From a virus: 64,000 nt of DNA. The translations under genes were made by a program, and so were the position numbers. The DNA is taken from UHGV virus genome UHGV-1363143, one strand, 5' to 3'. Below, piece after piece: positions 1-64,000 of the stretch. Numbering within the stretch: position 1 is the first letter of the stretch; every line of letters begins with the position of its first letter. The notes beneath the pieces are model-generated. The model had not been told where the DNA came from, made no database searches, and worked only from the letters and a program-made list of their open reading frames with translations.

Positions 1-341
1 CTTTTGCCGTTAAAGAGTTTACAAGATATAAAGCTGCAAAAGATTGTTTACTTAAAATATATATGTCTCTAGTGACTGATAATGTAGTTGAAGGAACTTT
101 GGGAGAAGTTAAATTCAAAACAAGAGATCAACTACCTGATATTAAAAAGATATTAGACTACTTAGATCATGAAATAAAGAAATGGCTAGATTCAATAAGG
201 GGCTACGATTTAGAAGGAAGAGCCAAGATGAAGAGTGCTATAAGAGGATATCATCATGGCGGTAGAAATCCTATTGCTAGTCTTGAGAAGAGTAAGACTC
301 CTAAAGGAGTTCCATTGAGCATGAATAGAGGTGTCTATTAA
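1..341 (+). CDS. Hypothetical protein, 5'-partial. The reading frame (phase of nt 3) is open from the window edge through the ATG at 63.
   Basis: There is no stop codon in frame between nt 3 and the ATG at 63. No RBS precedes the ATG at 63, so the gene probably starts upstream of the window. Confidence 0.4.
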   Translation, partial: FAVKEFTRYKAAKDCLLKIYMSLVTDNVVEGTLGEVKFKTRDQLPDIKKILDYLDHEIKKWLDSIRGYDLEGRAKMKSAIRGYHHGGRNPIASLEKSKTPKGVPLSMNRGVY

Positions 342-796
342 TGAGTTTATCTACAAAATTAAATAATAAGATTTTAGATATGATAAAAAGACATTCTTAT
401 GAAATGTACTATATTACAAGAAATTTAAAACTTAGATGTACGTGTATTACACATGAAACCAAACAAGCTGATCCTATGTGCCCTAAATGTCTGGGCACAG
501 GATATAAGATAACTATTAGAAAGATTAAAGCCGCTGCACAAGATACAAAACTTCCACCAACATTTAGAAGCGATAAATTTATAGTTGCAAGAAATTTCTT
601 TCTTAATAGCAGTATTAATTGTAAAGAAGATGACATTATAGTTGATAAAGATAATGTGTATATGGTATTAGAAATTCAAGAATTATTATCTCTTGAAGGA
701 ACCATTCCGTATAGAAAAATTAGTGGAGTTAAAAAGAAATTTGATACAACTAAGTTTATGGACAACTTCAATAATATTATCAGGACTAGAAAGTAG
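341..796 (+). CDS. Hypothetical small protein with a zinc-ribbon-like CxC...CPxC motif.
   Basis: Its start overlaps the previous stop (TAATG). The sequence CTCITHETKQADPMCPKCLGTG carries four Cys spaced as in a zinc ribbon. Confidence 0.4.
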   Translation: MSLSTKLNNKILDMIKRHSYEMYYITRNLKLRCTCITHETKQADPMCPKCLGTGYKITIRKIKAAAQDTKLPPTFRSDKFIVARNFFLNSSINCKEDDIIVDKDNVYMVLEIQELLSLEGTIPYRKISGVKKKFDTTKFMDNFNNIIRTRK

Positions 797-804
797 GTGA
801 GCTA

Positions 805-1851
805 ATGATAACTATGCAGTCATATAGCCAGGGAAATAAAAATTCATTGATGGCTGATATAGGACAAGATAATTCCATATTAATCATTGGAAGAGGATTT
901 GATGAAAGTAAATTAAATGAAATATTTAAACCATCAAGCATATGGGAAATGGAGAGTATTTATGGAGATTCTGAATTAACTATGGCCTATACGGAAGCAA
1001 AAAGAAATGGAGCAAACAATGTATTTGTAATGAACTGTCTTAAGACAACAGATTTTATAGATAGTATTCAATATGTTAGACATTATAATTTTTCATATAT
1101 AGTGCCTATAGGAATTAAATTATCTGATAAATTTTATAGTTCAGAACAAGATAAAGAAGTTTACTTTGCAGAACATTATTTAAATGAATTCAGTAAGTTC
1201 ACTAATAGCTTAATTATATTTACTGATGAACACGCAGACCTATATGAAAATATAAATAACTATCTTTATGATATGAGAACAAAAGTAGAAAATTTTAAAG
1301 AATCCACATATTACTTGTTAAGTAACTATGGAAGAAATTTTGCTTTTTGCTTAAATAATTTGCAATATGAAGATTACTCAAATGTAATTCTTGCCACAGT
1401 CCTTAGTAGGACCAAACCTGGCTCATATCCTGAAACAATTAAGAACAAAGCTATTTTTGATTTAGATAGCGAAGATATTTTTACACCTGAAATTATATAT
1501 TTCAAAAATAATCTACATACAGACACATCTATAGAAAATCTAAAAAATTTCAGAACAATCTTTGATGCCAATAAATTAATCTCAGTGGATAGGGTAATAA
1601 AACATATAGAACGAACACTAGATACTTCGTTTGTACTTGGAAAATTGTACAACCAATATGTAGAAATGATGTTACATGATTATTTAGATTCTTTCTTTAG
1701 AAGATTATTAGAAACTGCAATAAGAAACTACTGCATAAAGAATATTCGATTTGTAAGAGCTGAAGCTACATCAGGTTACATCACTGTAGATATTGATATA
1801 CATCCAATAAATTCACTAGAACAAATAAACACATTATTGGAGGTGAAGTAA
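805..1851 (+). CDS. Hypothetical phage structural or neck-proximal protein (348 aa).
   Basis: The RBS GTAGGTGAG lies upstream of the ATG. It sits in an operon just upstream of the sheath gene. No motif was recognised. Confidence 0.45.
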   Translation: MITMQSYSQGNKNSLMADIGQDNSILIIGRGFDESKLNEIFKPSSIWEMESIYGDSELTMAYTEAKRNGANNVFVMNCLKTTDFIDSIQYVRHYNFSYIVPIGIKLSDKFYSSEQDKEVYFAEHYLNEFSKFTNSLIIFTDEHADLYENINNYLYDMRTKVENFKESTYYLLSNYGRNFAFCLNNLQYEDYSNVILATVLSRTKPGSYPETIKNKAIFDLDSEDIFTPEIIYFKNNLHTDTSIENLKNFRTIFDANKLISVDRVIKHIERTLDTSFVLGKLYNQYVEMMLHDYLDSFFRRLLETAIRNYCIKNIRFVRAEATSGYITVDIDIHPINSLEQINTLLEVK

Positions 1852-2504
1852 TGGCATATTCTGACTTTGAAAGCATGCTAATGAAACATTCAGAAAATAT
1901 GAGTACCATGCATTATAACGAATATAAGGAAATGGAGAATGGAGTTCACGATAGTCAGATATTAACGGCTGATAAAAGTGCTTCTCTATTTGACTTCATA
2001 AAAATGATAGATAAATTAGTTTCAATAACTATGAAGGATTTAAAAGTTACCTTCATTCCTGATGAAGGAAAAGTTGTCTATCTATCAAATGACCAGAGAT
2101 TAGATAATCCAATCATAACGTATAAGCTAATATCTAGAAGACCAAAAGGTGAAATAAAACCAAGATTCAGAGAAGATTTTATGGAATCTAAAGATGGTAA
2201 GACAAGCAGAGTTGGCGAAATATACGGACAAAAATTTAAGTGTCAGATACAATTCAATATTTTTGCAAGTGTATATGAGGTCGCAGAACAAGTAATGGAA
2301 AGATTCGAAGACCTAATGATAACTTATGCTGGCTACTTCAAAAAAAATGGAGTCGCTGAGTTACTGTTTGATCAACAATATACAGATCAAGCGTTTGAGA
2401 CAATGAGACAAACTTTGTCAATTAGAAATATCTCTTATTATGTAGAAGTTGAAAAACTTACAGTAATAATGAGAGAGAGTATTAAAGCAATCGAAACTTA
2501 TTAA
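1851..2504 (+). CDS. Hypothetical protein immediately upstream of the sheath, possibly a tail-terminator or sheath-completion protein by position (217 aa).
   Basis: It has a GGAGGTGAAG RBS and a TAATG overlap with the previous gene. The role is inferred from position only. Confidence 0.4.
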   Translation: MAYSDFESMLMKHSENMSTMHYNEYKEMENGVHDSQILTADKSASLFDFIKMIDKLVSITMKDLKVTFIPDEGKVVYLSNDQRLDNPIITYKLISRRPKGEIKPRFREDFMESKDGKTSRVGEIYGQKFKCQIQFNIFASVYEVAEQVMERFEDLMITYAGYFKKNGVAELLFDQQYTDQAFETMRQTLSIRNISYYVEVEKLTVIMRESIKAIETY

Positions 2505-2530
2505 TGGATAAAAACAAAGGAGGAACAAAG

Positions 2531-5500
2531 ATGAGCGTTTTCGATCAAGAATTAATTTTACCTGGTGTTGTTACAGATATTTTATCTGATTACAGTGCAG
2601 GGTATGACACAAGCCAATTTGGAACTACAGACTCAGTTGCAATATTAGGAACTGCTTTTAATGGACCTGTTGGAAAACCTGTAAAGATTTATAGCCCTGA
2701 ACATGCAAAATATGTGTTTGGTTCAGCATTTGATTTCCAAACTAGAAGAGAAGCTACATTGGTAGCAGAAATTCAAGATGCATGGGATAGAGGATGTAGA
2801 ACAATTTACGCTGTTAGAGTTAGTGGAAAGGAAATACATAAAGACTTCCAATTAGCTTCAGATGCAGATTGTAAATTAAGAGTAAGCGGAATTTTCCCAA
2901 ACAATGATAATAAAAATGTATTCTTTGAATTCGATGCAGTTGATACTTTATCTGAAGTTGCAAATGGAGCAGAGCCTACTATTAAAATATACAAGCCTGC
3001 TACAAGAGCTACTATTGAAGAAAAGATGTTAGGAAAAGTTGTTAAAGAAAATTCAGTATTAGTAAATAGCGTTAAGTTAAGAAGCAACTGGAATGTAAGT
3101 GAAACTACTAGACTAGTTGATTTCATTGATCTATTTAATGAATACAGATATAACAATGTTTTAAGATTATCAATAGTTGATGGAGAAGGAAATGATATTA
3201 CAGAAACTCCTGTAGCTCAAGGTTTAGCATTCGGAGATTTATTCCCTGGAATCTACTTCATTGGAAGAGATAAGAACTCAGCTAAAATAATCGCTAAAAC
3301 AGAAATGGAAACAAGATTCGTTCCTGAAGAAGATAAGCATACTATTTATGAAAACTTCGCAGGCAACATCTTTAAGACTTTAAAAGTTAATACAGATATT
3401 ACAAAGGATCTACCAATCTACCATAAAGATGTTACTGAACTTAATAGATTAATCAGCAAAGTTGAAGATGTAACAATGGTTAAATTATTTGACTTCTTAG
3501 AAGTACCAGGAAAAGTAGATTTAATCTGGGCAAAAGATAAAGTTGATTATGAAGAAGTTGCAGTAGACGACTTTGACATGTACAAGAGATTAGGTTCAGG
3601 ATATGCTACATCAGCTAAAATCGTTGAAACTAAAGAAGGTACAGGGGTTTATAAAGTTGTTGAAGTGACTAGTGATAATGACGTGAATAGAGTTATTCCT
3701 ATTAATGATGGTATATACTCAATGCTTGAAAACTTAAGAGCTGACTACAGAGTTCTTGCAGGTAAATATGCTGATATAGAAATCAAAGGAAAGCTTCCTA
3801 AGAAAGCAGAGTTCTTAGTATCAAATCCTAAATCATCATCAATATTCTCAGAAACAGTAAGGGTTGTTCCAAAGCTAGATGTAAAAGACCTTTCAACAGT
3901 ATCTAAAAACTATAAGTTCATTCTTAAATCTTTAGAAGAAGATTCAATAATCTTATCAAGTGATGCTGTAATTGAAACTTTATATAAGAAAAATGGAAGC
4001 TATGTAGTATCTGAATATATTCATGAAGTAGACGAAATAGAAGGCTTAGATGCTAAACAATATAAAGAAGGGGACTTAGTTTTAGCTGATGCTAAAATGC
4101 ACAGAGTAGTAAATGGTGCTTTTGTTTGTCTTGATGATATAGCTATTTATAAATCAGAATTCGCTGGCAAATTATTTGTAAGCAATAAGATGATTTACCA
4201 AGTTGATGAAAGTTCAAATGACAAATTAACATTCATCGAATTAGTTGATGTTAATGAATTAGGCGGAGCTACATTAATGAACGTTAATATAGATGGACAA
4301 GTTGTTGTATTTAGCATAGAAACAGAAGAAGAACTTGTTAAATCAGTTACTCCTATTGCTTCATTAAGCGATATCCTAGAAGAATCTTCAAGCATGTTCA
4401 CAGTTATAACTCCAGTTTCAGTTGAAGGAAAAGTAGTTAATGAAGTGGAAATCAAGGCATTAAACTTAGAAGCTACTTCACTTGGAGAATTAATAATATC
4501 AATGAATGAAGATGCTGTATTAGGTAAAATGTTCGAGTTTGACTTAGATCCAGGTCTAGCAGAATTAGTTAGATATATTCCAGTACTAGGTGTTACAGAA
4601 GATGATGAATCTGTATTCGGAGTTGCTGTAGATGGAGTTGTAGACGTTGAGTCTAATAAAATTAACTCAGCTAAAGGAAACCCAACAATCGTTGACAGAG
4701 GTCTTCCAGTATATGATAAATCATTATATTTACCATTCAAGACTACAGATAACTTTGCTAGACACTTAGCTCAACACTGTGTTTATACAGGATTAAAAAC
4801 TGCTCCTACTCATGGTGTTATAGGATGTTCTAAGTTAATGACTGCTAACTTAAAAACTGTTTCAGACAGAGTAGACAAGTTAGTAGGATTAGATCTTAAC
4901 CTATATGCTAAGAGACCAAATGGAAATGATATGTTAGATAAAAATAACTTACCATATCCAATCGGAAGAGGTATATCAGTAACATTCTTCCAAAACAAAG
5001 TTGAAACAGGAGATAACTACACTTATGTAAGTGTTGGTGCTTCAGGTTATGCAGGTATGGTTTCTACTTTACCAATCGACCAATCTTCAACTTCTCAACC
5101 AATAAATATAGATACAACTACTTTCGAGTTAAATAACTATCAATTAGGAAGATTAACTCAAGCTGGTTTCGTAACTGTAAAGAATAGCTACACTCAAGGT
5201 TATGTAATAACAGATGGTGTAACAATGGCTCCAGTAACTTCTCCATTCAGAAGATTAGCTGTAACAAGAATAGTTAATGGAATTGATGAAGCAATCAGAG
5301 CAGCTGCTGAACCATTTATTGGAAAGCAAAATCACTTAGCTAATAGAAACTCTCTTCAAACAGCTATTAAGTCTTCATTAGATAAAATGGTAAATCAACT
5401 TATCGAAAAATATGACTTCAAGCTTATAGTAGATAGAGCTGCTGAAAGAATGGGTATTATCGAAATTGAATACACAATCATTCCAATCTACGAAATCAGA

Positions 5501-5539
5501 GAAGTTAGAAATAGGCTATCAGTAAAAGACAATCAATAA
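2531..5539 (+). CDS. Phage tail sheath protein (about 1000 aa). The start is probably the ATG at 2531, which has an AAAGGAGG RBS. An in-frame ATG at 2504 is the alternative.
   Basis: The C-terminal roughly 150 aa (GFVTVKNSYTQGYVITDGVTMAPV...RRLAVTRIVNGIDEAIRAAAEPFIGKQN...LIVDRAAERMGIIEIEYTIIPIYEI) matches the conserved C-terminal domain architecture of contractile-tail sheath proteins. It is followed by tube-like genes. Confidence 0.8.
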   Translation: MSVFDQELILPGVVTDILSDYSAGYDTSQFGTTDSVAILGTAFNGPVGKPVKIYSPEHAKYVFGSAFDFQTRREATLVAEIQDAWDRGCRTIYAVRVSGKEIHKDFQLASDADCKLRVSGIFPNNDNKNVFFEFDAVDTLSEVANGAEPTIKIYKPATRATIEEKMLGKVVKENSVLVNSVKLRSNWNVSETTRLVDFIDLFNEYRYNNVLRLSIVDGEGNDITETPVAQGLAFGDLFPGIYFIGRDKNSAKIIAKTEMETRFVPEEDKHTIYENFAGNIFKTLKVNTDITKDLPIYHKDVTELNRLISKVEDVTMVKLFDFLEVPGKVDLIWAKDKVDYEEVAVDDFDMYKRLGSGYATSAKIVETKEGTGVYKVVEVTSDNDVNRVIPINDGIYSMLENLRADYRVLAGKYADIEIKGKLPKKAEFLVSNPKSSSIFSETVRVVPKLDVKDLSTVSKNYKFILKSLEEDSIILSSDAVIETLYKKNGSYVVSEYIHEVDEIEGLDAKQYKEGDLVLADAKMHRVVNGAFVCLDDIAIYKSEFAGKLFVSNKMIYQVDESSNDKLTFIELVDVNELGGATLMNVNIDGQVVVFSIETEEELVKSVTPIASLSDILEESSSMFTVITPVSVEGKVVNEVEIKALNLEATSLGELIISMNEDAVLGKMFEFDLDPGLAELVRYIPVLGVTEDDESVFGVAVDGVVDVESNKINSAKGNPTIVDRGLPVYDKSLYLPFKTTDNFARHLAQHCVYTGLKTAPTHGVIGCSKLMTANLKTVSDRVDKLVGLDLNLYAKRPNGNDMLDKNNLPYPIGRGISVTFFQNKVETGDNYTYVSVGASGYAGMVSTLPIDQSSTSQPINIDTTTFELNNYQLGRLTQAGFVTVKNSYTQGYVITDGVTMAPVTSPFRRLAVTRIVNGIDEAIRAAAEPFIGKQNHLANRNSLQTAIKSSLDKMVNQLIEKYDFKLIVDRAAERMGIIEIEYTIIPIYEIREVRNRLSVKDNQ

Positions 5540-5545
5540 TCATTT

Positions 5546-5571
5546 GAGGTAGGGGGAGTGTCCCCCTCCTC
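5546..5571 (+). promoter_or_regulatory. GC-rich stem-loop (GAGG-AGGGGGA / TCCCCCT-CCTC) between the sheath and tube genes, with no T tract.
   Basis: The inverted repeat is seen directly in the sequence. It is unusually GC-rich for this genome. It lacks a downstream U-run, so it is more likely a processing or stability element or a partial terminator. Confidence 0.4.
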
Positions 5572-5603
5572 TTAACATAATAAAACATTAAGGAGTGAAA
5601 TAA

Positions 5604-6266
5604 ATGGGAGCAAATAGTTTTGAACAATATACTAAAACTTATAGCACATTCTCAGGATGTGATATCGTTGCTACATTCAATGGTAAGGTAATTGGTGAAC
5701 TTCAAGCCATTACTTATAGCATTTCTCGTGAAAAAGCCCCTGTTTACACAATGGGATCAGCTGAACCAAGATCTTTCTCAAGAGGTAAGAGAGGTATAGC
5801 AGGTACACTTGTATTTACAGTGTTTAATAGAGATGCATTAATAGAAGAATTTAAAGGTAAGTTAAATGGAGAAACAACTGGTGTTCAAAAGTTTAAAGCT
5901 GAAAGAAATTCTGAATCAGATGTTAACTTTTTATCAGTAGAACAATGGGATGCTGAAATGTCTAACTACGCTGGAGTAGGAGATCAAACTGGAGCAGCTA
6001 TTGGAAATGTTTCTGATTTAACATCTAAGTATCAACCAATATATGCAGATGAAATATTACCATTTGATATTACTATCACATTCGCCAATGAATATGGACA
6101 AAGAGCAGTATTAGTAGTATACGGAGTTGAACTTTTAAATGAAGGTTCAGGTTATTCAATAGATTCTGTTACTACAGAGAAGGCATATACATTCGTTGCT
6201 AGAAAGATTGATTACATGAAATCTTTAGATGGTGACAATGATGCAGGATTCTCTTCAACTTACTAA
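5604..6266 (+). CDS. Tail tube protein (220 aa).
   Basis: A strong RBS (AAGGAGTG) precedes it. It sits immediately after the sheath. Its FSGCD(I/M)VAT...GE(L)Q(A/T)I(T/S)YSI...AGTLVF(T/A)VFN and ...PFDI...ANEYG...YGV(E/R)L(L/V)NEG...(A/T)Y(T/Q)FVA motifs are shared with the next gene. Confidence 0.65.
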   Translation: MGANSFEQYTKTYSTFSGCDIVATFNGKVIGELQAITYSISREKAPVYTMGSAEPRSFSRGKRGIAGTLVFTVFNRDALIEEFKGKLNGETTGVQKFKAERNSESDVNFLSVEQWDAEMSNYAGVGDQTGAAIGNVSDLTSKYQPIYADEILPFDITITFANEYGQRAVLVVYGVELLNEGSGYSIDSVTTEKAYTFVARKIDYMKSLDGDNDAGFSSTY

Positions 6267-6306
6267 ACTCTGCGTGAAATAATGTAATTGAATAAGTAAT
6301 ATAAGG

Positions 6307-6342
6307 GAGAAGAGTGCGAAAGCATATCTTCTCTTTTTTATT
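6307..6342 (+). terminator. Rho-independent terminator after the tube gene.
   Basis: The stem is GAGAAGA ... TCTTCTC, followed by TTTTTTATT. Confidence 0.6.
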
Positions 6343-6361
6343 ATACTAAGGAGGAAGAATA

Positions 6362-9103
6362 ATGGCAGAACAAATGTATACCTACACTAATGAGAGTTTT
6401 AGTGGTTGTGATATGGTAGCTACTATACTTTTACCTAAACCAGGTACTAATAAGAAACAGGTTTATGCATTAGGAGAGTTACAAACCATCTCTTATTCTA
6501 TTCATATGGATAGACAGCCTGTTAGAGCTATAGGAAATATAAATGTAAAAGATTATGTAATGGGCCCAAGAACTATTGCCGGATCACTTGTGTTTGCAGT
6601 ATTTAATAAGCACTTTGCTAATAAGATGATGAAGGATATAGGGGATTCAACAAATCCTGGATATGCATTTTTAATAGATGAAATACCACCATTCGATATA
6701 GTAATTTCAGCAGCAAATGAATACGGACTAAGAAGTAGAATGGTTATCTATGGAGTTAGACTAGTTAATGAAGGTCAAGTAATGTCAGTTAATGATGTTT
6801 ATACAGAAAATACATATCAATTTGTAGCTACAGATTTAGAATACTTAACTGACGAAAACCATTATACAAGTGGCCATAAATCAGGTAGAGGATTATATAA
6901 AATCATAGAAAAAGATATTTCTTCTTATAACAATAAAATGCAATATAGCTACAAAAAAACCAAGCCTACACCTCACTTTGATGTGGAGCTAAATTATAAA
7001 GTAACTGGAGTTGCTACAGAAACTAAAAAGGGAATGGTCGAGCTGTGGCTTACACCTACTATGAAAACAGGAATAATAACCATTGAAGGTACTAGCGAGA
7101 ATAAAGCTATAAATGTTGAAGATGGATTGAACGGTAATAACAGAGCTATAATACCATTATCTGCGGGCGAATATTCTGCTATCTGGAAAGATGATAATAG
7201 AAAATCCAACAAAATAGTTTTTAGAATCTTGGAAGATAGAATCATAGAAAACACAGTATTACCTGCTCCAATAGTTGAATCAATAAGCGACAATACTATT
7301 GAAATATATTCTAATGTTAGGGAACATACAAAAGTCATTTATGAGAATGAAAATAAAGATAAATTCACAATTAAACTTAGTGGGCGAAGGGCAAAGATAA
7401 GTAATCTAGAAGCTTCTAGTAAATACAAGATAGCTACTTGTAATGAAGATTTAAATAGAGTATCTGATTACATTACTGTTAAAACACTTGATTTTGGATA
7501 TGACCTTTACAAAGACTTTTTGGATTATCTGAACTACAATAAAAAGTCCTTAATGAATAGTAACTTTAATGTATATGTAACTGTTGTGAACGATGGTAAA
7601 CAATACGCATTTTCAGGGAAAAAATATTCTACAATAGCTGATAGTTTTATTGATGTTAATAAGTTTTATACGGAACAATTAAACTCATTATCTCAAGAAG
7701 ATTTTCCGGGATCAATAGAATACCAAGAAGAAGTAGATAGATTAACAGCTTTAATAGATGCTGCAGTTGAAGTAACTCATATATCAACAATAATCAATAA
7801 TGATGTAGTCTATGGATATAACTATGACGTTATGGTAGTAAGCCCTCCAATGCCAGAATCAGAAGACTCTTGTACTAATTCATTTCTAATTGACTATAAT
7901 GTCAATTCATTAGATTTCTTTAGACAATATACAAATACTCAACAATTTGAAAAAACAATAGAAAAGAGAAACTTTAAAGATATAGATGTTGGATATTTAT
8001 GTTTGTTTAATGGCAGACCTGGAAGTAGATATTATACTTATGCTGTCAACAAGTATGGATTTAGATCCCCTAAAATAGATTTTTATGCAATGAATGATGA
8101 GCAAAGAATTAAGTCCCTAGAGAACAAAGAAAACGAAGATGAAAGAATAAGATACGAATTGGCCAAAACTAATGATTTACATTCATATAAATTTGATTCA
8201 TCCTTAACTGAACTAGAAACAAGAAGGGTTCTTACAGAGATTATTAAGTCTACATCAATAAAGAATATATCAACGCCTACACTTTTAGAAGCAAGTAGTT
8301 CATCAATAATAATCACTATTGATGAGGCTGAAGAATTACTTGAGGAAAACGGATATATAGTAGCTATCAGCTCAGTAGAATCTGCCCTTACTAATACTAC
8401 TAGATACAAGGTACCAGCAAAGAATAGAGTGGAGTTTAATGTATACAATCATGGACTTAGACCTGATACTACTTACGTAATATGGATAGAAGACAGCGAT
8501 GAACAACAGGTATCTGATAGCATTACAGTGAATACAAAAGATCTAGATGAAGTATCTGAAATCAGAGAATTTGATATAAACAAATATTTTGTAAAAGAAA
8601 TAATAGATGCATTAAGAGATGAATTTGAGGAACAAGGACTTCTATCAAATACATTAGAACGCATATTGTACAAAAATGAAAATGATATTCTCAGCAACAA
8701 GTCAAATGTACTAACTAAAGTGTTGAATGACATTGTTGAAGAGACGGCCACACTGAGCAATGTATTTGAAATCTTATATGCATACTTTAAGGTTTATAGT
8801 GAATTTACCTATAGTATAAATGAAACCTTCTTTGATATAGATCCTGTATATGATAGTAACAAAAAAGTTATTACGGTTAGTGAGGATGTCATAGTTACTA
8901 AAATAAATATTGACTCATTTAATATTTCAAATGAAAAGTTTGAACTTAAGAATGGAGAAGAACTAAAACTAGATGATTCTATACCTTATACAATTATGTT
9001 TTTTGCTAGCAAAGAACTAGACAAGAGAAGTGGATTTATAATTGCTAATAATTTTAGCAATATCCATATGACTTACAAGATGATAGTAAAGGTTGGTGAA
9101 TAA
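6362..9103 (+). CDS. Tail-tube paralog with a roughly 700-aa C-terminal extension (913 aa). It may be a tube-initiator or decorated tube-like protein.
   Basis: The N-terminal roughly 160 aa align motif-for-motif with the 220-aa tube protein. A long unique C-terminal extension follows. Confidence 0.6.
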   Translation: MAEQMYTYTNESFSGCDMVATILLPKPGTNKKQVYALGELQTISYSIHMDRQPVRAIGNINVKDYVMGPRTIAGSLVFAVFNKHFANKMMKDIGDSTNPGYAFLIDEIPPFDIVISAANEYGLRSRMVIYGVRLVNEGQVMSVNDVYTENTYQFVATDLEYLTDENHYTSGHKSGRGLYKIIEKDISSYNNKMQYSYKKTKPTPHFDVELNYKVTGVATETKKGMVELWLTPTMKTGIITIEGTSENKAINVEDGLNGNNRAIIPLSAGEYSAIWKDDNRKSNKIVFRILEDRIIENTVLPAPIVESISDNTIEIYSNVREHTKVIYENENKDKFTIKLSGRRAKISNLEASSKYKIATCNEDLNRVSDYITVKTLDFGYDLYKDFLDYLNYNKKSLMNSNFNVYVTVVNDGKQYAFSGKKYSTIADSFIDVNKFYTEQLNSLSQEDFPGSIEYQEEVDRLTALIDAAVEVTHISTIINNDVVYGYNYDVMVVSPPMPESEDSCTNSFLIDYNVNSLDFFRQYTNTQQFEKTIEKRNFKDIDVGYLCLFNGRPGSRYYTYAVNKYGFRSPKIDFYAMNDEQRIKSLENKENEDERIRYELAKTNDLHSYKFDSSLTELETRRVLTEIIKSTSIKNISTPTLLEASSSSIIITIDEAEELLEENGYIVAISSVESALTNTTRYKVPAKNRVEFNVYNHGLRPDTTYVIWIEDSDEQQVSDSITVNTKDLDEVSEIREFDINKYFVKEIIDALRDEFEEQGLLSNTLERILYKNENDILSNKSNVLTKVLNDIVEETATLSNVFEILYAYFKVYSEFTYSINETFFDIDPVYDSNKKVITVSEDVIVTKINIDSFNISNEKFELKNGEELKLDDSIPYTIMFFASKELDKRSGFIIANNFSNIHMTYKMIVKVGE

Positions 9104-9104
9104 C

Positions 9105-10268
9105 ATGAGAGCTCAAGGAAATAGCTATTTATCAAATAATATAAATATAAGCAAGGATAGATATATAACTTTAAATAGTGAGAATCCAGGCAATAAAAAA
9201 AGACTTGGTGATAGAACTTTATTTTCACATTCTGTAGACGGAAAAAGATATTACTCTAGTTTAGATGCTGAAATATATTTTGGAGAAACTTACATTGACA
9301 ATGTTGTTCAAATAAGCTGGGGAATAGAACAGGCAACAATGCCATTGTTTGGATATAACTCATATACATTTGATGATATTGCAATAGGTGCAAGACAGAT
9401 TAGTGGAAGCTTTGTAATTAACTTTACTAAATCAGGATTTATGTATGATGTATTAAGAAGTGTACAAGCTGTTAATAGGTCTACATTAAATGTTCCTGAA
9501 AAACTGAATGATCCATCTAATTTAAATTGGACATCACATTTTGACAAAGAACATAAGGCTTCATGGGATAGAAGTTTTAATATTAGAGTTGGATACGGAG
9601 ATTACAATAAGGAAGGTAAAGACACATCAATGATTGTGCTTTATTGTGTTCAAATAACTGGATGTCAACAAGTTATTGGTGTTGATGGAGCCCCTATTGC
9701 TGAAGCATATACTTTTGTAGCTAGAGATGTAAGATATGATGTTAAAGGAATTCCAGAGAAAGATGCAGTTAGTAATGATAAAAACGATTCTGATTCTTCT
9801 AATGACTTACCTCAAAGTCAATTCAATATATTAATAGTTCCAGTAGGCATTACGGAAGTAGGAGGTTCATCTTCAAATAAAGATAGTTCTAGTAATACCA
9901 ATACTGATGTTGATGCAATTACTGGAGCTGCACCTATACCGCCAAATCAAGTTACGCTTCCTAAGTACTATATAAAAGTTAAATATAGTTGCGGTGGAGG
10001 AGAAGTCAATGATATTAAGCTTACTATGAAAAGAGAAAATGGAGAAATAATAAATACATCAGCATTATCAATAGGTAATAGCAATGAAATAACTTATGAG
10101 ATACCAAGAGAATTCCATGGGAAGATCAAGAGAGCATTTGATTCTCAGAAATCGCTAGGAGCAACTAATGTGTACTTGAATTGTGACTTCAGAGTTATTT
10201 ATGCTATAAATGGAAAAATTCAATCACCATATAGTAGTACTAATAAAAAAGTTTACCTGACACAATAA
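9105..10268 (+). CDS. Third tail-tube-like paralog (about 387 aa). The start is probably the ATG at 9105, as the TTG at 9093 is unlikely.
   Basis: It shares the (A)YTFVAR(D/K) and ...ISGSFVINF... motifs with the two upstream tube genes. It has a Ser/Asp/Asn-rich low-complexity insert. Confidence 0.5.
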   Translation: MRAQGNSYLSNNINISKDRYITLNSENPGNKKRLGDRTLFSHSVDGKRYYSSLDAEIYFGETYIDNVVQISWGIEQATMPLFGYNSYTFDDIAIGARQISGSFVINFTKSGFMYDVLRSVQAVNRSTLNVPEKLNDPSNLNWTSHFDKEHKASWDRSFNIRVGYGDYNKEGKDTSMIVLYCVQITGCQQVIGVDGAPIAEAYTFVARDVRYDVKGIPEKDAVSNDKNDSDSSNDLPQSQFNILIVPVGITEVGGSSSNKDSSSNTNTDVDAITGAAPIPPNQVTLPKYYIKVKYSCGGGEVNDIKLTMKRENGEIINTSALSIGNSNEITYEIPREFHGKIKRAFDSQKSLGATNVYLNCDFRVIYAINGKIQSPYSSTNKKVYLTQ

Positions 10269-10340
10269 TGATATTTAGATAAGTAATAAAACAATAGATG
10301 CAACTTAAACATCATTTAAATATAAGAGGAGGAACTTAAA

Positions 10341-10697
10341 ATGAAAGTTACAGATAAGAAAGTTAAAGAGGTTCAAGAATTAACCCTAGATGAAAAGATT
10401 GTTGCTTGGAAAGAGGAACATAAAAAACTATTTAAAAACGTTGTTGATGGAAAGGAATATATTTGGAGAAGAATTAGAAGACAAGAGTATTCAGATATAA
10501 TGGCGTTAAAAGATGGAGATAGTGTTGATGAAAGAATATATAACAGACAATATGCTATCACAAAATTAGTAATATTAAATATAGACGAAGAAGAATTAGA
10601 AAATGACTTAGAAGAATTAGCAGGACTAGCTTCTTCTATAGCTGATGAAGTATTAGAAAAGTCAGGATTCGCTGCATCTCAAACAATAGAACTATAA
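10341..10697 (+). CDS. Acidic small protein, a tail assembly chaperone candidate (118 aa).
   Basis: It has a strong RBS (AGAGGAGG). It is highly acidic and sits between the tube genes and the tape measure, as gpG-type chaperones do. Confidence 0.4.
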   Translation: MKVTDKKVKEVQELTLDEKIVAWKEEHKKLFKNVVDGKEYIWRRIRRQEYSDIMALKDGDSVDERIYNRQYAITKLVILNIDEEELENDLEELAGLASSIADEVLEKSGFAASQTIEL

Positions 10698-10712
10698 GGC
10701 TGGTGAACTCCA

Positions 10713-11546
10713 ATGAAAATAACCAATGAAAAAAACTATAATCAGCCTAATGGCCAAATAGATTATATGTCATTAATAAATGATTTACAAGATGAATATG
10801 GAACTATTTACTGGAACACATTAGATGGTGAAATTTTTATTTATAGACCTCTTGGTAGATTGGAGTACAGACAATTAATTAATGCAGATATTACTGATAT
10901 AGAAAAAGAAGATACAGTTTGTAAGGCGTGCTTATTGCACCCTACAGACTTTGACTTTGATAACTGTCCAGCTGGCATACCAAAGCAATTACATGATTTA
11001 ATACTTAAGAATTCTTTTTTAGATTCTTTAGAATCAAAGAAACTCATAGTTGCTTACCATAGGTCTGAGATGGCAGAATTTGATAATCAGATAACTTGTA
11101 TAATTAATGAGGCATTTCCTAATATTGATATTGAAGAAATAGAAAGTTGGGATATGGCCAAGACTGCAAAATACCTTTCTAGAGCAGAATGGAAACTTAA
11201 TGTATTAAGGCAAATACCTATAGATTATGATACATCTAATAAAATGATGGAAGATGAATGGGTAATGCAGCATTCTAAAGGTAATGAAGAAATAAATGAA
11301 GTGGATAATATAGAACCAGAAGATAAAACACGACCTCAACATGAATTCAAAGTAGAAACATTAGAAGAAAGACAAGCTAGAATGAAGAAAGAAGGACCTA
11401 GACGAAAAACTCCTGAAGAACTAGCAGAGTTAAAACGCAGGTTCCCAGAAATCAAATGGGATTATGAAGTAGATCCTAATGAAAACATTGATAATATGAA
11501 AGATTCGTTAGATGTTACATCAGTAGCATTAAGACCAGGTTTCTAA
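10713..11546 (+). CDS. Hypothetical protein (277 aa), possibly the second tail-assembly chaperone.
   Basis: It sits directly upstream of the tape-measure gene. It has a charged C-terminus. Confidence 0.35.
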   Translation: MKITNEKNYNQPNGQIDYMSLINDLQDEYGTIYWNTLDGEIFIYRPLGRLEYRQLINADITDIEKEDTVCKACLLHPTDFDFDNCPAGIPKQLHDLILKNSFLDSLESKKLIVAYHRSEMAEFDNQITCIINEAFPNIDIEEIESWDMAKTAKYLSRAEWKLNVLRQIPIDYDTSNKMMEDEWVMQHSKGNEEINEVDNIEPEDKTRPQHEFKVETLEERQARMKKEGPRRKTPEELAELKRRFPEIKWDYEVDPNENIDNMKDSLDVTSVALRPGF

Positions 11547-11573
11547 AAGTAAATAAAGAAAGGTGTTGATACA

Positions 11574-14500
11574 ATGAGCAGATTAAATGACGAAGATCAA
11601 CACTCCTTTGGTAAGGCTACGGCTGTTCTGACTGGTATGGTTGGGGCAGCCGCTTTTCATAGATTAGGGGGAGCTAAGGCCATTGCGAAGGGAGTGCCTA
11701 AATTAACTAGGTTTGCTAGTAAGCTAATGGACGATGTAGCTGAAATGAAACTTAAGGATTATGATGCTGAAGGAATCAGTAGACTTTATAAGAGTCATAT
11801 AGCTGATGATAATAGTACTTGGAAGTCCTTAAAAAATCTATCAGATGAAAAGATAAAGCTTGGAGTTACTGGACAAAAACCTGTTGCAGTTATATTAAAT
11901 ATGTTGGAGATACAAGCCAATAGCAGAGATACTATGAGAAAGGTATTTAATGCAAATTATGCTGATGAAGTAGTAGGTAAACTTGATAAGAAATATAAAA
12001 TCATAGATGATGAATTTAAGGACAAACTTGATGATCTTACAAGACATGTAATCGAAAAGGATGATTTAACATTATTCACAGATAAAGATGGTGTAGTAAC
12101 AAGAAACAGTGATTTAATAAAAGATTTTATTGATCCAGATGAATTTCATTTAGGTGAACAAGAAGATGAATTCTTTAAGGATTTAATAGGAGCAATAGAA
12201 AATAAAGAAAATGCTTTTAAAGAATATGTAGAGAACCATAAAGATGAGGATGGAACTTTAGATCTTGTAAACAACATAAAAGAACAATTAACAGGTAAAA
12301 GTTTTGCAGAGGCTTTTGGAGTCTCTGGAGATGAATCTATAATAGACAATACTATTAAACAAAGTAGAGGACTTACTTTTAGAGATTATGTAGATAACCT
12401 AGATAAATTCGATGACCAAATTATGAATCTTGGTGGCGATAATTATATTAGTTTAAAAGATGAGATTAAAAAGTTTGTTGAAGAGAATGAAGAAATCAAA
12501 GATGTACTTATTGACGCTAAAAACCTTAAGATAGATAAATCAGGAAATATAATTGATTTTCAAGAAGTAGATGAATTAAGAAAAGGTTTTTTAGAAAAAC
12601 TTGCTGGAACACTTCCAGGTAAACTAGCAAAGGTCACAGACTTTCTTAGTGTTGAAGAAGCTGGAGCAATTAACTTTTTCCAAAAAGGTAAAGCTAATCC
12701 TCTTGCTAACAATGATGGTACAAATAAAGGCAAGGATAATATAATTCAAATTTTAAATAAGTATTATAAGATAGATAAAAATAATAATTTATCTCATATG
12801 AGTGAATTAGATGATATGTACTCAAGATCTAACAAACACGGTACTGTTCCTCGTATGTTGGGTAAAATGTTTGGTACTGAATCAGAATATGAGGCTATTA
12901 ATAAAATAGCTAAAAAACTTGATATAGGAACAACTACAGAAAGAACAATATTAGATGATTTATCTAAAGAGGGCGGAATAGTAGGTAAATATGCAAGAAG
13001 TGTAACTGGAGTAGAAAGATATAACGTTATTGATAAAATGCTAGATGCTAGTCTTGCAGAAAGTGATGCTATAGCATATAGAAAAAATCTTAAGAATGTA
13101 AATCAAATCTTCTCTCATATTGCTAAAGCTCCTAACATGAAAACACTAGCTAAGATGGAGAATGTAGTTACTAATGATATGAGTAAAGATATACTTCAAG
13201 CGTTAATGACTAATGACCAGGAAGAGATGGTTTCTACACTATCCAAGTATACTAAACAGCTTAGGAATAAGGATTTGAAATCTCTAATAAAAACTGGTGC
13301 CTCTAATAGAGAGAATGCAGCTCGAATGCTATCAATAAAGAGCGATAGAATTACGGATGCTAAAAATATTATGAAATACAAAGACATGATTAAAAGGGAA
13401 GCTTTTAAAGAAGTTTTAATATCTGAGACAATTGATGAAGTTTCAGGAAGTGTTAATCATAATAGAATGTTAATTAAGTTAAGACAAGCTGGAATATCAG
13501 GAAGTTCATATGAGAATGCCAAGAATTTAGGACACTGGGCAACTCTTCAAATGAAAGGAAAACTTTTTAATAATGATGCTAAAGAGAAAGGACTTGAAGC
13601 GATCAAGGAAGCTAACAATGATGTTCTTGAACTTTTAACATCTATTAGAAAAAAAGATACTATTCCAGTAAATGCTGAGTACGTAAAAGACTTTAGAAGT
13701 ACTGTAGACAAAATAAGGGATAATTACAGCGAACTTACTACTAGAACAACAGAAAGAAATATCAAAGCTAAGAAGATTAGAGCACAAGCTACAAATGATA
13801 TGATGATTATGCGTAAAGCATATACCCCTAGTAGTTATGTAAAAGACATGATTAAAGATATGAATGATATAACAAAAATGAAAGCCAATACTAAAAAGTT
13901 TGGTATGCAATTTATTGCTGGCAAAGATAATCCTGAATTTGTTACATCATACACTATGATACCATATTTCTTTAGTCAAAGACTTACAGAACCATTTGCA
14001 AATTACGGCCTATCATTCTCAAGCAAGAATATGAAGAGTACTCCTGATATGTGGAAGGCGATAATGATGAAAAGAGTTCTTCCAGCAGCAGCAGGTATCA
14101 CCGCATTTAATTACTTAAATTATGAAGCTAAGAACTTAACTGGTACTAGCATAACAGGTGCAATGGCTCAGGGGATAGCAAATGTAGATCTTGGCCTAAG
14201 AAAGATAGCTGACATTACTGGAGCTGGAAAATTACTTGAAGCAGAAAGAAGATTAAATCCTATTTCTCAATACTGGCTAGGAGAAGATTATCAAAATTCT
14301 GCTGAAAGAAAAGATTATTACGAAAATGGATATGATGAAGTCCGTAAAGGAAGATGGTGGGCATTCGGTTCTGCTTCTGAATTTAGAGGTAGTAAGATTG
14401 CATATTATCAACCTAATTTCGTTAAGAGAGCTAATAGTGATTGGAAAGATATCGGAATATACGGAAGTTCAAAAGAGAAATGGAAACATTCTTGGATACC

Positions 14501-17500
14501 AACTCCTAGACATCCATTTGCTCCAATAAGAAGAGCATTAGATCCATACTGGCTTGAAAGAAAGAACTATAATGATAGACCTTATCTTGAAACTGCGCCT
14601 TTATTCTCTACTGGTACTCCTTGGGGAGCTGTATTGAATCCTACAGTAGGTCAAATAGTAAAACCTATTAGAAAGATGCATAGGGATGAAACTAGAAGAG
14701 GCTTAGTTGATCCTCGTACTTTAATCCGGGAAAGAAATGAAAGATTAAAAGCTAAAGCTCAGGATAAGCAACATGGCAACCTTATTCAAATATCAAAAGA
14801 TGGAATAAGTAATGTATCGTATACCCCTTCTGCACTTGCGGATCCTGACAAAGCAATGATAACTTTAAGAGCTGGAAATGGAAAAATACAAAGTGTAGAT
14901 TATAATGGTCTTGATTATACAGAAGGTATTGGCCACATATCAGAAGGTGGAATACCAGTAGATAACCCTGCGGGAAACAATGGGGCATTTTATGTTGGAA
15001 GAAATGCGAGTGCTGAACCTAAAACGGGGTTGATAGAGGCTTTTGAAACAACAGCATTAGGCTCATTTATAAGCAATGGTGTAAGAAAGTTTATAAGTCC
15101 TGTAGAGACTCTAAGGGTAACTAATGAAGGAATTAAGGGTAAAGCAGCAGCTACAGACGGAACTGTTATACAACAAGCTAACCTTGCTAAAATGCCATTC
15201 AGACAAGCGACTCAAAGAATGACTACAAAACAAGAAGAGGCTGATTTATTATTAACTACTTCTAAGCACGATTTTATAAATGACACACTATTCTCTGCAA
15301 AACAATTATCAGGTATATATGGATTCCTTGGAGGGCTTATATACTCAGATGATAAAAAGAAGGTAAGACCAGAAAGTGCTGAGAAAATGTCTAGCTTTAA
15401 ACGTAGTTTCTGGGATGCAAATGTCGGAGGTCTTGGTGGCGGTATAATGGAAATCTCTAGAAGATTTTTCCCACATGATGACCATGCATGGACAGATATT
15501 AATCCAATTAGAAATACTATGCCTGAATGGATGCCAACTAGATTCCAAACAGGGGATCCATATACTAAAGTTCCGAAGGGAGAAATGAGACTTCCAGGAA
15601 AGGGATATGAATCTATTCATAAATTAAGATCTGATGAATACGGAAGATATGGTGCTCTTGATAGAATGAGGATATTAGGAGATATAGCTCCGTGGTCAGA
15701 AGAATACAAACTGTGGAGAGATATAGCAAGTAAATCAATTACTGACGAAAAAGGTAAGAGAGAAATACAAGACATAAAGAAGAGAGTTGAAAAACAAAGT
15801 AGATCACATGAATTTTATAATTATAAGTTCCTAGGAAATCCTACAGAGATAAATACTGAAACTATTGAATCAGTAGAAGGAACTAAAATTACCACTACAT
15901 CAGGTAAACAATATAGCATGGCTGGAATTAAGCTTGGTAAAAATACAGATATAAACTCACACTTAGCCGCTGGAATGAAAGTTCAAGTAGAACACTTGAA
16001 GAAGGATAAGGGCATTGATGGTTCTATATCAGCAGCTGTATATGTTAATGGAGAAAATATAAATCAAAAGCTTGTTAATTCAGGTGAAGCAAAAAGTGAT
16101 ACTAGTACAGCTATGGGAGCAAAAGCTTTAACTGGTCAATTTAGTCAATTCTATGGTGCAGCAATGGAAGCTATTGCTCATGCTCCTATTCCATTTGTTC
16201 ATAACAAAGTGATGAAGATAGATACACCATTAGAATCTTATAAAAACGAAAGAGTTTATGGTACTCCATATAGTACATGGGATCATCCTATTAAAGGATT
16301 TATTATGCCTTCATTCCAAAAGGACTGGGCAAGAGGCCCTGTAGGACAAGGTATTGCTCTTGGTGCTTGGGTATTAGCTGAGCAAACTTGGAAGAATTCA
16401 AGTAAAACTTCTGAAGCATTAAAAAGAATAGGAATTAATTTATCAGAAACTGGAGTTAATAGATTAGCAAGTACTATATTTAATGTAGCTAATCCTGGTG
16501 CATTTGCTGGTTCAATGATGGCGGCAATACCTACTGGACTAATGGGTAACAGTGAAGGTATTAAGGGATTATTTAGTTCCGCAATATTTGGAGCAGGAGT
16601 TAAACCAGGTGTTGGTAGAAATGGTGCTAGATTAGGTGCAACAGCTATGATAGCTGGATATGGATTAACAAGATCTGATAAGCCTATTGAATCGACAGCT
16701 ATATTCACTGTAGCTGGTATGGCATTATCTAAACAGTTAAATCATAAAGCATTTAATACTAAACAAGGTGCTATAGCTGGTGCTACTACTGGATTATTAA
16801 TATCTGCAATTAGGAATCCTAGATTTAATAAAGATAAAATGTTTGGAAAATACACACCTGAATCAACTAAAAAGAGATGGGATATAGATGAGTATTATGA
16901 CAGACTTGAATATATAAAATATAAGGGCCTATACGAAAAAGCTGCAAGAAAAGCACGTATATGGGAAGGCACAAATATTAAAAAGATTATCAATGCAAAT
17001 GAATACCAAAGAGGAATAAATAAAAAGAAAATTGAAAAATTAAACAATAGGCTAGACAAAGTAAGTAATAGTAAACTAGAGGACAACAGAAAGGCTGAGA
17101 TAATCGAAAAGATTAATCAGCAAAAATATCGACTTAGCACATCTGAACAGACATTTAGGGCTGGGAAATATACTAAAGCCGCTATTGCATACAAACAAGC
17201 GGCGGAAAGTACTATCTATGGCTTGAAAGAAGATGCTACTTCACAACAAGTAATGAGAGCAATTCCAAAAGGAGATAAAGATTTCTTCATGGAATTTGCT
17301 AAAGAAAAGAATAAGAAGAAGCAAGATGAAATACTAAAATATGTATCACCTTATCAAAGAAGAGCATTACAGATAGCTTGGGGACGAAAGAAGATTGATA
17401 AAGTAGAAGATAATGATGATTACTTTAAAGGTCACTTTATGCCAGGAGTGTTCTGGGCAGGATGGAGTCCACAAGTTGATATGGAACATGTTAAGATGAA

Positions 17501-17810
17501 GACTATCGAAAATGAAGGAATGCTTTTAAGTGATTTTGGAATATATGAATCTCAAAGCAATGAGCCATCGGCAATAATGGCTCCAACAGTTGGAAGATTT
17601 GATAGTGCAAATACTAGCGGTCTTGGATTACAAGCTAGACTTCAAGGTGCATTAAATGGAGCAGGATTAATGGGAGTTAAAGTTAGTGTAAGTCCAACAT
17701 CGGCTAACGGGATAGAAGTAATGGCGAACATAACAAACGCTGCAAAAATTACAGAATATAAAGTTAGGGAAGGCATAAATAAAGTAGTCGGAACAAGATT
17801 GTTTTATTAA
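11574..17810 (+). CDS. Tail tape-measure-like protein (2078 aa).
   Basis: Its position after the tube and chaperone genes supports the call. It has a long alpha-helical charged N-terminal two-thirds. A cluster of Gly/Ala-rich hydrophobic segments lies at nt 16330..16815 (GIALGAWVLAEQ, AFAGSMMAAIPTGLMG, AIFGAGVKPGVG, MIAGYGL, AIFTVAGMAL, GAIAGATTGLLISAI), typical of tape-measure proteins. Confidence 0.55.
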   Translation: MSRLNDEDQHSFGKATAVLTGMVGAAAFHRLGGAKAIAKGVPKLTRFASKLMDDVAEMKLKDYDAEGISRLYKSHIADDNSTWKSLKNLSDEKIKLGVTGQKPVAVILNMLEIQANSRDTMRKVFNANYADEVVGKLDKKYKIIDDEFKDKLDDLTRHVIEKDDLTLFTDKDGVVTRNSDLIKDFIDPDEFHLGEQEDEFFKDLIGAIENKENAFKEYVENHKDEDGTLDLVNNIKEQLTGKSFAEAFGVSGDESIIDNTIKQSRGLTFRDYVDNLDKFDDQIMNLGGDNYISLKDEIKKFVEENEEIKDVLIDAKNLKIDKSGNIIDFQEVDELRKGFLEKLAGTLPGKLAKVTDFLSVEEAGAINFFQKGKANPLANNDGTNKGKDNIIQILNKYYKIDKNNNLSHMSELDDMYSRSNKHGTVPRMLGKMFGTESEYEAINKIAKKLDIGTTTERTILDDLSKEGGIVGKYARSVTGVERYNVIDKMLDASLAESDAIAYRKNLKNVNQIFSHIAKAPNMKTLAKMENVVTNDMSKDILQALMTNDQEEMVSTLSKYTKQLRNKDLKSLIKTGASNRENAARMLSIKSDRITDAKNIMKYKDMIKREAFKEVLISETIDEVSGSVNHNRMLIKLRQAGISGSSYENAKNLGHWATLQMKGKLFNNDAKEKGLEAIKEANNDVLELLTSIRKKDTIPVNAEYVKDFRSTVDKIRDNYSELTTRTTERNIKAKKIRAQATNDMMIMRKAYTPSSYVKDMIKDMNDITKMKANTKKFGMQFIAGKDNPEFVTSYTMIPYFFSQRLTEPFANYGLSFSSKNMKSTPDMWKAIMMKRVLPAAAGITAFNYLNYEAKNLTGTSITGAMAQGIANVDLGLRKIADITGAGKLLEAERRLNPISQYWLGEDYQNSAERKDYYENGYDEVRKGRWWAFGSASEFRGSKIAYYQPNFVKRANSDWKDIGIYGSSKEKWKHSWIPTPRHPFAPIRRALDPYWLERKNYNDRPYLETAPLFSTGTPWGAVLNPTVGQIVKPIRKMHRDETRRGLVDPRTLIRERNERLKAKAQDKQHGNLIQISKDGISNVSYTPSALADPDKAMITLRAGNGKIQSVDYNGLDYTEGIGHISEGGIPVDNPAGNNGAFYVGRNASAEPKTGLIEAFETTALGSFISNGVRKFISPVETLRVTNEGIKGKAAATDGTVIQQANLAKMPFRQATQRMTTKQEEADLLLTTSKHDFINDTLFSAKQLSGIYGFLGGLIYSDDKKKVRPESAEKMSSFKRSFWDANVGGLGGGIMEISRRFFPHDDHAWTDINPIRNTMPEWMPTRFQTGDPYTKVPKGEMRLPGKGYESIHKLRSDEYGRYGALDRMRILGDIAPWSEEYKLWRDIASKSITDEKGKREIQDIKKRVEKQSRSHEFYNYKFLGNPTEINTETIESVEGTKITTTSGKQYSMAGIKLGKNTDINSHLAAGMKVQVEHLKKDKGIDGSISAAVYVNGENINQKLVNSGEAKSDTSTAMGAKALTGQFSQFYGAAMEAIAHAPIPFVHNKVMKIDTPLESYKNERVYGTPYSTWDHPIKGFIMPSFQKDWARGPVGQGIALGAWVLAEQTWKNSSKTSEALKRIGINLSETGVNRLASTIFNVANPGAFAGSMMAAIPTGLMGNSEGIKGLFSSAIFGAGVKPGVGRNGARLGATAMIAGYGLTRSDKPIESTAIFTVAGMALSKQLNHKAFNTKQGAIAGATTGLLISAIRNPRFNKDKMFGKYTPESTKKRWDIDEYYDRLEYIKYKGLYEKAARKARIWEGTNIKKIINANEYQRGINKKKIEKLNNRLDKVSNSKLEDNRKAEIIEKINQQKYRLSTSEQTFRAGKYTKAAIAYKQAAESTIYGLKEDATSQQVMRAIPKGDKDFFMEFAKEKNKKKQDEILKYVSPYQRRALQIAWGRKKIDKVEDNDDYFKGHFMPGVFWAGWSPQVDMEHVKMKTIENEGMLLSDFGIYESQSNEPSAIMAPTVGRFDSANTSGLGLQARLQGALNGAGLMGVKVSVSPTSANGIEVMANITNAAKITEYKVREGINKVVGTRLFY

Positions 17811-17830
17811 AAAATGGAAGGAGCATATGA

Positions 17831-18232
17831 ATGGATAACATAATAACAAATGCATTTGAATTTGGATTGCCAGGATTTATGCTCCTTATTGTTCTGTTAA
17901 TTGTAATATTCTTTGTTGCTAAAATGTCAAATGTATTCATTAAAATGCCAGAGAAATTTGACGTTCTTACAGAGAGAATAGCAGATAGCAATAAGGAGTT
18001 AAGCAATCAGCTAATAAAAACATCAGTAATTCAAGAGAATATTCTTTCAATAATGAAAGAAACAATGGTATCAGTAAATAATAACACTACGAGAATGGCT
18101 GTTCTAGAAAATAAGATAGAAAATAACTATCAAAAAATTGATGAAGTTGCATTAAGAAGTGAGGATACTATAGATAAACTTGAAAATATAAACTTGAAAC
18201 TTGAGACAGTTTTAGTAAGCTTACAAAACTAG
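17831..18232 (+). CDS. Small protein with an N-terminal transmembrane helix and a coiled-coil (133 aa).
   Basis: LPGFMLLIVLLIVIFFVAKM is a hydrophobic helix, followed by heptad-like charged sequence. Confidence 0.4.
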   Translation: MDNIITNAFEFGLPGFMLLIVLLIVIFFVAKMSNVFIKMPEKFDVLTERIADSNKELSNQLIKTSVIQENILSIMKETMVSVNNNTTRMAVLENKIENNYQKIDEVALRSEDTIDKLENINLKLETVLVSLQN

Positions 18233-18314
18233 ATAGAAAAAGTTGTCCTCTATTAGTAGTTATAATGGATTTCATAACATAATATATATTAGATTATAAC
18301 TTAGGAGTGATATT

Positions 18315-18554
18315 ATGATTAGTTATGAAAACATAATGTTAGAAAAAGAACAAGAATTTGAACAACTTACTGCTCATGCAAAAGAAAAAGAAAATATTCA
18401 CAATGAAGAGATGGCTCAAATTCAAGAAGAATTATTAAGAATTCAAGGCGAGTATAGAATGCTTGCTAAATTAAAGGAGCAATCTGAAGCAGCAGAAACT
18501 GAAGCAGTAGAAAATACTGATACAGAAGATGCGAAAATTATAGAAGCAGAATAA
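18315..18554 (+). CDS. Small acidic coiled-coil protein (79 aa).
   Basis: It has an RBS (TAGGAGTG) and is E/Q/K-rich. A terminator follows. Confidence 0.35.
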   Translation: MISYENIMLEKEQEFEQLTAHAKEKENIHNEEMAQIQEELLRIQGEYRMLAKLKEQSEAAETEAVENTDTEDAKIIEAE

Positions 18555-18569
18555 TATTAAAAACTTTCA

Positions 18570-18597
18570 AGACTTAGCTTATGCTAGGTCTTTTTTC
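18570..18597 (+). terminator. Rho-independent terminator.
   Basis: The stem is AGACTTAGC / GCTAGGTCT with one G-U pair, followed by TTTTTTC. Confidence 0.55.
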
Positions 18598-18647
18598 ATA
18601 TTAAATAACAGAGAATAAACAGTAATTAAGTAATGAGGTGATGGAAA

Positions 18648-21600
18648 GTGAGATCTCGTATTAATGTATTTGAGCACAATAAAAAAATTGAAAATAGAAT
18701 AAAATCAAGAGAAGCCATAGTCAAAGAAGAGTTCGGTGGCAAAAGCGGAGAGGCTTTAGTTGAAGAAGTTAATAAGAGAATGGCTATGGCATATATAATG
18801 GACAATGATTTTAAAAAGAAATATATAGAGTTCGGAAAAGACTCTGTTATATTAGGATCAAAATATGTAGATGACGCTGTTAATAAATATGCTCCTATAA
18901 ATGGCATTAAACAAACTTATGATGATATAAGACCTATGTTTAATTTTGTTAACAATATAAGCAATCATCTTAAATCAAAACAGACAGGTAATGAGCTTAT
19001 ACTTAATGCTATAGAATTAAACAATGGAATGAACTACAGTAAGATTTCCACTAAAGCAAATATGTCAGTAACTTCATTAAATAAGGCATATGATAATTTT
19101 AAAAAATCTGAAGAGTTCTTTGTATTTGACACTGAAACATTATCAGGTATGGGCAAAACAGGATATAACGAACTAGATAGATTACAAGAAATAGCATTCC
19201 GTAAGTTTAAAAAGGTTGATGGAAAGCTAGTAGAAGATGAAGCTTCAAGGGTGGAAACACTTATAGGAATAACTCAAAAGCAATACGATGAATATATGGA
19301 TATCTTCGTAAATAACTTTAATGAAAATGGATGGCAAGGAAATCAAAAGTACGAAGTAATCGCAGGAAGATTTGCAAAGCTTGGACATAAAGATACTGTT
19401 ATTAAAAATGCTGGTAAAGGATTAGCTATAACAGAAAGTTTTGCTAGTGATGCTAGTGAGAACTTAATGGATGTAAGCAATATTAAACGAGGGCTTGAAA
19501 GAGCTCTAGAAATAGGAAAAAGACAAGATGCTGAAAGACTATCTAATGGCTTAATGGTATGGGAAGATCAGTTATTAAGAAGTGTAAAAATATTTAATGA
19601 AAACTTTGTAGCTGGATTTAATAGTACAAACTTTGACTTTGAAAAGATGAATCAATCTATTGGTACTGTATGGAACAGTATGAATTCAACTCAAAAAGCA
19701 GAGTATAGCAAAATATTAAATCTTAAAAACGGAACAGTTCCTGTAATCAATCCTATTGAAGGAAATTATTTAGACTTTAGAGATGTTGTTAGAACTGCTG
19801 CTGAATCAATAGGTAAAACAGGCATCTATGGTAATGATAATGAAAAACTTAAAACAATTAAAGGTATAGGGAAGACATTATTACAACAAGAATCTCTTGG
19901 TGAAGTATTTGCTAAAGATGCAATGTTCACAGCAGCTCATACAGCAGGTGCCGACGTTACAACGTTAGCTCACCTTATGGGAGGCAAGGAATTAAACGGA
20001 GCTTCTTTATTTGATGAATTAATGACTACAATAAATAAGAATGCTTCAGCCTTAACAGGAAAAGTAGATTACAATTCTGTATTAATGGCCACTCAAGGAG
20101 AGTTTTTCAATGACTTTACTAGAAAGGGTGCTCTTAACTTTACAACAGATAGATCTAGTGGTGCGATAAGGACGTTCAATGGAATGTCACTAGATGCAAA
20201 TGGAGATGTTAGAGATTTAGGTAAATTCGGTAAAGCGACAGGATTAAAGAAAAATGTAGCTTATAAGATTGGATTTATGGGCGAAATGGATATGTCTGAA
20301 GACTGGATTAAAAAGATGTCAGGTATACACCAAGACTACGCACAAGGAAAGTTGTGGGTTGCGAAATTTAATCCATTAATAGATAAAACAATAGCTGGAG
20401 ATAATTCTATTTTAGAAGATCCTACTACATATTTCTTTACTTCTAAAGAAGCAATGGAGGGATTTGTATCAAGCCATTTTGCACATGTAGGTAATATAGG
20501 CACTGATGGTAAAATAGAAGATTTAGCTGATCCTGCAGCTAGAGCTGAGGTTCAAAAGCTATTTGGAGTTCATACAATCAAAGATGGAAAAGTTAGTGAA
20601 GCCGCAACACAAACAGCTAGTGAATTAGTATCCAATGGAACTATACAAGCAATGAATGATCCAGCTGCTAGAATGATAAGAGAAAATGAATACACAAAAG
20701 CTATAAAGTTTCAGAGAATGCAAGATTACCTAAAAAAGAATGGTGCTACAACTATTGATGAACAAAAGAAGATGTTATCTTTAGCAACTGCAGAGAATGT
20801 TGCTGGAGGAAAAACATTAAAGATTAAACATGATGTTTTATCAATATTAGGATTCCAAGATAAAGAGGTTAATAAGCAAGTCCTATATTCAAGTACTTTA
20901 AATAATACTATTAATAGTTATGGATATATGGCTTCAAAAAGAAATGTTATAGATTCTCTTGTTGAAGCTGTTAAGGAATATGGAAATATAGGCTCAGAAC
21001 AGCAACAGTTTATATATGATTCATTAATGAGAGGGTTAAGAGAAGATGCAGCTAATGCTATAGCTTCAGGAGATTTAGAGAAAGAAGCACTAATCAATGG
21101 TTCAAGTGAACTAAAGGTATATGCAAAGGACCTAGATTATTTTGAATTTGATATGCCAGAGGGCTACTTTAAAAACACTAATGCAAAAGCTATGCCTGGA
21201 GAAATAGATAATGTACTAAGGGTTAATCTTAAGTCAGAAAAAGAATATTCTCTAGTCAATGATTTATTAAGAAGACGTAGAGGAAATGATGATAGGCTTA
21301 AATCTCCTAATGCAAGACAAGCATATGGAATGCAAGAACTTAGAAATTTTGCTAATACAGTAAACTCATTAGAAGAGTATAAAGGAATATTTGATGATAT
21401 CTTATATGGCAAGCCAGTTAATGAACTTAAGAATTTAGCTAATTTAAAGAAGTATGAAAAGAGTTTATTAAAAGATGAATTGTATTCTTCATTTGATAAT
21501 GTAGTTAATAATATAGTTAACAATAATGAAGAAGTTATTGAATCAAGAGCTTCTTTAGAACAACTTAGAAAAAGAAGGATAGAACTTCAAAACTTTATAA

Positions 21601-24600
21601 ATGAAAATAACGGAAAAAGAAATTCATTAAGACCTGAACTTGAAGTTCTAAGTAATGAATTTAAAAATACTATATTACCAGATGATCAGTGGCAATCATT
21701 ACTTCCAGATGATAAGAGAATAATTAAAGAAAAGCAAAAAGACATAATGCTTAAACAGAAGGAATTACTTTCAACATTTGATAATAGTGATTTATTTACT
21801 GAACTTAGTGAAATTGAAAGTAACATGGAAGAACAATACAACCATCTATTTAATGTATTGGATATCTCAAGATCAAATGCAAAAACTTCTTTAAAAGAAA
21901 TGTTTTCAACAAAAATTAATAATAAAAATAAAGAGATTGATGAAGTATTCAATAAGTTAAATGAAGTTATCTCTACTGTTCCAATTGAAGCTGATATAAG
22001 TGTTGATGCTATGTCAGAAAAGCTTATTCAAGCAATGAAAAACTTTAGAGAAAATAATCCTTCTTCAGGTTTTTCAAAAGACAGAGTAATACAAAATGTC
22101 TTAGATAGTGATGAATTACTATCAACACTTGATGATGATTTTGTAAAGAAGTCTATTGAAAATACTAAGAGCAATTTGCCTAATCTAAAGCTTATTGATG
22201 TAAACAATAAAAATGAAGTTAAGTCATATGCAGAAGAGATCGTAGATAGCATATTAATGCCTACAGTAAAGGACTCGGATGGAAATTTACTTAAGAATAT
22301 AGATGATATAGCAACATTCGCTCAAAAAACATATGGCTACAATGAAACTACAACTAAGCTATTTAAATATAATCTTCAAATGCAAAGAGAAGAACATGTC
22401 AAAGGTATCTCTGATCTTGTAACAGCAGTTGGAAGAAAAAATGGATTTATAACTTATGATAAGTCAACCTCTGAATTGGGAATGAGAATAGGTGGCGAAA
22501 CATATAACCTATGGGGTATGCCTAAGACTAGAATTGAAAATGGTACTTTATTTATTGCGAATGGACAAGGCAATTTTGCTTCAGGATTTAAACTGGATGT
22601 TCAAGATGCAATAGATGGTAAGAGACTTAATCGAGGCAAGGTTGCAATAAAATCTGATTTAGCAGATTCATACAAGGAATTAAGATCCCTTAATTATAGG
22701 TTAGATAGAGCTGCTGCTAGAGGAGATGATTTAGGTAAAACTGTTATTGGTGCAGTTAGCAACGTAGCAAGTAAAGTAAGAGAATTATCTGCTTTAGGTT
22801 CAATGACAACTAAAGATTCATATGCATGGCAAGGAATGGATTTAAGCGAAGGTATTTTGTCAATGCCATACATGTTGGATGAGATTAAATCATATGACGG
22901 TTGGCAAGACGACGATTTTATAAAAATCTTAGAAAGAAATAAGAATAGGATACTTAATGGGAATATAACTTCAGAAGTTCAAGAAGCATATGCTAAAAAT
23001 AAACAAGATGTAGTAAAAATGCTTTTAGGTATTGGTGCAGGAAATGAAAATAAGCAAAGAACTGTTCAAGAGTTTATTGCAGGTAATATAAGCAATTATA
23101 CTAAGGATGGGAAACTAGCTGTAGGTAGAGCAATGGTAGGAGAATATTCTCCAATGGCTATGACAGAATGGGACAATCCATCACGTCCACCAATAAGTTC
23201 TGCTGATGAAATTTTGTTCAACAAAAAGAAATTAGATGATATAATCAATGATCCTACAAAAGGATTGAAAGGTAGAATAGAAACTGGCTCTAGAATAGTT
23301 TCTACTAGACAAGGTGCTGGAAGAAAATTTGATGGAATAGGCGAAGTGGCAACTGGAGTTACATTTAAAAATGCTAATATTTCAGAAAAGAAATTCAAGG
23401 AAATTATAAGTGATAAGTTCGAAGAAGAACTAGAAAAAGTAAATCCTAACTCTAGTAGAGCGGAATGGCTAGAATCACTTAGAAGACAAATGAGCGGACT
23501 TAACTTGACTGAACAAGGTAAGCTTATTGATGGTAGAGTTGCAGATGCTTTATTATCTGAAACAGAAACGCAAAGAATTAATACATTTAAGAATTTTAGT
23601 AGAGACATGAAAAACAATACTAAAATTATGAACGATAGAATAAAAAAGGCAATGCCTACTATAGAGATTGCTCAGTCAGGAGAAATTGTATTCAAGCTTG
23701 GTAAGAAGGATTACGTAAAACGTGGCGACGCATTATTTGCTATAGATGGATATGGAGATGTTCTTGATACTATAGGAGTAAAAGAAGACGCTGGATTATT
23801 TGGGTTTGGATATAATTCTAAGGGAAGTAATCTTGCAGTTGGAGAAGATGAAATATCTAAACTTCTTAACAAGAATAAGAATAGAATACTAAATGCAGAT
23901 GGAACAATAAATCAAGATAAGGCTATGCGATTATTAAATGAATCTTTTGATAGTGGATTCTATGTAAAGAATGCGTTTGTAAAAGGATACAATAAGGGTA
24001 CAATCGAGTATGCTGAAAAAGGTATGTACGATGCATTGGTATCTGGAGCAGGTACTTTAGATAACAGAGTTGATAAGTTACTTGAAGCTGTCGGTATGAA
24101 AGAAGCTAGTGGTAAGGTTTTAAGTGAAGATTTTATAGATTTAATAGCTGAAAAATATTCTGGATTGACCGCAAAACAAAGAAGTGATTTAGGCTTTGCA
24201 GGTGGTTGGAACCAAGTTAAAAATGCTATTAATAAAGAAAAGTTTGCTAAAACTGACTTCATTAGAGAGATAGATGCATTTAAAGATATAGTTGCATTTA
24301 CTAATGACAATGTAATTAAACATGGTAATGCAGGTATCGCAATGAAAGGACTTATTAATAACATTACTGAAAAGTATATGATTGATGATAAGTTATCATT
24401 TGAAGAAGCTTCCAAGAAAACTGTTGATATACTAAACAAGGAAATTATTATAGATAAAAGTACTGGTGAAAAAGGCAAAATATTTAATGGAGTAGATATT
24501 TCTTTTAAAGACGGTAAGATTCATATTGGTGAAATAAAAGATACACTGAATGCAACTATAGACAAATACGCAGTACAAGCTTTAACTGATGAACTAGGGT

Positions 24601-27530
24601 TATACGATAAGAATAGTCCATTTGCTATTCGTGATAAAAATGGAAATGTAGTTGGATACACAACTACTTTAACTACTTCATTTAATGAAGACTTCTCTGG
24701 AACTTCTAGATCATCAATAGAAAAAGATAAAATAAAGAAAAACTTAGATAACAAAAAGGAAAAGTTAAGGGCATTAAATCCTGAAACTGATTCAGTTAGT
24801 TACAATGCTTTAAATGAGGAAATTAAAAACTTAGAGCATTCATATAGGGCTGCTAAGAACTATGATAAAACAATGACAATATCATCAAGAGAAACTGACA
24901 TGATGAGCCTATATGAATATGATGAAAGTAAAATGGCGAAGGTCAGAGAAAAGCTTGGTGGCGATTATAACAAAATATATAAGAGAATGTTAGATGAAGA
25001 TGGTCGTATTAATTCAGAATACACTGGCAGAGCAATACACCAAGGGTTCCTTGATGACATAGAAGACAAGGCATTTGAACAAGCTGTTGAGAATAAAAAA
25101 TATTTTGACAGTGCAAAAAATGCTATAACATACAATAATAGACCAGGACTAGGTACAGACTTCATAAAAGATAATAACTTTGAAGAAGTTAAAATAGGCG
25201 ATTTAGTAATTCCAAATGGACATGACACAAAGTTCCTTGAATCGGATCCAAACAGATCATTTGGAAGAAACTTATTGGTAGACACAGGGCTTTCAGGAAA
25301 TGATAGATATGTAGCAATTTCTGCTAACAACTATTCAATAACTGGAGACGATGTAAATACAGATGAAGTTCAAAAATCTTTAGCCAAATTACAAAGAGCT
25401 AGTAAAACTCTTGAAGATGGAAGAAAGGGAATTAATGGTGCATTAGATAATGGCACTACTGTTAAAGATCTAGAAGCAAGAGTTAGAAATGCAGCTGATG
25501 AATTAAAAGAATCTGTAGTTGGTTCTATGAGAAAAACTCTTGGTGGACTTGATTCAGTTCAACTTGGAGGATATTCATATGAAAAAGCTACTATGGCTAT
25601 GCTGGATCCAGATAGTCTAAAGAAAGCTATGGAAAATGGTAACTTCGATAAGAAAGCCTGGAATGGATATAAAATGTATGGAGTCTCTAAGATTAATGGA
25701 AAGACTCTTGGTGAATGGGCAAGCCAAGGAGTTCACTATGATGCATCATGGCATGGTAAACAATATTTTAAAGACCTAGGATACTTTGATAAAGCTGTAT
25801 GGAAAGATAAGTATAAAATGAAGTCTGTAGACGAAATGATAGAATATCTTAGGGTTAATGGTACAGCAGGAATAGAACTGCGTACACCTACGATTAAAGA
25901 AGGTTCTATGTCTGTTACAAGACAATATCTTGACACAGATTTAAAGGATGGTCAGGCTAAAGCTACAGCCTCTCTTGTTTTTGGAAGAAATCAGGACCAT
26001 GATGGAGATAGTGTTATACAAGCTGAATTAAGACATAAAGACTGGACATTAGCAGACTATGAAATAGGAATGAAAAATAACCCTAATAATGTTCCTGAAG
26101 ATGTAAAAAAATACTATGAAGAATTAAATGCTGCCCAAACATATAGAGCTAGTACAATAAACAATAAGATATATGAAAACGTAGCAGTTCCAACATACAA
26201 TGACGATGTAAAAAATGCATTAAAAAACGCAAATGTTAACAAAGTACTTGCAAGTGAAAAAGTAAACCTTAATGGACGATATATTACTCCATTCTCTCAG
26301 GCTGAAACAGATACAGCATTAAGAAATGATTATCTTAAAAAGTATGGAGAAATAGAAGAGTCATTAATCAGTAAACTAGGAAAAGAGAAATACAAATCTC
26401 TTAATGTTATAGAAAGAGCAAAAGAAATAGATACTCATATTGCTGGTTTAGCTGATGACGTTAAAGATGGATATAGAACTGCAGCTAGATTCGTCGAAAT
26501 TTATGAAAAAGATATGTCAGCAGTAATGTCTAAAGTAGCTGGTAAAGCTTCTATCGGATATATTAATACACCACTAGCCTCATTAAGAAGGGCAGCAGCA
26601 GTAGAAGGATTTTCTGGAGATCAACGTAAGTATATCCAAGCAGCAGCAGATATACTAGAACAAAATATCATATCTAAGAAGCATAGTACAGATTATGCTA
26701 TATCTTTAGCTCAGACTTTTAGATCTAGTCTTAATGATATGTTTGAAGGGAAAATATCTGGTGCTAATAATGTAAATAGGTTGATAAGAGAAAATTATTC
26801 TGGAGCTATGGTAGAAAAGCTTAAAATATTTAATGATATTGACTTTTCAGGAGTAGATGATGAAGAAATCCTAAATAGAATAACTTCAACTATATCAGAT
26901 GTTGGTAGAGCAGCTAGTAATAATAGTAATTTTAGAAACATCATAAAAGCAGAGAACGCTAAAAATTCACTAACAGCAAGCAATATGGAAGATGTATTAT
27001 CAGGAATATCTGAAAGAAGTACAGGACATAACAAATCTCTCGCAAGAGCTAAATACAATGGAGGATCTACATCATCAGTAAATGCTTCAATTGATATGGA
27101 TGGCTTTGAATCTTCGGCAAAGAAAGTCATTTCATCTGCTTCTGAAGTTATAGATGATATGGCTAGAAGTGTAGGCGGTAGTGGATTAGCAAAAGCTGCC
27201 TTAGGTATAGCTGGAGCAATTATGGCTGCAGGTTATATTGGAGGTAATCCAACAATAGCACCTGGAACAGAAGCTCAAGATTTAGATAGTTATGATTCCC
27301 TACAAGACAAGGACTTATCTATACAACAACTCCCTCAGGGAACTGGACAAGGATATGTAATAAACATTAATGCTCAAAGTGCTAGAGGCCAAGATCATGC
27401 AATTAAAGCAATTCAACAAGCTATGCAATCAAGTGTGACTACTGATATTAATATAGCTATGAATGTAAATGATAAGACAAACACTATAAATAGTAGATAT
27501 ATAGACAAACTATTGTCTGGTGCAATATAG
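18648..27530 (+). CDS. Giant virion or ejected-protein candidate (2960 aa). It has an N-terminal DEDDh 3'-5' exonuclease-like domain and a C-terminal multisubunit-RNAP beta-prime-like double-psi beta-barrel catalytic motif. It starts at a GTG with a GAGGTG RBS.
   Basis: The Exo I-like motif is FVFDTETLSG (about nt 19120). The Exo II-like motif is AGFNSTNFDFEKM. The Exo III-like motif is AAHTAGADVTTLAHL (about nt 19930). At about nt 25870..26010, ELRTPTIKEG...LKDGQAKATASLVFGRNQDHDGDSV aligns with E. coli beta-prime NRAPTLHRL...[26 protein letters not shown], including the spacing. Confidence 0.55.
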   Translation: MRSRINVFEHNKKIENRIKSREAIVKEEFGGKSGEALVEEVNKRMAMAYIMDNDFKKKYIEFGKDSVILGSKYVDDAVNKYAPINGIKQTYDDIRPMFNFVNNISNHLKSKQTGNELILNAIELNNGMNYSKISTKANMSVTSLNKAYDNFKKSEEFFVFDTETLSGMGKTGYNELDRLQEIAFRKFKKVDGKLVEDEASRVETLIGITQKQYDEYMDIFVNNFNENGWQGNQKYEVIAGRFAKLGHKDTVIKNAGKGLAITESFASDASENLMDVSNIKRGLERALEIGKRQDAERLSNGLMVWEDQLLRSVKIFNENFVAGFNSTNFDFEKMNQSIGTVWNSMNSTQKAEYSKILNLKNGTVPVINPIEGNYLDFRDVVRTAAESIGKTGIYGNDNEKLKTIKGIGKTLLQQESLGEVFAKDAMFTAAHTAGADVTTLAHLMGGKELNGASLFDELMTTINKNASALTGKVDYNSVLMATQGEFFNDFTRKGALNFTTDRSSGAIRTFNGMSLDANGDVRDLGKFGKATGLKKNVAYKIGFMGEMDMSEDWIKKMSGIHQDYAQGKLWVAKFNPLIDKTIAGDNSILEDPTTYFFTSKEAMEGFVSSHFAHVGNIGTDGKIEDLADPAARAEVQKLFGVHTIKDGKVSEAATQTASELVSNGTIQAMNDPAARMIRENEYTKAIKFQRMQDYLKKNGATTIDEQKKMLSLATAENVAGGKTLKIKHDVLSILGFQDKEVNKQVLYSSTLNNTINSYGYMASKRNVIDSLVEAVKEYGNIGSEQQQFIYDSLMRGLREDAANAIASGDLEKEALINGSSELKVYAKDLDYFEFDMPEGYFKNTNAKAMPGEIDNVLRVNLKSEKEYSLVNDLLRRRRGNDDRLKSPNARQAYGMQELRNFANTVNSLEEYKGIFDDILYGKPVNELKNLANLKKYEKSLLKDELYSSFDNVVNNIVNNNEEVIESRASLEQLRKRRIELQNFINENNGKRNSLRPELEVLSNEFKNTILPDDQWQSLLPDDKRIIKEKQKDIMLKQKELLSTFDNSDLFTELSEIESNMEEQYNHLFNVLDISRSNAKTSLKEMFSTKINNKNKEIDEVFNKLNEVISTVPIEADISVDAMSEKLIQAMKNFRENNPSSGFSKDRVIQNVLDSDELLSTLDDDFVKKSIENTKSNLPNLKLIDVNNKNEVKSYAEEIVDSILMPTVKDSDGNLLKNIDDIATFAQKTYGYNETTTKLFKYNLQMQREEHVKGISDLVTAVGRKNGFITYDKSTSELGMRIGGETYNLWGMPKTRIENGTLFIANGQGNFASGFKLDVQDAIDGKRLNRGKVAIKSDLADSYKELRSLNYRLDRAAARGDDLGKTVIGAVSNVASKVRELSALGSMTTKDSYAWQGMDLSEGILSMPYMLDEIKSYDGWQDDDFIKILERNKNRILNGNITSEVQEAYAKNKQDVVKMLLGIGAGNENKQRTVQEFIAGNISNYTKDGKLAVGRAMVGEYSPMAMTEWDNPSRPPISSADEILFNKKKLDDIINDPTKGLKGRIETGSRIVSTRQGAGRKFDGIGEVATGVTFKNANISEKKFKEIISDKFEEELEKVNPNSSRAEWLESLRRQMSGLNLTEQGKLIDGRVADALLSETETQRINTFKNFSRDMKNNTKIMNDRIKKAMPTIEIAQSGEIVFKLGKKDYVKRGDALFAIDGYGDVLDTIGVKEDAGLFGFGYNSKGSNLAVGEDEISKLLNKNKNRILNADGTINQDKAMRLLNESFDSGFYVKNAFVKGYNKGTIEYAEKGMYDALVSGAGTLDNRVDKLLEAVGMKEASGKVLSEDFIDLIAEKYSGLTAKQRSDLGFAGGWNQVKNAINKEKFAKTDFIREIDAFKDIVAFTNDNVIKHGNAGIAMKGLINNITEKYMIDDKLSFEEASKKTVDILNKEIIIDKSTGEKGKIFNGVDISFKDGKIHIGEIKDTLNATIDKYAVQALTDELGLYDKNSPFAIRDKNGNVVGYTTTLTTSFNEDFSGTSRSSIEKDKIKKNLDNKKEKLRALNPETDSVSYNALNEEIKNLEHSYRAAKNYDKTMTISSRETDMMSLYEYDESKMAKVREKLGGDYNKIYKRMLDEDGRINSEYTGRAIHQGFLDDIEDKAFEQAVENKKYFDSAKNAITYNNRPGLGTDFIKDNNFEEVKIGDLVIPNGHDTKFLESDPNRSFGRNLLVDTGLSGNDRYVAISANNYSITGDDVNTDEVQKSLAKLQRASKTLEDGRKGINGALDNGTTVKDLEARVRNAADELKESVVGSMRKTLGGLDSVQLGGYSYEKATMAMLDPDSLKKAMENGNFDKKAWNGYKMYGVSKINGKTLGEWASQGVHYDASWHGKQYFKDLGYFDKAVWKDKYKMKSVDEMIEYLRVNGTAGIELRTPTIKEGSMSVTRQYLDTDLKDGQAKATASLVFGRNQDHDGDSVIQAELRHKDWTLADYEIGMKNNPNNVPEDVKKYYEELNAAQTYRASTINNKIYENVAVPTYNDDVKNALKNANVNKVLASEKVNLNGRYITPFSQAETDTALRNDYLKKYGEIEESLISKLGKEKYKSLNVIERAKEIDTHIAGLADDVKDGYRTAARFVEIYEKDMSAVMSKVAGKASIGYINTPLASLRRAAAVEGFSGDQRKYIQAAADILEQNIISKKHSTDYAISLAQTFRSSLNDMFEGKISGANNVNRLIRENYSGAMVEKLKIFNDIDFSGVDDEEILNRITSTISDVGRAASNNSNFRNIIKAENAKNSLTASNMEDVLSGISERSTGHNKSLARAKYNGGSTSSVNASIDMDGFESSAKKVISSASEVIDDMARSVGGSGLAKAALGIAGAIMAAGYIGGNPTIAPGTEAQDLDSYDSLQDKDLSIQQLPQGTGQGYVININAQSARGQDHAIKAIQQAMQSSVTTDINIAMNVNDKTNTINSRYIDKLLSGAI
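19100..20000 (+). other. DEDDh (DnaQ/RNase T-like) exonuclease motif set inside the 2960-aa protein.
   Basis: It has the D-x-E motif, a second Asp motif and H-x4-D with T-A/L context. The order and spacing are consistent with the family. Confidence 0.55.
25870..26040 (+). other. Beta-prime-like DPBB NADFDGD-type metal-binding motif (NQDHDGD) with an upstream R-x-P-T element.
   Basis: The motif is read directly from the translation. It has 5/7 identity to NADFDGD plus conserved flanking elements at the correct distance. Confidence 0.6.
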
Positions 27531-27539
27531 AATTTTTGA

Positions 27540-27569
27540 AGAGTAACTAATAAAAAGTTACTCTTTTTG
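27540..27569 (+). terminator. Rho-independent terminator between the two giant genes.
   Basis: The stem is AGAGTAACT / AGTTACTCT, followed by TTTTT. Confidence 0.6.
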
Positions 27570-27671
27570 CGTTGTAATGAATAAAAGAAAGGTAATAACT
27601 AAACATGAAGTCCAAGCAATATAGATTGGATGTTATTTCACATAATATATATTTAAGGGAGTGATAAACAA

Positions 27672-30600
27672 ATGGCGAAATTTTACAGTTCAGTTGATGA
27701 AAAGTTTTATAAGACACCTGATATGGGCGATTATTATGATGAAGATTTAATAGAAGAAATGATGACAAGTATAGATCCTAATAATCCTAAGAATGCAACG
27801 TATTATGTAGAAACACCTTTTAGTACTGCGTTAGGATATCACCCAGATTATGAGGCTTTTGTATTAAAAGCAGATGCCATAATTAAAAAGAATGATTACA
27901 AATATGGCGGAACTACTGGGGCAGAAAAAGAATATTTAAATGATATTGATGCAGATACTATATCTTTCTATCTAGATTCAGTGGATGATGGAGGAATGCC
28001 TTTTGAATTGAACGGAGAAAAATATAAAGGCTTCAAAGATTATGTATATAACCAGACTGATTTTATAACATTCAAACAAAAAGTTTTTAAGATAAGAACT
28101 ATAGGAATAAATGCTCCTGAAGTACCTCACTATAAAATAGTCCCTATGTCAGATGAAGATGCTAAAACTAAACTTAAAGAGGTTAGCATTTCTGAAATGA
28201 AAAGGGGAGGGTATATATATGAAATAAATAAACCTAGAACTCAGGAAAAATATCCTTTTATTTTTATAGACAATAAATGGAGAGAAGTAGTCAATGGCAG
28301 AAATGTAGACGGAACATATGGATCAAGACAACACCCATTTAAAGATTCTGAAGAATATGATGGTGCAAGTAAGAATGAAGATGATAAATCTAGATATTAC
28401 ACTTGCTTATTAAAAGATGAACAAAGTACTTTAGATATGAATGGAGATGTAAACTTAGGACTACTTGCTACAAGAGAAGCACTTGATTTACTTGAATCAG
28501 CACAAGATATGAGAATAGTAGTCGATGCAAAGCAATTACAAACATCTGCTAATTATTCAGAGATACAAAAAGTATTAATGGAAGGATGGAGCGAAGATAA
28601 TTCTCTATGGGAAGTTATAAAGGCTATGTATATAAAGACTTTTGGTGAAAGTAAAACTACTGTTAAGTATGGTGGATTTGGTACTTTCGGACAAGACTCC
28701 TATAAACGTTTCCTTGGTGCAATATATGTAAAGGCTGCAATTAATGGTGCTCCTACTGCATGGATAAACTTAGCTAAGTATGTTAGGTCCAAAGTAGGGG
28801 ATAGAGTCCAATTAATGAAAGGATTAGATCCAGTATCTCAAGACAATGGAAATGGAGTTTCAGATGCATTTAAAGTATGGTCTTATGATAACTCAAATAT
28901 GCTTATTGCAGATGGATTCTATAATATCAGTCAAGCTGATTTTGATGATAGAAGGCAAATTCAAAGAGAAATTACAGGATTAGATTTTTCCCAATATAGA
29001 GACTATACAGTTATGATAGGTGACTGTTTATTTATGGTACCACCAACGTCAATAAGAGTTGTAAACCAAGTTGATAGTAATAGAGTACCCCTTTTAAGAA
29101 GTAAGGGCTCAATAACAAAAACTAAGCCACATAACGATAGATTGATAGAAATGACATTATACTTCAATGGAGAAGAAGGTATCAATGGAGTTCCTATTAA
29201 AAAGCAACTACCAAAACAAAAAGGAACTAATCAATATGAAACTTATTATATGAATGGTCTTAGAAGTTTAATAGCTATGTTTAGATATACTCCATTTATG
29301 CCAGTAGAAAATAAGTACTTAAATGATGTTCTTGGAATAGAAGCAGTATCTCTTGCTAATCTACAAATACAAACAATGCCAATGTATCCAAAATGTTTGG
29401 CGGTCACTTTAACTCTTCAACAATTCAATTACAGAATATATCTTAATGAATTACCATTACCTGATCCTGAAGAAGGACAAGACTTCAATTATAACATGTA
29501 TGCTAGAACTATCAATTACGGAATAATGAGATATTACTATCAAAGAGCAATTCAAGCAGGGGAAGCTATTAAAGATTTAAGTACTAGCAGTCAAGAGTAT
29601 ATTGAATCAACTATGGGAAGTAAAACAAAATTAATCCCTATGGAATTCAAGGATCAAAACATAAGATTCCAAATTCTTGATTCTAATTGGTTAGATAAAA
29701 TGAAATCAATTAAAGAACTTGCTACTAAACAACCTATACAGCAGACACAAGCATTAAATCAAAAAACACTTGATTGGGCCAATAGAGTCGGCATAAGTAT
29801 GTATCACATTATAAATGCTGTAAATAACATTGAAGCTTGTGCATCACCATCATTCAATAGTCTTGAAAATCCTATATTATGGTTGCAAGAAAAACTACTA
29901 ACAAACCAAACTTGTCCTCATTTGGTTGAGATTGGCAAAGGTGTGGAATCTGGTGAAGGAATATATGATTTTAGCTTTGTATTTGATACAGATTCATTGA
30001 CTAAAGAAGAATTACAAAATCTAATGATAGCAATTACTAATGAATTAAATATAAAGAAAAATGATGCAGATAGACTTATATTTGAGGACGGCATTATAAC
30101 TATAAGTGCTAAATTATCTAAGGACGTTCATACAGATGGAGAAACAGATTACAAATGTGACACAAGCACAGATGACTATGCAGTAGCACAATTCTTTGCA
30201 TTTAGGTCAGGCATGTTTAACGAAGGGGAACTGTCTGATGATATCAATAATGATAATTGGGATGGATTTTCTACTGTAGTGAATGAAGCATTCTTTGAAA
30301 ATATGAAAGATAATGCTATAGATGAAGAATCTTTATTGAGTGCAAAATTCAAGGATTATCCTTTAGATATTATTGTTCAACAATTTAGTATCTCAATGGG
30401 AAATACCTTATCGAATACTAAACTTAAGATACATGAAGGTTATGCTCCACAATATGCAGGGGGACAAGATACTGTATTAGACTTTGTATTTCACACTACA
30501 GATGAGAGCACAGTAACACTACTTAACAATATGCAACAAATGGCTGCTGAACAATTAATAAAATATAGACAAATAATTAATTGTTGGCCAATTAGAATAG

Positions 30601-33600
30601 ATTCGGAAATGACTAGACTTTGTGGCATTCATGAAGTAGTTATAGAATCCGTAGATATTTCTACAGTACCAATGCAACCAGGACTATTTGCAATACAATG
30701 TAGAGCAATATCTGTAGATAGAACTATGAGAAATAGAGAAGCATTAAGAAGAATAGATGCCATGAATAATGCAGGTGCAATTAATCCAGAAGCAATGAGT
30801 TCTTGGGTATATAAGACTTATTTTGATTTAAATAAAACTTTATCAAAAGCAGAAGTATATCCAGATTTAGAATTACCTACAATAGATGAATTAGAAAGCA
30901 CAGGTTATAAATTTATAAGATATGTAAGAAACAGAGAAATGAGAACATATCCAGATCCTGATTTCTATTTTGTGTATGGATATGCGTATTCATCTCAAAT
31001 GTTAAGAAAATCAATTATAGAATATTTTGACAAGCAAATTACGAATGATAAAGGAGAGGCTAGAGCTGTAATTACTCAAGCTAAAACTTCATATGTTCAA
31101 AGCGGAACCAGTCAAGAAACACTTGCTTCCATGAATGATAATGATCCTGATAATGTAATTTATTATGACCATCAAAATAAAGAATTAGAAGGAAAATATA
31201 ATGAAGCTGTAAAAAAAGATATTGAATATATAAACAGTACAAGACAGCAGTCTACAGAGGAAGATCAAAAATATGAAGAAAAAATAAGAGCAGCAGAAGA
31301 ACTGTATAATCAGAGCACATATTTTGAAGATCAACTTATGGCACTAAGTCCTAAAAGCTGGGATATATGTTCATCTATTAAATGTACTTTACCTGAAACA
31401 CTTCCTGATGGAGAAGAAGGAACATTAGAAGCCAATATTAAAAAGGACTTAAAAGATGTGAGCTCTAAAATAATTGAAATTATAGATGAAGCCCTTAGTA
31501 AACCTATAGACGCTACTGAGTATTCGAACTCATCAATACGTGTAGGATATGATTATCATAAAACTCTTAGAAAAGAAGTCAAGAAATTTGTTGAGAATGA
31601 AACAGAAAAAAACTCAGTATGGCAAAAAATAATATCTGAATTTGGAACTTCAATAGACTCAAAAACTAAGAAAAACATAAGAGCAATATATGAGGCAGCA
31701 GCAATGGCTCTTAGTGGAAACTCTGAATTTTCAAAAGATATGAATAAAGATAACTACTGTGCAAGAGCTTATTTCTTTAATAACAATGTAGACACTAATT
31801 ACTCAACTGCAGAAGATGACTATACTTCAAATAAAATTAAATGGTTTCCAAATAGTATAATTATAGATAAAAATACAGGAGATATATTTAACGCAAATAA
31901 TATAGATAATGCTATAGCAAATGGAATAACATTTGGACCTTATCAAGTAAGAAAGTATGATGCCGAGTTTTTAAAAGATTTTTATTCAGATAAATCAATT
32001 ACTTTTTCTGATATGGATTTCTTAGATCCTTATTACAACAAGGCATTACACAAAGATAAATTTGGAAAAGATATAGATAATGATGAATATGTAGAATATA
32101 AATCAAAAATGATTAATTCAACTGGTTATGCTATAGAAGCATTCCATAGAGTAGTGTTGGCATGGGTAAAAAAATTAATCCAAGACAACATCTATATCAG
32201 TTTTTATGATATTAGAAGAGATGATATCTCTAAAGAGTTGAATGGATTAATTGAAGAAGTAACAGGCGAATCAGCATACAATAATGTTGGTTATTTACCT
32301 GGAGATTATACTCAATCAGCTAATTCAACAAACTATTCCGCTTACAATATTCAAGAATATCAAAAGATAGAAAAAGAAAAAAAAGTAAATAAAATAGTCC
32401 AACCTTTAACTGATAAAGGTAAGGATGTAGCAGATATAGTTAAAACATATGAAGGATCAATATTGACTGGAAAGATATTCTTACCTGTTCTATGTGCTGT
32501 AATTCATGGAGATGATATGATTTATGGAAGAATAAAACAAAAGGATATTGGAACATTAAAAGTCAAAACTCGTCAATGTAGTTTACCTTTTAATGCCTCA
32601 GATGAAGTTTCAGATGGAGAAAGAAATTTCAGAAAAATGATTAGAGGTCTATCAGCAACTGATCCTGAGGTAATGAATGGACTAGAAGCAATAGCTAGTG
32701 AAAGCTACACTAAGCTAGAATCTGCATTGATAGACAGAAATCAAAAGCTATGGCTAAAAGCTTCAGAAGATCCTTCAGCATGGGTGTTACATTCATTCTA
32801 TGACATGGTTACAAAAAATAAAAGAGGAAGAATGGCTAGAGCATTCCCTACTTATTATATGATGCTAATAGATGAAGGAAGAGAAATAGGATACTGGAAA
32901 CTTCATGATAACTTCTATAATATGAATTCTATTGCAGAGATAGAAGTTACTAAGTCAAGAAAAATGCCAGCAGATACAGCTAATATAGTAATGACAAATA
33001 TGTTTAAAACTTTCTCTACTGAGGATGAAGATGTAAGAGTGAATTATGAACATAACGTAAGAGATGTATTTAATAGTATCTTCTCTCCTAATGTTTATTT
33101 TGAAGAAGAAGAAGCTAAGAGAATGGCTCAAATGAATATTCATAGAGCAACTATTAAACCAGGAGTAAGAATTCATTTAAGAATGGGATACTCAGGAGAT
33201 GCGTCAGAGTTACCTATATTGTTTAATGGTGTTGTTACAGAAGCAAGCACTGGAGAACTTATAGAAATCACAGCTCAAAGCGACGGACATGAAATAGTTA
33301 ATTCTCAAGTTTTTGCTGGCACAACTGCTGAAGATGCTGCAGACATAAAAAATGAATCTTCAATGTTTAAATGGTTTTATAACTTCTTTACTGAAGGTGC
33401 TACACCAAAGACATTAATAAGAAACATATTTACTGCTAAGAGTGGTTTCTGGGGCAAGATGGCTAATAAGTTTACTAATGGTAGATTCTTTAATGATAAT
33501 ATGTTTGGAATAACTCACTTTGGAGAAATAGACTATAAAGCTATTCACAAGGATGGAGAAATAATGCAAAACATATACGAGGCTGAAGGAAGAATGCCTT

Positions 33601-36359
33601 GGCAAAAAGAACCTACACCAGGATCAATGATGGATGAACATGTTATGGCTGAAGCTCCATCATTCACAATAGAGCTTAAAGATAAAAGTGTTTGGGATGT
33701 ATTAAATATATGTGCCAGCTCATCATTAGAGTTTATAACTGGAGTAGCTCCATTTGGAATAAGAAGCACTATATTTTATGGAAGACCACATTATTACTAT
33801 GCATATGATTATGCAATATCCGAAGAAGGAATGATTACTGAAAAACGTAAGCCATTCCAACAATATCATATCATTGATAGTTATTCAGATATTATAGGAA
33901 ATAACATAAAGGCTTCAGGTGCGGATATAAAAACTGTAGCAGTACCGATGTATAAAGGTCCTGGAAAAGCAAATAAAATTATAGAAAAGAAATGTAATCC
34001 AATATGGGCGGATTGGGATATATATCCTGAATTCCAAAAAACTATGGTAGTCAACACAGGACTTACTTGGAAAGCAAACAAAATGGGAGCCTTACTTGTC
34101 AATAAATTTAGAGATGAAGTTACAAAGAGCGGTGGTCAAAAGATTGCTTGGAGAATGGGAGCAACAGCTCTTAAAAATTCATTTAAAGATATGTATCAAG
34201 GAGAAGTCATAATAATTGGAGATACCAGCATAAAACCTTTGGATAAAGTTTTCTTACACGATGTTTACGAAAACATGAATGGAGCTGTAGAAGTAGAGGC
34301 AGTAGTCCATAGATTGAGTCCTGAGACAGGATTTACTTCATCAGTATTCGCAGACTGTATTAGTTGTGTAGACAGTAGATATGAAGAAATAGGAAGAATG
34401 TGGACATCTCAAATTGCGCACCAAATAGTTCTGGCTAAGAGTATATTCTATTTAAGTAGTTTGGCATTTGGGAATAGCACTAGACCAATGTTGAATGTAA
34501 TGGCTAGGACTGTCAACAAAGGTGCTTACAAAACAGCAGAAATGGCTAATAAAGCTATGGAGTTCATAGGAAAAGATGAATTGATTAAATACGGAAGTAT
34601 GGAAAAATGGTCAGATGCATTTTATAGTACAATGAATCTTTCATCTCAGGAAGTTGCTGTATGGAATAAAGTTAGCCAGCTCGGAGGAATTAAAAAGAAA
34701 ATATCAGTATTAGATATAAATAATATAGATTCAGCCTCAGATATTATTGATAACCTTGGAAACATAGTAAAAGCAACCGATGGATTTAGTCCTTCAGATG
34801 TAGCTGATACATTAGAAACTGCCTTAAAGAATGGATCTATCAAAAAGAAAGATATTAGTAATGTAGAGGCAACTATAAAAACATTAAGAGAAATAAAAAT
34901 AGATACTGATGGATTAACATCAAGTATTAAGCACTTATCATCATCAGTAGTTTCACAATTAGAATCGGTATCAGGTTTAGCGGATGAAGCTAAAGATAGC
35001 CTTAGGTATTTAAAAAGTATTCAGAACATGGAAAAAATAGATATTAAAAAGGCAATGGAATCCCTAGATAGTGTTAAAGATCTAGTTGATTTAAAGGATG
35101 ATATAAAGCAGTCTGCAAAGATAATAGGAGAATATGGTGACGATGTATTAAAAGCTATATCAAAAGCAGACGATATAGTCAAAGGTTCCAAGGTAGCCTC
35201 AGCTGTTACTGCTACCGTAACAACAGCTGGTGTAATATCTTCAGCATTATTAATAGCTGCTGAAATGGCTATAACATATGTCATAGAAAAAAATATATAC
35301 AACTGGATTGAAAACAGAATGGCTAGTTTTAATGTACTGACTGTTTACCCTCTTAAAAAGAATGGAGTAGTTCATGTAGCTGGCATAGATGGCCATAAGG
35401 GATTAGTTCATGGAAGTCCAACTTGGGAACAAGCCGGTCCTATTGATTCATTCATTAACTGGGTGTTTAAAGAAAGAGACACTAAATTCTATAAATTCTT
35501 AGATATATTTGTGTTTTCTGACGAAATGAAAGCTATTGCTGAAACTTATAAGAAAGATAATAAGTTGGGAAGTTATGCAGATGAAAAAGAGCAAACAGTA
35601 ACAGGATTATTAAAAAGCATAGCAGAAGGACAAGCAAGTTCTTATTCAAATTACAAAGCTATGGTTCATACGGAACGTATTACAGATATAAATGCTGCTA
35701 ATGCAAAATACACATATAAGAAAACCAGAGTAAAGTCTGATATATTAAATGATATACCTAATCACCCAGCAGTATTAAATGAGTTAGTTCCTATTGATGG
35801 AAGTAATGAGGCATTAGCTGAATATTTCTCTCCATTAAAAAGTCCTAGATTAAAAACTATACATTTGAGTCATACAGAATATGAGGGTGATTTAGACAAC
35901 AAGATTAGTTACGAAGAATTCAAAATAGATAATATTAAGAGTTACAATGGTGTAATTAGAGGAATTAGACTTTCAGATAACACAGTAGATATTCCATTCT
36001 TAAGACCTGATGCTTTTCAATTATTTAAAAGATTAATAGATCTTATAACAATAAAATCAGGTAATAAGGGATATGGAGATAACGAAAATAGTACAATCTG
36101 GTTCAAGTCAGGTACTATAGTTAATGATAACTCTTGGAGTTCAACTGGATATGTATTTAGGTTTGAAGTTACGAATATCAGTGATGATATAGTAAACCAA
36201 GCATTTGAGGATGCAGCTAAAGAACTTAGAGAAATATTTATTGATGAAAATAAACAAGACATTATAAACATATTCCAATATAGAAAAGTTAAAAATAGCA
36301 ATGCATACGAAGTGTTTGTATGCCCTAGAGATGAATACTTTAAACTACAATTAGATTAA
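27672..36359 (+). CDS. Second giant protein (2895 aa). It has an N-terminal SNase/thermonuclease-like domain, and a C-terminal coiled-coil plus hydrophobic helix.
   Basis: An AAGGGAGTG RBS precedes it. IDADT...FKIRTIGINAPEV...EALDLLESAQDMRIVVD...FLGAIYVKA...WINLAKYVRSKVG parallels staphylococcal nuclease IDGDT...FRLLLVDTPE...KIEVEFD...GLAYIY...ALVRQGLAKVAY. The C-terminal region (about nt 34700..35300) is a long coiled-coil followed by VASAVTATVTTAGVISSALLIAAEMAITYVI. Confidence 0.5.
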   Translation: MAKFYSSVDEKFYKTPDMGDYYDEDLIEEMMTSIDPNNPKNATYYVETPFSTALGYHPDYEAFVLKADAIIKKNDYKYGGTTGAEKEYLNDIDADTISFYLDSVDDGGMPFELNGEKYKGFKDYVYNQTDFITFKQKVFKIRTIGINAPEVPHYKIVPMSDEDAKTKLKEVSISEMKRGGYIYEINKPRTQEKYPFIFIDNKWREVVNGRNVDGTYGSRQHPFKDSEEYDGASKNEDDKSRYYTCLLKDEQSTLDMNGDVNLGLLATREALDLLESAQDMRIVVDAKQLQTSANYSEIQKVLMEGWSEDNSLWEVIKAMYIKTFGESKTTVKYGGFGTFGQDSYKRFLGAIYVKAAINGAPTAWINLAKYVRSKVGDRVQLMKGLDPVSQDNGNGVSDAFKVWSYDNSNMLIADGFYNISQADFDDRRQIQREITGLDFSQYRDYTVMIGDCLFMVPPTSIRVVNQVDSNRVPLLRSKGSITKTKPHNDRLIEMTLYFNGEEGINGVPIKKQLPKQKGTNQYETYYMNGLRSLIAMFRYTPFMPVENKYLNDVLGIEAVSLANLQIQTMPMYPKCLAVTLTLQQFNYRIYLNELPLPDPEEGQDFNYNMYARTINYGIMRYYYQRAIQAGEAIKDLSTSSQEYIESTMGSKTKLIPMEFKDQNIRFQILDSNWLDKMKSIKELATKQPIQQTQALNQKTLDWANRVGISMYHIINAVNNIEACASPSFNSLENPILWLQEKLLTNQTCPHLVEIGKGVESGEGIYDFSFVFDTDSLTKEELQNLMIAITNELNIKKNDADRLIFEDGIITISAKLSKDVHTDGETDYKCDTSTDDYAVAQFFAFRSGMFNEGELSDDINNDNWDGFSTVVNEAFFENMKDNAIDEESLLSAKFKDYPLDIIVQQFSISMGNTLSNTKLKIHEGYAPQYAGGQDTVLDFVFHTTDESTVTLLNNMQQMAAEQLIKYRQIINCWPIRIDSEMTRLCGIHEVVIESVDISTVPMQPGLFAIQCRAISVDRTMRNREALRRIDAMNNAGAINPEAMSSWVYKTYFDLNKTLSKAEVYPDLELPTIDELESTGYKFIRYVRNREMRTYPDPDFYFVYGYAYSSQMLRKSIIEYFDKQITNDKGEARAVITQAKTSYVQSGTSQETLASMNDNDPDNVIYYDHQNKELEGKYNEAVKKDIEYINSTRQQSTEEDQKYEEKIRAAEELYNQSTYFEDQLMALSPKSWDICSSIKCTLPETLPDGEEGTLEANIKKDLKDVSSKIIEIIDEALSKPIDATEYSNSSIRVGYDYHKTLRKEVKKFVENETEKNSVWQKIISEFGTSIDSKTKKNIRAIYEAAAMALSGNSEFSKDMNKDNYCARAYFFNNNVDTNYSTAEDDYTSNKIKWFPNSIIIDKNTGDIFNANNIDNAIANGITFGPYQVRKYDAEFLKDFYSDKSITFSDMDFLDPYYNKALHKDKFGKDIDNDEYVEYKSKMINSTGYAIEAFHRVVLAWVKKLIQDNIYISFYDIRRDDISKELNGLIEEVTGESAYNNVGYLPGDYTQSANSTNYSAYNIQEYQKIEKEKKVNKIVQPLTDKGKDVADIVKTYEGSILTGKIFLPVLCAVIHGDDMIYGRIKQKDIGTLKVKTRQCSLPFNASDEVSDGERNFRKMIRGLSATDPEVMNGLEAIASESYTKLESALIDRNQKLWLKASEDPSAWVLHSFYDMVTKNKRGRMARAFPTYYMMLIDEGREIGYWKLHDNFYNMNSIAEIEVTKSRKMPADTANIVMTNMFKTFSTEDEDVRVNYEHNVRDVFNSIFSPNVYFEEEEAKRMAQMNIHRATIKPGVRIHLRMGYSGDASELPILFNGVVTEASTGELIEITAQSDGHEIVNSQVFAGTTAEDAADIKNESSMFKWFYNFFTEGATPKTLIRNIFTAKSGFWGKMANKFTNGRFFNDNMFGITHFGEIDYKAIHKDGEIMQNIYEAEGRMPWQKEPTPGSMMDEHVMAEAPSFTIELKDKSVWDVLNICASSSLEFITGVAPFGIRSTIFYGRPHYYYAYDYAISEEGMITEKRKPFQQYHIIDSYSDIIGNNIKASGADIKTVAVPMYKGPGKANKIIEKKCNPIWADWDIYPEFQKTMVVNTGLTWKANKMGALLVNKFRDEVTKSGGQKIAWRMGATALKNSFKDMYQGEVIIIGDTSIKPLDKVFLHDVYENMNGAVEVEAVVHRLSPETGFTSSVFADCISCVDSRYEEIGRMWTSQIAHQIVLAKSIFYLSSLAFGNSTRPMLNVMARTVNKGAYKTAEMANKAMEFIGKDELIKYGSMEKWSDAFYSTMNLSSQEVAVWNKVSQLGGIKKKISVLDINNIDSASDIIDNLGNIVKATDGFSPSDVADTLETALKNGSIKKKDISNVEATIKTLREIKIDTDGLTSSIKHLSSSVVSQLESVSGLADEAKDSLRYLKSIQNMEKIDIKKAMESLDSVKDLVDLKDDIKQSAKIIGEYGDDVLKAISKADDIVKGSKVASAVTATVTTAGVISSALLIAAEMAITYVIEKNIYNWIENRMASFNVLTVYPLKKNGVVHVAGIDGHKGLVHGSPTWEQAGPIDSFINWVFKERDTKFYKFLDIFVFSDEMKAIAETYKKDNKLGSYADEKEQTVTGLLKSIAEGQASSYSNYKAMVHTERITDINAANAKYTYKKTRVKSDILNDIPNHPAVLNELVPIDGSNEALAEYFSPLKSPRLKTIHLSHTEYEGDLDNKISYEEFKIDNIKSYNGVIRGIRLSDNTVDIPFLRPDAFQLFKRLIDLITIKSGNKGYGDNENSTIWFKSGTIVNDNSWSSTGYVFRFEVTNISDDIVNQAFEDAAKELREIFIDENKQDIINIFQYRKVKNSNAYEVFVCPRDEYFKLQLD
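27930..28810 (+). other. SNase-like nuclease domain. The Ca-site Asp is replaced by Asn (GINAPE instead of GIDAPE/VDTPE).
   Basis: The motif alignment is as given above, read directly from the translation. Confidence 0.5.
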
Positions 36360-36372
36360 GGAGGAAGCAGTT

Positions 36373-36738
36373 ATGTCAGATTTTAGACATAAACTGCGTA
36401 AGGAAGTAGTAGATCCTGCTCTGAAAACGAGCAGGAAAGCTACACTTATAGCAGTAATTACAGATAAAAAAAGTAATTCATATACAATCCAATTTACAGA
36501 TGAAAATGGTGAGAAGCAAAAACAGTCAGGTATCTCTGCAAGAAGATATGGTAACGAAACTCCTCAAGGATATGAAATTAATGAAACTGTATTAGTAGAG
36601 TATGATGATACTGATAAAAAATATGAAATCATTTCAAGTTACGGAAGGGACTACGCCGAAGTTAAAGCAACAACTGAATTAAAGACTGACATATTTAGTA
36701 ATTTAATATCTAGTACTATTCCAGGATATCAATTTTAG
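36373..36738 (+). CDS. Hypothetical small baseplate-region protein (121 aa).
   Basis: It has a strong RBS (TAAGGAGGAAG). It sits between the giant genes and the baseplate genes. Confidence 0.4.
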   Translation: MSDFRHKLRKEVVDPALKTSRKATLIAVITDKKSNSYTIQFTDENGEKQKQSGISARRYGNETPQGYEINETVLVEYDDTDKKYEIISSYGRDYAEVKATTELKTDIFSNLISSTIPGYQF

Positions 36739-36749
36739 GAGGGATAAAA

Positions 36750-37322
36750 ATGTCATTATATAGTAAATTACAGAAAGAAATAGACAGCGTATCTGATGTT
36801 CATCCAGATTTACTTAGTGAAGCTAAAGAAAGAGCCGAATATATGGATGACACAAACGATAAAGGTATAGTAAACCCTTCAACAGGTTCATCTGTTTTAG
36901 TGAGAGGGAATGGAGATATAACTTTAACTTCCAGTCTAATGTCACAATACAAAGTAACAGCTAGTGGACATGCAATAGAGGAAAGTATGGAAAGCCATAC
37001 AAGAACAGTTAGAAAAGTTATTGAGGCTGATGAAATAGTAGTTAATAATCATAAGCTTAATCCAGCTTTATATGAATTAAGCGATATGAGAAATTTATTT
37101 GGATACCAAGATATTTCCATAGGAAATCTTACAGTCAATACAACTGTATTAGTAAAGGCATGGGAACCTACACTTAAAAAATGGGTATTAATAAGAAGGC
37201 CAGCTAGAATACCACTTTTCTCTCCAGTACTTAATCTACCTGATTGTCCTGAAAACATGAATGTAGATACTGATATAAAAGATGAAATATTAAAAGCAAG
37301 CCAAGGAGGAATTAAAGGATGA
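36750..37322 (+). CDS. Hypothetical protein (190 aa), a baseplate hub or spike candidate by position.
   Basis: It has an AGGAGGG RBS. It precedes the gp25-like gene, as V/gp45-type spikes do in Mu/P2-like orders. No motif confirmation was found. Confidence 0.35.
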   Translation: MSLYSKLQKEIDSVSDVHPDLLSEAKERAEYMDDTNDKGIVNPSTGSSVLVRGNGDITLTSSLMSQYKVTASGHAIEESMESHTRTVRKVIEADEIVVNNHKLNPALYELSDMRNLFGYQDISIGNLTVNTTVLVKAWEPTLKKWVLIRRPARIPLFSPVLNLPDCPENMNVDTDIKDEILKASQGGIKG

Positions 37323-37837
37323 TAGACTTTTTAATTACACCTTCAGGAGATTTAGCTTTTACTGAAATAGAAAAAGAAAACCAAACTCTTGAAATTTCAT
37401 TTTATAAAACCAAAACCCAAGCACTTAAGATAAACTTTGAAATGGATACATATCTAACAGACACGCCTAAAAAAGATTCTCTAGTAGTTTATTTTGATCT
37501 AACTAACATAAAAAATAATAAGAGAGCAATGTTAGTTGAAGATGATGCGTATAGAATGCAGCAAATATTTATGAGAATAAAAACTAGTTTAGGAGAATTA
37601 CCTGAACGCCCAGAAGTAGGCTCAAAGATTGAAACTGTAATGCACCAAAATATTCATGACAAATCAGTTCAAAGTAAAGTAGAGAACATAATAGGAGATG
37701 CAATAAAAGATATTGTTTATAACCATTCTGTAAAAGCTATCCCAACAGTTATTAAAGATAATGATTATAGGCAGATAATGAATGTAATGATTTATGAGGA
37801 TGATGATCTAATTTTTACTTATGAGATGGAGGGATAA
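37319..37837 (+). CDS. Baseplate wedge protein, gp25/GpW-like (172 aa).
   Basis: IKTSLGELPERPEVGSKIETVMHQNIHD...VENIIGDAIKD fits the gp25/GpW family signature (I..LL.T..GER..rPdfGs.l...l......i...I..ai). Confidence 0.55.
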   Translation: MIDFLITPSGDLAFTEIEKENQTLEISFYKTKTQALKINFEMDTYLTDTPKKDSLVVYFDLTNIKNNKRAMLVEDDAYRMQQIFMRIKTSLGELPERPEVGSKIETVMHQNIHDKSVQSKVENIIGDAIKDIVYNHSVKAIPTVIKDNDYRQIMNVMIYEDDDLIFTYEMEG

Positions 37838-37840
37838 CTA

Positions 37841-38641
37841 ATGAAAACGATGCAAGAAATTTATCAAAATATAAGAAATAAATTTTTCAAAGATACATCA
37901 ATAGATGTTGAGAGAGGATCCACCATAGATTACTATATCTTGGCAACTTCAAATATGATATCAGATGCTCACAAAGAAATAGAGAATAATAAAACTCCAC
38001 ATATATATTCTAGCTTAAAGGGAGAACAGCTAGATGACGCTGCAGTATTAGTTGGTTTAACTAGACGACCAGATGAATCCGATAAGAATTTTCTATACCG
38101 TATATTAAACTGGAATGTTTCCAATAAGGCTTCAAACCTAACAGCAATAGAAACTGCATTAATGGACATGCAATTTTGCTCTCACGTTACTTATGTTCCT
38201 CATACATTTGGATGTGGAACTTCAGCAGCTTATATTATACCTAAAAACATGAATGAAGAAGGTAAGGAGCTAGCAATAGAAGAAACTAAAGCAAGATTAA
38301 AAGATGTAGTATCTCCATCATCTTATATTGAATATATCATACCTAAAATATCTTCTGTAAAAATGAAAATTTTAATCAATGCAAAGGCAGCTGATGTAAT
38401 AACAATAAAGAAGAATATTGAAGACAAAATAATAAAATATGTAAATGGAATTGCTCCAGGAGAATATTTAGAAGTCGGAGAGATAAATAGATTAGGAACA
38501 AATGAAGCTAACGTAAAATACTTCAATGTAGGTAGCCTATTTATAAATAATAAAGAAACTGGTGCAATATCAATTCTTCAAAAAGTTGATAGCAAATTTG
38601 TTATGTCAGAGGCAGATATAATTTGGCTGGAGGTTGAATAA
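37841..38641 (+). CDS. Baseplate J-like protein candidate (266 aa).
   Basis: It sits immediately after the gp25-like gene, which is the conserved W-J order. The call is from size and position only. Confidence 0.4.
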   Translation: MKTMQEIYQNIRNKFFKDTSIDVERGSTIDYYILATSNMISDAHKEIENNKTPHIYSSLKGEQLDDAAVLVGLTRRPDESDKNFLYRILNWNVSNKASNLTAIETALMDMQFCSHVTYVPHTFGCGTSAAYIIPKNMNEEGKELAIEETKARLKDVVSPSSYIEYIIPKISSVKMKILINAKAADVITIKKNIEDKIIKYVNGIAPGEYLEVGEINRLGTNEANVKYFNVGSLFINNKETGAISILQKVDSKFVMSEADIIWLEVE

Positions 38642-38642
38642 A

Positions 38643-41600
38643 ATGTTGATCACTAAAGAACTAGTAGAAAAATCAATTAAGCATTTTCCAAAATGGATGG
38701 ACATAAGAAAAAGACATTTCTCTTCAGTCGGAGGCAAACTATTGTCTTCGGTTGCTAGAGAAGTTGCAGAGATACAAGATTCTATTGATGAATATATAAA
38801 ACAGCACTTCATACCATTCTACGAAGATAAGTGTGAAAGAATACCCGACTTTATATATAAAGCAAATATAGGCAATGTAGATATTGAGAAAATCACATTA
38901 GTAGAACCTAACCTAGAAATAATAACAGATATAAAAATATTCTACGAGACAGATAATGTAGCATATTATCAAGATGGCTTTATTTTTATAAAGGATAAAA
39001 TGGATAATATCTTTTATATGTTAGATGGCTACAAGAATGAAGCTCAATTAGAAAAGATGCATGTATGGAACACATATGATGAATTCGCTGCGTTTGTAGG
39101 AATTGAAAGATATCAAGATGAGAGTAATCTTGAATTATTTAATAGAATAATAAATGTATCTAAAAATGTACTAAACAGTTCCGAAGAAGGAATTAAAAAT
39201 GCTATAACATCAAGTCTTATTAATATTATTCCAGAATTAAGCATTGAAGATATTAAGCTTGAAAGACCTACTGCTGAAAATCTTGTTAAGTATTATGATG
39301 AGTTTAATACTATATTAGATAAATTAGCAGATGTGAATAAAGATATCTTAAAAAACAAGAAATGGGATATAGACAAATGGAATAACGACTTTAAGCAAAT
39401 AGACTATATACCGCATACCTGGGATATTATATTAAAAGAAATAACAAACGGAATAGGAGATAACGATGATTTAAGGCCAATCTTTATAGATGCTATTAAC
39501 ACAACTGATGTAGATATTTCTTTCTATGAAAAGTCAGAGGAACATATAGATTCATTTATAAGAGATAAGGAAATTGATGATACTTTAAATCTATCTTTGA
39601 TTAAATATAATAATATGTTAAATCCTTACACAGCCAAGTATTCTATAACAGCAAGTGAAGCTGAAGAAATAGAATATGAAGTATCTGGAATGGGACAAAT
39701 ATCTGTAGACCTTTATGAAACCTTAAAAGGTAAACATACGAGAAGTATAGAAGATTTAATTATAGACTCATCAAGTCTAAAAGACATAGAGATTATAAGA
39801 GAAGGCCTGTTAGAAGAAGGTAAATTCTACAGAATCAAGTTTACTCCTAAGAGCAAATATGACACGATGGAAATTATTAATTGTCATGTAGCAAGTGAGT
39901 ATGGAAATATCATTACGGATAACGAGGGGAATCTACTTACTTACAAAGATCCTAAGGATAATTTTATTTTAAATGGAGACATACTAGTAAATAAATTAGT
40001 TAAGAAATCTATAACAACACTAGATGAGTTCAATGTTCATAAAAATGCAGTAGATATAGGTTCAGGAATTACTATAGATAAGATTAATGAAGAAAGTGAG
40101 TTAATCCTAAATACAGTAGGATATAGTGGTGAATCTGTAAAGATATTCTATGATAGTGAATTAAGTAAAGTTCCAGATAATGATATTCAGCTTAATAACT
40201 TCTTTTATGATGAACAAAAGAAAGCTTATGTCCCTGATGCAACTGGAGATACTAAAAGCATTACTGTAAACACAAAGGCAAATCAATTTAGTACAACAGT
40301 ATCTCAAGGACAATGCGTAGTTACTGCATTAATTAATGGCCAACCTGTAGAGCTTACAATGGAATATGTAAACGGAGAACTTGTTTATAGTACACCTAGA
40401 TTCAATGAACCTCAACAAATGTTAATTGAGATAGCAGCAATGTTCAACAATAATGTTGAGATCTCAAAGTTAATGTATTCTAACTACACTATTAAAGTTT
40501 ACACTGAAGCAGGTGAATTGATTAAAAATGAAGATGAAGATAATCTTTATTGGATGCCACAAGGATATGAAAATAAACTTTTCATTAAAATGAGAACTAG
40601 AACGCAATACAGCCCTATATTGAGAAGGGTATTTATCGGTACACCTATTGACAGTAACGAATCCTATGAAACTGATCTTATTGTAGGTATGGAGAATGCA
40701 TACCTAAAGATTACTAGTAATTGTAATGTTGAGTTATATGAAAGCTCTAAACCATTTGCAAAATGTGATAAATATAGTGTGGACCAAAAAGTTACAAGAG
40801 GATACTCGACAGATAAAATATATAGGGCCACTAGTAATGAAGCTTATATAATATTAAATACAGCAGAGTACTTTAATATAGATAGCATTGACATTGAAGA
40901 AGGAACATATGAAGTTACTGGTGAAGGAATTCTACAAAGACATATATTAAAACTTCGTAGTGGCCAAGGAGTAAGTAGCGTAACAATAACAGGACACTAT
41001 AACTCACTAATAGCTAGTAAATCAATTTACGACTTAATAAAGCGTGAAAATATAGCATATGAACCTTATGTTTTTGATGAAGATGGAGAATGGATATCAG
41101 GGTACAAGCTATATGCAAACAAGTTATTAAAATGCTTTGTAATTGAAAATAATAATTTTGAGCAAAGTATGGTTAAGATATCATCTGATAGTTTTGATTT
41201 AGGCAGTGATAGAGTTATTAGTGAAGCTGTAGTTAGTGGTTTGCCTGATTCATTACAAGGTGCATTCTCATCAATTGATGGAGATAATGGATATATTACT
41301 ATTGGAGATACTCATGGTGGAACATTTACTAACTTTTATATATATCCTAAATATGCAAAAGAATATATAGCTAGAAATGAATACACTACCTATGCTCATC
41401 ACAGAGAAGGAATAGAGATAGTTAACACATTCAATAATGGATATGAAGATGGTAAACTTATGATTTATCAAGTAAATCCAATTTCTAATGAAGAGTATGA
41501 TGTAACTTTTGATAATGGAAAGAATTGGAGTATCGGTAAGATTGGATTAACAATAGATCTTCATAAAGATAAAAACTATAATATGACACAAAAGATGATA

Positions 41601-43829
41601 ACTGAAGAAATAAAACTTGGCTCTACTATAAAGTTGAAAGATATTTACACAGCTGAAAATAAAGAGCTTGTAGAGTTAGATCAATATATAATCGACACAA
41701 CAGATAAAGACTATGATGTAGTTTATAAGTATGATATAAATAATACTGCATATGACAAAGCTGAATTTGTCACAGTAAAAAATGATGGATTCAACAAATT
41801 GAGATATAGCAATGTCTATGAAATTAAATACTTAGGTAAAGAAGTATTTGATGAAACAGACGATAGTATAGAGCAAATAAAAAAAGAAGCTTATGAGCTT
41901 GATAAGGAAAAAGGAATTATAATATGGAAAGATGAAGAACTTATAAATAGTGGAGCAAAATTATATATTATATATTCAATCAAAAAAGCTATAGCAATTA
42001 AATTTAATATAGATTCATTGTATAGAAAAATACAATATCCAATAAATGCTTATAAGAAAATTAATTCTTATAGATTAGACAATATTGAAAATGGTAGGAA
42101 GATTGATTTATTAAATCCTCTTATTGGTGATATTGAGCTTTCTAATAAAATTGCTAACGATTATAAGAAGAGTAGTGCAGTGTATGTTAATTGCAGACAA
42201 GCTGGATTTGCAGCTGAAAAGACTGATAATTTATTAGTTATTAAGAAAATAGCTGAGGCTAATACTCTTGCTATTAAGTCAGGCTGGTATTATTTATTAG
42301 GTAGAGAATATTATATGTTTGCTACAGACCAATCTCAGAATATAGTTGAAGATGAATATGCAACATCTCAAGAGGTTAGTAAGATTGATAATGAGTTATT
42401 ATTACACAAGAAAACATCAAACCATATAAAGAATTCAAAAATGATTCTTGGATCTTTGGCTAACTCGCATAGTATTTTTGACTTTGAAGATATAAAAACG
42501 TTAAGAGGAAGTAGTACTGTAAATTCAATAACTGCATGTGATAGTTATAATTATTGGCAAACTTTTGCAATGGACTTAAGTTTGACAGATGGATTAAACG
42601 GGTTAGGATTATTATTCAAACCACATGATAGACTCAATGTGGGATATGCATTATTGGATATCACTAAATACATTTCAGATAAAACACACATTTCTTTTTA
42701 CAATCCAGATAACCTATCAGTCTATATTGGTAAGGAAAAATTAATAAAGGACTTATCTTTAACAGACGCAGTTTCAATAGGTTCAATGTCAGAAATCACA
42801 GATAAAGACATAGACAATATTTATTATTCTACATTCAATAAAGAAGAAAACCATAAATACTATTTAATAGTAATGGGGCAAGGAATACTGGACGATATCA
42901 TTGTTCAAGATGGAGATACCCTTAATGTAGATCTTCATAAGAAAAATATCTCTAACCTAAACCTGGATTTATATGAAGCAACCACTTCAGGAGTTGTATC
43001 AAGAGTAATCTTAGATCAAGAAAAAGGCAATAAAAATAATGGTGCAGAAATTAATAGTACAGGGTATATAGTTAATGCCTCAAATATTGATTGGAATATT
43101 ACTAAGATAAAAAGTTATACTACTGAAAAGGATTGGCTATCAGGATGGGATTTAGAAAATGTAAATGTAACTAGAATCAATGATAAAGACTGTGCTTTAG
43201 TTACAGAAGGTACTTTAGGAAAAATAGTTACAAGACCTATTTATGTAGGAGATCCTAACACGATAAATAGCATTATATTTAAAATAAATAATGTGCCTAT
43301 AAAATCAATGCAAGGATTTGATGCTCAATTATTACAAGCACAAATTAGCAATGGTGCATACTTGCCTTGTAAGCAAAAACTAAATAATAGTTCAGCGTTA
43401 AACTACACTAAAGATTTAATGTATCCATATATAAAATTGTCTGTAGATATACAAAAAAATAAGGTAATAGACAATATAGAAATTTATATAGAGTACAAAT
43501 CTTCTAACCAATTTGCTCCTACAGAAAGAATAGAAGCAAACGGACAATTCCTAACAAAAGTTTTTGACAGTCACTATACTTCAACTTATAAGCTAAAGGC
43601 TGTTGAGATTGAAGATAAGGATGGGGCAGTAGACTTATTCATAAGAGCTGCTAAAGAGAAGTCAGGATTATCTGTATGGACAGATTGGTATCCAATACAA
43701 ATAAAGGATAAAGAAATAGTTAATAACATTGAATTTGAAGATTATAGATTCTTCCAAATGAAAGTGCTGTTAGGAGAAAAGGACTCTAAGATAAAGATTA
43801 AACATTTTGATCTAGAGGTGATGAAGTAA
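38643..43829 (+). CDS. Large baseplate or tail-fibre-like structural protein (about 1728 aa). The start is probably the ATG at 38643 with a GGAGGT RBS. The TTG at 38634 is the alternative.
   Basis: It follows the J-like gene, as gpI/gp7-type or fibre proteins do. It is beta-rich and Asn/Tyr/Ile-rich, typical of fibre or baseplate proteins. Confidence 0.4.
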   Translation: MLITKELVEKSIKHFPKWMDIRKRHFSSVGGKLLSSVAREVAEIQDSIDEYIKQHFIPFYEDKCERIPDFIYKANIGNVDIEKITLVEPNLEIITDIKIFYETDNVAYYQDGFIFIKDKMDNIFYMLDGYKNEAQLEKMHVWNTYDEFAAFVGIERYQDESNLELFNRIINVSKNVLNSSEEGIKNAITSSLINIIPELSIEDIKLERPTAENLVKYYDEFNTILDKLADVNKDILKNKKWDIDKWNNDFKQIDYIPHTWDIILKEITNGIGDNDDLRPIFIDAINTTDVDISFYEKSEEHIDSFIRDKEIDDTLNLSLIKYNNMLNPYTAKYSITASEAEEIEYEVSGMGQISVDLYETLKGKHTRSIEDLIIDSSSLKDIEIIREGLLEEGKFYRIKFTPKSKYDTMEIINCHVASEYGNIITDNEGNLLTYKDPKDNFILNGDILVNKLVKKSITTLDEFNVHKNAVDIGSGITIDKINEESELILNTVGYSGESVKIFYDSELSKVPDNDIQLNNFFYDEQKKAYVPDATGDTKSITVNTKANQFSTTVSQGQCVVTALINGQPVELTMEYVNGELVYSTPRFNEPQQMLIEIAAMFNNNVEISKLMYSNYTIKVYTEAGELIKNEDEDNLYWMPQGYENKLFIKMRTRTQYSPILRRVFIGTPIDSNESYETDLIVGMENAYLKITSNCNVELYESSKPFAKCDKYSVDQKVTRGYSTDKIYRATSNEAYIILNTAEYFNIDSIDIEEGTYEVTGEGILQRHILKLRSGQGVSSVTITGHYNSLIASKSIYDLIKRENIAYEPYVFDEDGEWISGYKLYANKLLKCFVIENNNFEQSMVKISSDSFDLGSDRVISEAVVSGLPDSLQGAFSSIDGDNGYITIGDTHGGTFTNFYIYPKYAKEYIARNEYTTYAHHREGIEIVNTFNNGYEDGKLMIYQVNPISNEEYDVTFDNGKNWSIGKIGLTIDLHKDKNYNMTQKMITEEIKLGSTIKLKDIYTAENKELVELDQYIIDTTDKDYDVVYKYDINNTAYDKAEFVTVKNDGFNKLRYSNVYEIKYLGKEVFDETDDSIEQIKKEAYELDKEKGIIIWKDEELINSGAKLYIIYSIKKAIAIKFNIDSLYRKIQYPINAYKKINSYRLDNIENGRKIDLLNPLIGDIELSNKIANDYKKSSAVYVNCRQAGFAAEKTDNLLVIKKIAEANTLAIKSGWYYLLGREYYMFATDQSQNIVEDEYATSQEVSKIDNELLLHKKTSNHIKNSKMILGSLANSHSIFDFEDIKTLRGSSTVNSITACDSYNYWQTFAMDLSLTDGLNGLGLLFKPHDRLNVGYALLDITKYISDKTHISFYNPDNLSVYIGKEKLIKDLSLTDAVSIGSMSEITDKDIDNIYYSTFNKEENHKYYLIVMGQGILDDIIVQDGDTLNVDLHKKNISNLNLDLYEATTSGVVSRVILDQEKGNKNNGAEINSTGYIVNASNIDWNITKIKSYTTEKDWLSGWDLENVNVTRINDKDCALVTEGTLGKIVTRPIYVGDPNTINSIIFKINNVPIKSMQGFDAQLLQAQISNGAYLPCKQKLNNSSALNYTKDLMYPYIKLSVDIQKNKVIDNIEIYIEYKSSNQFAPTERIEANGQFLTKVFDSHYTSTYKLKAVEIEDKDGAVDLFIRAAKEKSGLSVWTDWYPIQIKDKEIVNNIEFEDYRFFQMKVLLGEKDSKIKIKHFDLEVMK

Positions 43830-45703
43830 TGCTGCTATCAAATAGTAGAATAGAAAAAAATAAGAGAGTTCAGTTTTATGAACAAGACATACTATTGGAT
43901 GATCATATTTACTCTGGAAACCTGCAAGTTACTATAGATTTAGATTATATAAGCCCAGGCATAGGCATAGCCCTCGTTTCTGACGAGGGTTTATCTTTAA
44001 ACGAGGATGGTGAAACATACTTATTTAGAGTTGGGCATAGTGACTATAGTATCGTTAGAAGGTATGGAGATAAAGTAGAAGTATTAGAAAATGGCCCTGC
44101 TATTAATATTAAACCTTTTAAAGAAAACATGAAGTTACAAATAAAGAAAATTAATAGCAGAGTTTATTTTTATGTTAATGATAAGCTTCTTAGCAAAAAA
44201 TATTTACCTACTAACTTAGAGAGCTTTATGATTGGATATTACAGTAATGCTGGAAACATAATTAATTCAATAAGTATTGCTTCGGAAATACCTGAAGGAT
44301 GGGTAGTTAATATGAGCAATACCAATGGAGGATATATCAATTTTTATCCTAATGCATTTGCTGTAACTAATTGCCTAGATAAGGCCGAAGTAGAACAAGT
44401 TAAAATTAAACTTAAAGCAAATACTCCAAGTAATCCTTATTATTATCTAAAATATAATAAAGAACCTATAAATGAGTGTAACGATTTTAATGCATTTGTA
44501 TTTATGTCAGATGATGATAGATATGTAGATGAAGATAAAAATATTTTAGATAAATATAATAGGTTCATATTAAAGGATGATTCTGAAATCAACTTAAAGT
44601 TTGTTGGTACAATAGGGAAAATTAAGGACATTCAAATATCTGATAGGAAAGATGATTTCTATGTAGGTACAGATTATGAAATGACAGAAATAAAGGAAAG
44701 CTTTATAAGAATAAAGACTAATGACCTTGTAAAAATAGAATGGTCTGGAGTTATATATGGAACTCCTGAATATGACATTGATATTCCAAATCCTGAAAAG
44801 TTCGGAGTAATTAAAGATAATGATAAAATTTATTTTCCAGAGCAATGTGGAGTTGAAGTTGGAAAAGAATTCAAATATGAATACACACTGGAGTTAAATA
44901 AAAATAATCCAAAAGATAAGTTTATAATCAAGCATGATAAAGAGACTAATTATCTAGATGTAAATATAATAGATCAAGTTACTATATTTGAAAATGTAGA
45001 TGCAATTATAGATAAGTTAATTCTATACAAAGAAGATGGAACAATTGTTGACATAATAATAGAAGATACTAAAAAACAATATGTGCCATCATCAATTAAA
45101 AGTCCAATAATAGTAACAACAGAAACAGAAGAACCTCTTGATCTATCATCATCTTATAGAGTTATAGAAAAAGATGGCATCACAAACTATGTATTTACAA
45201 ATGTAGAAAGAGAAATCTTTGCACCAAGCAATAGATTAAAACTTACAAATAGACCATCTAATAAGTTGGACACCATTGTAATATATGGAGTATTGAAAGA
45301 ATCCAACATTAATGAAGATAAAATAATGCATTCAGTAAAAGAAGATATAAGAGATATAAGTCTTTATGCTGATAGCTTTGAAATAATAAATGAAGCCTCT
45401 ATGTACAGAGTAAATAAAGATACTGGAATAATAGTAATCACAGACCAAGATGATAATTATATTAAATCTAAATATAGCAAATTGGTAGTTGATTATTTAA
45501 AGAGCAATAGCTATGCGATCAACTATAAGCATGAACTTGGAAGTTATGAGGTTGATATATCTACATCAGAAAATACAAAAATGTATTATGATGGAGCTTC
45601 TCAAGGAGACAATAATGAGCTTGTAAATATACAAGAATATAAATTATTAAACACTGTATTTAAAAATAATAGTTACATCGTACTAAGGGAAGGTGATAAG
45701 TGA
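43829..45703 (+). CDS. Hypothetical tail or baseplate structural protein (624 aa).
   Basis: It is translationally coupled (TAATG) and has a GAGGTGATGA RBS. Confidence 0.4.
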   Translation: MLLSNSRIEKNKRVQFYEQDILLDDHIYSGNLQVTIDLDYISPGIGIALVSDEGLSLNEDGETYLFRVGHSDYSIVRRYGDKVEVLENGPAINIKPFKENMKLQIKKINSRVYFYVNDKLLSKKYLPTNLESFMIGYYSNAGNIINSISIASEIPEGWVVNMSNTNGGYINFYPNAFAVTNCLDKAEVEQVKIKLKANTPSNPYYYLKYNKEPINECNDFNAFVFMSDDDRYVDEDKNILDKYNRFILKDDSEINLKFVGTIGKIKDIQISDRKDDFYVGTDYEMTEIKESFIRIKTNDLVKIEWSGVIYGTPEYDIDIPNPEKFGVIKDNDKIYFPEQCGVEVGKEFKYEYTLELNKNNPKDKFIIKHDKETNYLDVNIIDQVTIFENVDAIIDKLILYKEDGTIVDIIIEDTKKQYVPSSIKSPIIVTTETEEPLDLSSSYRVIEKDGITNYVFTNVEREIFAPSNRLKLTNRPSNKLDTIVIYGVLKESNINEDKIMHSVKEDIRDISLYADSFEIINEASMYRVNKDTGIIVITDQDDNYIKSKYSKLVVDYLKSNSYAINYKHELGSYEVDISTSENTKMYYDGASQGDNNELVNIQEYKLLNTVFKNNSYIVLREGDK

Positions 45704-47505
45704 TGAAGATATATCCAGGTAAACATAGAATATATAATGTTACAGAAATAGATACCAATAGAGATATTGCATTAGGATATCTTGATTCAGAGTTTTTAGA
45801 AGAAAAAATAATAATAAATGTGAATGATGAGCTTAGCGTAGATAGTTCTACTGAGCTCCTTCCATATACTTCTTTAAAGTCAGCTGAAATAACTTTGTTT
45901 GATAAAGATGGCAAACCATTAAATAAAGATGAACAGGAAAAGCTATTAATCAAACAAATTACAGGGAATTATATTTATACTCCTAAAGCTTCAGTTACTT
46001 TTGAACCACTTACTTTTGGATATAAAGTACTTGCAAAAAAGAATATGAAGTATCTAACATCTAGAAAATATAACGTCAAAGCTGCATGCTCAGATAAAGA
46101 ACTGGCAAGCAGAATGATTCAATTCTTCTCAGATTCATATGAAAGAAACTTATGTCCTACCAATATAAAATTCAATAATGGAGATAAAAAACTAGAATCC
46201 TTATTTAACTCTTCAATTGAAGATATTGATTTTATATTTATAAATTCTGAAGATGGAAAAACATTTGATGGTGATACTGAGATACCTATAAATGAATATA
46301 TAGATAAAAATACTATTCCATGGATTATATGCGACAACCTACCAGATGAGGATGAAATAGATTATAACGAACAGGAAGCTTTAAAGTTTGAAATATTAAA
46401 TCCAAGTGTAACAAATGCTAGTTCCTTTGAAACCTCATATTATTTTAAAGTACCTAATAATGTTAGGCATTTGTTAAAGAATGAAGAAGTGGCATCAGTT
46501 ACCTATCATAACATTTTCAAACATCATAATGATGTGACTCCTATATTAATAAAAGAAGTGGTTAATAAAGGGTTCGTTATTTATACAAACTCAGAATTTA
46601 TGTCAAGAATATCTGAATTATCAGATGTCTTTTATGAAGTTTTAATGTACGTTTACTTTAGAAGTTATATAGCGACTCAAACCATTACAGAATGGATCAC
46701 TGATGTAATGCCAAACTATATAGTGCAAAATGGTAGATTAACTCAAAAAGAAAAATTTACATCTCATATGGAACTCCATAAATTATTAGGATTAAGAGAG
46801 GGAGATGCAACCCCTATCAATGTTGAAATAGAAGAACCAAAGATTGCTTACTATACTGGTATGTCAAGTAACTATTTAGTATTTAAAAAGATACCTAAAG
46901 CTGAAACAGCAGATCCTATAAAAGATGAAGAGCAAATCTCTATATTCACTGAAAGAAAAAATATTATGTTTTATGACAACTTTGTATATGTAATAAAGGA
47001 AGATATTTCAGATAAAATATCATGCTCAGTGGATAATGGTGTACTTAGGGCAACAGTTAAAAGCTTTAAACATACTGATTTAGATACAGGTTCATACCAA
47101 ACAGAAACTGCTTTTTATGAATTGAATAGCGAATTAATGTCGCAAGAAATTAAACTTACATGGAACAAAAACCTTAAAACTATTGAACTAGTTTCTGAGT
47201 TAAGAGATGAACTTATTTTAATGGCTGGCATTCAGGTAATAAAAGAAAAGAAAGATTCAAAACTATATGATATGCGTCAAAGAGGAGGAGGGCTTCCAGA
47301 AAGCCAGGAAGATAATTATGATTGTCTTGATATTGGACATGTACTTGGTAGGCCATACAGAAAAGGCGGATCATTAATAACAACAGTAAGTATTCCTAAG
47401 AAATATGAATATAAAAAAGATACTGTTTATGAAATCATATATAACACAATTAGAAAGCATATGATAGCAGATGATTATCTTGTTTTAAATCTTGAATTTA
47501 AATAG
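45703..47505 (+). CDS. Hypothetical tail or baseplate structural protein (about 600 aa).
   Basis: It has a TGATG overlap and an AAGGGAAGGTGA RBS. Confidence 0.4.
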   Translation: MKIYPGKHRIYNVTEIDTNRDIALGYLDSEFLEEKIIINVNDELSVDSSTELLPYTSLKSAEITLFDKDGKPLNKDEQEKLLIKQITGNYIYTPKASVTFEPLTFGYKVLAKKNMKYLTSRKYNVKAACSDKELASRMIQFFSDSYERNLCPTNIKFNNGDKKLESLFNSSIEDIDFIFINSEDGKTFDGDTEIPINEYIDKNTIPWIICDNLPDEDEIDYNEQEALKFEILNPSVTNASSFETSYYFKVPNNVRHLLKNEEVASVTYHNIFKHHNDVTPILIKEVVNKGFVIYTNSEFMSRISELSDVFYEVLMYVYFRSYIATQTITEWITDVMPNYIVQNGRLTQKEKFTSHMELHKLLGLREGDATPINVEIEEPKIAYYTGMSSNYLVFKKIPKAETADPIKDEEQISIFTERKNIMFYDNFVYVIKEDISDKISCSVDNGVLRATVKSFKHTDLDTGSYQTETAFYELNSELMSQEIKLTWNKNLKTIELVSELRDELILMAGIQVIKEKKDSKLYDMRQRGGGLPESQEDNYDCLDIGHVLGRPYRKGGSLITTVSIPKKYEYKKDTVYEIIYNTIRKHMIADDYLVLNLEFK

Positions 47506-47520
47506 GAAGGTGAACTAAAG

Positions 47521-49566
47521 ATGGATTATAAACAATTAAAAATAATTGATTTCTCTCAAGGTATAAAATCTTCAGAAGTAATGAATAACGACCTTTCACT
47601 TCAAGAGCAGATAGAGAGAGAAAGATTGGCCATAGCTGGATATGGAATAAACTATGGGCTAAAGCTTAAATTAGCTGAGTCATTCAAACTACGTATTGAA
47701 GATGGAACAATAGTTGATAAAGAAGGTAAAGAACAATTTATACAAGGAAGAACATTTGATATTGAGAAACCTAACTTAATACTTAAAAAGCAAAAGGTTT
47801 TCTCAACAGATAAAGGAGCTATTACTCTTGAGGATGTTCCTTATTCAGAAAGCAGAACTGAACCCTCTGAATTTACAGAAAGTAATATGGATTGGGGTAT
47901 AGAGGCATATTATGAAGATGATCCTTCAACTGAGCTTTTTATATCTGCAATAAAAGGAAATGTAATATATACAAGTTCTAAAAACGACAAGAGAGCAATT
48001 ATTGTAAATTATAATGTAGCTTACGATAGAATTGATACTGTTTATATTAACACGGATTATCAAGTTGCTATTAAAGCTGGAATAGATTCTACTACTCCTT
48101 CAGCATATATTCCTGAAGATTGTAAATATGTTTTAGGATTTTTAAAAGTTGTTAGCCATTTCTATGATGAAGATAAAAAATATCCTTTGGCTAATGTTTC
48201 TATTATAGAAGAATTTAATAATAGAAGAACAATTTATACAGATATAAATAATAATTTATATTTATGTGGGATACCATTTGAAAGTCTTTTAAGAATATAT
48301 TTTGAAGAACCTAAGGATCCAAAAGAAGGAATGCTTTGGTATGACATGACTACCAATAAGCTTAAAATATGGAGAAGAACAGACTTCTTCATGTTTACTG
48401 ATACAGTAACATATACAAGTATTGATCCATCTGATAAGCAGATATTTAAAACTAGTGTAGGTTACAGAGGAGAACAGCTTTCAGTATATGTAGAAACCAG
48501 AGCTGTTTCAGGTGATAAGGTATGGACTAAGCTGACTGATGAGCAATTAGAGTTATTTGTGGATTTAGATCCTTCTGAAATCGGAAAATTAGAATCTAAA
48601 GAATTTAGAATAATACCTAAGATAGTACCTAACACAAAAGTTAAGTACACAATCAATAGATATGATGATAGTTATTACTGGGTTCCTATAAATGATACAT
48701 CTTATATATCAGCAAATGAATACAAAATGTGGGCCCCAAATGATACAGGCGAAAATCTGGTTGAGTATTTACCAGGATTAAATCTAGCAGAAATGCAAGA
48801 AGATAGGCCTAATCATGACCTTAGAAATTTCTTATTTAAGTCAAGTGAACTTAATTTAAGATTTACTCCATATAAGAATGAACTAAGTTTAATGATTGAC
48901 CAAATACCATTGCATAGAGATCAGTTTATAGAAATAACAGTAGAGGATGTTTTAAACAGTTCCGAACTTACTGAACTTGCAATTAATCATTATGGATATA
49001 CTACTGAATTCTTACAAGATTTAAAGGAAACCTACAAAGAACTTGGAATAGGATTCAAGTTAGTTAATAGCCTGGATAAACCTGCATTCATAGAAGTAAA
49101 CATCCAACATAGAGTAAATGATTCTATATTAAAGAATAAGTTCCAAAGAAATGCAACATTTGCAAAAACACAAACTCTTGTATATAACCCAGACAGTGGA
49201 TTAACTCCATTATCTACAAAAGATAACTTAATTCATGTCTTTACATTAATACCATATAGATATGGAGAAGAACAGCTTGAAGTATTTGTAGATGGAAAAA
49301 GAATTAAGAATGAATTAATTACAGAAGTTACTTCTGGAGAACCTGTTCTTGGAGCAATGTGTAAGCAATTCTCATTAAATCCAGATGAAGTTGGGCTTGT
49401 TAAAGGTTCAGAAATAACATATAAAATAACAACCAATGTTTATTCATATGACCATGTAGAGTCAGTTATAAGAGAATCTCAGCAAGAACTTAATAATAAG
49501 ATTGCAGATCTTGAGGAGATAATAAATGAACTAAAAATAAAAGTAGACAACATAATAGATTATTAA
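47521..49566 (+). CDS. Hypothetical tail or baseplate structural protein (681 aa).
   Basis: It has an AGGAAGGTGA RBS. A C-terminal coiled-coil segment (ADLEEIINELKIKVDNIIDY) is present. A terminator follows. Confidence 0.4.
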   Translation: MDYKQLKIIDFSQGIKSSEVMNNDLSLQEQIERERLAIAGYGINYGLKLKLAESFKLRIEDGTIVDKEGKEQFIQGRTFDIEKPNLILKKQKVFSTDKGAITLEDVPYSESRTEPSEFTESNMDWGIEAYYEDDPSTELFISAIKGNVIYTSSKNDKRAIIVNYNVAYDRIDTVYINTDYQVAIKAGIDSTTPSAYIPEDCKYVLGFLKVVSHFYDEDKKYPLANVSIIEEFNNRRTIYTDINNNLYLCGIPFESLLRIYFEEPKDPKEGMLWYDMTTNKLKIWRRTDFFMFTDTVTYTSIDPSDKQIFKTSVGYRGEQLSVYVETRAVSGDKVWTKLTDEQLELFVDLDPSEIGKLESKEFRIIPKIVPNTKVKYTINRYDDSYYWVPINDTSYISANEYKMWAPNDTGENLVEYLPGLNLAEMQEDRPNHDLRNFLFKSSELNLRFTPYKNELSLMIDQIPLHRDQFIEITVEDVLNSSELTELAINHYGYTTEFLQDLKETYKELGIGFKLVNSLDKPAFIEVNIQHRVNDSILKNKFQRNATFAKTQTLVYNPDSGLTPLSTKDNLIHVFTLIPYRYGEEQLEVFVDGKRIKNELITEVTSGEPVLGAMCKQFSLNPDEVGLVKGSEITYKITTNVYSYDHVESVIRESQQELNNKIADLEEIINELKIKVDNIIDY

Positions 49567-49571
49567 TGTGA

Positions 49572-49600
49572 AGAGGCCATATTATTAGGCCTCTTTGTTT
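49572..49600 (+). terminator. Rho-independent terminator.
   Basis: The stem is AGAGGCC / GGCCTCT, followed by TTGTTT. Confidence 0.5.
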
Positions 49601-49644
49601 AAGTAATGAATTATTAGTGACAAATAAGAATGAGGTGATTCAAA

Positions 49645-50085
49645 ATGAAGAATGCAAATGTCAATTGGTTTGTAAAAGAGCCTGATGACGTATATGTTGC
49701 TCATACAGAATATTATGCGGGCTCTTGTAATTCTATGGAAGACTTCGTTATTGATATAGAGCTTTGGAATAATAGATGGAACAATAAAGAAGATGCAGCT
49801 CACATGAGAAATGCTAAATTAGTTATTAGTTTCGCTAATGCAGAAGACTCTGTTCTTTTATCTTTATGTGAAGTAAAAGTTAATGACGGAACCTTCAATA
49901 AACCAGATACAAGTGAATTCAATAGAGGGATAGTTGAACTCGGAACAATATCTGGCTCTAAGAACAATGGCCATGAAAGCAATACAGACAATTATAGAAA
50001 AATAACTTTAAAATTTTCTAATATACCTAACAATTTTAGAAGTGGCTTGAAATCATTATTCCTTGACACACAATTTGATGAATAG
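49645..50085 (+). CDS. Hypothetical protein (146 aa).
   Basis: It has an ATGAGGTGA RBS. Confidence 0.4.
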   Translation: MKNANVNWFVKEPDDVYVAHTEYYAGSCNSMEDFVIDIELWNNRWNNKEDAAHMRNAKLVISFANAEDSVLLSLCEVKVNDGTFNKPDTSEFNRGIVELGTISGSKNNGHESNTDNYRKITLKFSNIPNNFRSGLKSLFLDTQFDE

Positions 50086-50096
50086 GAGGAATTAAC

Positions 50097-51236
50097 ATGG
50101 CTTTTCAAATTAATGAAAAAATGATGGCCCATGATCGTGCCATAATCACACGTAACAAAACAGAAAAGGATTTATTGAAAGATGATGTTGTAAGGTTTAA
50201 ACCTGGTATGGCTCATTATATTTCAGAGAATCAAAAATTATGGTTAAGTGTTGAACCAAAAAAACTTTCTGATAACAGCATAAGAAAATTCTTGGAAGTG
50301 ATAACCGATGTTAGGTTAACACAAATCCTACTAGACTATGTTAATAGAGATGGTGGTTCTAAGAACAGTATGAGAGGACCATTGCATTCAGTAGTTACTA
50401 CAGGAACCTCACCTTTTGTTATAGCAAGTACAACAAAGGTAGAAAATTTAAATGTAGACAGAGTAGATGATATGCATGTAAGTGTGCCTACAGCTAATAA
50501 TACTATAGTCGGTAGAGACACTTCTGGAAATATCAACGTAAACACTACTATTAATTTTAACAAAGACAAAATTGAAAATACTGCAACTGGATTAGAGTTG
50601 AAGAAAAAGGATGGCTCAGGATATACTGATTTATCTGTAGCAACTATCAATTCCTCTACTGGCATATTAAGAGCAGGTAATGCATCTACCAAAGGAGTTA
50701 TTGAATGGAAGAATAATGTATGGAATGTTGGAGTCGAAGGCAATACCTCTGAAATTGTAACAAAAAGTTTATATGGACATGGCAAAGGTATCAACGCTGA
50801 CATGGTTGATAATAGACATGTTGATGACAGCCAAATAAGCACTAGTCATTTATGGACATCTAAAAAAATAGATGATTCAAAAGCACCTAGAGGATTTGGA
50901 CTTGGAACAGATATAAATTCTATCCCTAATAACGATTGTAATGCAATTAATGGTACTGGATTCTTTTCAGGAACTACTCCTGCTAATGGAGTTGCAAATG
51001 AATCTGGTGAAGTTTTGATTCAATCTTATATTAGTTCAGAGAAACAATTTCAAACAATAGAATATACAGTTTCAAAAAAAATATATACAAGATATAAAAT
51101 AGACAACACATGGACAGCATGGAATAAAATAATGACCAAAATTGATGTTTCTGATGAAGTGGTACATATCGTACTTAGTTCTTCAGAGCCAGCTAAAACA
51201 AATAATGAAGATATTTACTGGTATGAAATACTATAA
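50097..51236 (+). CDS. Hypothetical tail-fibre-region protein (379 aa).
   Basis: It has a TAGGAGGAA RBS. It is beta-rich and Asn/Thr/Gly-rich. Confidence 0.4.
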   Translation: MAFQINEKMMAHDRAIITRNKTEKDLLKDDVVRFKPGMAHYISENQKLWLSVEPKKLSDNSIRKFLEVITDVRLTQILLDYVNRDGGSKNSMRGPLHSVVTTGTSPFVIASTTKVENLNVDRVDDMHVSVPTANNTIVGRDTSGNINVNTTINFNKDKIENTATGLELKKKDGSGYTDLSVATINSSTGILRAGNASTKGVIEWKNNVWNVGVEGNTSEIVTKSLYGHGKGINADMVDNRHVDDSQISTSHLWTSKKIDDSKAPRGFGLGTDINSIPNNDCNAINGTGFFSGTTPANGVANESGEVLIQSYISSEKQFQTIEYTVSKKIYTRYKIDNTWTAWNKIMTKIDVSDEVVHIVLSSSEPAKTNNEDIYWYEIL

Positions 51237-51248
51237 AGGAGGATAAGG

Positions 51249-52775
51249 ATGAGTTTTGTAATTAAAAAATCAAGCAATAATAAGGTTACGAAAGCAATTT
51301 CAAAATGTGATAATCATGCTCCAGTAATAAAAATGGTAGGATTAGATGCTTCTAACATTAAGACTGGAAAGGATGGACAAACTGTACTTGATCATATAAA
51401 TGATTCTAAGATCCATCTTACAGAAGAGAACATTATCAAAATAGTTAAAAGTAATAAAACATGGATTGCTTCTAAAGTTGAACCATCTACAGAAATGCTA
51501 TGGATAGATACAAGCAATATTAACAATGTTTTGATCAAATGGCATAACGGAAGTGACTGGGTTGCAATTAGTGGCAACATGGATAATGCAAATAGTATAA
51601 AAAATAATTTTGAAAGTACTACTTATCCAAGACCTACAGATGATACTAGTGAAGGATATAGCGTTGGAAGCATGTGGATCAATACTAATACTAAAATTTT
51701 ATATATATGTATGGATTCAGCTGTTGGATCTGCAGTATGGATACCAATAAGCGGAAAGGCTAAAGTCGGATGTATAGAAAATATAATAGCATTTATATTT
51801 GACAATACACATCCTGGAAGAGTAGAAGGACAAAAGAAGTTCATGTTACCAAGATTTGAAAGCAAAAATTTTTATATAGAGCTTTCTTTAAATGGTATAG
51901 AACTTATAAGAAACTATGATTATATAGTGACTCATGTAGACAAGGATACATTTGTTGAACTTATTAATCCTACAGAATTATCTGATTTAATCAATGGAGA
52001 AATATATCAAATGGATTCTACTAGTGCTGTTATAGATTTCATGTTTGATGAAACTATGCCAGGCAGAGTAGAGGGGCAAACTAAATTCCCTTTAACAAAG
52101 TTAAGGGATGATATATTTTATGAAGAAATATCTCTTAATGGTATAGAACTGATAAAAGATGTAGATTACGAAATAACTAAAAATTATGCTACAAACATGA
52201 TGTCCTTAGATATGAAAAAGCCAACTCAATTAACAGACACTATAAACGGAGAGTTATTTGTAAGTGCAGAGTTCGAATATGAAGATGTGTTAACATATCC
52301 ATCTAAATTGAATCAAATAGTTATTCAGGATATTGGGGGATTCAAAAAAGGAGATTCATTAACAGGAATGTCTCTAGGTGAAATAATCGAAAAACTATTA
52401 TGTTATGAAGAATCGCAAGAGCATGGAGCTCCGACATTTATAGGACTAATAGATTTTAAGCCTATAAATGAAATAACATATAAAGACTTAGATTCAGAAA
52501 ACATTGATAAAAATGCTATTACTAAAAGCTATACAGCATATGTTCATAAAGGCAACCTGGCTTTAGCTAAAACATGCGTAGTAGCTTTCCCTAAAGAGTT
52601 TGGTTCTATCTCTGGAATAGTTGATGCTGCAAAGATATCAATTACAGGAAGCTATCACTGGATAGAAACAAGCTTAGATATACCTGGAATTGGCAAAGTT
52701 GATTATATTATAAGTTCAGCAAAAAGAGCTCAAATTTATAATAATGGAACATCTGTTGTGTGGAATATTGAATAA
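51249..52775 (+). CDS. Hypothetical fibre or receptor-binding-like protein with an internal tandem duplication (508 aa).
   Basis: It has an AAGGAGGATAAGG RBS. The repeated unit is FDNTHPGRVEGQKKF...EISLNGIELI(R/K)..DY(I/E), at about nt 51783..52020 and 52028..52200. It also carries repeated MWI(D/N)T motifs. Confidence 0.45.
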   Translation: MSFVIKKSSNNKVTKAISKCDNHAPVIKMVGLDASNIKTGKDGQTVLDHINDSKIHLTEENIIKIVKSNKTWIASKVEPSTEMLWIDTSNINNVLIKWHNGSDWVAISGNMDNANSIKNNFESTTYPRPTDDTSEGYSVGSMWINTNTKILYICMDSAVGSAVWIPISGKAKVGCIENIIAFIFDNTHPGRVEGQKKFMLPRFESKNFYIELSLNGIELIRNYDYIVTHVDKDTFVELINPTELSDLINGEIYQMDSTSAVIDFMFDETMPGRVEGQTKFPLTKLRDDIFYEEISLNGIELIKDVDYEITKNYATNMMSLDMKKPTQLTDTINGELFVSAEFEYEDVLTYPSKLNQIVIQDIGGFKKGDSLTGMSLGEIIEKLLCYEESQEHGAPTFIGLIDFKPINEITYKDLDSENIDKNAITKSYTAYVHKGNLALAKTCVVAFPKEFGSISGIVDAAKISITGSYHWIETSLDIPGIGKVDYIISSAKRAQIYNNGTSVVWNIE

Positions 52776-52790
52776 AGAGAGGTAATAAAT

Positions 52791-53168
52791 ATGACGAAGA
52801 ATTTTTTATCTAAAATAGAAAATAGTTATATTGTGCCCTCATCTATAATGATTGGAAGTGGCAATGAACCTACTGATATCAGACAAATATGCGATACTGT
52901 CGAGGATTTTCAAGAGATTGCAGATTTGGGTATGGAACTTAGATATGATGGGCTAATAACATATGAACAATTAACTGGGCGTTGGAAAGGGTGTAAGAAA
53001 GTAGGAGATTCTTTTGAATGGATTACTATAAACCCTACACCAGAAGAATTAGGATTAGATAATTATGCAAAAAAAGATCATACCCATGTAGAATATCTTC
53101 CAGAAGTATCAGAAAAACAACCTGAATTCAGTAGGCCAATAGGGCATGTATGGCTAGAATCAAATTAA
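52791..53168 (+). CDS. Hypothetical small protein (125 aa) ending in GHVWLE.
   Basis: It has an AGAGAGGTAA RBS. Its C-terminal motif is shared with the next gene. Confidence 0.4.
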   Translation: MTKNFLSKIENSYIVPSSIMIGSGNEPTDIRQICDTVEDFQEIADLGMELRYDGLITYEQLTGRWKGCKKVGDSFEWITINPTPEELGLDNYAKKDHTHVEYLPEVSEKQPEFSRPIGHVWLESN

Positions 53169-53187
53169 CAGCAGAGGAGAATAAAAC

Positions 53188-55062
53188 ATGGCAAAAAGTA
53201 TTAGAAAACTAAAGGCAGAATTAAGAGCAGCCGCACTTGAAGACCAAATCATCAAATCAGCTAAGTACAGAGTCAAAAATGAAGAAGGTAAATATGAAGT
53301 AATTCATTTTGAAACATCAGCTGAACAAGTAAAAACAAGTGATGAAAAACAATTTGTAAGTGCTGCAGAAAAAGCTGAATACGCTGACAAATACACAAAA
53401 GCAGAAGTTGATGCAAAAGTTGCAACTGTAGATTCTGATTTCAAGGCAGCTGATAAAGTATTAGATGATAGAATCACAGCTGTAGAAACAGAACTTGGCG
53501 AAGCTGGAAAAATAAAAGAATTAAGCGATGCTATAGAAGCTTTAGCTGCAGAGGATCTAGAATTAGATTCAAAAATTGAAAACACGAAAACAGATTTAGG
53601 AGAATTAACAAAAACTGTTGGAACTAATAAGTCTGAGTTAGAAGGAAAAATAACTACACTTAAAGGAGAAGTAGATACTTACAAAACTGACAATGATGCT
53701 AGAGTTGGAGCTTTAGAAACTGGTAAAGCTGACAAGGTTCACAGTCATGCTATAGCTGATGTAACTGGATTAAGTGATCAATTAGCAACTTTAGAAACAA
53801 AAGCAGAAGTTGATAAAAAGGTTGCAGCAGGAGTAACTGAAGCTAAGGCTTATACTGATACTGAAGTTGAAAAAGTTTCAAATAAGGTTGACGCAGCGAA
53901 GACTGAGTTAGAAGCTAGTAAAGTAGCTAAAGCAGATGTTGTGAATGCATTAGATGTTGTAGAAGAAGGAAAAGTTTTAGATGCTAGAGCTGGTAAAACT
54001 TTAAAGGATTCTATAGATGCTAAGGCTTCATTAGCTGAAATGAATACTGCTTTAGCAGGTAAGGCTGAAAAAGAACATACACATAATGTTTCTGATGTTA
54101 AAGGATTAGGAACAGCTGCTACTATGAACGTTGGTGTTCAAGAAGGAGAATTAGTAGCTGTTGGAGCAGGCAATAAGATAGATGTTTCATTATTACCTTC
54201 ATTAGCTATTAATGAAACAAAGGTAGTTGCAAGTGTTGAAGAAGCAATGTCTGTACAAGTTGAAACTGGAGACATAGTAATTATAAATGCAGAAGCTGTT
54301 GATTTATATAATGCAAGTGAAATGCTTATAAAGAGTATCGCAGCAGGAATAAAAACTTTCATAGTTGTAGATCCAACATCAGAAGACTTTGATGTTAAGT
54401 TTAGACCATTAGTATCTGGATCTGATTCAATATCAAAGGGAGAAGTTGAACAAGCTTTAGCAGGTAAGTTAGATAAGTCAACTTACGCAACTGATAAAGA
54501 ACAAATAAATGCATCTATTGCTACAAAAGCTAATAGTGCTGATGTTTACACTAAGACAGAGATTGATGGAAAGACATCTGCTTTAACTCAAGCTGATGAA
54601 GAAATTAGAGGAGAATTAACTAGCTCTGTATCAGATTTAGAAGGAAAGATTGCTAAGAAAGCTGACGCAGCTGAAACAACTGCAGCAATTAATGCTAAAG
54701 CAGATAAGACTTACGTAGATGCAGAACTAGGTAAGAAAGCTTCTATAGATGACGTTACAGCAGCTGTAGAAGTAAAAGCAGATAAAACTTATGTAGATAA
54801 CACAATGGCTACTAAGACTCAATTAACAGAAGGCTTAGCTTCTAAGGCAAATGTAACTGATATAGAACAAGTAAATACTAAGTTATCTGAGAAAGCTAGC
54901 AAAACAGAACTTACTGATGGATTAGCAACTAAAGCTAATGTAGAAACAACATATACAAAAGTAGAAGTTGATGCAATCGTTAAGAGCTATGCACCAACAG
55001 TAAGTAATATACAACCAACAGATAGGCCAGAAGGACATGTTTGGTTAGAAATAGTACAATAA
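53188..55062 (+). CDS. Ala/Lys/Glu/Thr-rich coiled-coil fibre or whisker-like protein (624 aa).
   Basis: It has a GCAGAGGAGAA RBS. The sequence is low-complexity with repeated KADKTYVD, LT(E/D)GLA(S/T)KANV and KAEVDAKV units. It ends PEGHVWLEIVQ. A strong terminator follows. Confidence 0.45.
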   Translation: MAKSIRKLKAELRAAALEDQIIKSAKYRVKNEEGKYEVIHFETSAEQVKTSDEKQFVSAAEKAEYADKYTKAEVDAKVATVDSDFKAADKVLDDRITAVETELGEAGKIKELSDAIEALAAEDLELDSKIENTKTDLGELTKTVGTNKSELEGKITTLKGEVDTYKTDNDARVGALETGKADKVHSHAIADVTGLSDQLATLETKAEVDKKVAAGVTEAKAYTDTEVEKVSNKVDAAKTELEASKVAKADVVNALDVVEEGKVLDARAGKTLKDSIDAKASLAEMNTALAGKAEKEHTHNVSDVKGLGTAATMNVGVQEGELVAVGAGNKIDVSLLPSLAINETKVVASVEEAMSVQVETGDIVIINAEAVDLYNASEMLIKSIAAGIKTFIVVDPTSEDFDVKFRPLVSGSDSISKGEVEQALAGKLDKSTYATDKEQINASIATKANSADVYTKTEIDGKTSALTQADEEIRGELTSSVSDLEGKIAKKADAAETTAAINAKADKTYVDAELGKKASIDDVTAAVEVKADKTYVDNTMATKTQLTEGLASKANVTDIEQVNTKLSEKASKTELTDGLATKANVETTYTKVEVDAIVKSYAPTVSNIQPTDRPEGHVWLEIVQ

Positions 55063-55070
55063 TAGTTTTT

Positions 55071-55102
55071 ATGGAGCGTATTTCTCTACGCTCCATTTTT
55101 TA
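55071..55102 (+). terminator. Rho-independent terminator.
   Basis: The stem is ATGGAGCGTA / TACGCTCCAT, followed by TTTTTT. Confidence 0.7.
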
Positions 55103-55129
55103 TTAGAAAATAATAAGGAGGATTAATAG

Positions 55130-56971
55130 ATGTCAAACCATAATGTGAAACTTAGAAGAAAAAACGGCTCTGAGTGGGACATTTTATATCCTGAATCTAT
55201 AGCGTCCAATATTAAGATGAAGTCAGGTAAAAATGTACAAGAGTTTGTTGATGATGTTAATGATAATATAAAATCATTACAAACAAATAAGGCAAACACA
55301 GATCACAATCATGATGATAAATACTTTAGAAAAATAAGAGATGTGGGCGCTAATGTTAATTTAGATACATTGACAACTACTGGTAGGTATCATCAAAGTT
55401 CAAGTGCAAATGCAACAATAGAATTGAACTATCCAGTAGCAAAAGCTGGATTATTGAAAGTATATAATGATGGATATATTTATCAAGAATATCATTGCTT
55501 CGATAACTCGGGAGCTTATAGAAGAACTCAATATAATGGAACTTGGTACAAATGGACTAGCCTTCAAGGACCAAAGGGGGATACTGGAGCAACAGGTCCA
55601 CAGGGATTAAAAGGGGATACTGGTGCACAGGGGCCACAGGGATTAAAAGGAGATATAGGACCTCAAGGAATTAAGGGAGATGTAGGAGCTGTAGGGCCAC
55701 AAGGACCTAAGGGTGAAACTGGAGCAACAGGATCTAAGGGTGCAACTGGAACAAGTATAAGATTTAAAGGAGCGTGGTCATCAACAACTGCTTATGTTAG
55801 TGACGCTAGTTATGTAGATATAGTAACAAGTGGCGGAAATACTTATAGATGTAAAGCTAGTAATACAAACCAAGCTGTAACCAATACTACTTATTGGGAG
55901 TTAATTGTTCAAAAAGGATCTCAAGGTCCAACTGGAGCTACTGGACCACAAGGGCCCAAAGGAGACACTGGAGCACAAGGGCCTCAGGGAATAGCGGGGG
56001 CTAAAGGCGCAACAGGTGCTCAAGGACCTGCTGGAATTACTCCTACAATTAAAGCAGGAACAGTTACTACTGGTGCAGCTGGAACAAATGCAGCTGTAAC
56101 TGCTAGTACTTCAGGTACAACTACCACATTTAACTTCACAATTCCAAGAGGAGCTACTGGAGCTCAAGGACCACAAGGAGCAGCAGGAGCCAAAGGTGCA
56201 ACTGGAGCAGCTGGGCCTAATACCGTAACAACAGCGACTACTACAAGTGGTTTCACTAATGGACACTTTCTATACAATAATAATGGAAAAGTTGGCGCAA
56301 AGGCAATAACTGCTGCCTCAATAGGAGCTTTGGCTTCAAGTGGTAAAGCTGCTGATTCATCTAAACTTAATGGCGTAGCAGATGCTATAGCGGATACAGC
56401 TAATACCATAGCAAAAAGAGATGGTTCTGGAGATATATCTTGTAGATTATTAAAAAGTTCATATGCTAATCAAGCTACTATTTCAGGAGCATTAGCTTTT
56501 AGAAGTAATAATAGTTCCGATAACTACATTAGATTCTGTTCAGATACGACAGCTATTAAAAAATGGCTTGGTGCTGGAAATCTTAGGGAAATTAAACATT
56601 ATGGCAATGTCAAGACAGCTACTATAATATTTGATAAAACTAAAATGGTAAACGGTGTTAGAGTAGCATTTATAACTAGTAATAAGCAAGGAACAGATTC
56701 TTGGCATTATGCCTTAAATGGTAAATGGACAGATGGCTGGACAAGTAATGGTGATGCAAAACTAAGTTTTGAGATAACTAAATTAAATGCAGCTGGAACA
56801 GTTTGGTTTGTTGAAGTATGGTTAGCTAATAGATACAGAGAATCTGCAGGTTCAAGAAGATATGATGGTTCTTCTTTAGTACACAGAGGAGAACTTAATA
56901 CAATAATGGCATACCTTGATCATGCTACAAATATATTAGAAAACCTAACTACTGTTGTTGAATATTTCTAG
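55130..56971 (+). CDS. Tail fibre with collagen-like G-x-y repeats (613 aa), paralog 1.
   Basis: An AATAAGGAGGA RBS precedes it. The N-terminus has H N(V/I)(K/R)...KNGSEW.ILYPE. The conserved globular segment is [29 protein letters not shown]. Two G-P-Q-G-x-K-G-D/A-T-G runs are present. The conserved [40 protein letters not shown] block is present. The C-terminus is unique. Confidence 0.65.
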   Translation: MSNHNVKLRRKNGSEWDILYPESIASNIKMKSGKNVQEFVDDVNDNIKSLQTNKANTDHNHDDKYFRKIRDVGANVNLDTLTTTGRYHQSSSANATIELNYPVAKAGLLKVYNDGYIYQEYHCFDNSGAYRRTQYNGTWYKWTSLQGPKGDTGATGPQGLKGDTGAQGPQGLKGDIGPQGIKGDVGAVGPQGPKGETGATGSKGATGTSIRFKGAWSSTTAYVSDASYVDIVTSGGNTYRCKASNTNQAVTNTTYWELIVQKGSQGPTGATGPQGPKGDTGAQGPQGIAGAKGATGAQGPAGITPTIKAGTVTTGAAGTNAAVTASTSGTTTTFNFTIPRGATGAQGPQGAAGAKGATGAAGPNTVTTATTTSGFTNGHFLYNNNGKVGAKAITAASIGALASSGKAADSSKLNGVADAIADTANTIAKRDGSGDISCRLLKSSYANQATISGALAFRSNNSSDNYIRFCSDTTAIKKWLGAGNLREIKHYGNVKTATIIFDKTKMVNGVRVAFITSNKQGTDSWHYALNGKWTDGWTSNGDAKLSFEITKLNAAGTVWFVEVWLANRYRESAGSRRYDGSSLVHRGELNTIMAYLDHATNILENLTTVVEYF

Positions 56972-56981
56972 GAGGTGCAAT

Positions 56982-57311
56982 ATGAGATATGTAATTATAA
57001 ATAAACTTACTAATAATTTAGTTGAAAAAATAATTTTTCCTGAAGGTGGGTTCGAACCTGTCCCTGAAATGTTGCCAAGCTACTTGGAACTTATAGTTGA
57101 CAATAATGACGTAGTAACTAATTGTCATATGAAATATGATGAATCATCTCAGTCTTTTGTAACAATATCTGATGATGATAGGGATAATCCTAAAATAGCT
57201 AGAGAACTATTGGATATTAAGACAGCTATTGCTGAGATGTCAGAAGAAAAAGATTCTGAAATAATAAAATTAAAACTAGCTTTAGTTGAGCTAGCGGAAG
57301 GAATGATTTAA
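56982..57311 (+). CDS. Tail-fibre assembly chaperone-like small protein (about 109 aa from the ATG at 56982). The ORF table starts it at a TTG at 56955, inside the fibre gene.
   Basis: A GGAGGTG RBS lies 6 nt upstream of the ATG at 56982. It is a paralog of 59515..59865, sharing AIAEMSEEKD(S/N)EI(I/M)(K/E)LKLAL. Confidence 0.45.
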   Translation: MRYVIINKLTNNLVEKIIFPEGGFEPVPEMLPSYLELIVDNNDVVTNCHMKYDESSQSFVTISDDDRDNPKIARELLDIKTAIAEMSEEKDSEIIKLKLALVELAEGMI

Positions 57312-57312
57312 T

Positions 57313-57447
57313 ATGGTAGAAATTTACGCAGATTTGGTTGAAGCTGGCAAAAGGAGTCTAGACGGTGCCAATGGTGTGCCAAAAGTTCCAGCAAAATATT
57401 TAGACGCTGTTATAGCCAAGCTAGAAAAAAGAGGCTATTTTAATTAA
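57313..57447 (+). CDS. Small ORF (44 aa) not in the supplied ORF table: MVEIYADLVEAGKRSLDGANGVPKVPAKYLDAVIAKLEKRGYFN. It is an XkdX-like small phage protein candidate.
   Basis: Its ATG overlaps the previous stop (TAATATG). Its C-terminus EKRGYFN is identical to the C-terminus of the 116-aa paralog at 59515..59865. The position, after a fibre and chaperone, matches XkdX-type genes. Confidence 0.35.
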   Translation: MVEIYADLVEAGKRSLDGANGVPKVPAKYLDAVIAKLEKRGYFN

Positions 57448-57463
57448 ATATAATACACATTAC

Positions 57464-57494
57464 AGACAGCTCTTAAGCTGTCTATTTTTTTTAT
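57464..57494 (+). terminator. Rho-independent terminator at the end of fibre cassette 1.
   Basis: The palindrome is AGACAGCT-CTTA-AGCTGTCT, followed by ATTTTTTTTT. Confidence 0.7.
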
Positions 57495-57570
57495 AAAATA
57501 CTTATCTACTTTATAGCAAAAAGTAAGGTAATAAATAAAACAGAATATAGTAATTGAAAGGAGATTTGAG

Positions 57571-59502
57571 ATGACTGTTCATAATATTAGAATGAAAACA
57601 AAGAACGGCTCTGAGTGGATAACACTTTATCCTGAGACAATAGCAAATAATGTAATTGCTACGAGCGGGAAAACTGTTCAACATGAATTAGATAATCATA
57701 CCCATAAATATGCTGGATCTTCATCAGCTGGTGGTGCTGCAAATAGTGCTATAAAGTTAGCAACTGCTAGAACCATTAACGGAATAGCTTTTGATGGAAC
57801 AGCTAATATTAACATAACGGATAATAGCAAAGTATCTCCAACTGGTACCATAGCTGCCAACAGAGTTGCAATATTTAATGATACCACGGGAAAAACAATA
57901 AAAGACAGTGGGTTTACTATTAGTTCATCTGTTCCAGCCAATGCAAAATTTACTGACACTATTTATACTCATCCTACAACATCAGGAAACAAACACATAC
58001 CTAGTGGAGGAGCCGCTGGACAAGCATTAAAATGGTCGGCTGATGGAACAGCAGTATGGTCTTCTGAACCAGTTCCGCATAATCATGACTCTGTTTATTT
58101 TAGAAAAGTTAAAGATATAGGCGCAAATGTTGATCTAAATACGTTAACAGCTACAGGTAGATATCATCAAGGCTCAAGTGCAAATGCAACTACTGCCTTA
58201 AATTATCCAACAACAAAGGCTGGATTACTAAAAGTTTATAATGATGGATATGTGTATCAAGAATATCACTGTTTCGATAACTCAGCAGCTTATAGAAGGA
58301 CTCTATATAATGGAACCTGGTATGCATGGACTACTCTTCAAGGACCAAAAGGAGCAACAGGTCCGCAAGGTATAGCAGGTGAAAAAGGTGCACAGGGTTT
58401 ACAAGGAGTTAAAGGTGATACTGGAGCTACAGGTCCCCAAGGGCCTGCGGGTGCTAAAGGGGCGACTGGTCCACAAGGGCCTGCGGGTATAACTCCTACG
58501 ATTAAAGCTGGTACTGTTACAACTGGTAATGCTGGGACGAATGCTGCTGTTACCGCAACGACTTCTGGTACTACTACTACTTTTAATTTTACCATTCCTA
58601 GGGGTGCAACTGGACCTCAGGGAGCACAAGGACCGCAAGGAGTAGCTGGTGCCAAAGGAGCTACTGGTGCGACTGGACCTGCTGGGCCTAATACAATATC
58701 AACAACAACTACTACCAGTGGTTTCACTAATGGGCATTTTTTATTTAATAATAATGGTAAGGTTAGTGCAAAAGCAATAACTGCCGCTTCAATAGGAGCA
58801 GTGCCAGCTACAGGTGGGACAGTAAATGGAACAATAAATGCAACCAATTTACAAGTTGGTGGAAATAATGTTTATCATACTGGAAGAAAACCTACATTGA
58901 CTGATATTTCTGGAGCTTATGGTTTTCAAGGTTTACTTGGTGACAATGAGGATTTAAACAACTATACAAAAACTGGTTTTTATACACAAGGTTCAAATGC
59001 AAATGCATCAAGTGGTACTAATTATCCAAGACCATATGCTGGAGTGTTAGAGGTGCATGGCGCTACTGATGGAGGTATGATTTGGCAAAAATATCACATA
59101 TATGGTTGGGATAATTCTGTTTGGGTAAGAACTTATTATGCAAACACTTGGAATCCTTGGAGAGCCTCAGCTTATGCATATGATTTAAGTCATGAAGCTT
59201 ATGTAAAGCCAACTTTTCAAAATGGTTGGAAGTCTTATGGTGGTACTTATGATGTTAGATTTACCAAAGATTCTATGAGAATGGTACATTTAGAAGGGCT
59301 GGTTACTGGTGGGACAATGGGTAAAACTATTTTTAATCTTCCAGTAGGTTATAGACCAAAACAAGGTTTTCAACAAGCCGTAGCCAATAATTTTAATGGA
59401 TATGGCCAAATAGTAATATATCCTGGTGGAGACGTTTCAGCATATTGTGGTTCTAGTGGTTGGATGTCATTAGATGGAATTACTTTTGTAGCTGATGTAT
59501 AG
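57571..59502 (+). CDS. Tail fibre with collagen-like repeats (643 aa), paralog 2.
   Basis: An AAAGGAGATTTGAG RBS precedes it. It shares the N-terminus, the [14 protein letters not shown] repeat, the YHQ...YNDGY.YQEYH block, a G-x-y run and the [12 protein letters not shown] block with paralogs 1 and 3. The C-terminal roughly 250 aa are unique. Confidence 0.65.
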   Translation: MTVHNIRMKTKNGSEWITLYPETIANNVIATSGKTVQHELDNHTHKYAGSSSAGGAANSAIKLATARTINGIAFDGTANINITDNSKVSPTGTIAANRVAIFNDTTGKTIKDSGFTISSSVPANAKFTDTIYTHPTTSGNKHIPSGGAAGQALKWSADGTAVWSSEPVPHNHDSVYFRKVKDIGANVDLNTLTATGRYHQGSSANATTALNYPTTKAGLLKVYNDGYVYQEYHCFDNSAAYRRTLYNGTWYAWTTLQGPKGATGPQGIAGEKGAQGLQGVKGDTGATGPQGPAGAKGATGPQGPAGITPTIKAGTVTTGNAGTNAAVTATTSGTTTTFNFTIPRGATGPQGAQGPQGVAGAKGATGATGPAGPNTISTTTTTSGFTNGHFLFNNNGKVSAKAITAASIGAVPATGGTVNGTINATNLQVGGNNVYHTGRKPTLTDISGAYGFQGLLGDNEDLNNYTKTGFYTQGSNANASSGTNYPRPYAGVLEVHGATDGGMIWQKYHIYGWDNSVWVRTYYANTWNPWRASAYAYDLSHEAYVKPTFQNGWKSYGGTYDVRFTKDSMRMVHLEGLVTGGTMGKTIFNLPVGYRPKQGFQQAVANNFNGYGQIVIYPGGDVSAYCGSSGWMSLDGITFVADV

Positions 59503-59514
59503 GAGGATTTTTTT

Positions 59515-59865
59515 ATGATAAAAAAAGTATTAAAAATAGATAAACAAGGTTTTTATATAGAAGATGTTATTTTGCAAGATACTGAGCTTACTCCATCTGA
59601 TTGTGTGGAAACACATTGTCCTGAAGGTTTTTACAAACCTAAATGGGATGGAGAAAAGTGGATAGAGGGTTATACTCAAGAAGAAATAAAAAAGATCCAG
59701 GAAGATGCTGAAAGGAATAGAATACCAAGTCCATATGAAATTGTAAAAGAAGAAAATCTAGAACTAAAACTAGCTATTGCTGAAATGTCAGAAGAAAAGG
59801 ATAATGAAATAATGGAATTAAAGCTGGCTTTAGCTGAGTTAGAAAAAAGAGGTTATTTTAATTAA
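59515..59865 (+). CDS. Tail-fibre assembly chaperone-like protein (116 aa), paralog.
   Basis: It has an AGGAGG RBS. Its C-terminal half is homologous to 56982..57311 and ends in EKRGYFN. Confidence 0.45.
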   Translation: MIKKVLKIDKQGFYIEDVILQDTELTPSDCVETHCPEGFYKPKWDGEKWIEGYTQEEIKKIQEDAERNRIPSPYEIVKEENLELKLAIAEMSEEKDNEIMELKLALAELEKRGYFN

Positions 59866-59881
59866 ATATTATACACATTAT

Positions 59882-59909
59882 AGACAGCTAAAACGCTGTC
59901 TATTTTTTT
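59882..59909 (+). terminator. Rho-independent terminator at the end of fibre cassette 2.
   Basis: The stem is AGACAGC-TAAAAC-GCTGTCT, followed by ATTTTTTT. Confidence 0.7.
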
Positions 59910-59974
59910 GTAAATATACCTAAAAGCAAGGTAATAAATATGCTAGAAAACACTAATTGAAAGGAGATTGAGAT

Positions 59975-62473
59975 ATGGCTATTCATAACATTAGAATGAA
60001 AAAAAGAAACGGTTCTGATTGGATAACACTTCATCCTGAAACAATAGCAGAAAATGTAATTGTTAAAAATGGGAAAACTGTTCAATATGAATTAGATAAT
60101 CATACTCACAAATACGCTGGATCTTCGTCAGTTGGCGGTGCGGCAAATAGTGCTATAAAACTAACAACAGCCAGAACAATAAATGGTGTAGCCTTTGATG
60201 GGACAGCTAATATTAATATAGTCGATAGTAGTAAAGTGGCTCCAACCGGAACAATAGTTGCTAATAGAGTTGCGATATTTAATGATACTACAGGAAAGGT
60301 GATAAAAGATAGTGGCTTTACTATTGCTTCATCAGTACCAGCCAATGCAAAATTCACAGATACATGGAGAGGTGTTCAAGACAATTTAACATCTACTATG
60401 ACAGACCAATCACTTTCAGCAAATCAAGGAAGAATATTAAAAGGATTAGTAGATGGCAAAGCGTCCTCTTCACACACACATAATTACCTACCATTGAGTG
60501 GTGGGACTATAACCATGTCTGATTACTATGGGGTAGTCATTAAAAGAAATCATGCTAGTAATGGTAGCAGCATTGCATTTAGTAACACTACAGAACAATT
60601 AGGTGGAGTTGGATTCCAAACTGGAAGGTTTGTTGTAAGCAGTAAGACAGGCACTGACGGCGATTTAATGATAATTAATAATACTGATGTAGCATTTGGA
60701 AGTAAAACTGTAACTGCCACTAAATTTACTGGAGCATTAAGTGGTAACGCTACTACAGCAACAACACTGCAAACAGCTAGAACAATAAACGGTACAAGTT
60801 TCAATGGAAGTGCAAATATCACTACTGCAACTTGGGGTACTGCTAGAACACTAACAATAGGCAGTGCTAGTAAATCTGTAAATGGATCTGCTAATATATC
60901 ATGGACATTAGCTGAAATAGGAGCGTCTCCAACTAGTCACCTTCATGATGATAGATACTTTAGAAAAGTACAAGATATAGGTGCTAATGTAAACTTAGAT
61001 ACGTTAATAACTACTGGTAGATATCATCAAAACTCTAATGCGAATGCAACAACAGCTCTAAATTATCCAGTAGCAAAAGCTGGATTACTAAAGGTTTATA
61101 ATGACGGATATATTTATCAGGAATATCACGCTTATGATAACTCAGGGGCTTATAGGAGAACTAAGTACGGCGAGACTTGGTACAAATGGACTAGCTTACA
61201 AGGTTCATCTGGTGCAACTGGACCTCAAGGGCCTCAAGGACCACAAGGTCCAACTGGGGCGACTGGACCTCAAGGGCCAGCTGGAGTGACTCCTACGATT
61301 AAGGCAGGTACTGTAACCACTGGCGCAGCAGGAAGTAATGCAGTCGTAACTGCAACAACTTCTGGAACAACTACTACATTCAATTTTACAATTCCTAGGG
61401 GTGCTACAGGTGCTACTGGCCCACAGGGAGTTGCAGGAGCAAAAGGAGCTACTGGGGCGACTGGTCCACAAGGACCTGCTGGAGTAACACCTACAATAAA
61501 AGCAGGAACAGTTACTACAGGCGCAGCTGGAAGTAACGCTGCTGTTACAGCAACGACATCGGGTACAACTACTACTTTTAATTTCACAATTCCTAGAGGA
61601 GCAACGGGTGCTCAAGGTCCTCAGGGTGTTGCAGGTGCGAAGGGAGCTACAGGAGCTACTGGTCCACAAGGAGCAGCTGGACCTAATACTATATCAACAA
61701 CTACTACTACCAGCGGATTTACTAATGGACACTTTTTGTATAATAATAATGGAAAAGTAGCTGCACAAGCAATAACTGCTGCATCTATAGGAGCAGCAAC
61801 TTCAGGTCACAATCACGATTCTGTATATGCTAAAACATCACACTCTCACAGTTATCTTCCAACATCAGGGGGTTCATTAAGTGGAGCTCTTAATGTAAAT
61901 AGTCAAATATATCTAAATACTGGTTCAGCAACTAACTCTCATTGGTATATGAATTCAAAATGGAGTGGTAATAGTGGTACAGAATGTAGTATTTATCCAA
62001 GTAGAGAACAAGGATATGGATTCGTAGGTGCTAATAGTAATCCTATATTCCAGGGATATGCTTATAAATGGGTAGTTGCATCTAGAAGAACTGCTAAATA
62101 TAGCATTAATAAAATTTCTTCTGAAGATATGTATGACTATATTAAAAATTTAAATATTTATTTATATAGACATGATTCAAGTTCGTACAATCCTGAAACT
62201 AAAATGTTTGAAGAAAATATGAGACAAGATTTACAGTTAGGTTGTATGATAGACGAACTACCTACAGAAATTGTTAATTATGATTGCGAAGGCGGAGACG
62301 GAAAATCGGTTGATTTATATTCATATAGCACTATGATACTTGGTGCAACAAAATACCTACAAGATAAAATAGAAACTCTCGAAAATGAAAATGAATACAA
62401 AAATACAAGAATAGAAGAGTTAGAATCTAGGTTAGATAGAATGGAGGAGCTATTAAATGGCATTATTAGTTAA
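59975..62473 (+). CDS. Tail fibre with collagen-like repeats (832 aa), paralog 3, with an internal tandem duplication of the collagen/TPTIKAG unit.
   Basis: Its leader and RBS are the same as paralog 2. It has two ARTING-type repeats. It has two copies of [52 protein letters not shown]. The C-terminus is unique and ends in a coiled-coil ([26 protein letters not shown]). Confidence 0.65.
61258..61680 (+). repeat. Tandem duplication of about 200 bp, two copies, inside fibre paralog 3.
   Basis: Copy 1 is at about 61258..61455 and copy 2 at about 61456..61680. The two encode nearly identical peptide but differ at many synonymous positions. Confidence 0.6.
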
Positions 62474-62777
62474 AGATCAAATTAATCAGTTCGGAGTACA
62501 AGAAGAATATTGGAGAATATTAAAAATAAATCTTGACCTTAGATATAGATTTTGCGATATAACAGTAGGTTCGTATTATGATAAAAACACCAGGGAAGCT
62601 GGATCGGAACCTATGAACGTCAAGAAGATTAGAGCTAAGTGGTCTGACGACGAATTTAATAAATATTTCTCACCAGAAGCAATGGAATCTAATAATGAAA
62701 ATAAAAATATATATCAAATTGCCTATAACTATATAAAAGAAAAAGAAGATATCTTTGTAAATGCTTTGAATTGCTAG
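62457..62777 (+). CDS. Hypothetical small protein after the fibre genes (106 aa), possibly XkdW-like by position.
   Basis: It overlaps the fibre stop and has a GGAGGAG RBS. The call is from position only. Confidence 0.35.
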
Positions 62778-62778
62778 T

Positions 62779-62806
62779 AGACAGTTTTATACTGTCTCTT
62801 TTATTT
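62779..62806 (+). terminator. Rho-independent terminator.
   Basis: The stem is AGACAGT-TTTAT-ACTGTCT, followed by CTTTTATTT. Confidence 0.55.
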
Positions 62807-62873
62807 CTTAAATTCTAGATATGTAAAACAATTAAAAGATTAGGTAATTAGGTAATGAAATAAAAAAATAGGA

Positions 62874-63125
62874 GTGATAAGAATGGATATTATGAATCTT
62901 ATTGTTGACCAAGCTTTAGTACTTATACCTGTACTATATGTAATTGGTAGGTTTTTAAAAATCTCCAGTATACCAGATAAGTATATTCCAATTTCATTAT
63001 TAATCTTTGGAATAGTTTTATCAATGCTTTTAATAGGTGTATCTGTTGAAGGATTTATACAAGGAGTTTTGGTAGCGGGAGCAGCTGTATTCACTAACGA
63101 GCTTGTAAAACAATCTAACAGATAA
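62874..63125 (+). CDS. Holin-like small membrane protein (83 aa, two predicted TM helices).
   Basis: It has an AATAGGAGTGATAAG RBS. LIVDQALVLIPVLYVIGRFL and ISLLIFGIVLSMLLIGVSVEGFIQGVLVAGAAVF are hydrophobic helices. The C-terminus is charged. It lies downstream of the tail-fibre genes. Confidence 0.5.
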   Translation: MIRMDIMNLIVDQALVLIPVLYVIGRFLKISSIPDKYIPISLLIFGIVLSMLLIGVSVEGFIQGVLVAGAAVFTNELVKQSNR

Positions 63126-63130
63126 AAAGA

Positions 63131-63160
63131 TAAGCGGCTGCAATAGGTCGCTTATTTTTA
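63131..63160 (+). terminator. Rho-independent terminator.
   Basis: The stem is AAGCGGC / GTCGCTT with one G-U pair, followed by ATTTTTATT. Confidence 0.5.
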
Positions 63161-63193
63161 TTGTTTAATAATAAATAAAGAAGGTGATTATAA

Positions 63194-64000
63194 ATGGGAC
63201 AAGTACAAAGTGGATTTTATCCTCTTAGAAATCCTAATGCTGTTAGATTAATTGTGTCGTGGACGGAACAGTTATCTGGAAATAAAAATACAGTAAACTT
63301 TAGTATGACTGTTTATAGTAAATATAGAATAAGCGGTACTTGGAAATGTAGTTTTATTGCAGATGGCACTGATTTTGGAGCTCCAAGAGTAAGAATAAGT
63401 CATGGTGGCAAAACTACTCCTGGTTCTACAGTAGTAAGAAGTAACATGGTAAAAACATTTACCTATAGTGGTAGCAAAAGTATAAGTATTACTGCTGCTC
63501 TACCAGATATGGATTATTACGATGTTGATGAAGGATCAGGCAGTAGCCAAATTTATAGACCATCATTTACGACTACAATAAATTTAAAAAATAATAATTC
63601 AGCTCCTCCTACACCTAGCATTAGTTGTAATAATAGCAAAGTAGGCTCTAATTATTTGGCTGAGGGTACATTAGATATTACACTCTCTAGTGTAAAAGAT
63701 CCTGATGGAGATACTGTCAGATATGTAATTTATGGTGAACGTAAGGAACCTGGAAAAACTTATTGGGAGAAGATTGGAGATGGTAATAGTTGTTTATTAT
63801 GGTCAACTACTGCTAGAAGTGTTTCGCACAAAATAACACAATATCCAAGAGGTACTCAGTTTAGAGTATGGGGACACGCAGAAGATGGTAAGACAAAATC
63901 TGGAACAACATCAACCATAAGTAACATATGGAGAAATAAAATACCCAATCCAGTAAATGAAATACTTCCTAAAGAAGGATATTTTAATAGCGATAGTTTT
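63194..64000 (+). CDS. Hypothetical protein, 3'-partial (more than 269 aa), running off the window. It is not in the ORF table.
   Basis: An AAAGAAGGTGA RBS precedes the ATG at 63194. There is no stop codon through nt 64000. It is Ser/Thr/Gly-rich and beta-like. No lysin motif was recognised. Confidence 0.45.
   Translation, partial: MGQVQSGFYPLRNPNAVRLIVSWTEQLSGNKNTVNFSMTVYSKYRISGTWKCSFIADGTDFGAPRVRISHGGKTTPGSTVVRSNMVKTFTYSGSKSISITAALPDMDYYDVDEGSGSSQIYRPSFTTTINLKNNNSAPPTPSISCNNSKVGSNYLAEGTLDITLSSVKDPDGDTVRYVIYGERKEPGKTYWEKIGDGNSCLLWSTTARSVSHKITQYPRGTQFRVWGHAEDGKTKSGTTSTISNIWRNKIPNPVNEILPKEGYFNSDSF

What the first reader, a model, noticed from the sequence alone, without database searches (positions are those of the whole stretch)
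19100..20000. DEDDh 3'-5' exonuclease motif set fused to the N-terminus of the same giant RNAP-like protein
There are three ordered motifs: FVFDTETLSG (Exo I, D-x-E), AGFNSTNFDFEKM (Exo II, Asp) and AAHTAGADVTTLAHL (Exo III, H-x4-D). They are spaced about 90 and about 180 aa apart. This is the DnaQ/RNase T/oligoribonuclease family signature. An exonuclease covalently linked to a putative ejected polymerase is unusual. It could serve proofreading, RNA processing, degradation of host nucleic acid, or anti-defence by degrading signalling oligonucleotides.
Basis: partly seen in the sequence, partly recalled or inferred. Interest (0 to 1): 0.75.

Follow-up and report, generated by a model that had tools for sequence, protein, structure and literature searches.

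The report
Exonuclease domain on phage tape-measure-slot giant
The first ~470 residues of a 2,960-residue tail protein of a jumbo phage contain an intact DnaQ-type 3'-5' exonuclease, so this phage lineage probably delivers a nuclease, and possibly an RNA polymerase, through its tail at the start of infection.

Summary
The three motifs are real and lie at the stated coordinates. Only the quoted spacing is wrong: it is about 165 and 105 aa, not 90 and 180.

The host protein occupies the tape-measure slot of a Bacillus phage 0305phi8-36-like jumbo myovirus. It is flanked by clear orthologues of gp145 and of the gp147 hub/lysin.

A beta'-type R-x-P...D-x-D-G-D signature near the C-terminus is invariant. 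Homology to RNA polymerase is only sub-threshold.

Cultured relatives exist: Bacillus phages KLEB27-3 gp034 and WH1 gp095. The slot protein of Moorella phage MTATph1 carries a Pfam RNase_T domain without the polymerase motif.

The biological role is inferred. The most likely role is DNA 3'-end processing at genome entry.

This is a new architectural variant of a known enzyme.

The parts
18648..27530 (+). Giant ORF of 2960 aa, in the tape-measure-protein slot of the tail module
   Evidence: ORF list and translation. It is flanked by orthologues of 0305phi8-36 gp145 and gp147 (blastp; annotation). Synteny is kept in a 23%-identical homologue.
19068..20045 (+). DEDDh 3'-5' exonuclease domain (aa ~141-466)
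19119..19148 (+). Exo I motif FVFDTETLSG; catalytic D161 (19128-19130) and E163 (19134-19136)
   Evidence: D161 and E163 are invariant 45/45.
19263..19547 (+). Insertion of about 95 aa between beta3 and the canonical helix (aa ~206-300). It has its own conserved residues: G207, V237, R241, G246, G282, Q293.
   Evidence: AF2 secondary structure and conservation. It explains the long Exo I to Exo II spacing.
19611..19649 (+). Exo II motif AGFNSTNFDFEKM; N325 (19620-19622) and catalytic D330 (19635-19637)
   Evidence: D330 is 45/45 and N325 is 43/45.
19773..19775 (+). D376 in the beta5 'LD' motif, semi-conserved in DnaQ-like exonucleases
   Evidence: 44/45.
19932..19976 (+). Exo III motif AAHTAGADVTTLAHL; H431 (19938-19940) and D436 (19953-19955). 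This is the 'h' subtype.
   Evidence: Both residues are 45/45.
21405..21947 (+). K/E-rich helical insertion (aa ~920-1100) that is absent from 82-84%-identical homologues
   Evidence: This is tape-measure-like length variation.
25881..26009 (+). RNAP beta'-type signature: R2412-x-P2414-x5-S2420, then 29 aa, then D2450-H-D-G-D2454
   Evidence: R, P and the three Asp are invariant in 27 sequences. The best PDB profile hit is phiKZ RNAP beta' at E = 0.25, in register. PF00623 is the only Pfam hit on the KLEB27-3 homologue, at E = 0.015.
27186..27242 (+). Single strongly hydrophobic segment LAKAALGIAGAIMAAGYIG (aa 2847-2865)
   Evidence: Hydropathy scan. Conserved across the family.
27315..27527 (+). 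Most conserved part of the family: the C-terminal module (GYVININAQS...)
   Evidence: It matches the extreme C-termini of 0305phi8-36 gp146 (E = 4e-5), MTATph1 CDS0031 (3e-6), KLEB27-3 gp034 (5e-7) and WH1 gp095 (7e-9).
11574..17810 (+). Upstream giant protein (2078 aa), orthologue of 0305phi8-36 gp145, which is a virion protein by mass spectrometry
   Evidence: blastp E = 4e-74; annotation.
27672..36359 (+). Downstream giant protein (2895 aa), orthologue of the gp147 baseplate hub with cell-wall hydrolase domains
   Evidence: phrog_20474 at E = 1e-170; blastp E = 1e-65; PMC2147016.
10341..11546 (+). Two tail-chaperonin genes, orthologues of gp143 and gp144
   Evidence: blastp E = 3e-9 and 2e-23.

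Best explanation
What it is (shown). Residues ~141-466 of the 2960-aa product of window 18648-27530 form a catalytically intact DnaQ-like DEDDh 3'-5' exonuclease. It carries a lineage-specific insertion of about 95 aa.

By analogy with every characterised DEDDh enzyme, D161, E163, D330 and D436 would hold two divalent metal ions. H431 would activate the water that removes nucleotides one at a time from a free 3'-OH end. That step rests on established family chemistry and was not tested here.

Where it sits (shown by synteny). The domain is a constant N-terminal module of a giant protein that fills the tape-measure-protein slot of 0305phi8-36-like jumbo myoviruses. That slot lies between the tail tube, chaperonins and gp145 on one side and the hub/lysin on the other. 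The protein ends in one hydrophobic helix plus a conserved C-terminal module shared with other proteins in the same slot.

How it is likely to work (inferred).
- The protein is assembled in or at the tail lumen, with its C-terminus at the hub. It is expelled at infection, so the N-terminal exonuclease leaves last, next to the leading end of the genome.
- My best guess (about 0.35) is that it resects 3' ends of DNA at the entry site, most plausibly the ends of the incoming phage genome.
- Resection would expose single strands, either for annealing of terminal repeats or as a template for the RNAP-like module that this family also carries.

Approximate probabilities:
- Active DEDDh exonuclease: about 0.9.
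- Virion or tail-delivered protein: about 0.7.
- DNA rather than RNA as substrate: about 0.6.
For: - Catalytic pentad invariant 45/45.
- AF2 core pLDDT 80-95, pTM 0.73.
- The family profile hits TREX1 homologue 9mrc_A at E = 2.3e-5 with all three motifs in register, then ExoI and RNase T.
- An exhaustive HMMER search of 1.84 billion representatives finds the domain only in proteins of 2500-3130 aa or in fragments, and at the N-terminus wherever the protein is complete.
- Gene-by-gene orthology with the 0305phi8-36 tail module places the protein in the gp146 slot. gp146 is annotated 'hypothetical tape measure protein' and is a virion protein by mass spectrometry (PMC2147016).
- The C-terminal module matches gp146, MTATph1 CDS0031, KLEB27-3 gp034 and WH1 gp095.
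- KLEB27-3 gp034 and WH1 gp095 are annotated as (virion) structural proteins and keep the pentad.
- The MTATph1 slot protein has Pfam RNase_T at 24.2 bits, above the 24.0 cut-off.
- Precedent: P23-45 has a virion RNAP fused to its tape-measure protein.
Against: - Neither Pfam nor PHROGs hits the query itself. Foldseek found nothing significant.
- There is no direct evidence that this protein is in virions. gp146 shows no significant full-length homology to it, and the TMP assignment for gp146 itself rests mainly on tail length.
- A folded exonuclease of about 35 kDa may not fit a tail-tube lumen.
- The substrate and biological role are entirely inferred.
Confidence: 0.6

Rival explanations
1. 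The exonuclease attacks host (or competitor) DNA at nicks and ends right after delivery. This would serve host shut-off or nucleotide salvage, as T4 DexA or host ExoI-type DNases do.
Against: A few tethered molecules per virion are a poor way to degrade a chromosome. The domain remains part of a 2960-aa protein whose C-terminal end looks anchored to the membrane or hub.
Confidence: 0.18
2. The exonuclease serves the RNAP-like module of the same protein. It would trim or proofread nascent RNA 3' ends, rescue backtracked complexes, or process early transcripts.
Against: The MTATph1 slot protein has a Pfam-level RNase_T domain but no D-x-D-G-D motif. 0305phi8-36 gp146 also lacks that motif. The nuclease therefore recurs without the polymerase motif. 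Two-barrel RNAPs cleave RNA in their own active site. The two modules lie about 2000 residues apart.
Confidence: 0.12
3. It is an anti-defence enzyme that destroys nucleotide second messengers or short oligonucleotides made by host immune systems.
Against: DEDDh chemistry needs a free 3'-OH, which cyclic oligonucleotides lack (established family mechanism). Known phage anti-CBASS and anti-Pycsar enzymes have other folds (my own knowledge). No defence-related context is present in the window, which is purely a tail module.
Confidence: 0.07
4. The domain is a degenerate, non-catalytic scaffold, or the motif match is a coincidence.
For: No Pfam hit on the query. Foldseek found nothing significant.
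Against: All five catalytic residues are invariant in 45/45 sequences that are otherwise about 30% identical. The fold and the in-register profile hits agree.
Confidence: 0.02

Closest known systems
DnaQ-like DEDDh 3'-5' exonucleases (E. coli Pol III epsilon, PolC exo domain, Exonuclease I/SbcB, TREX1 and its homologue Plex9.1, RNase T)
   Different: About 95 aa are inserted between beta3 and the first core helix. There is no Pfam-level match for the query. No stand-alone form was found. The domain is always the N-terminus of a tail-module protein of 2.5-3.1 thousand aa.
Thermus phage P23-45 gp96, a tape-measure protein fused to a virion two-barrel RNA polymerase (Nat Commun 2024, PMC10770324)
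   Same: A giant tape-measure-slot protein that carries an enzyme used at the very start of infection. A beta'-type D-x-D-G-D motif lies in the same polypeptide as the tape-measure function.
   Different: P23-45 is a siphovirus, its RNAP lies at the N-terminus, and no exonuclease is reported. Here the host is a contractile-tailed jumbo phage, the RNAP-like motif is C-terminal and unproven, and a DEDDh nuclease sits at the N-terminus. No sequence homology was detected.
Bacillus phage 0305phi8-36 gp146 ('hypothetical tape measure protein', virion protein by mass spectrometry)
   Same: The same genomic slot, flanked by orthologous genes. Similar size. The C-terminal module is weakly homologous (E = 4e-5). 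Hardies et al. likewise found only the last ~60 residues conserved among slot homologues.
   Different: No significant homology over the rest of the protein and no D-x-D-G-D motif. DEDDh-like motifs (DIETTG at 1223, GQNVADAD at ~1440, HLARAD at 1685) lie mid-protein and are supported at motif level only.
Moorella phage MTATph1 CDS0027/CDS0031 (tape-measure-slot gene split by an IS21 element)
   Same: The same slot. A compact DEDDh domain reaches the Pfam RNase_T gathering score and matches the family exonuclease HMM (E = 6.5e-8) with the motifs in order. The C-terminal module matches (E = 3e-6).
   Different: The exonuclease lies at aa ~850-1080 rather than at the N-terminus. The large insertion is absent. 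There is no RNAP-like motif.
Virion RNA polymerases of crAss-like phages (phi14:2 gp66) and N4-like phages
   Same: Giant proteins packaged in the virion and ejected, proposed to start early transcription. gp66 is a single-chain two-barrel enzyme with a D-x-D-x-D site.
   Different: Those are capsid-packaged proteins of podoviruses and have no reported exonuclease domain. No detectable sequence or fold match was found here.

Membership tests
DEDDh (DnaQ-like) 3'-5' exonuclease superfamily | Exo I motif with two acidic residues (D-x-E) | tested here: met
   D161 and E163 in FVFDTETLSG, invariant 45/45.
DEDDh (DnaQ-like) 3'-5' exonuclease superfamily | Exo II motif with a conserved Asp (N/H-x4-5-D) | tested here: met
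   N325 and D330 in GFNSTNFD. D330 is 45/45 and N325 is 43/45, with His in the other two.
DEDDh (DnaQ-like) 3'-5' exonuclease superfamily | Exo III motif H-x4-D, which defines the 'h' subtype rather than 'y' | tested here: met
   H431 and D436 in AAHTAGAD, both 45/45.
DEDDh (DnaQ-like) 3'-5' exonuclease superfamily | RNase H-like alpha/beta fold of DnaQ type | tested here: met
DEDDh (DnaQ-like) 3'-5' exonuclease superfamily | Statistically significant sequence-profile match to family members | tested here: met
   The family profile matches PDB 9mrc_A (TREX1 homologue) at E = 2.3e-5, with the three motifs in register. Pfam RNase_T is below threshold on the query and on 22 of 23 members. It is reached by the MTATph1 slot protein.
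DEDDh (DnaQ-like) 3'-5' exonuclease superfamily | The five catalytic side chains converge on a two-metal site | not testable with these tools
DEDDh (DnaQ-like) 3'-5' exonuclease superfamily | Metal-dependent 3'-5' exonuclease activity | not testable with these tools
   Requires biochemistry.
Two-barrel (multisubunit-type) RNA polymerases | beta'-type double-psi beta-barrel with the metal-binding D-x-D-x-D loop, preceded by R-x-P...S | tested here: inconclusive
   The motif R2412-x-P-x5-S...D2450-x-D-G-D2454 is invariant in 27 sequences. The best of 177,635 PDB sequences is phiKZ RNAP beta' (7ogp_A) in register, but at E = 0.25. PF00623 is the sole Pfam hit on homologue KLEB27-3 gp034, at E = 0.015 and below the cut-off. 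AF2 pLDDT is below 50 over the motif.
Two-barrel (multisubunit-type) RNA polymerases | A second (beta-like) double-psi beta-barrel with conserved lysines | tested here: inconclusive
Phage tail tape-measure proteins | Gene located between tail tube/assembly chaperones and the baseplate hub | tested here: met
   The order is tube, chaperonins, gp145-like, this gene, hub/lysin, baseplate.
Phage tail tape-measure proteins | Protein length proportional to tail length; extended helical protein in the tail lumen | not testable with these tools
   No virion images exist for this phage. Supportive observations are a 180-220-aa helical indel between close relatives and long helices in aa ~2480-2760 of model 2. 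However, globular domains occupy much of the protein.

The most novel reading that the evidence does not exclude
The tape-measure-slot protein of this jumbo-phage lineage is a tail-delivered 'infection starter' that joins two enzymes in one chain. The N-terminal DEDDh exonuclease leaves the tail last, next to the leading genome end. It resects the 3' strand of the incoming DNA. The resection creates the single-stranded template or promoter on which the C-terminal two-barrel RNA polymerase module of the same protein begins pre-early transcription. It could also expose terminal repeats for circularisation. This would be the first exonuclease-primed virion transcription system, and the second known tape-measure-fused RNAP.
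Probability: 0.18. Interest if true: 0.85.

Novelty: new variant of a known kind. Interest (0 to 1): 0.68.

Why it matters
Tape-measure proteins are usually seen as passive rulers and channel formers. Here a nuclease with an intact active site is kept in the tape-measure slot across a very deep phage lineage. It sits at the N-terminus in this family and mid-protein in Moorella phage MTATph1, while almost everything else in the protein diverges beyond recognition. That pattern argues that an enzymatic step on nucleic-acid 3' ends is part of genome delivery or the first minutes of infection in these jumbo phages.

In this family the same chain also carries an invariant RNA-polymerase-type metal-binding motif. 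This would extend the recently discovered tape-measure/RNAP fusion of P23-45 to contractile-tailed phages of Firmicutes.

Two cultured Bacillus phages (KLEB27-3 and WH1) encode family members, so the idea can be tested directly. The family is unannotated in Pfam and PHROGs and is labelled 'hypothetical' or 'structural protein' in databases.

Tried and rejected
Searches that found nothing or nothing useful:
- Pfam, PHROGs and PDB sequence searches with the query alone gave nothing relevant.
- Foldseek of the exonuclease model against the PDB gave only weak hits to RNase H-like folds.
- A per-member Pfam scan of 23 exonuclease domains gave isolated sub-threshold hits: RNase_H_2, DNA_pol_B_exo1, Rv2179c-like and RNase_T.
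- hhalign of the family profile against single sequences was not significant: E. coli epsilon aligned only at Exo III (E = 0.13) and phiKZ gp55 scored probability 0.25.
- A full-length family profile against the PDB found nothing.
- The search for homologous proteins with the RNAP-motif alignment returned nothing, not even family members, so it was uninformative.
- tblastn of the N-terminal, RNAP-like and C-terminal regions against 50,697 phage records found no match. The cultured relatives were found only with local family HMMs on syntenic loci.
With the single protein it found one near-identical IMG/VR contig.
- The exact-sequence contig look-up for P0003 failed.
- A per-member Pfam scan of the RNAP-motif region gave no RNAP hits.

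Ideas considered and dropped:
- gp146 of 0305phi8-36 as a family member. It shows no significant full-length homology and no PDB or Pfam hit for its motif region. Only its C-terminal module and its motifs resemble the family.
- An SNase domain in the neighbouring 2895-aa protein. The motif is present but there is no Pfam support.
- The earlier impression of a crAss-like phage. It was rejected once tail-sheath, tube and baseplate genes were found.
Full report
**1. Observation**

The window has about 31% G+C, and all large genes lie on the + strand. The ORF at 18648-27530 encodes 2960 aa. It starts at a GTG preceded by GAGGTG, and the resulting N-terminus (M/V-RSRIN..NKK) is conserved in homologues.

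- FVFDTETLSG at aa 158-167 (window 19119-19148).
- AGFNSTNFDFEKM at aa 322-334 (19611-19649).
- AAHTAGADVTTLAHL at aa 429-443 (19932-19976).

The quoted spacing is wrong. It is 164 and 107 aa start to start, not about 90 and about 180. The Exo I acidic residues are D161 and E163.

**2. Is it more than chance?**

Word-indexed searches found 17 full-length homologues down to 23% identity. An exhaustive HMMER search of 1.84 billion representatives with the N-terminal profile found 41 proteins. All are 2500-3130 aa long or are fragments. No stand-alone exonuclease was reached.

In an alignment of 45 representatives, D161, E163, D330, H431 and D436 are invariant (45/45). N325 is 43/45, T164 is 42/45, G167 is 44/45 and D376 is 44/45. 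In a 23-sequence alignment with 30% mean column identity, only eight columns are invariant, and five of them are the DEDDh residues. This is strong purifying selection on a catalytic site.

**3. Fold and family**

Pfam, PHROGs and PDB sequence searches with the query alone found nothing relevant.

An AlphaFold2 model of aa 101-560, built from 15 sequences, has pTM 0.73 and pLDDT 80-95 over aa ~141-466. Foldseek gave only weak hits to RNase H-like folds.

- Then Pop2/Caf1, T7 DNA polymerase exo, PARN, ExoX, CRN-4, ISG20, Cas2-DEDDh, a TREX1 homologue, REXO2 and Cap18.

A profile of 23 diverse exonuclease domains searched against all PDB sequences gave the TREX1 homologue Plex9.1 (9mrc_A) at E = 2.3e-5. 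Three aligned stretches place Exo I, Exo II and Exo III in register. Exonuclease I (0.03), RNase T (0.04), TREX1/2 and family-B polymerase exonuclease domains follow.

The long Exo I to Exo II spacing comes from an insertion of about 95 aa (aa ~206-300; helices plus a beta-hairpin). The insertion has its own conserved residues.

**4. What the host protein is**

PHROG hits identify a contractile-tail module: sheath at 2504-5539, then baseplate wedge proteins and collagen-repeat fibres downstream. The sheath's closest cultured relatives are Bacillus phage 0305phi8-36, Moorella phage MTATph1 and Bacillus phages WH1, Edson and KLEB27-3.

The annotated 0305phi8-36 tail module has the following order:
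- sheath, tube and tube paralogue;
- gp142;
- two chaperonins;
- gp145 (1930 aa, virion protein);
- gp146 (2537 aa, 'hypothetical tape measure protein', virion protein by mass spectrometry);
- gp147 (hub with lysin domains);
- gpV-like and gpJ-like proteins.

Local blastp shows orthology for every neighbour:

| Window gene | 0305phi8-36 counterpart | E-value |
|---|---|---|
| 5604-6266 | gp140 (tail tube) | 3e-50 |
| 10341-10697 and 10713-11546 | gp143 and gp144 (chaperonins) | 3e-9 and 2e-23 |
| 11574-17810 (2078 aa) | gp145 | 4e-74 |
| 27672-36359 (2895 aa) | gp147 (hub/lysin) | 1e-65 |

The 2960-aa protein has no BLAST match to gp146 but fills exactly its slot. The same gene order is kept around the 23%-identical homologue P0018.

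[quoted passage not shown] They found only the last ~60 residues conserved among slot homologues (PMC2147016). Consistent with that:
- The most conserved part of this family is the C-terminal ~130 aa, a single hydrophobic helix plus a GYVININA... module.
- A profile of it matches the extreme C-terminus of gp146 (E = 4e-5), MTATph1 CDS0031 (3e-6), KLEB27-3 gp034 (5e-7) and WH1 gp095 (7e-9).
- Close relatives differ by a K/E-rich helical indel of 180-220 aa, as tape measures often do.

**5. The nuclease recurs in this slot**

- Bacillus phage vB_BauM_KLEB27-3 gp034 (2434 aa, 'structural protein') is a true family member. Local HMM scores are exonuclease E = 3e-11, RNAP-like region E = 8e-12 and C-terminus E = 5e-7. 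Its pentad is preserved (YDTEI, GYNVHNFD, AHFGLSD).
- Bacillus phage vB_BceM_WH1 gp095 (2515 aa, 'virion structural protein') is also a family member, with the pentad preserved (FDIEN, GQNINTYD, THMALQD).
- In Moorella phage MTATph1 the slot gene is split by an IS21 element. Its first part, CDS0027, carries a compact DEDDh domain at aa ~850-1080. That domain matches the family HMM (E = 6.5e-8, motifs in order) and reaches the Pfam RNase_T gathering score (24.2 against 24.0 bits).
- 0305phi8-36 gp146 has DIETTG, GQNVADAD and HLARAD in order mid-protein. Only motif-level support was obtained.

Neither MTATph1 nor gp146 has a D-x-D-G-D motif.

**6. Is the host protein RNAP-like?**

R2412-x-P-x5-S2420, followed 29 aa later by D2450-H-D-G-D2454, is invariant across 27 divergent sequences. 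It has the pattern and spacing of the beta' catalytic barrel, R-x-P-x-L-H-x-x-S...N-A-D-F-D-G-D (the comparison pattern is from my own knowledge).

The profile's best hit among 177,635 PDB sequences is the phiKZ RNAP beta' subunit (7ogp_A), aligned in register, but at E = 0.25. The only Pfam hit on KLEB27-3 gp034 is PF00623 (RNA_pol_Rpb1_2), exactly on this region, at E = 0.015 and below the cut-off.

I rate 'contains a two-barrel-RNAP-type catalytic module' at about 0.65-0.7. The published survey of viral two-barrel RNAPs does not list these phages.

**7. Mechanism**

*Shown.* There is an intact DEDDh exonuclease fold and site. It is obligately fused at the N-terminus of the protein in the tape-measure slot. 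The nuclease is conserved in that slot across the lineage.

*From established knowledge.* DEDDh enzymes remove nucleotides from a free 3'-OH by two-metal catalysis, with His as the general base. In phages studied so far, tape-measure C-termini sit at the hub or tail tip, and the protein is expelled ahead of the DNA.

*Inferred.*
- The N-terminal nuclease exits last, next to the leading genome end, and acts on 3' ends at the entry site.
- The nearest relatives are DNases, so DNA is the more likely substrate (about 0.6).
- The nuclease occurs in slot proteins that lack the RNAP motif. A role independent of RNA synthesis is therefore favoured over RNA proofreading. Candidates are resection of phage genome ends (for terminal-repeat annealing or single-strand exposure) and attack on host DNA.
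- Degradation of cyclic signalling nucleotides is unlikely because they lack a 3'-OH.

**8. Novelty and verdict**

No Pfam or PHROG family covers the protein. Database names are 'hypothetical' or 'structural protein'. Literature searches found no report of an exonuclease domain in a tape-measure or ejection protein.

The nearest precedent is the P23-45 fusion of a tape-measure protein with an RNAP.

The enzyme class is well known. The architecture and its conservation in the tape-measure slot are new. Cultured representatives make the idea testable.

Noticed in passing
L009:13004-20308 (Bacillus phage vB_BauM_KLEB27-3 gp034) and L010:30019-37566 (Bacillus phage vB_BceM_WH1 gp095): Two cultured Bacillus jumbo phages encode distant members of the same giant-protein family: N-terminal DEDDh pentad, R-x-P...D-x-D-G-D motif and C-terminal module. 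tblastn missed them. Only local family HMMs on syntenic loci found them. Depositors label both as (virion) structural proteins.
   Followed up: partly
L008:12513-19869 (Moorella phage MTATph1 CDS0027-CDS0031): The tape-measure-slot gene is interrupted by an IS21-type element (transposase CDS0028 plus IstB-like CDS0029). The upstream fragment has a Pfam-level RNase_T domain at aa ~850-1080. The downstream fragment keeps the conserved C-terminal module.
   Followed up: partly
L004:16624-24237 (Bacillus phage 0305phi8-36 gp146): The mass-spectrometry-verified 'hypothetical tape measure protein' has DEDDh-like motifs in order mid-protein: DIETTG at aa 1223, GQNVADAD at ~1440 and HLARAD at 1685. 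It has no Pfam or PDB hit and only a weak match to the family exonuclease HMM.
   Followed up: partly
window 28086-28124: The 2895-aa hub/lysin protein has 'FKIRTIGINAPEV' near its N-terminus (aa 139-151). This resembles the staphylococcal-nuclease R-x-x-G-I-D-A-P-E motif. No Pfam hit supports it.
   Followed up: partly
window 21405-21947: A K/E-rich, Gly/Pro-poor helical stretch (aa ~920-1100) is absent from homologues P0004-P0007, which are 82-84% identical and 2740-2756 aa long. Similar inserts occur in P0020, P0021 and P0025. This looks like tape-measure-style length variation.
   Followed up: no
window 5604-6266, 6362-9103, 9093-10268: PHROG phrog_9206 labels these 'major head protein'. 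They are orthologues of 0305phi8-36 gp140, gp141 and gp142, whose record notes say tail tube and tube paralogue. The PHROG label is probably a propagated misannotation.
   Followed up: yes
window 18569-18592: A terminator-like hairpin (10-bp stem, then a T-run) lies about 55 nt upstream of the giant gene's GTG start, after a small 79-aa acidic coiled-coil ORF at 18315-18554. One such site was found against 0.2 expected.
   Followed up: no
window 25881-26927: Beyond the D-x-D-G-D motif, two further nearly invariant motifs follow: S-K-x-x-G-K-x-x-x-G-x-x-N-x-P at aa ~2628-2642 and E-Q/E-x-x-I-S-x-K-H/K at aa ~2670-2679. Their function is unknown. They may belong to the putative polymerase module.
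   Followed up: no

Follow-up and report, generated by a model that had tools for sequence, protein, structure and literature searches.

The stretch of DNA analysed here (the window, 64,000 nt of the virus genome UHGV-1363143) makes up the contractile-tail module of a jumbo myovirus; it encodes a sheath, tube paralogues, a baseplate wedge and fibres with collagen repeats. The sheath (2504-5539) and the tube paralogues (6362-10268) are followed by two giant genes, the hub ORF and matches to baseplate-wedge proteins (37319-38641). This order matches gp141-gp151 of phage 0305phi8-36, and synteny with gp145-gp151 extends around the hub ORF; the next ORF (121 aa, 36373-36738) has no BLASTP similarity to gp148. 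In the ORF list the hub ORF encodes 2,895 amino acids, and a ribosome-binding site, AAGGGAG, lies 8 nt 5' of its ATG at position 27672. The features discussed below are collected in Table 1.

Colinear BLASTP blocks connect the hub ORF with gp147 of 0305phi8-36 (E 2e-66, 3e-22 and 2e-9) and with CDS0032 of Moorella phage MTATph1 (E 2e-97, 9e-37 and 9e-20), and phrog_20474 of PHROGs matches it at E 1e-170. The position of the gene, after the tape-measure slot and before the spike and wedge genes, is likewise that of a gp147-type hub. With the window protein, Pfam and PDB sequence searches reported no hub family, whether of the gp27/gpD type or otherwise. Within the ORF, tblastn with the hub core gave matches in six phage records, and BLASTP over the module that follows the enzymatic head aligned aa 438-678 with aa 249-460 of gp147, and aa 328-713 with the MTATph1 protein. 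A Paenibacillus homologue begins directly at this module. The hub assignment of gp147 rests on an HHsearch analysis (Hardies et al. 2007, PMC2147016). Judged by homology and synteny, the product of ORF 27672-36359 is a baseplate hub protein, and the phage is an uncultured, contractile-tailed jumbo phage of low GC content that belongs to the 0305phi8-36 lineage.

An earlier, sequence-only reading of the window had taken the two adjacent giants for an organised cargo pair and had suggested a comparison with the crAss-like proteins gp47, gp49 and gp50. The 2,960-aa and 2,895-aa ORFs exist, but they are the tape-measure-position and hub genes of a contractile tail. No PHROG or Pfam link to the crAss-like proteins was found, and the scans returned the hub family only. 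A crAss-like cargo was rejected because the tail is contractile, sheath and baseplate wedge being encoded in the window, and because the homologues belong to jumbo myoviruses of Bacillota. The likeness of crAss-like cargo or ejection proteins to the window protein is confined to a very large size for a virion protein.

Table 1. Positions in the window of the hub gene, its parts and the upstream giant gene
Feature	Position	Strand	Basis
Upstream 2,960-aa gene at the tape-measure position (gp146)	18648..27530	+	Synteny; DEDDh-like motifs at ~19125-19955
Baseplate hub gene (by homology), homologue of 0305phi8-36 gp147 and Moorella phage MTATph1 CDS0032	27672..36359	+	ORF list, BLASTP, phrog_20474, synteny, RBS
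Conserved N-terminal extension, aa 1-85; near-invariant G55, motif LPDMGDFY...GY	27672..27926	+	Alignments, column counts
SNase-fold domain, aa 86-380, core broken by two insertions	27927..28811	+	
D93-A-D95-T96, aligned with SNase D19-G20-D21-T22 (D21 = Ca ligand)	27948..27959	+	Family columns; hhalign against MTATph1 DGDT
R142-TIGI-N147-A-P-E150, aligned with SNase R35-LLLV-D40-T41-P42-E43	28095..28121	+	Family columns; hhalign of RLLGIDAPE to FRLLLVDTPE
Insertion 1, aa ~155-258, predicted beta-rich subdomain replacing the short loop after SNase E43	28134..28445	+	Model, hhalign gap
Helix 1 and strand MRIVVD, aa 262-285, aligned with SNase helix 1 and KIEVEFD	28455..28526	+	Model, hhalign
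Insertion 2, aa ~286-334, predicted mainly helical, low confidence	28527..28673	+	Model, hhalign
G340-QDSYK-R346-FLGAI-Y352-VK, aligned with SNase D83-K-Y85-G-R87-GLAYIY	28689..28733	+	Family columns; hhalign against MTATph1 GQDAFGRWLVVAY
W364-I-N366-LA-K369-YV, SNase helix 2, most conserved motif of the domain	28761..28784	+	Family columns
IGD..F.VPPTSI... module, after the enzymatic head in all gp147-type hubs	28983..29810	+	BLASTP, Paenibacillus homologue
Hub core, aa ~1704-2585, common to gp147 and other Bacillus jumbo phages	32781..35426	+	phrog_20474 E 1e-170, tblastn, BLASTP

Evidence for an SNase fold at the N terminus of the hub

The sequence-only reading had proposed an SNase/thermonuclease-like domain at 27930-28810, coordinates that bracket the domain correctly. 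All of the landmark strings that it quoted are present in the hub ORF and in the quoted order, namely IDADT (aa 92-96), FKIRTIGINAPEV (aa 139-151), EALDLLESAQDMRIVVD (aa 269-285), FLGAIYVKA (aa 347-355) and WINLAKYVRSKVG (aa 364-376). Direct searches with the window protein did not recover the family. Pfam SNase gave nothing at E<=1, whether the query was aa 1-476, aa 55-405 or the entire protein, so that the protein by its own score does not reach the gathering threshold, and PHROGs gave no SNase match. Neither phmmer of the window protein nor hmmsearch with profiles of 3 and 20 sequences found an SNase match in the PDB, a 3-sequence alignment compared with SNase by hhalign gave no match, and Foldseek of the structure model against the PDB returned antibody noise only.

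The proposed domain was instead borne out by a profile of 131 sequences. A word-indexed search gave 2 relatives of the N terminus and profiles a few more; the family came from an exhaustive search of representatives. Its profile aligned with aa 100-262 of MTATph1 CDS0032 over 126 columns (hhalign probability 97.9, E 5e-13), and the N-terminal domain of the MTATph1 protein passes Pfam SNase (PF00565) at 34.1 bits and E 4e-8, against a gathering threshold of 21 bits, as does gp094 of phage WH1 at 29.2 bits. SNase membership of the window family is in this sense transitive, through homology to a protein that is itself above the Pfam threshold. Pfam SNase also matched 4 of 20 family members weakly. 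The family consensus scored 18.1 bits unedited and 26.6 bits (E 9e-6) with the two insertions cut out, a test that was guided by the SNase hypothesis. Direct Pfam searches miss the domain because the insertions, ~140 residues in total, hide the SNase core. The N terminus was linked to cultured phages through the hub core first and then by HMM and hhalign comparison; tblastn of the N-terminal 476 aa at E 1e-5 found no match among the cultured phages of the phage collection, and no relative turned up when bacterial genomes were scanned.

A structure model of 351 residues was of moderate confidence, with pLDDT <50 in 100 of them, and an AF2 model from the 3-sequence alignment reached a pLDDT of 28.7. 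The aa 86-380 domain was assigned the SNase fold, which combines a five-stranded OB barrel with three helices. Model helix 205-221 and strand 225-231 (add 54 for protein numbering) were aligned to MTATph1 ARDYLRDLV...IVLVID. For insertion 1, the secondary structure is read from the model at partly low pLDDT, and the segment is gapped against the compact MTATph1 domain in hhalign. From the PE to the YGR motif, the window family spans a median of 184 aa versus 41 in SNase, according to a regular-expression census that is too strict to stand in for alignment-based counts.

Conservation follows the SNase landmarks. In the first motif the family columns (n=131) hold Asp at 93 in 110 sequences, Gly at 94 in 110, Asp at 95 in 96 and Thr at 96 in 107; in the second, R142 is kept in 99, P149 in 97 and E150 in 93. 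The motif from G340 to K354, which keeps the catalytic Arg and the phosphate-contacting Tyr, gave counts of 96 for D342, 81 for Y344, 114 for R346, 124 for Y352 and 99 for K354. In the W364 to V371 motif, W364 occurs in 117 of 131 sequences, N366 in 129 and K369 in all 131, and its counterparts are WININK in MTATph1, INMNK in WH1 and VHVNK in KBAB4. On these profile and motif comparisons, the segment ~86-380 belongs to the SNase (OB-fold) superfamily as a genuine, divergent member.

The active site and the calcium-ligand position

In the register given by hhalign, the catalytic residues Arg35, Glu43 and Arg87 of SNase correspond to R142, E150 and R346, and the equivalents of D21, R35, E43, Y85 and R87 are all kept in the window protein. 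The canonical Ca2+ site (Asp21, Asp40 and the Thr41 carbonyl) is incomplete: D95 is present, residue 147 is Asn and residue 148 is Ala. The Asn that the sequence-only reading had noticed at the Asp40 position is N147, encoded by AAT at 28110-28112, one transition away from Asp. Since Thr41 binds through its backbone, Ala at this position may be tolerated. Asn and Asp interchange as Ca ligands elsewhere, for example in EF-hand loops.

Among the 131 relatives, position 147 is Asp in 55 and Asn in 52, and the catalytic sets DRDER and DRNER were read in 48 and 40 sequences, respectively. Asp and Asn are scattered among one another, with a different state in 22 of 88 nearest neighbours, and no compensating column was found. 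Cultured hub relatives have Asp, Glu, Asn or Gln at this position, all with oxygen-donor side chains. Across these sequences, Asn at the D40 position is not exceptional, and it does not signal decay. Natural variation between D and N (and E and Q) at a single Ca-ligand position, in a site that is otherwise intact, offers a ready series for the study of metal-site tuning.

The SNase domain is under strong purifying selection, with a pN/pS of 0.05 versus 0.16-0.18 in less conserved parts of the same protein. The earlier reading had left a choice between a non-canonical metal site and a degenerate module. The canonical Ca site is incomplete; degeneration was rejected because of the pN/pS of 0.05 and the retained catalytic residues. 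By column reading, one or more catalytic residues are missing in 43 of the 131 relatives; misalignment may account for this in part, but the finding also suggests that the domain can persist without catalysis.

A domain that has lost nuclease activity, like the SN domains of Tudor-SN and of extended Tudor domains, and that serves as a structural or binding module, with its OB fold acting as scaffold or adhesin (compare the OB fold of T4 gp5), is the strongest of the alternatives, and we consider it unlikely. Scaffold-only SN domains lose residues of the R35, E43, R87, D21 and Y85 type, whereas the equivalents of these residues are among the most conserved columns of the window family, at an identity of <50%. 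Position 147 is moreover almost wholly D or N in the family, and the four residues found there in cultured relatives all have metal-ligand side chains.

Proposed role of the SNase head

We favour, at a probability of about 0.55, a reading in which the SNase head of the hub functions as a metal-dependent phosphodiesterase or, at the minimum, binds phosphate or nucleic acid. Asn147 would give the metal a neutral oxygen ligand where SNase has the carboxylate of Asp. The domain would travel on the tail tip of the virion and act outside the cytoplasm during adsorption and penetration, much as the tail lysozyme does in T4, and its most likely role would be to cut nucleic acid that coats the host, either extracellular or associated with the surface. 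Enzymes of the SNase type depend on Ca2+ at millimolar levels, and those characterised from bacteria are secreted or bound to the surface, which fits an extracellular virion enzyme.

At least 334 clusters (50% identity) match a profile of the N-terminal ~540 residues, which comprise the SNase-like head and the conserved module that follows, and most of these are proteins of 2,600-3,200 residues from uncultured jumbo phages. An SNase domain at the tail tip is not a peculiarity of two Bacillus prophages. In view of this number of clusters, the purifying selection and the retained active-site residues, the hub SNase domain is probably a widespread virion enzyme. Database records now label such hubs 'endolysin' or 'hypothetical', and the tail modules of jumbo phages can be re-annotated correctly.

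A broader proposal, which we regard as quite improbable, is that the SNase head, possibly together with the DEDDh-like N terminus of the upstream protein, acts as a virion-delivered phosphodiesterase with a role undescribed for tailed phages. It would clear a phosphodiester polymer other than peptidoglycan (teichoic acid, or eDNA of the matrix) where the phage enters, or would precede the genome and degrade nucleic acids of the host or its defences, and switching among D, N, E and Q would tune metal affinity such that the enzyme stays inactive within the particle and works at the target alone.

Very improbable, in our estimate, is an ejected effector pair, a form of the cargo pair of the sequence-only reading in which the N termini of both giants enter the cell before the genome and degrade host, plasmid or defence nucleic acids. 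The genes are adjacent and nuclease-like motifs occur at both N termini; in the upstream protein, Exo I (DxE), Exo II (NxxxxD) and Exo III (HxxxxD) motifs follow in order at aa ~160-440, and FDxET..G, GxNxxxxD and HxAxxD are invariant in the 4-5 sequences that were aligned, of 19-65% identity to the window protein. Hydrophobic segments near both C termini are compatible with membrane insertion, and in other phages the tape-measure and hub proteins are the first to exit the tail. The DEDDh assignment, however, is without statistical support: the upstream giant has no Pfam match and no PDB sequence match to an exonuclease domain, and hhalign against E. coli DnaQ gave P 0.011. The proteins at the tape-measure position in 0305phi8-36 (gp146) and MTATph1 are without DEDDh-like motifs, and the pair is therefore not a conserved unit. 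A terminator-like hairpin lies between the two genes, the tail is contractile and not that of a podovirus, and homology to crAss-like cargo is absent. The cytoplasm does not provide the Ca2+ levels that SNase-type enzymes require, a nuclease entering with the genome would endanger it, and relatives have cell-wall hydrolases in the same slot.

Least probable of all is that the domain cuts a phosphodiester polymer of the Gram-positive envelope other than nucleic acid (wall or lipoteichoic acid) as an equivalent of the peptidoglycan hydrolases of this slot: the other occupants of the slot are enzymes that degrade the envelope (SLT, and lysozyme and glucosaminidase by annotation), the cultured relatives all infect Bacillota (hosts of the relatives, not that of the window phage), the window ORFs that were scanned gave no peptidoglycan hydrolase domain, and the periphery of the active site is remodelled by the insertions and by the changes at D40 and T41, but to our knowledge no SNase-family enzyme cuts teichoic acids, the equivalent of the nucleotide-contacting Tyr85 is retained, and separate lysins are present beside the SNase-bearing hub in pBWB401 and WH1, so that the domain is not simply a lysin substitute.

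Comparison with known hubs

Staphylococcal nuclease (Nuc, PDB 1sta/1stn; PF00565) and gp147 are among the systems nearest to the window protein. In this hub family the SNase domain occupies a swappable N-terminal 'head' slot. Unlike the window protein, gp147 of 0305phi8-36 carries an SLT lytic transglycosylase in this slot, and according to Hardies et al. 2007 (PMC2147016) its C terminus also bears peptidase domains of the NlpC/P60 and M23 types; SLT, NlpC/P60 and M23 domains were not detected in the window protein. The two hubs share three colinear homology blocks, the same gene neighbours and the presence of an enzymatic domain on the hub. The gp147 protein was likened to the gp27/gp5 hub-lysozyme complex of T4, and in both an enzyme is attached to the hub. 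In the Paenibacillus homologue the head slot is empty, and other hub homologues on plasmid-prophages are annotated 'nuclease', 'glucosaminidase domain-containing' and 'lysozyme family'. An SNase domain occupies the slot in the 235-kb element of B. thuringiensis israelensis, pBWB401, pAD3, phage WH1 and Moorella phage MTATph1, and for phage Edson the extent of the match spans the same N-terminal region.

The SNase domain of the BtI1 hub homologue was already reported by Hardies et al. 2007 (PMC2147016), and the utility of a tail-hub SNase domain was called 'obscure' by Hardies, Thomas and Serwer 2007 (PMC2147016). Our literature search for tail- or virion-associated SNase domains returned this paper (PMC2147016) only and no experimental study of a tail-borne SNase; on WH1 and MTATph1 the literature search gave nothing.

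BtI1 (235-kb, pBtic235 type) and BwK1 (pBWB401, B. mycoides KBAB4) have the same gene position as the window hub, a colinear hub and the same succession of SNase domain and IGD..PPTSI module. The KBAB4 and B. velezensis homologues are named 'nuclease' in RefSeq. In contrast to the window family with its median of 184, the SNase domains of the Bacillus plasmid-prophages are compact, with ~50-90 residues from PE to YGR, and a different domain of ~140 residues precedes the SNase core in these hubs. Two further hub homologues, MTATph1 CDS0032 (annotated 'endolysin') and gp094 of WH1 (vB_BceM_WH1), have N-terminal SNase domains above the Pfam cutoff. The record of WH1 annotates gp094 as 'virion structural protein'. 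Both proteins are without large insertions and are 2,225 aa (MTATph1) and 2,320 aa (WH1) in length, versus 2,895 in the window. At the D40 position, KBAB4 and pAD3 have Asp, the Bti element has Glu and WH1 has Gln, whereas MTATph1 (GVNAPE) shares Asn with the window protein. The window hub is a divergent addition to the SNase-bearing hubs that have been known since 2007 (PMC2147016).

The hub protein and its tail module

The hub gene, with AAGGGAG placed 8 nt 5' of its ATG, encodes a homologue of the baseplate hub protein gp147 of Bacillus phage 0305phi8-36. Hub residues 1704-2585 match phrog_20474 (E 1e-170) and six cultured phages, among them 0305phi8-36 (ORF147, 'baseplate hub protein'). 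According to BLASTP, the protein is colinear in blocks with gp147 and with CDS0032 of Moorella phage MTATph1, and the gene order is that of 0305phi8-36, where gp145 is followed by gp146 (tape measure), gp147 (hub) and genes of the baseplate. The phage is low in GC (~31%), the exact hub protein is also present on contigs of the 0.2-1 Mb length class, and its first 476 amino acids recur at 97% identity on a 241-kb IMG/VR contig. The hub protein belongs to a jumbo phage with a contractile-tail module. This module, with its sheath and baseplate-wedge genes, and the homology of the hub to gp147 do not support the crAss-like cargo pair proposed in the sequence-only reading.

Features of the tail module and the hub protein. 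SNase equivalents were assigned via alignments; SNase residue numbers and roles (D19, D21, R35, D40, T41, E43, Y85, R87) are those of staphylococcal nuclease.
Feature	Position	Strand	Length	Remark
Tail sheath	2504-5539
Tube paralogues	6362-10268
Upstream giant ORF	18648-27530		2,960 aa	tape-measure position
Hub gene	27672-36359	+	2,895 aa
Baseplate-wedge matches	37319-38641
First fibre-like gene	53188-55062			phage tail repeat (PTR)
Collagen-repeat fibres	55130-62473
IDADT	hub aa 92-96
FKIRTIGINAPEV	hub aa 139-151
EALDLLESAQDMRIVVD	hub aa 269-285
FLGAIYVKA	hub aa 347-355
WINLAKYVRSKVG	hub aa 364-376
Hub D93, D95				SNase D19, D21
Hub R142				SNase R35
Hub N147				SNase D40
Hub A148				SNase T41
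Hub E150				SNase E43
Hub Y344				SNase Y85
Hub R346				SNase R87

Two ORFs (6362-9103 and 9093-10268), flanked by the sheath and the tail-assembly genes, match phrog_9206. Its label 'major head protein' is probably misleading, because gp141, the positional counterpart within the 0305phi8-36 tail module, is termed a 'tail tube paralog'. Four tail-fibre-like genes form a run at 53188-62473. Collagen triple-helix repeats occur in the second to fourth, joined by phage fibre repeats in the final one (59975-62473). Pfam detected no peptidoglycan hydrolase domain in any window ORF scanned. The gap between a 2,078-aa gene and the gene in the tape-measure position is filled by two small ORFs (17831-18554), one of 133 aa that has a hydrophobic segment at its N terminus and a Glu-rich one of 79 aa. 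A terminator-like hairpin (AAGAGTAACT / AGTTACTCTT, then a T run; 27539-27569) is positioned directly 3' of the upstream giant stop and ~100 nt 5' of the hub gene, so that the two giants may not be strictly co-transcribed. Near their C termini, both possess a long hydrophobic Ala/Gly/Ile-rich segment (hub aa ~2505-2535, window ~35180-35280; upstream giant aa ~2800-2825, window ~27045-27125), and these look like membrane-spanning or membrane-inserting stretches. Hub aa 955-1016 (within 29100-32700) match Pfam DUF6046 below threshold (21.2 bits, cutoff 27.4), as do 4 of 20 family members; conservation of this region extends to gp147 and MTATph1 (BLASTP block aa ~900-1100).

Evidence for an SNase-like domain

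All five strings quoted in the sequence-only reading occur in the hub translation in the order quoted, its coordinates for the SNase-like segment were well chosen, and the Asn at the Ca-site Asp position is encoded by AAT at 28110-28112. Its SNase assignment failed direct sequence tests, an outcome that on its own amounts to the refutation which that reading had named (alignment failing thresholds). The assignment is supported by three independent lines, though only via structure and transitive homology. Pfam SNase gave no match at E<=1 for hub aa 1-476, aa 55-405 or the whole protein, PHROGs returned nothing for the hub N terminus, PDB sequence searches were likewise empty, and comparing a 3-sequence alignment with SNase by hhalign gave no match. 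These searches fail because two insertions split the SNase core: the median distance from PE (of GINAPE) to YGR is 184 residues in the window family, compared to 41 in SNase.

The corresponding domain of MTATph1 CDS0032 is compact (NDGDT...VRLWGVNAPEIPH...IVLVID...GQDAFGRWLVVAY...WININK) and scores above the Pfam SNase cutoff (34.1 bits vs 21, E 4e-8), as does gp094 of Bacillus phage WH1 (29.2 bits). The 131-sequence profile of the window family aligns with MTATph1 aa 100-262 at an hhalign probability of 97.9 (E 5e-13) over 126 columns spanning all motifs. Against SNase itself, hhalign of the window family places RLLGIDAPE on FRLLLVDTPE (P 0.004). The unedited family consensus reaches 18.1 bits against Pfam SNase; removal of the two insertions, a hypothesis-guided edit that provides supporting evidence only, raises this to 26.6 bits (E 9e-6). 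The probability of SNase fold and hub identity is very high.

Active site and possible function

The active site is retained, its columns ranking among the most conserved in 131 relatives with <50% shared identity (D93 110, D95 96, T96 107, R142 99, E150 93, R346 114, Y352 124). Position 147 is Asp in 55 and Asn in 52, and the five-residue set reads DRDER in 48, DRNER in 40 and otherwise in 43. The two states are interspersed (nearest neighbour in the opposite state for 22 of 88 sequences), and no other column tracks the switch. Cultured relatives have Asp (KBAB4 pBWB401, B. velezensis pAD3), Glu (a 235-kb B. thuringiensis israelensis plasmid-prophage), Asn (MTATph1) or Gln (WH1), all with oxygen-donor side chains. 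In comparison with a 97%-identical IMG/VR relative (L004), the domain is under purifying selection (pN/pS 0.05); the hub core is similarly low (0.07), and the middle and C-terminal parts are at 0.16-0.18. Asn is thus a recurrent, tolerated variant of a maintained site, given the interspersed states, the oxygen donors, the low pN/pS and the other site residues kept, and not a sign of degeneration, which was one of two options in the sequence-only reading.

We propose, with a probability of roughly 0.55 for the chain as a whole, that the domain is a tail-tip metal-dependent phosphodiesterase, or at least a module binding phosphate or nucleic acid, and that it does its work outside the cytoplasm while the phage adsorbs and penetrates; Asn (or Glu or Gln) would provide an oxygen ligand replacing Asp40. 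Enzymes of the SNase type depend on Ca2+ at millimolar levels, and those that have been characterised are extracellular. The occupied slot would otherwise house envelope-attacking enzymes. Catalytic competence is slightly favoured; extracellular or surface-bound nucleic acid would be the simplest substrate, a doubtful assignment. A non-catalytic scaffold or binding module is unlikely in view of the maintained site. By column reading, at least one catalytic residue is lost in a third of the family, which reflects either imperfect alignment there or structural persistence of the domain.

An ejected intracellular effector pair is improbable, and a teichoic-acid-type phosphodiesterase is less probable still.

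The picture of two nuclease-led giants draws on upstream giant aa ~160-440 (window 19125-19955), where DEDDh 3'-5' exonuclease-like motifs (FDTET..G, GFNSTNFD, AHTAGAD) occur and columns invariant with four relatives (19-65% identity) include FDxET..G, GxNxxxxD and HxAxxD. It is a lead rather than a finding, because Pfam found nothing in this protein, a PDB profile search gave no relevant match, hhalign against E. coli DnaQ reached only P 0.011, and the motifs are absent from gp146 and from the MTATph1 proteins at the same position.

Comparison with known hub proteins

Public annotation of SNase-bearing hub proteins is inconsistent: MTATph1 CDS0032 (L002:16302-22979; Ca-site N) is an 'endolysin', WH1 gp094 (L008; Q) a 'virion structural protein', and those of two Bacillus plasmid-prophages a 'hypothetical protein' (L010; E) and a 'nuclease' (L011; D).

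An SNase domain on such hub proteins was reported earlier by Hardies, Thomas and Serwer (2007; PMC2147016), so the kind is already known; they called the utility of the nuclease domain 'obscure', and literature searches turned up no experiments on tail-borne SNase domains since then. What the window contributes to this known but functionally unexplained kind is a large metagenomic branch that is divergent and bears insertions. The N terminus is a swappable slot: gp147 opens with a transglycosylase of the SLT type, followed by a Gly-rich linker and then the shared IGD..PPTSI module, a Paenibacillus plasmid-prophage homologue starts directly at that module, and the annotations of further plasmid-prophage homologues read 'lysozyme family', 'glucosaminidase domain-containing' or 'nuclease'.
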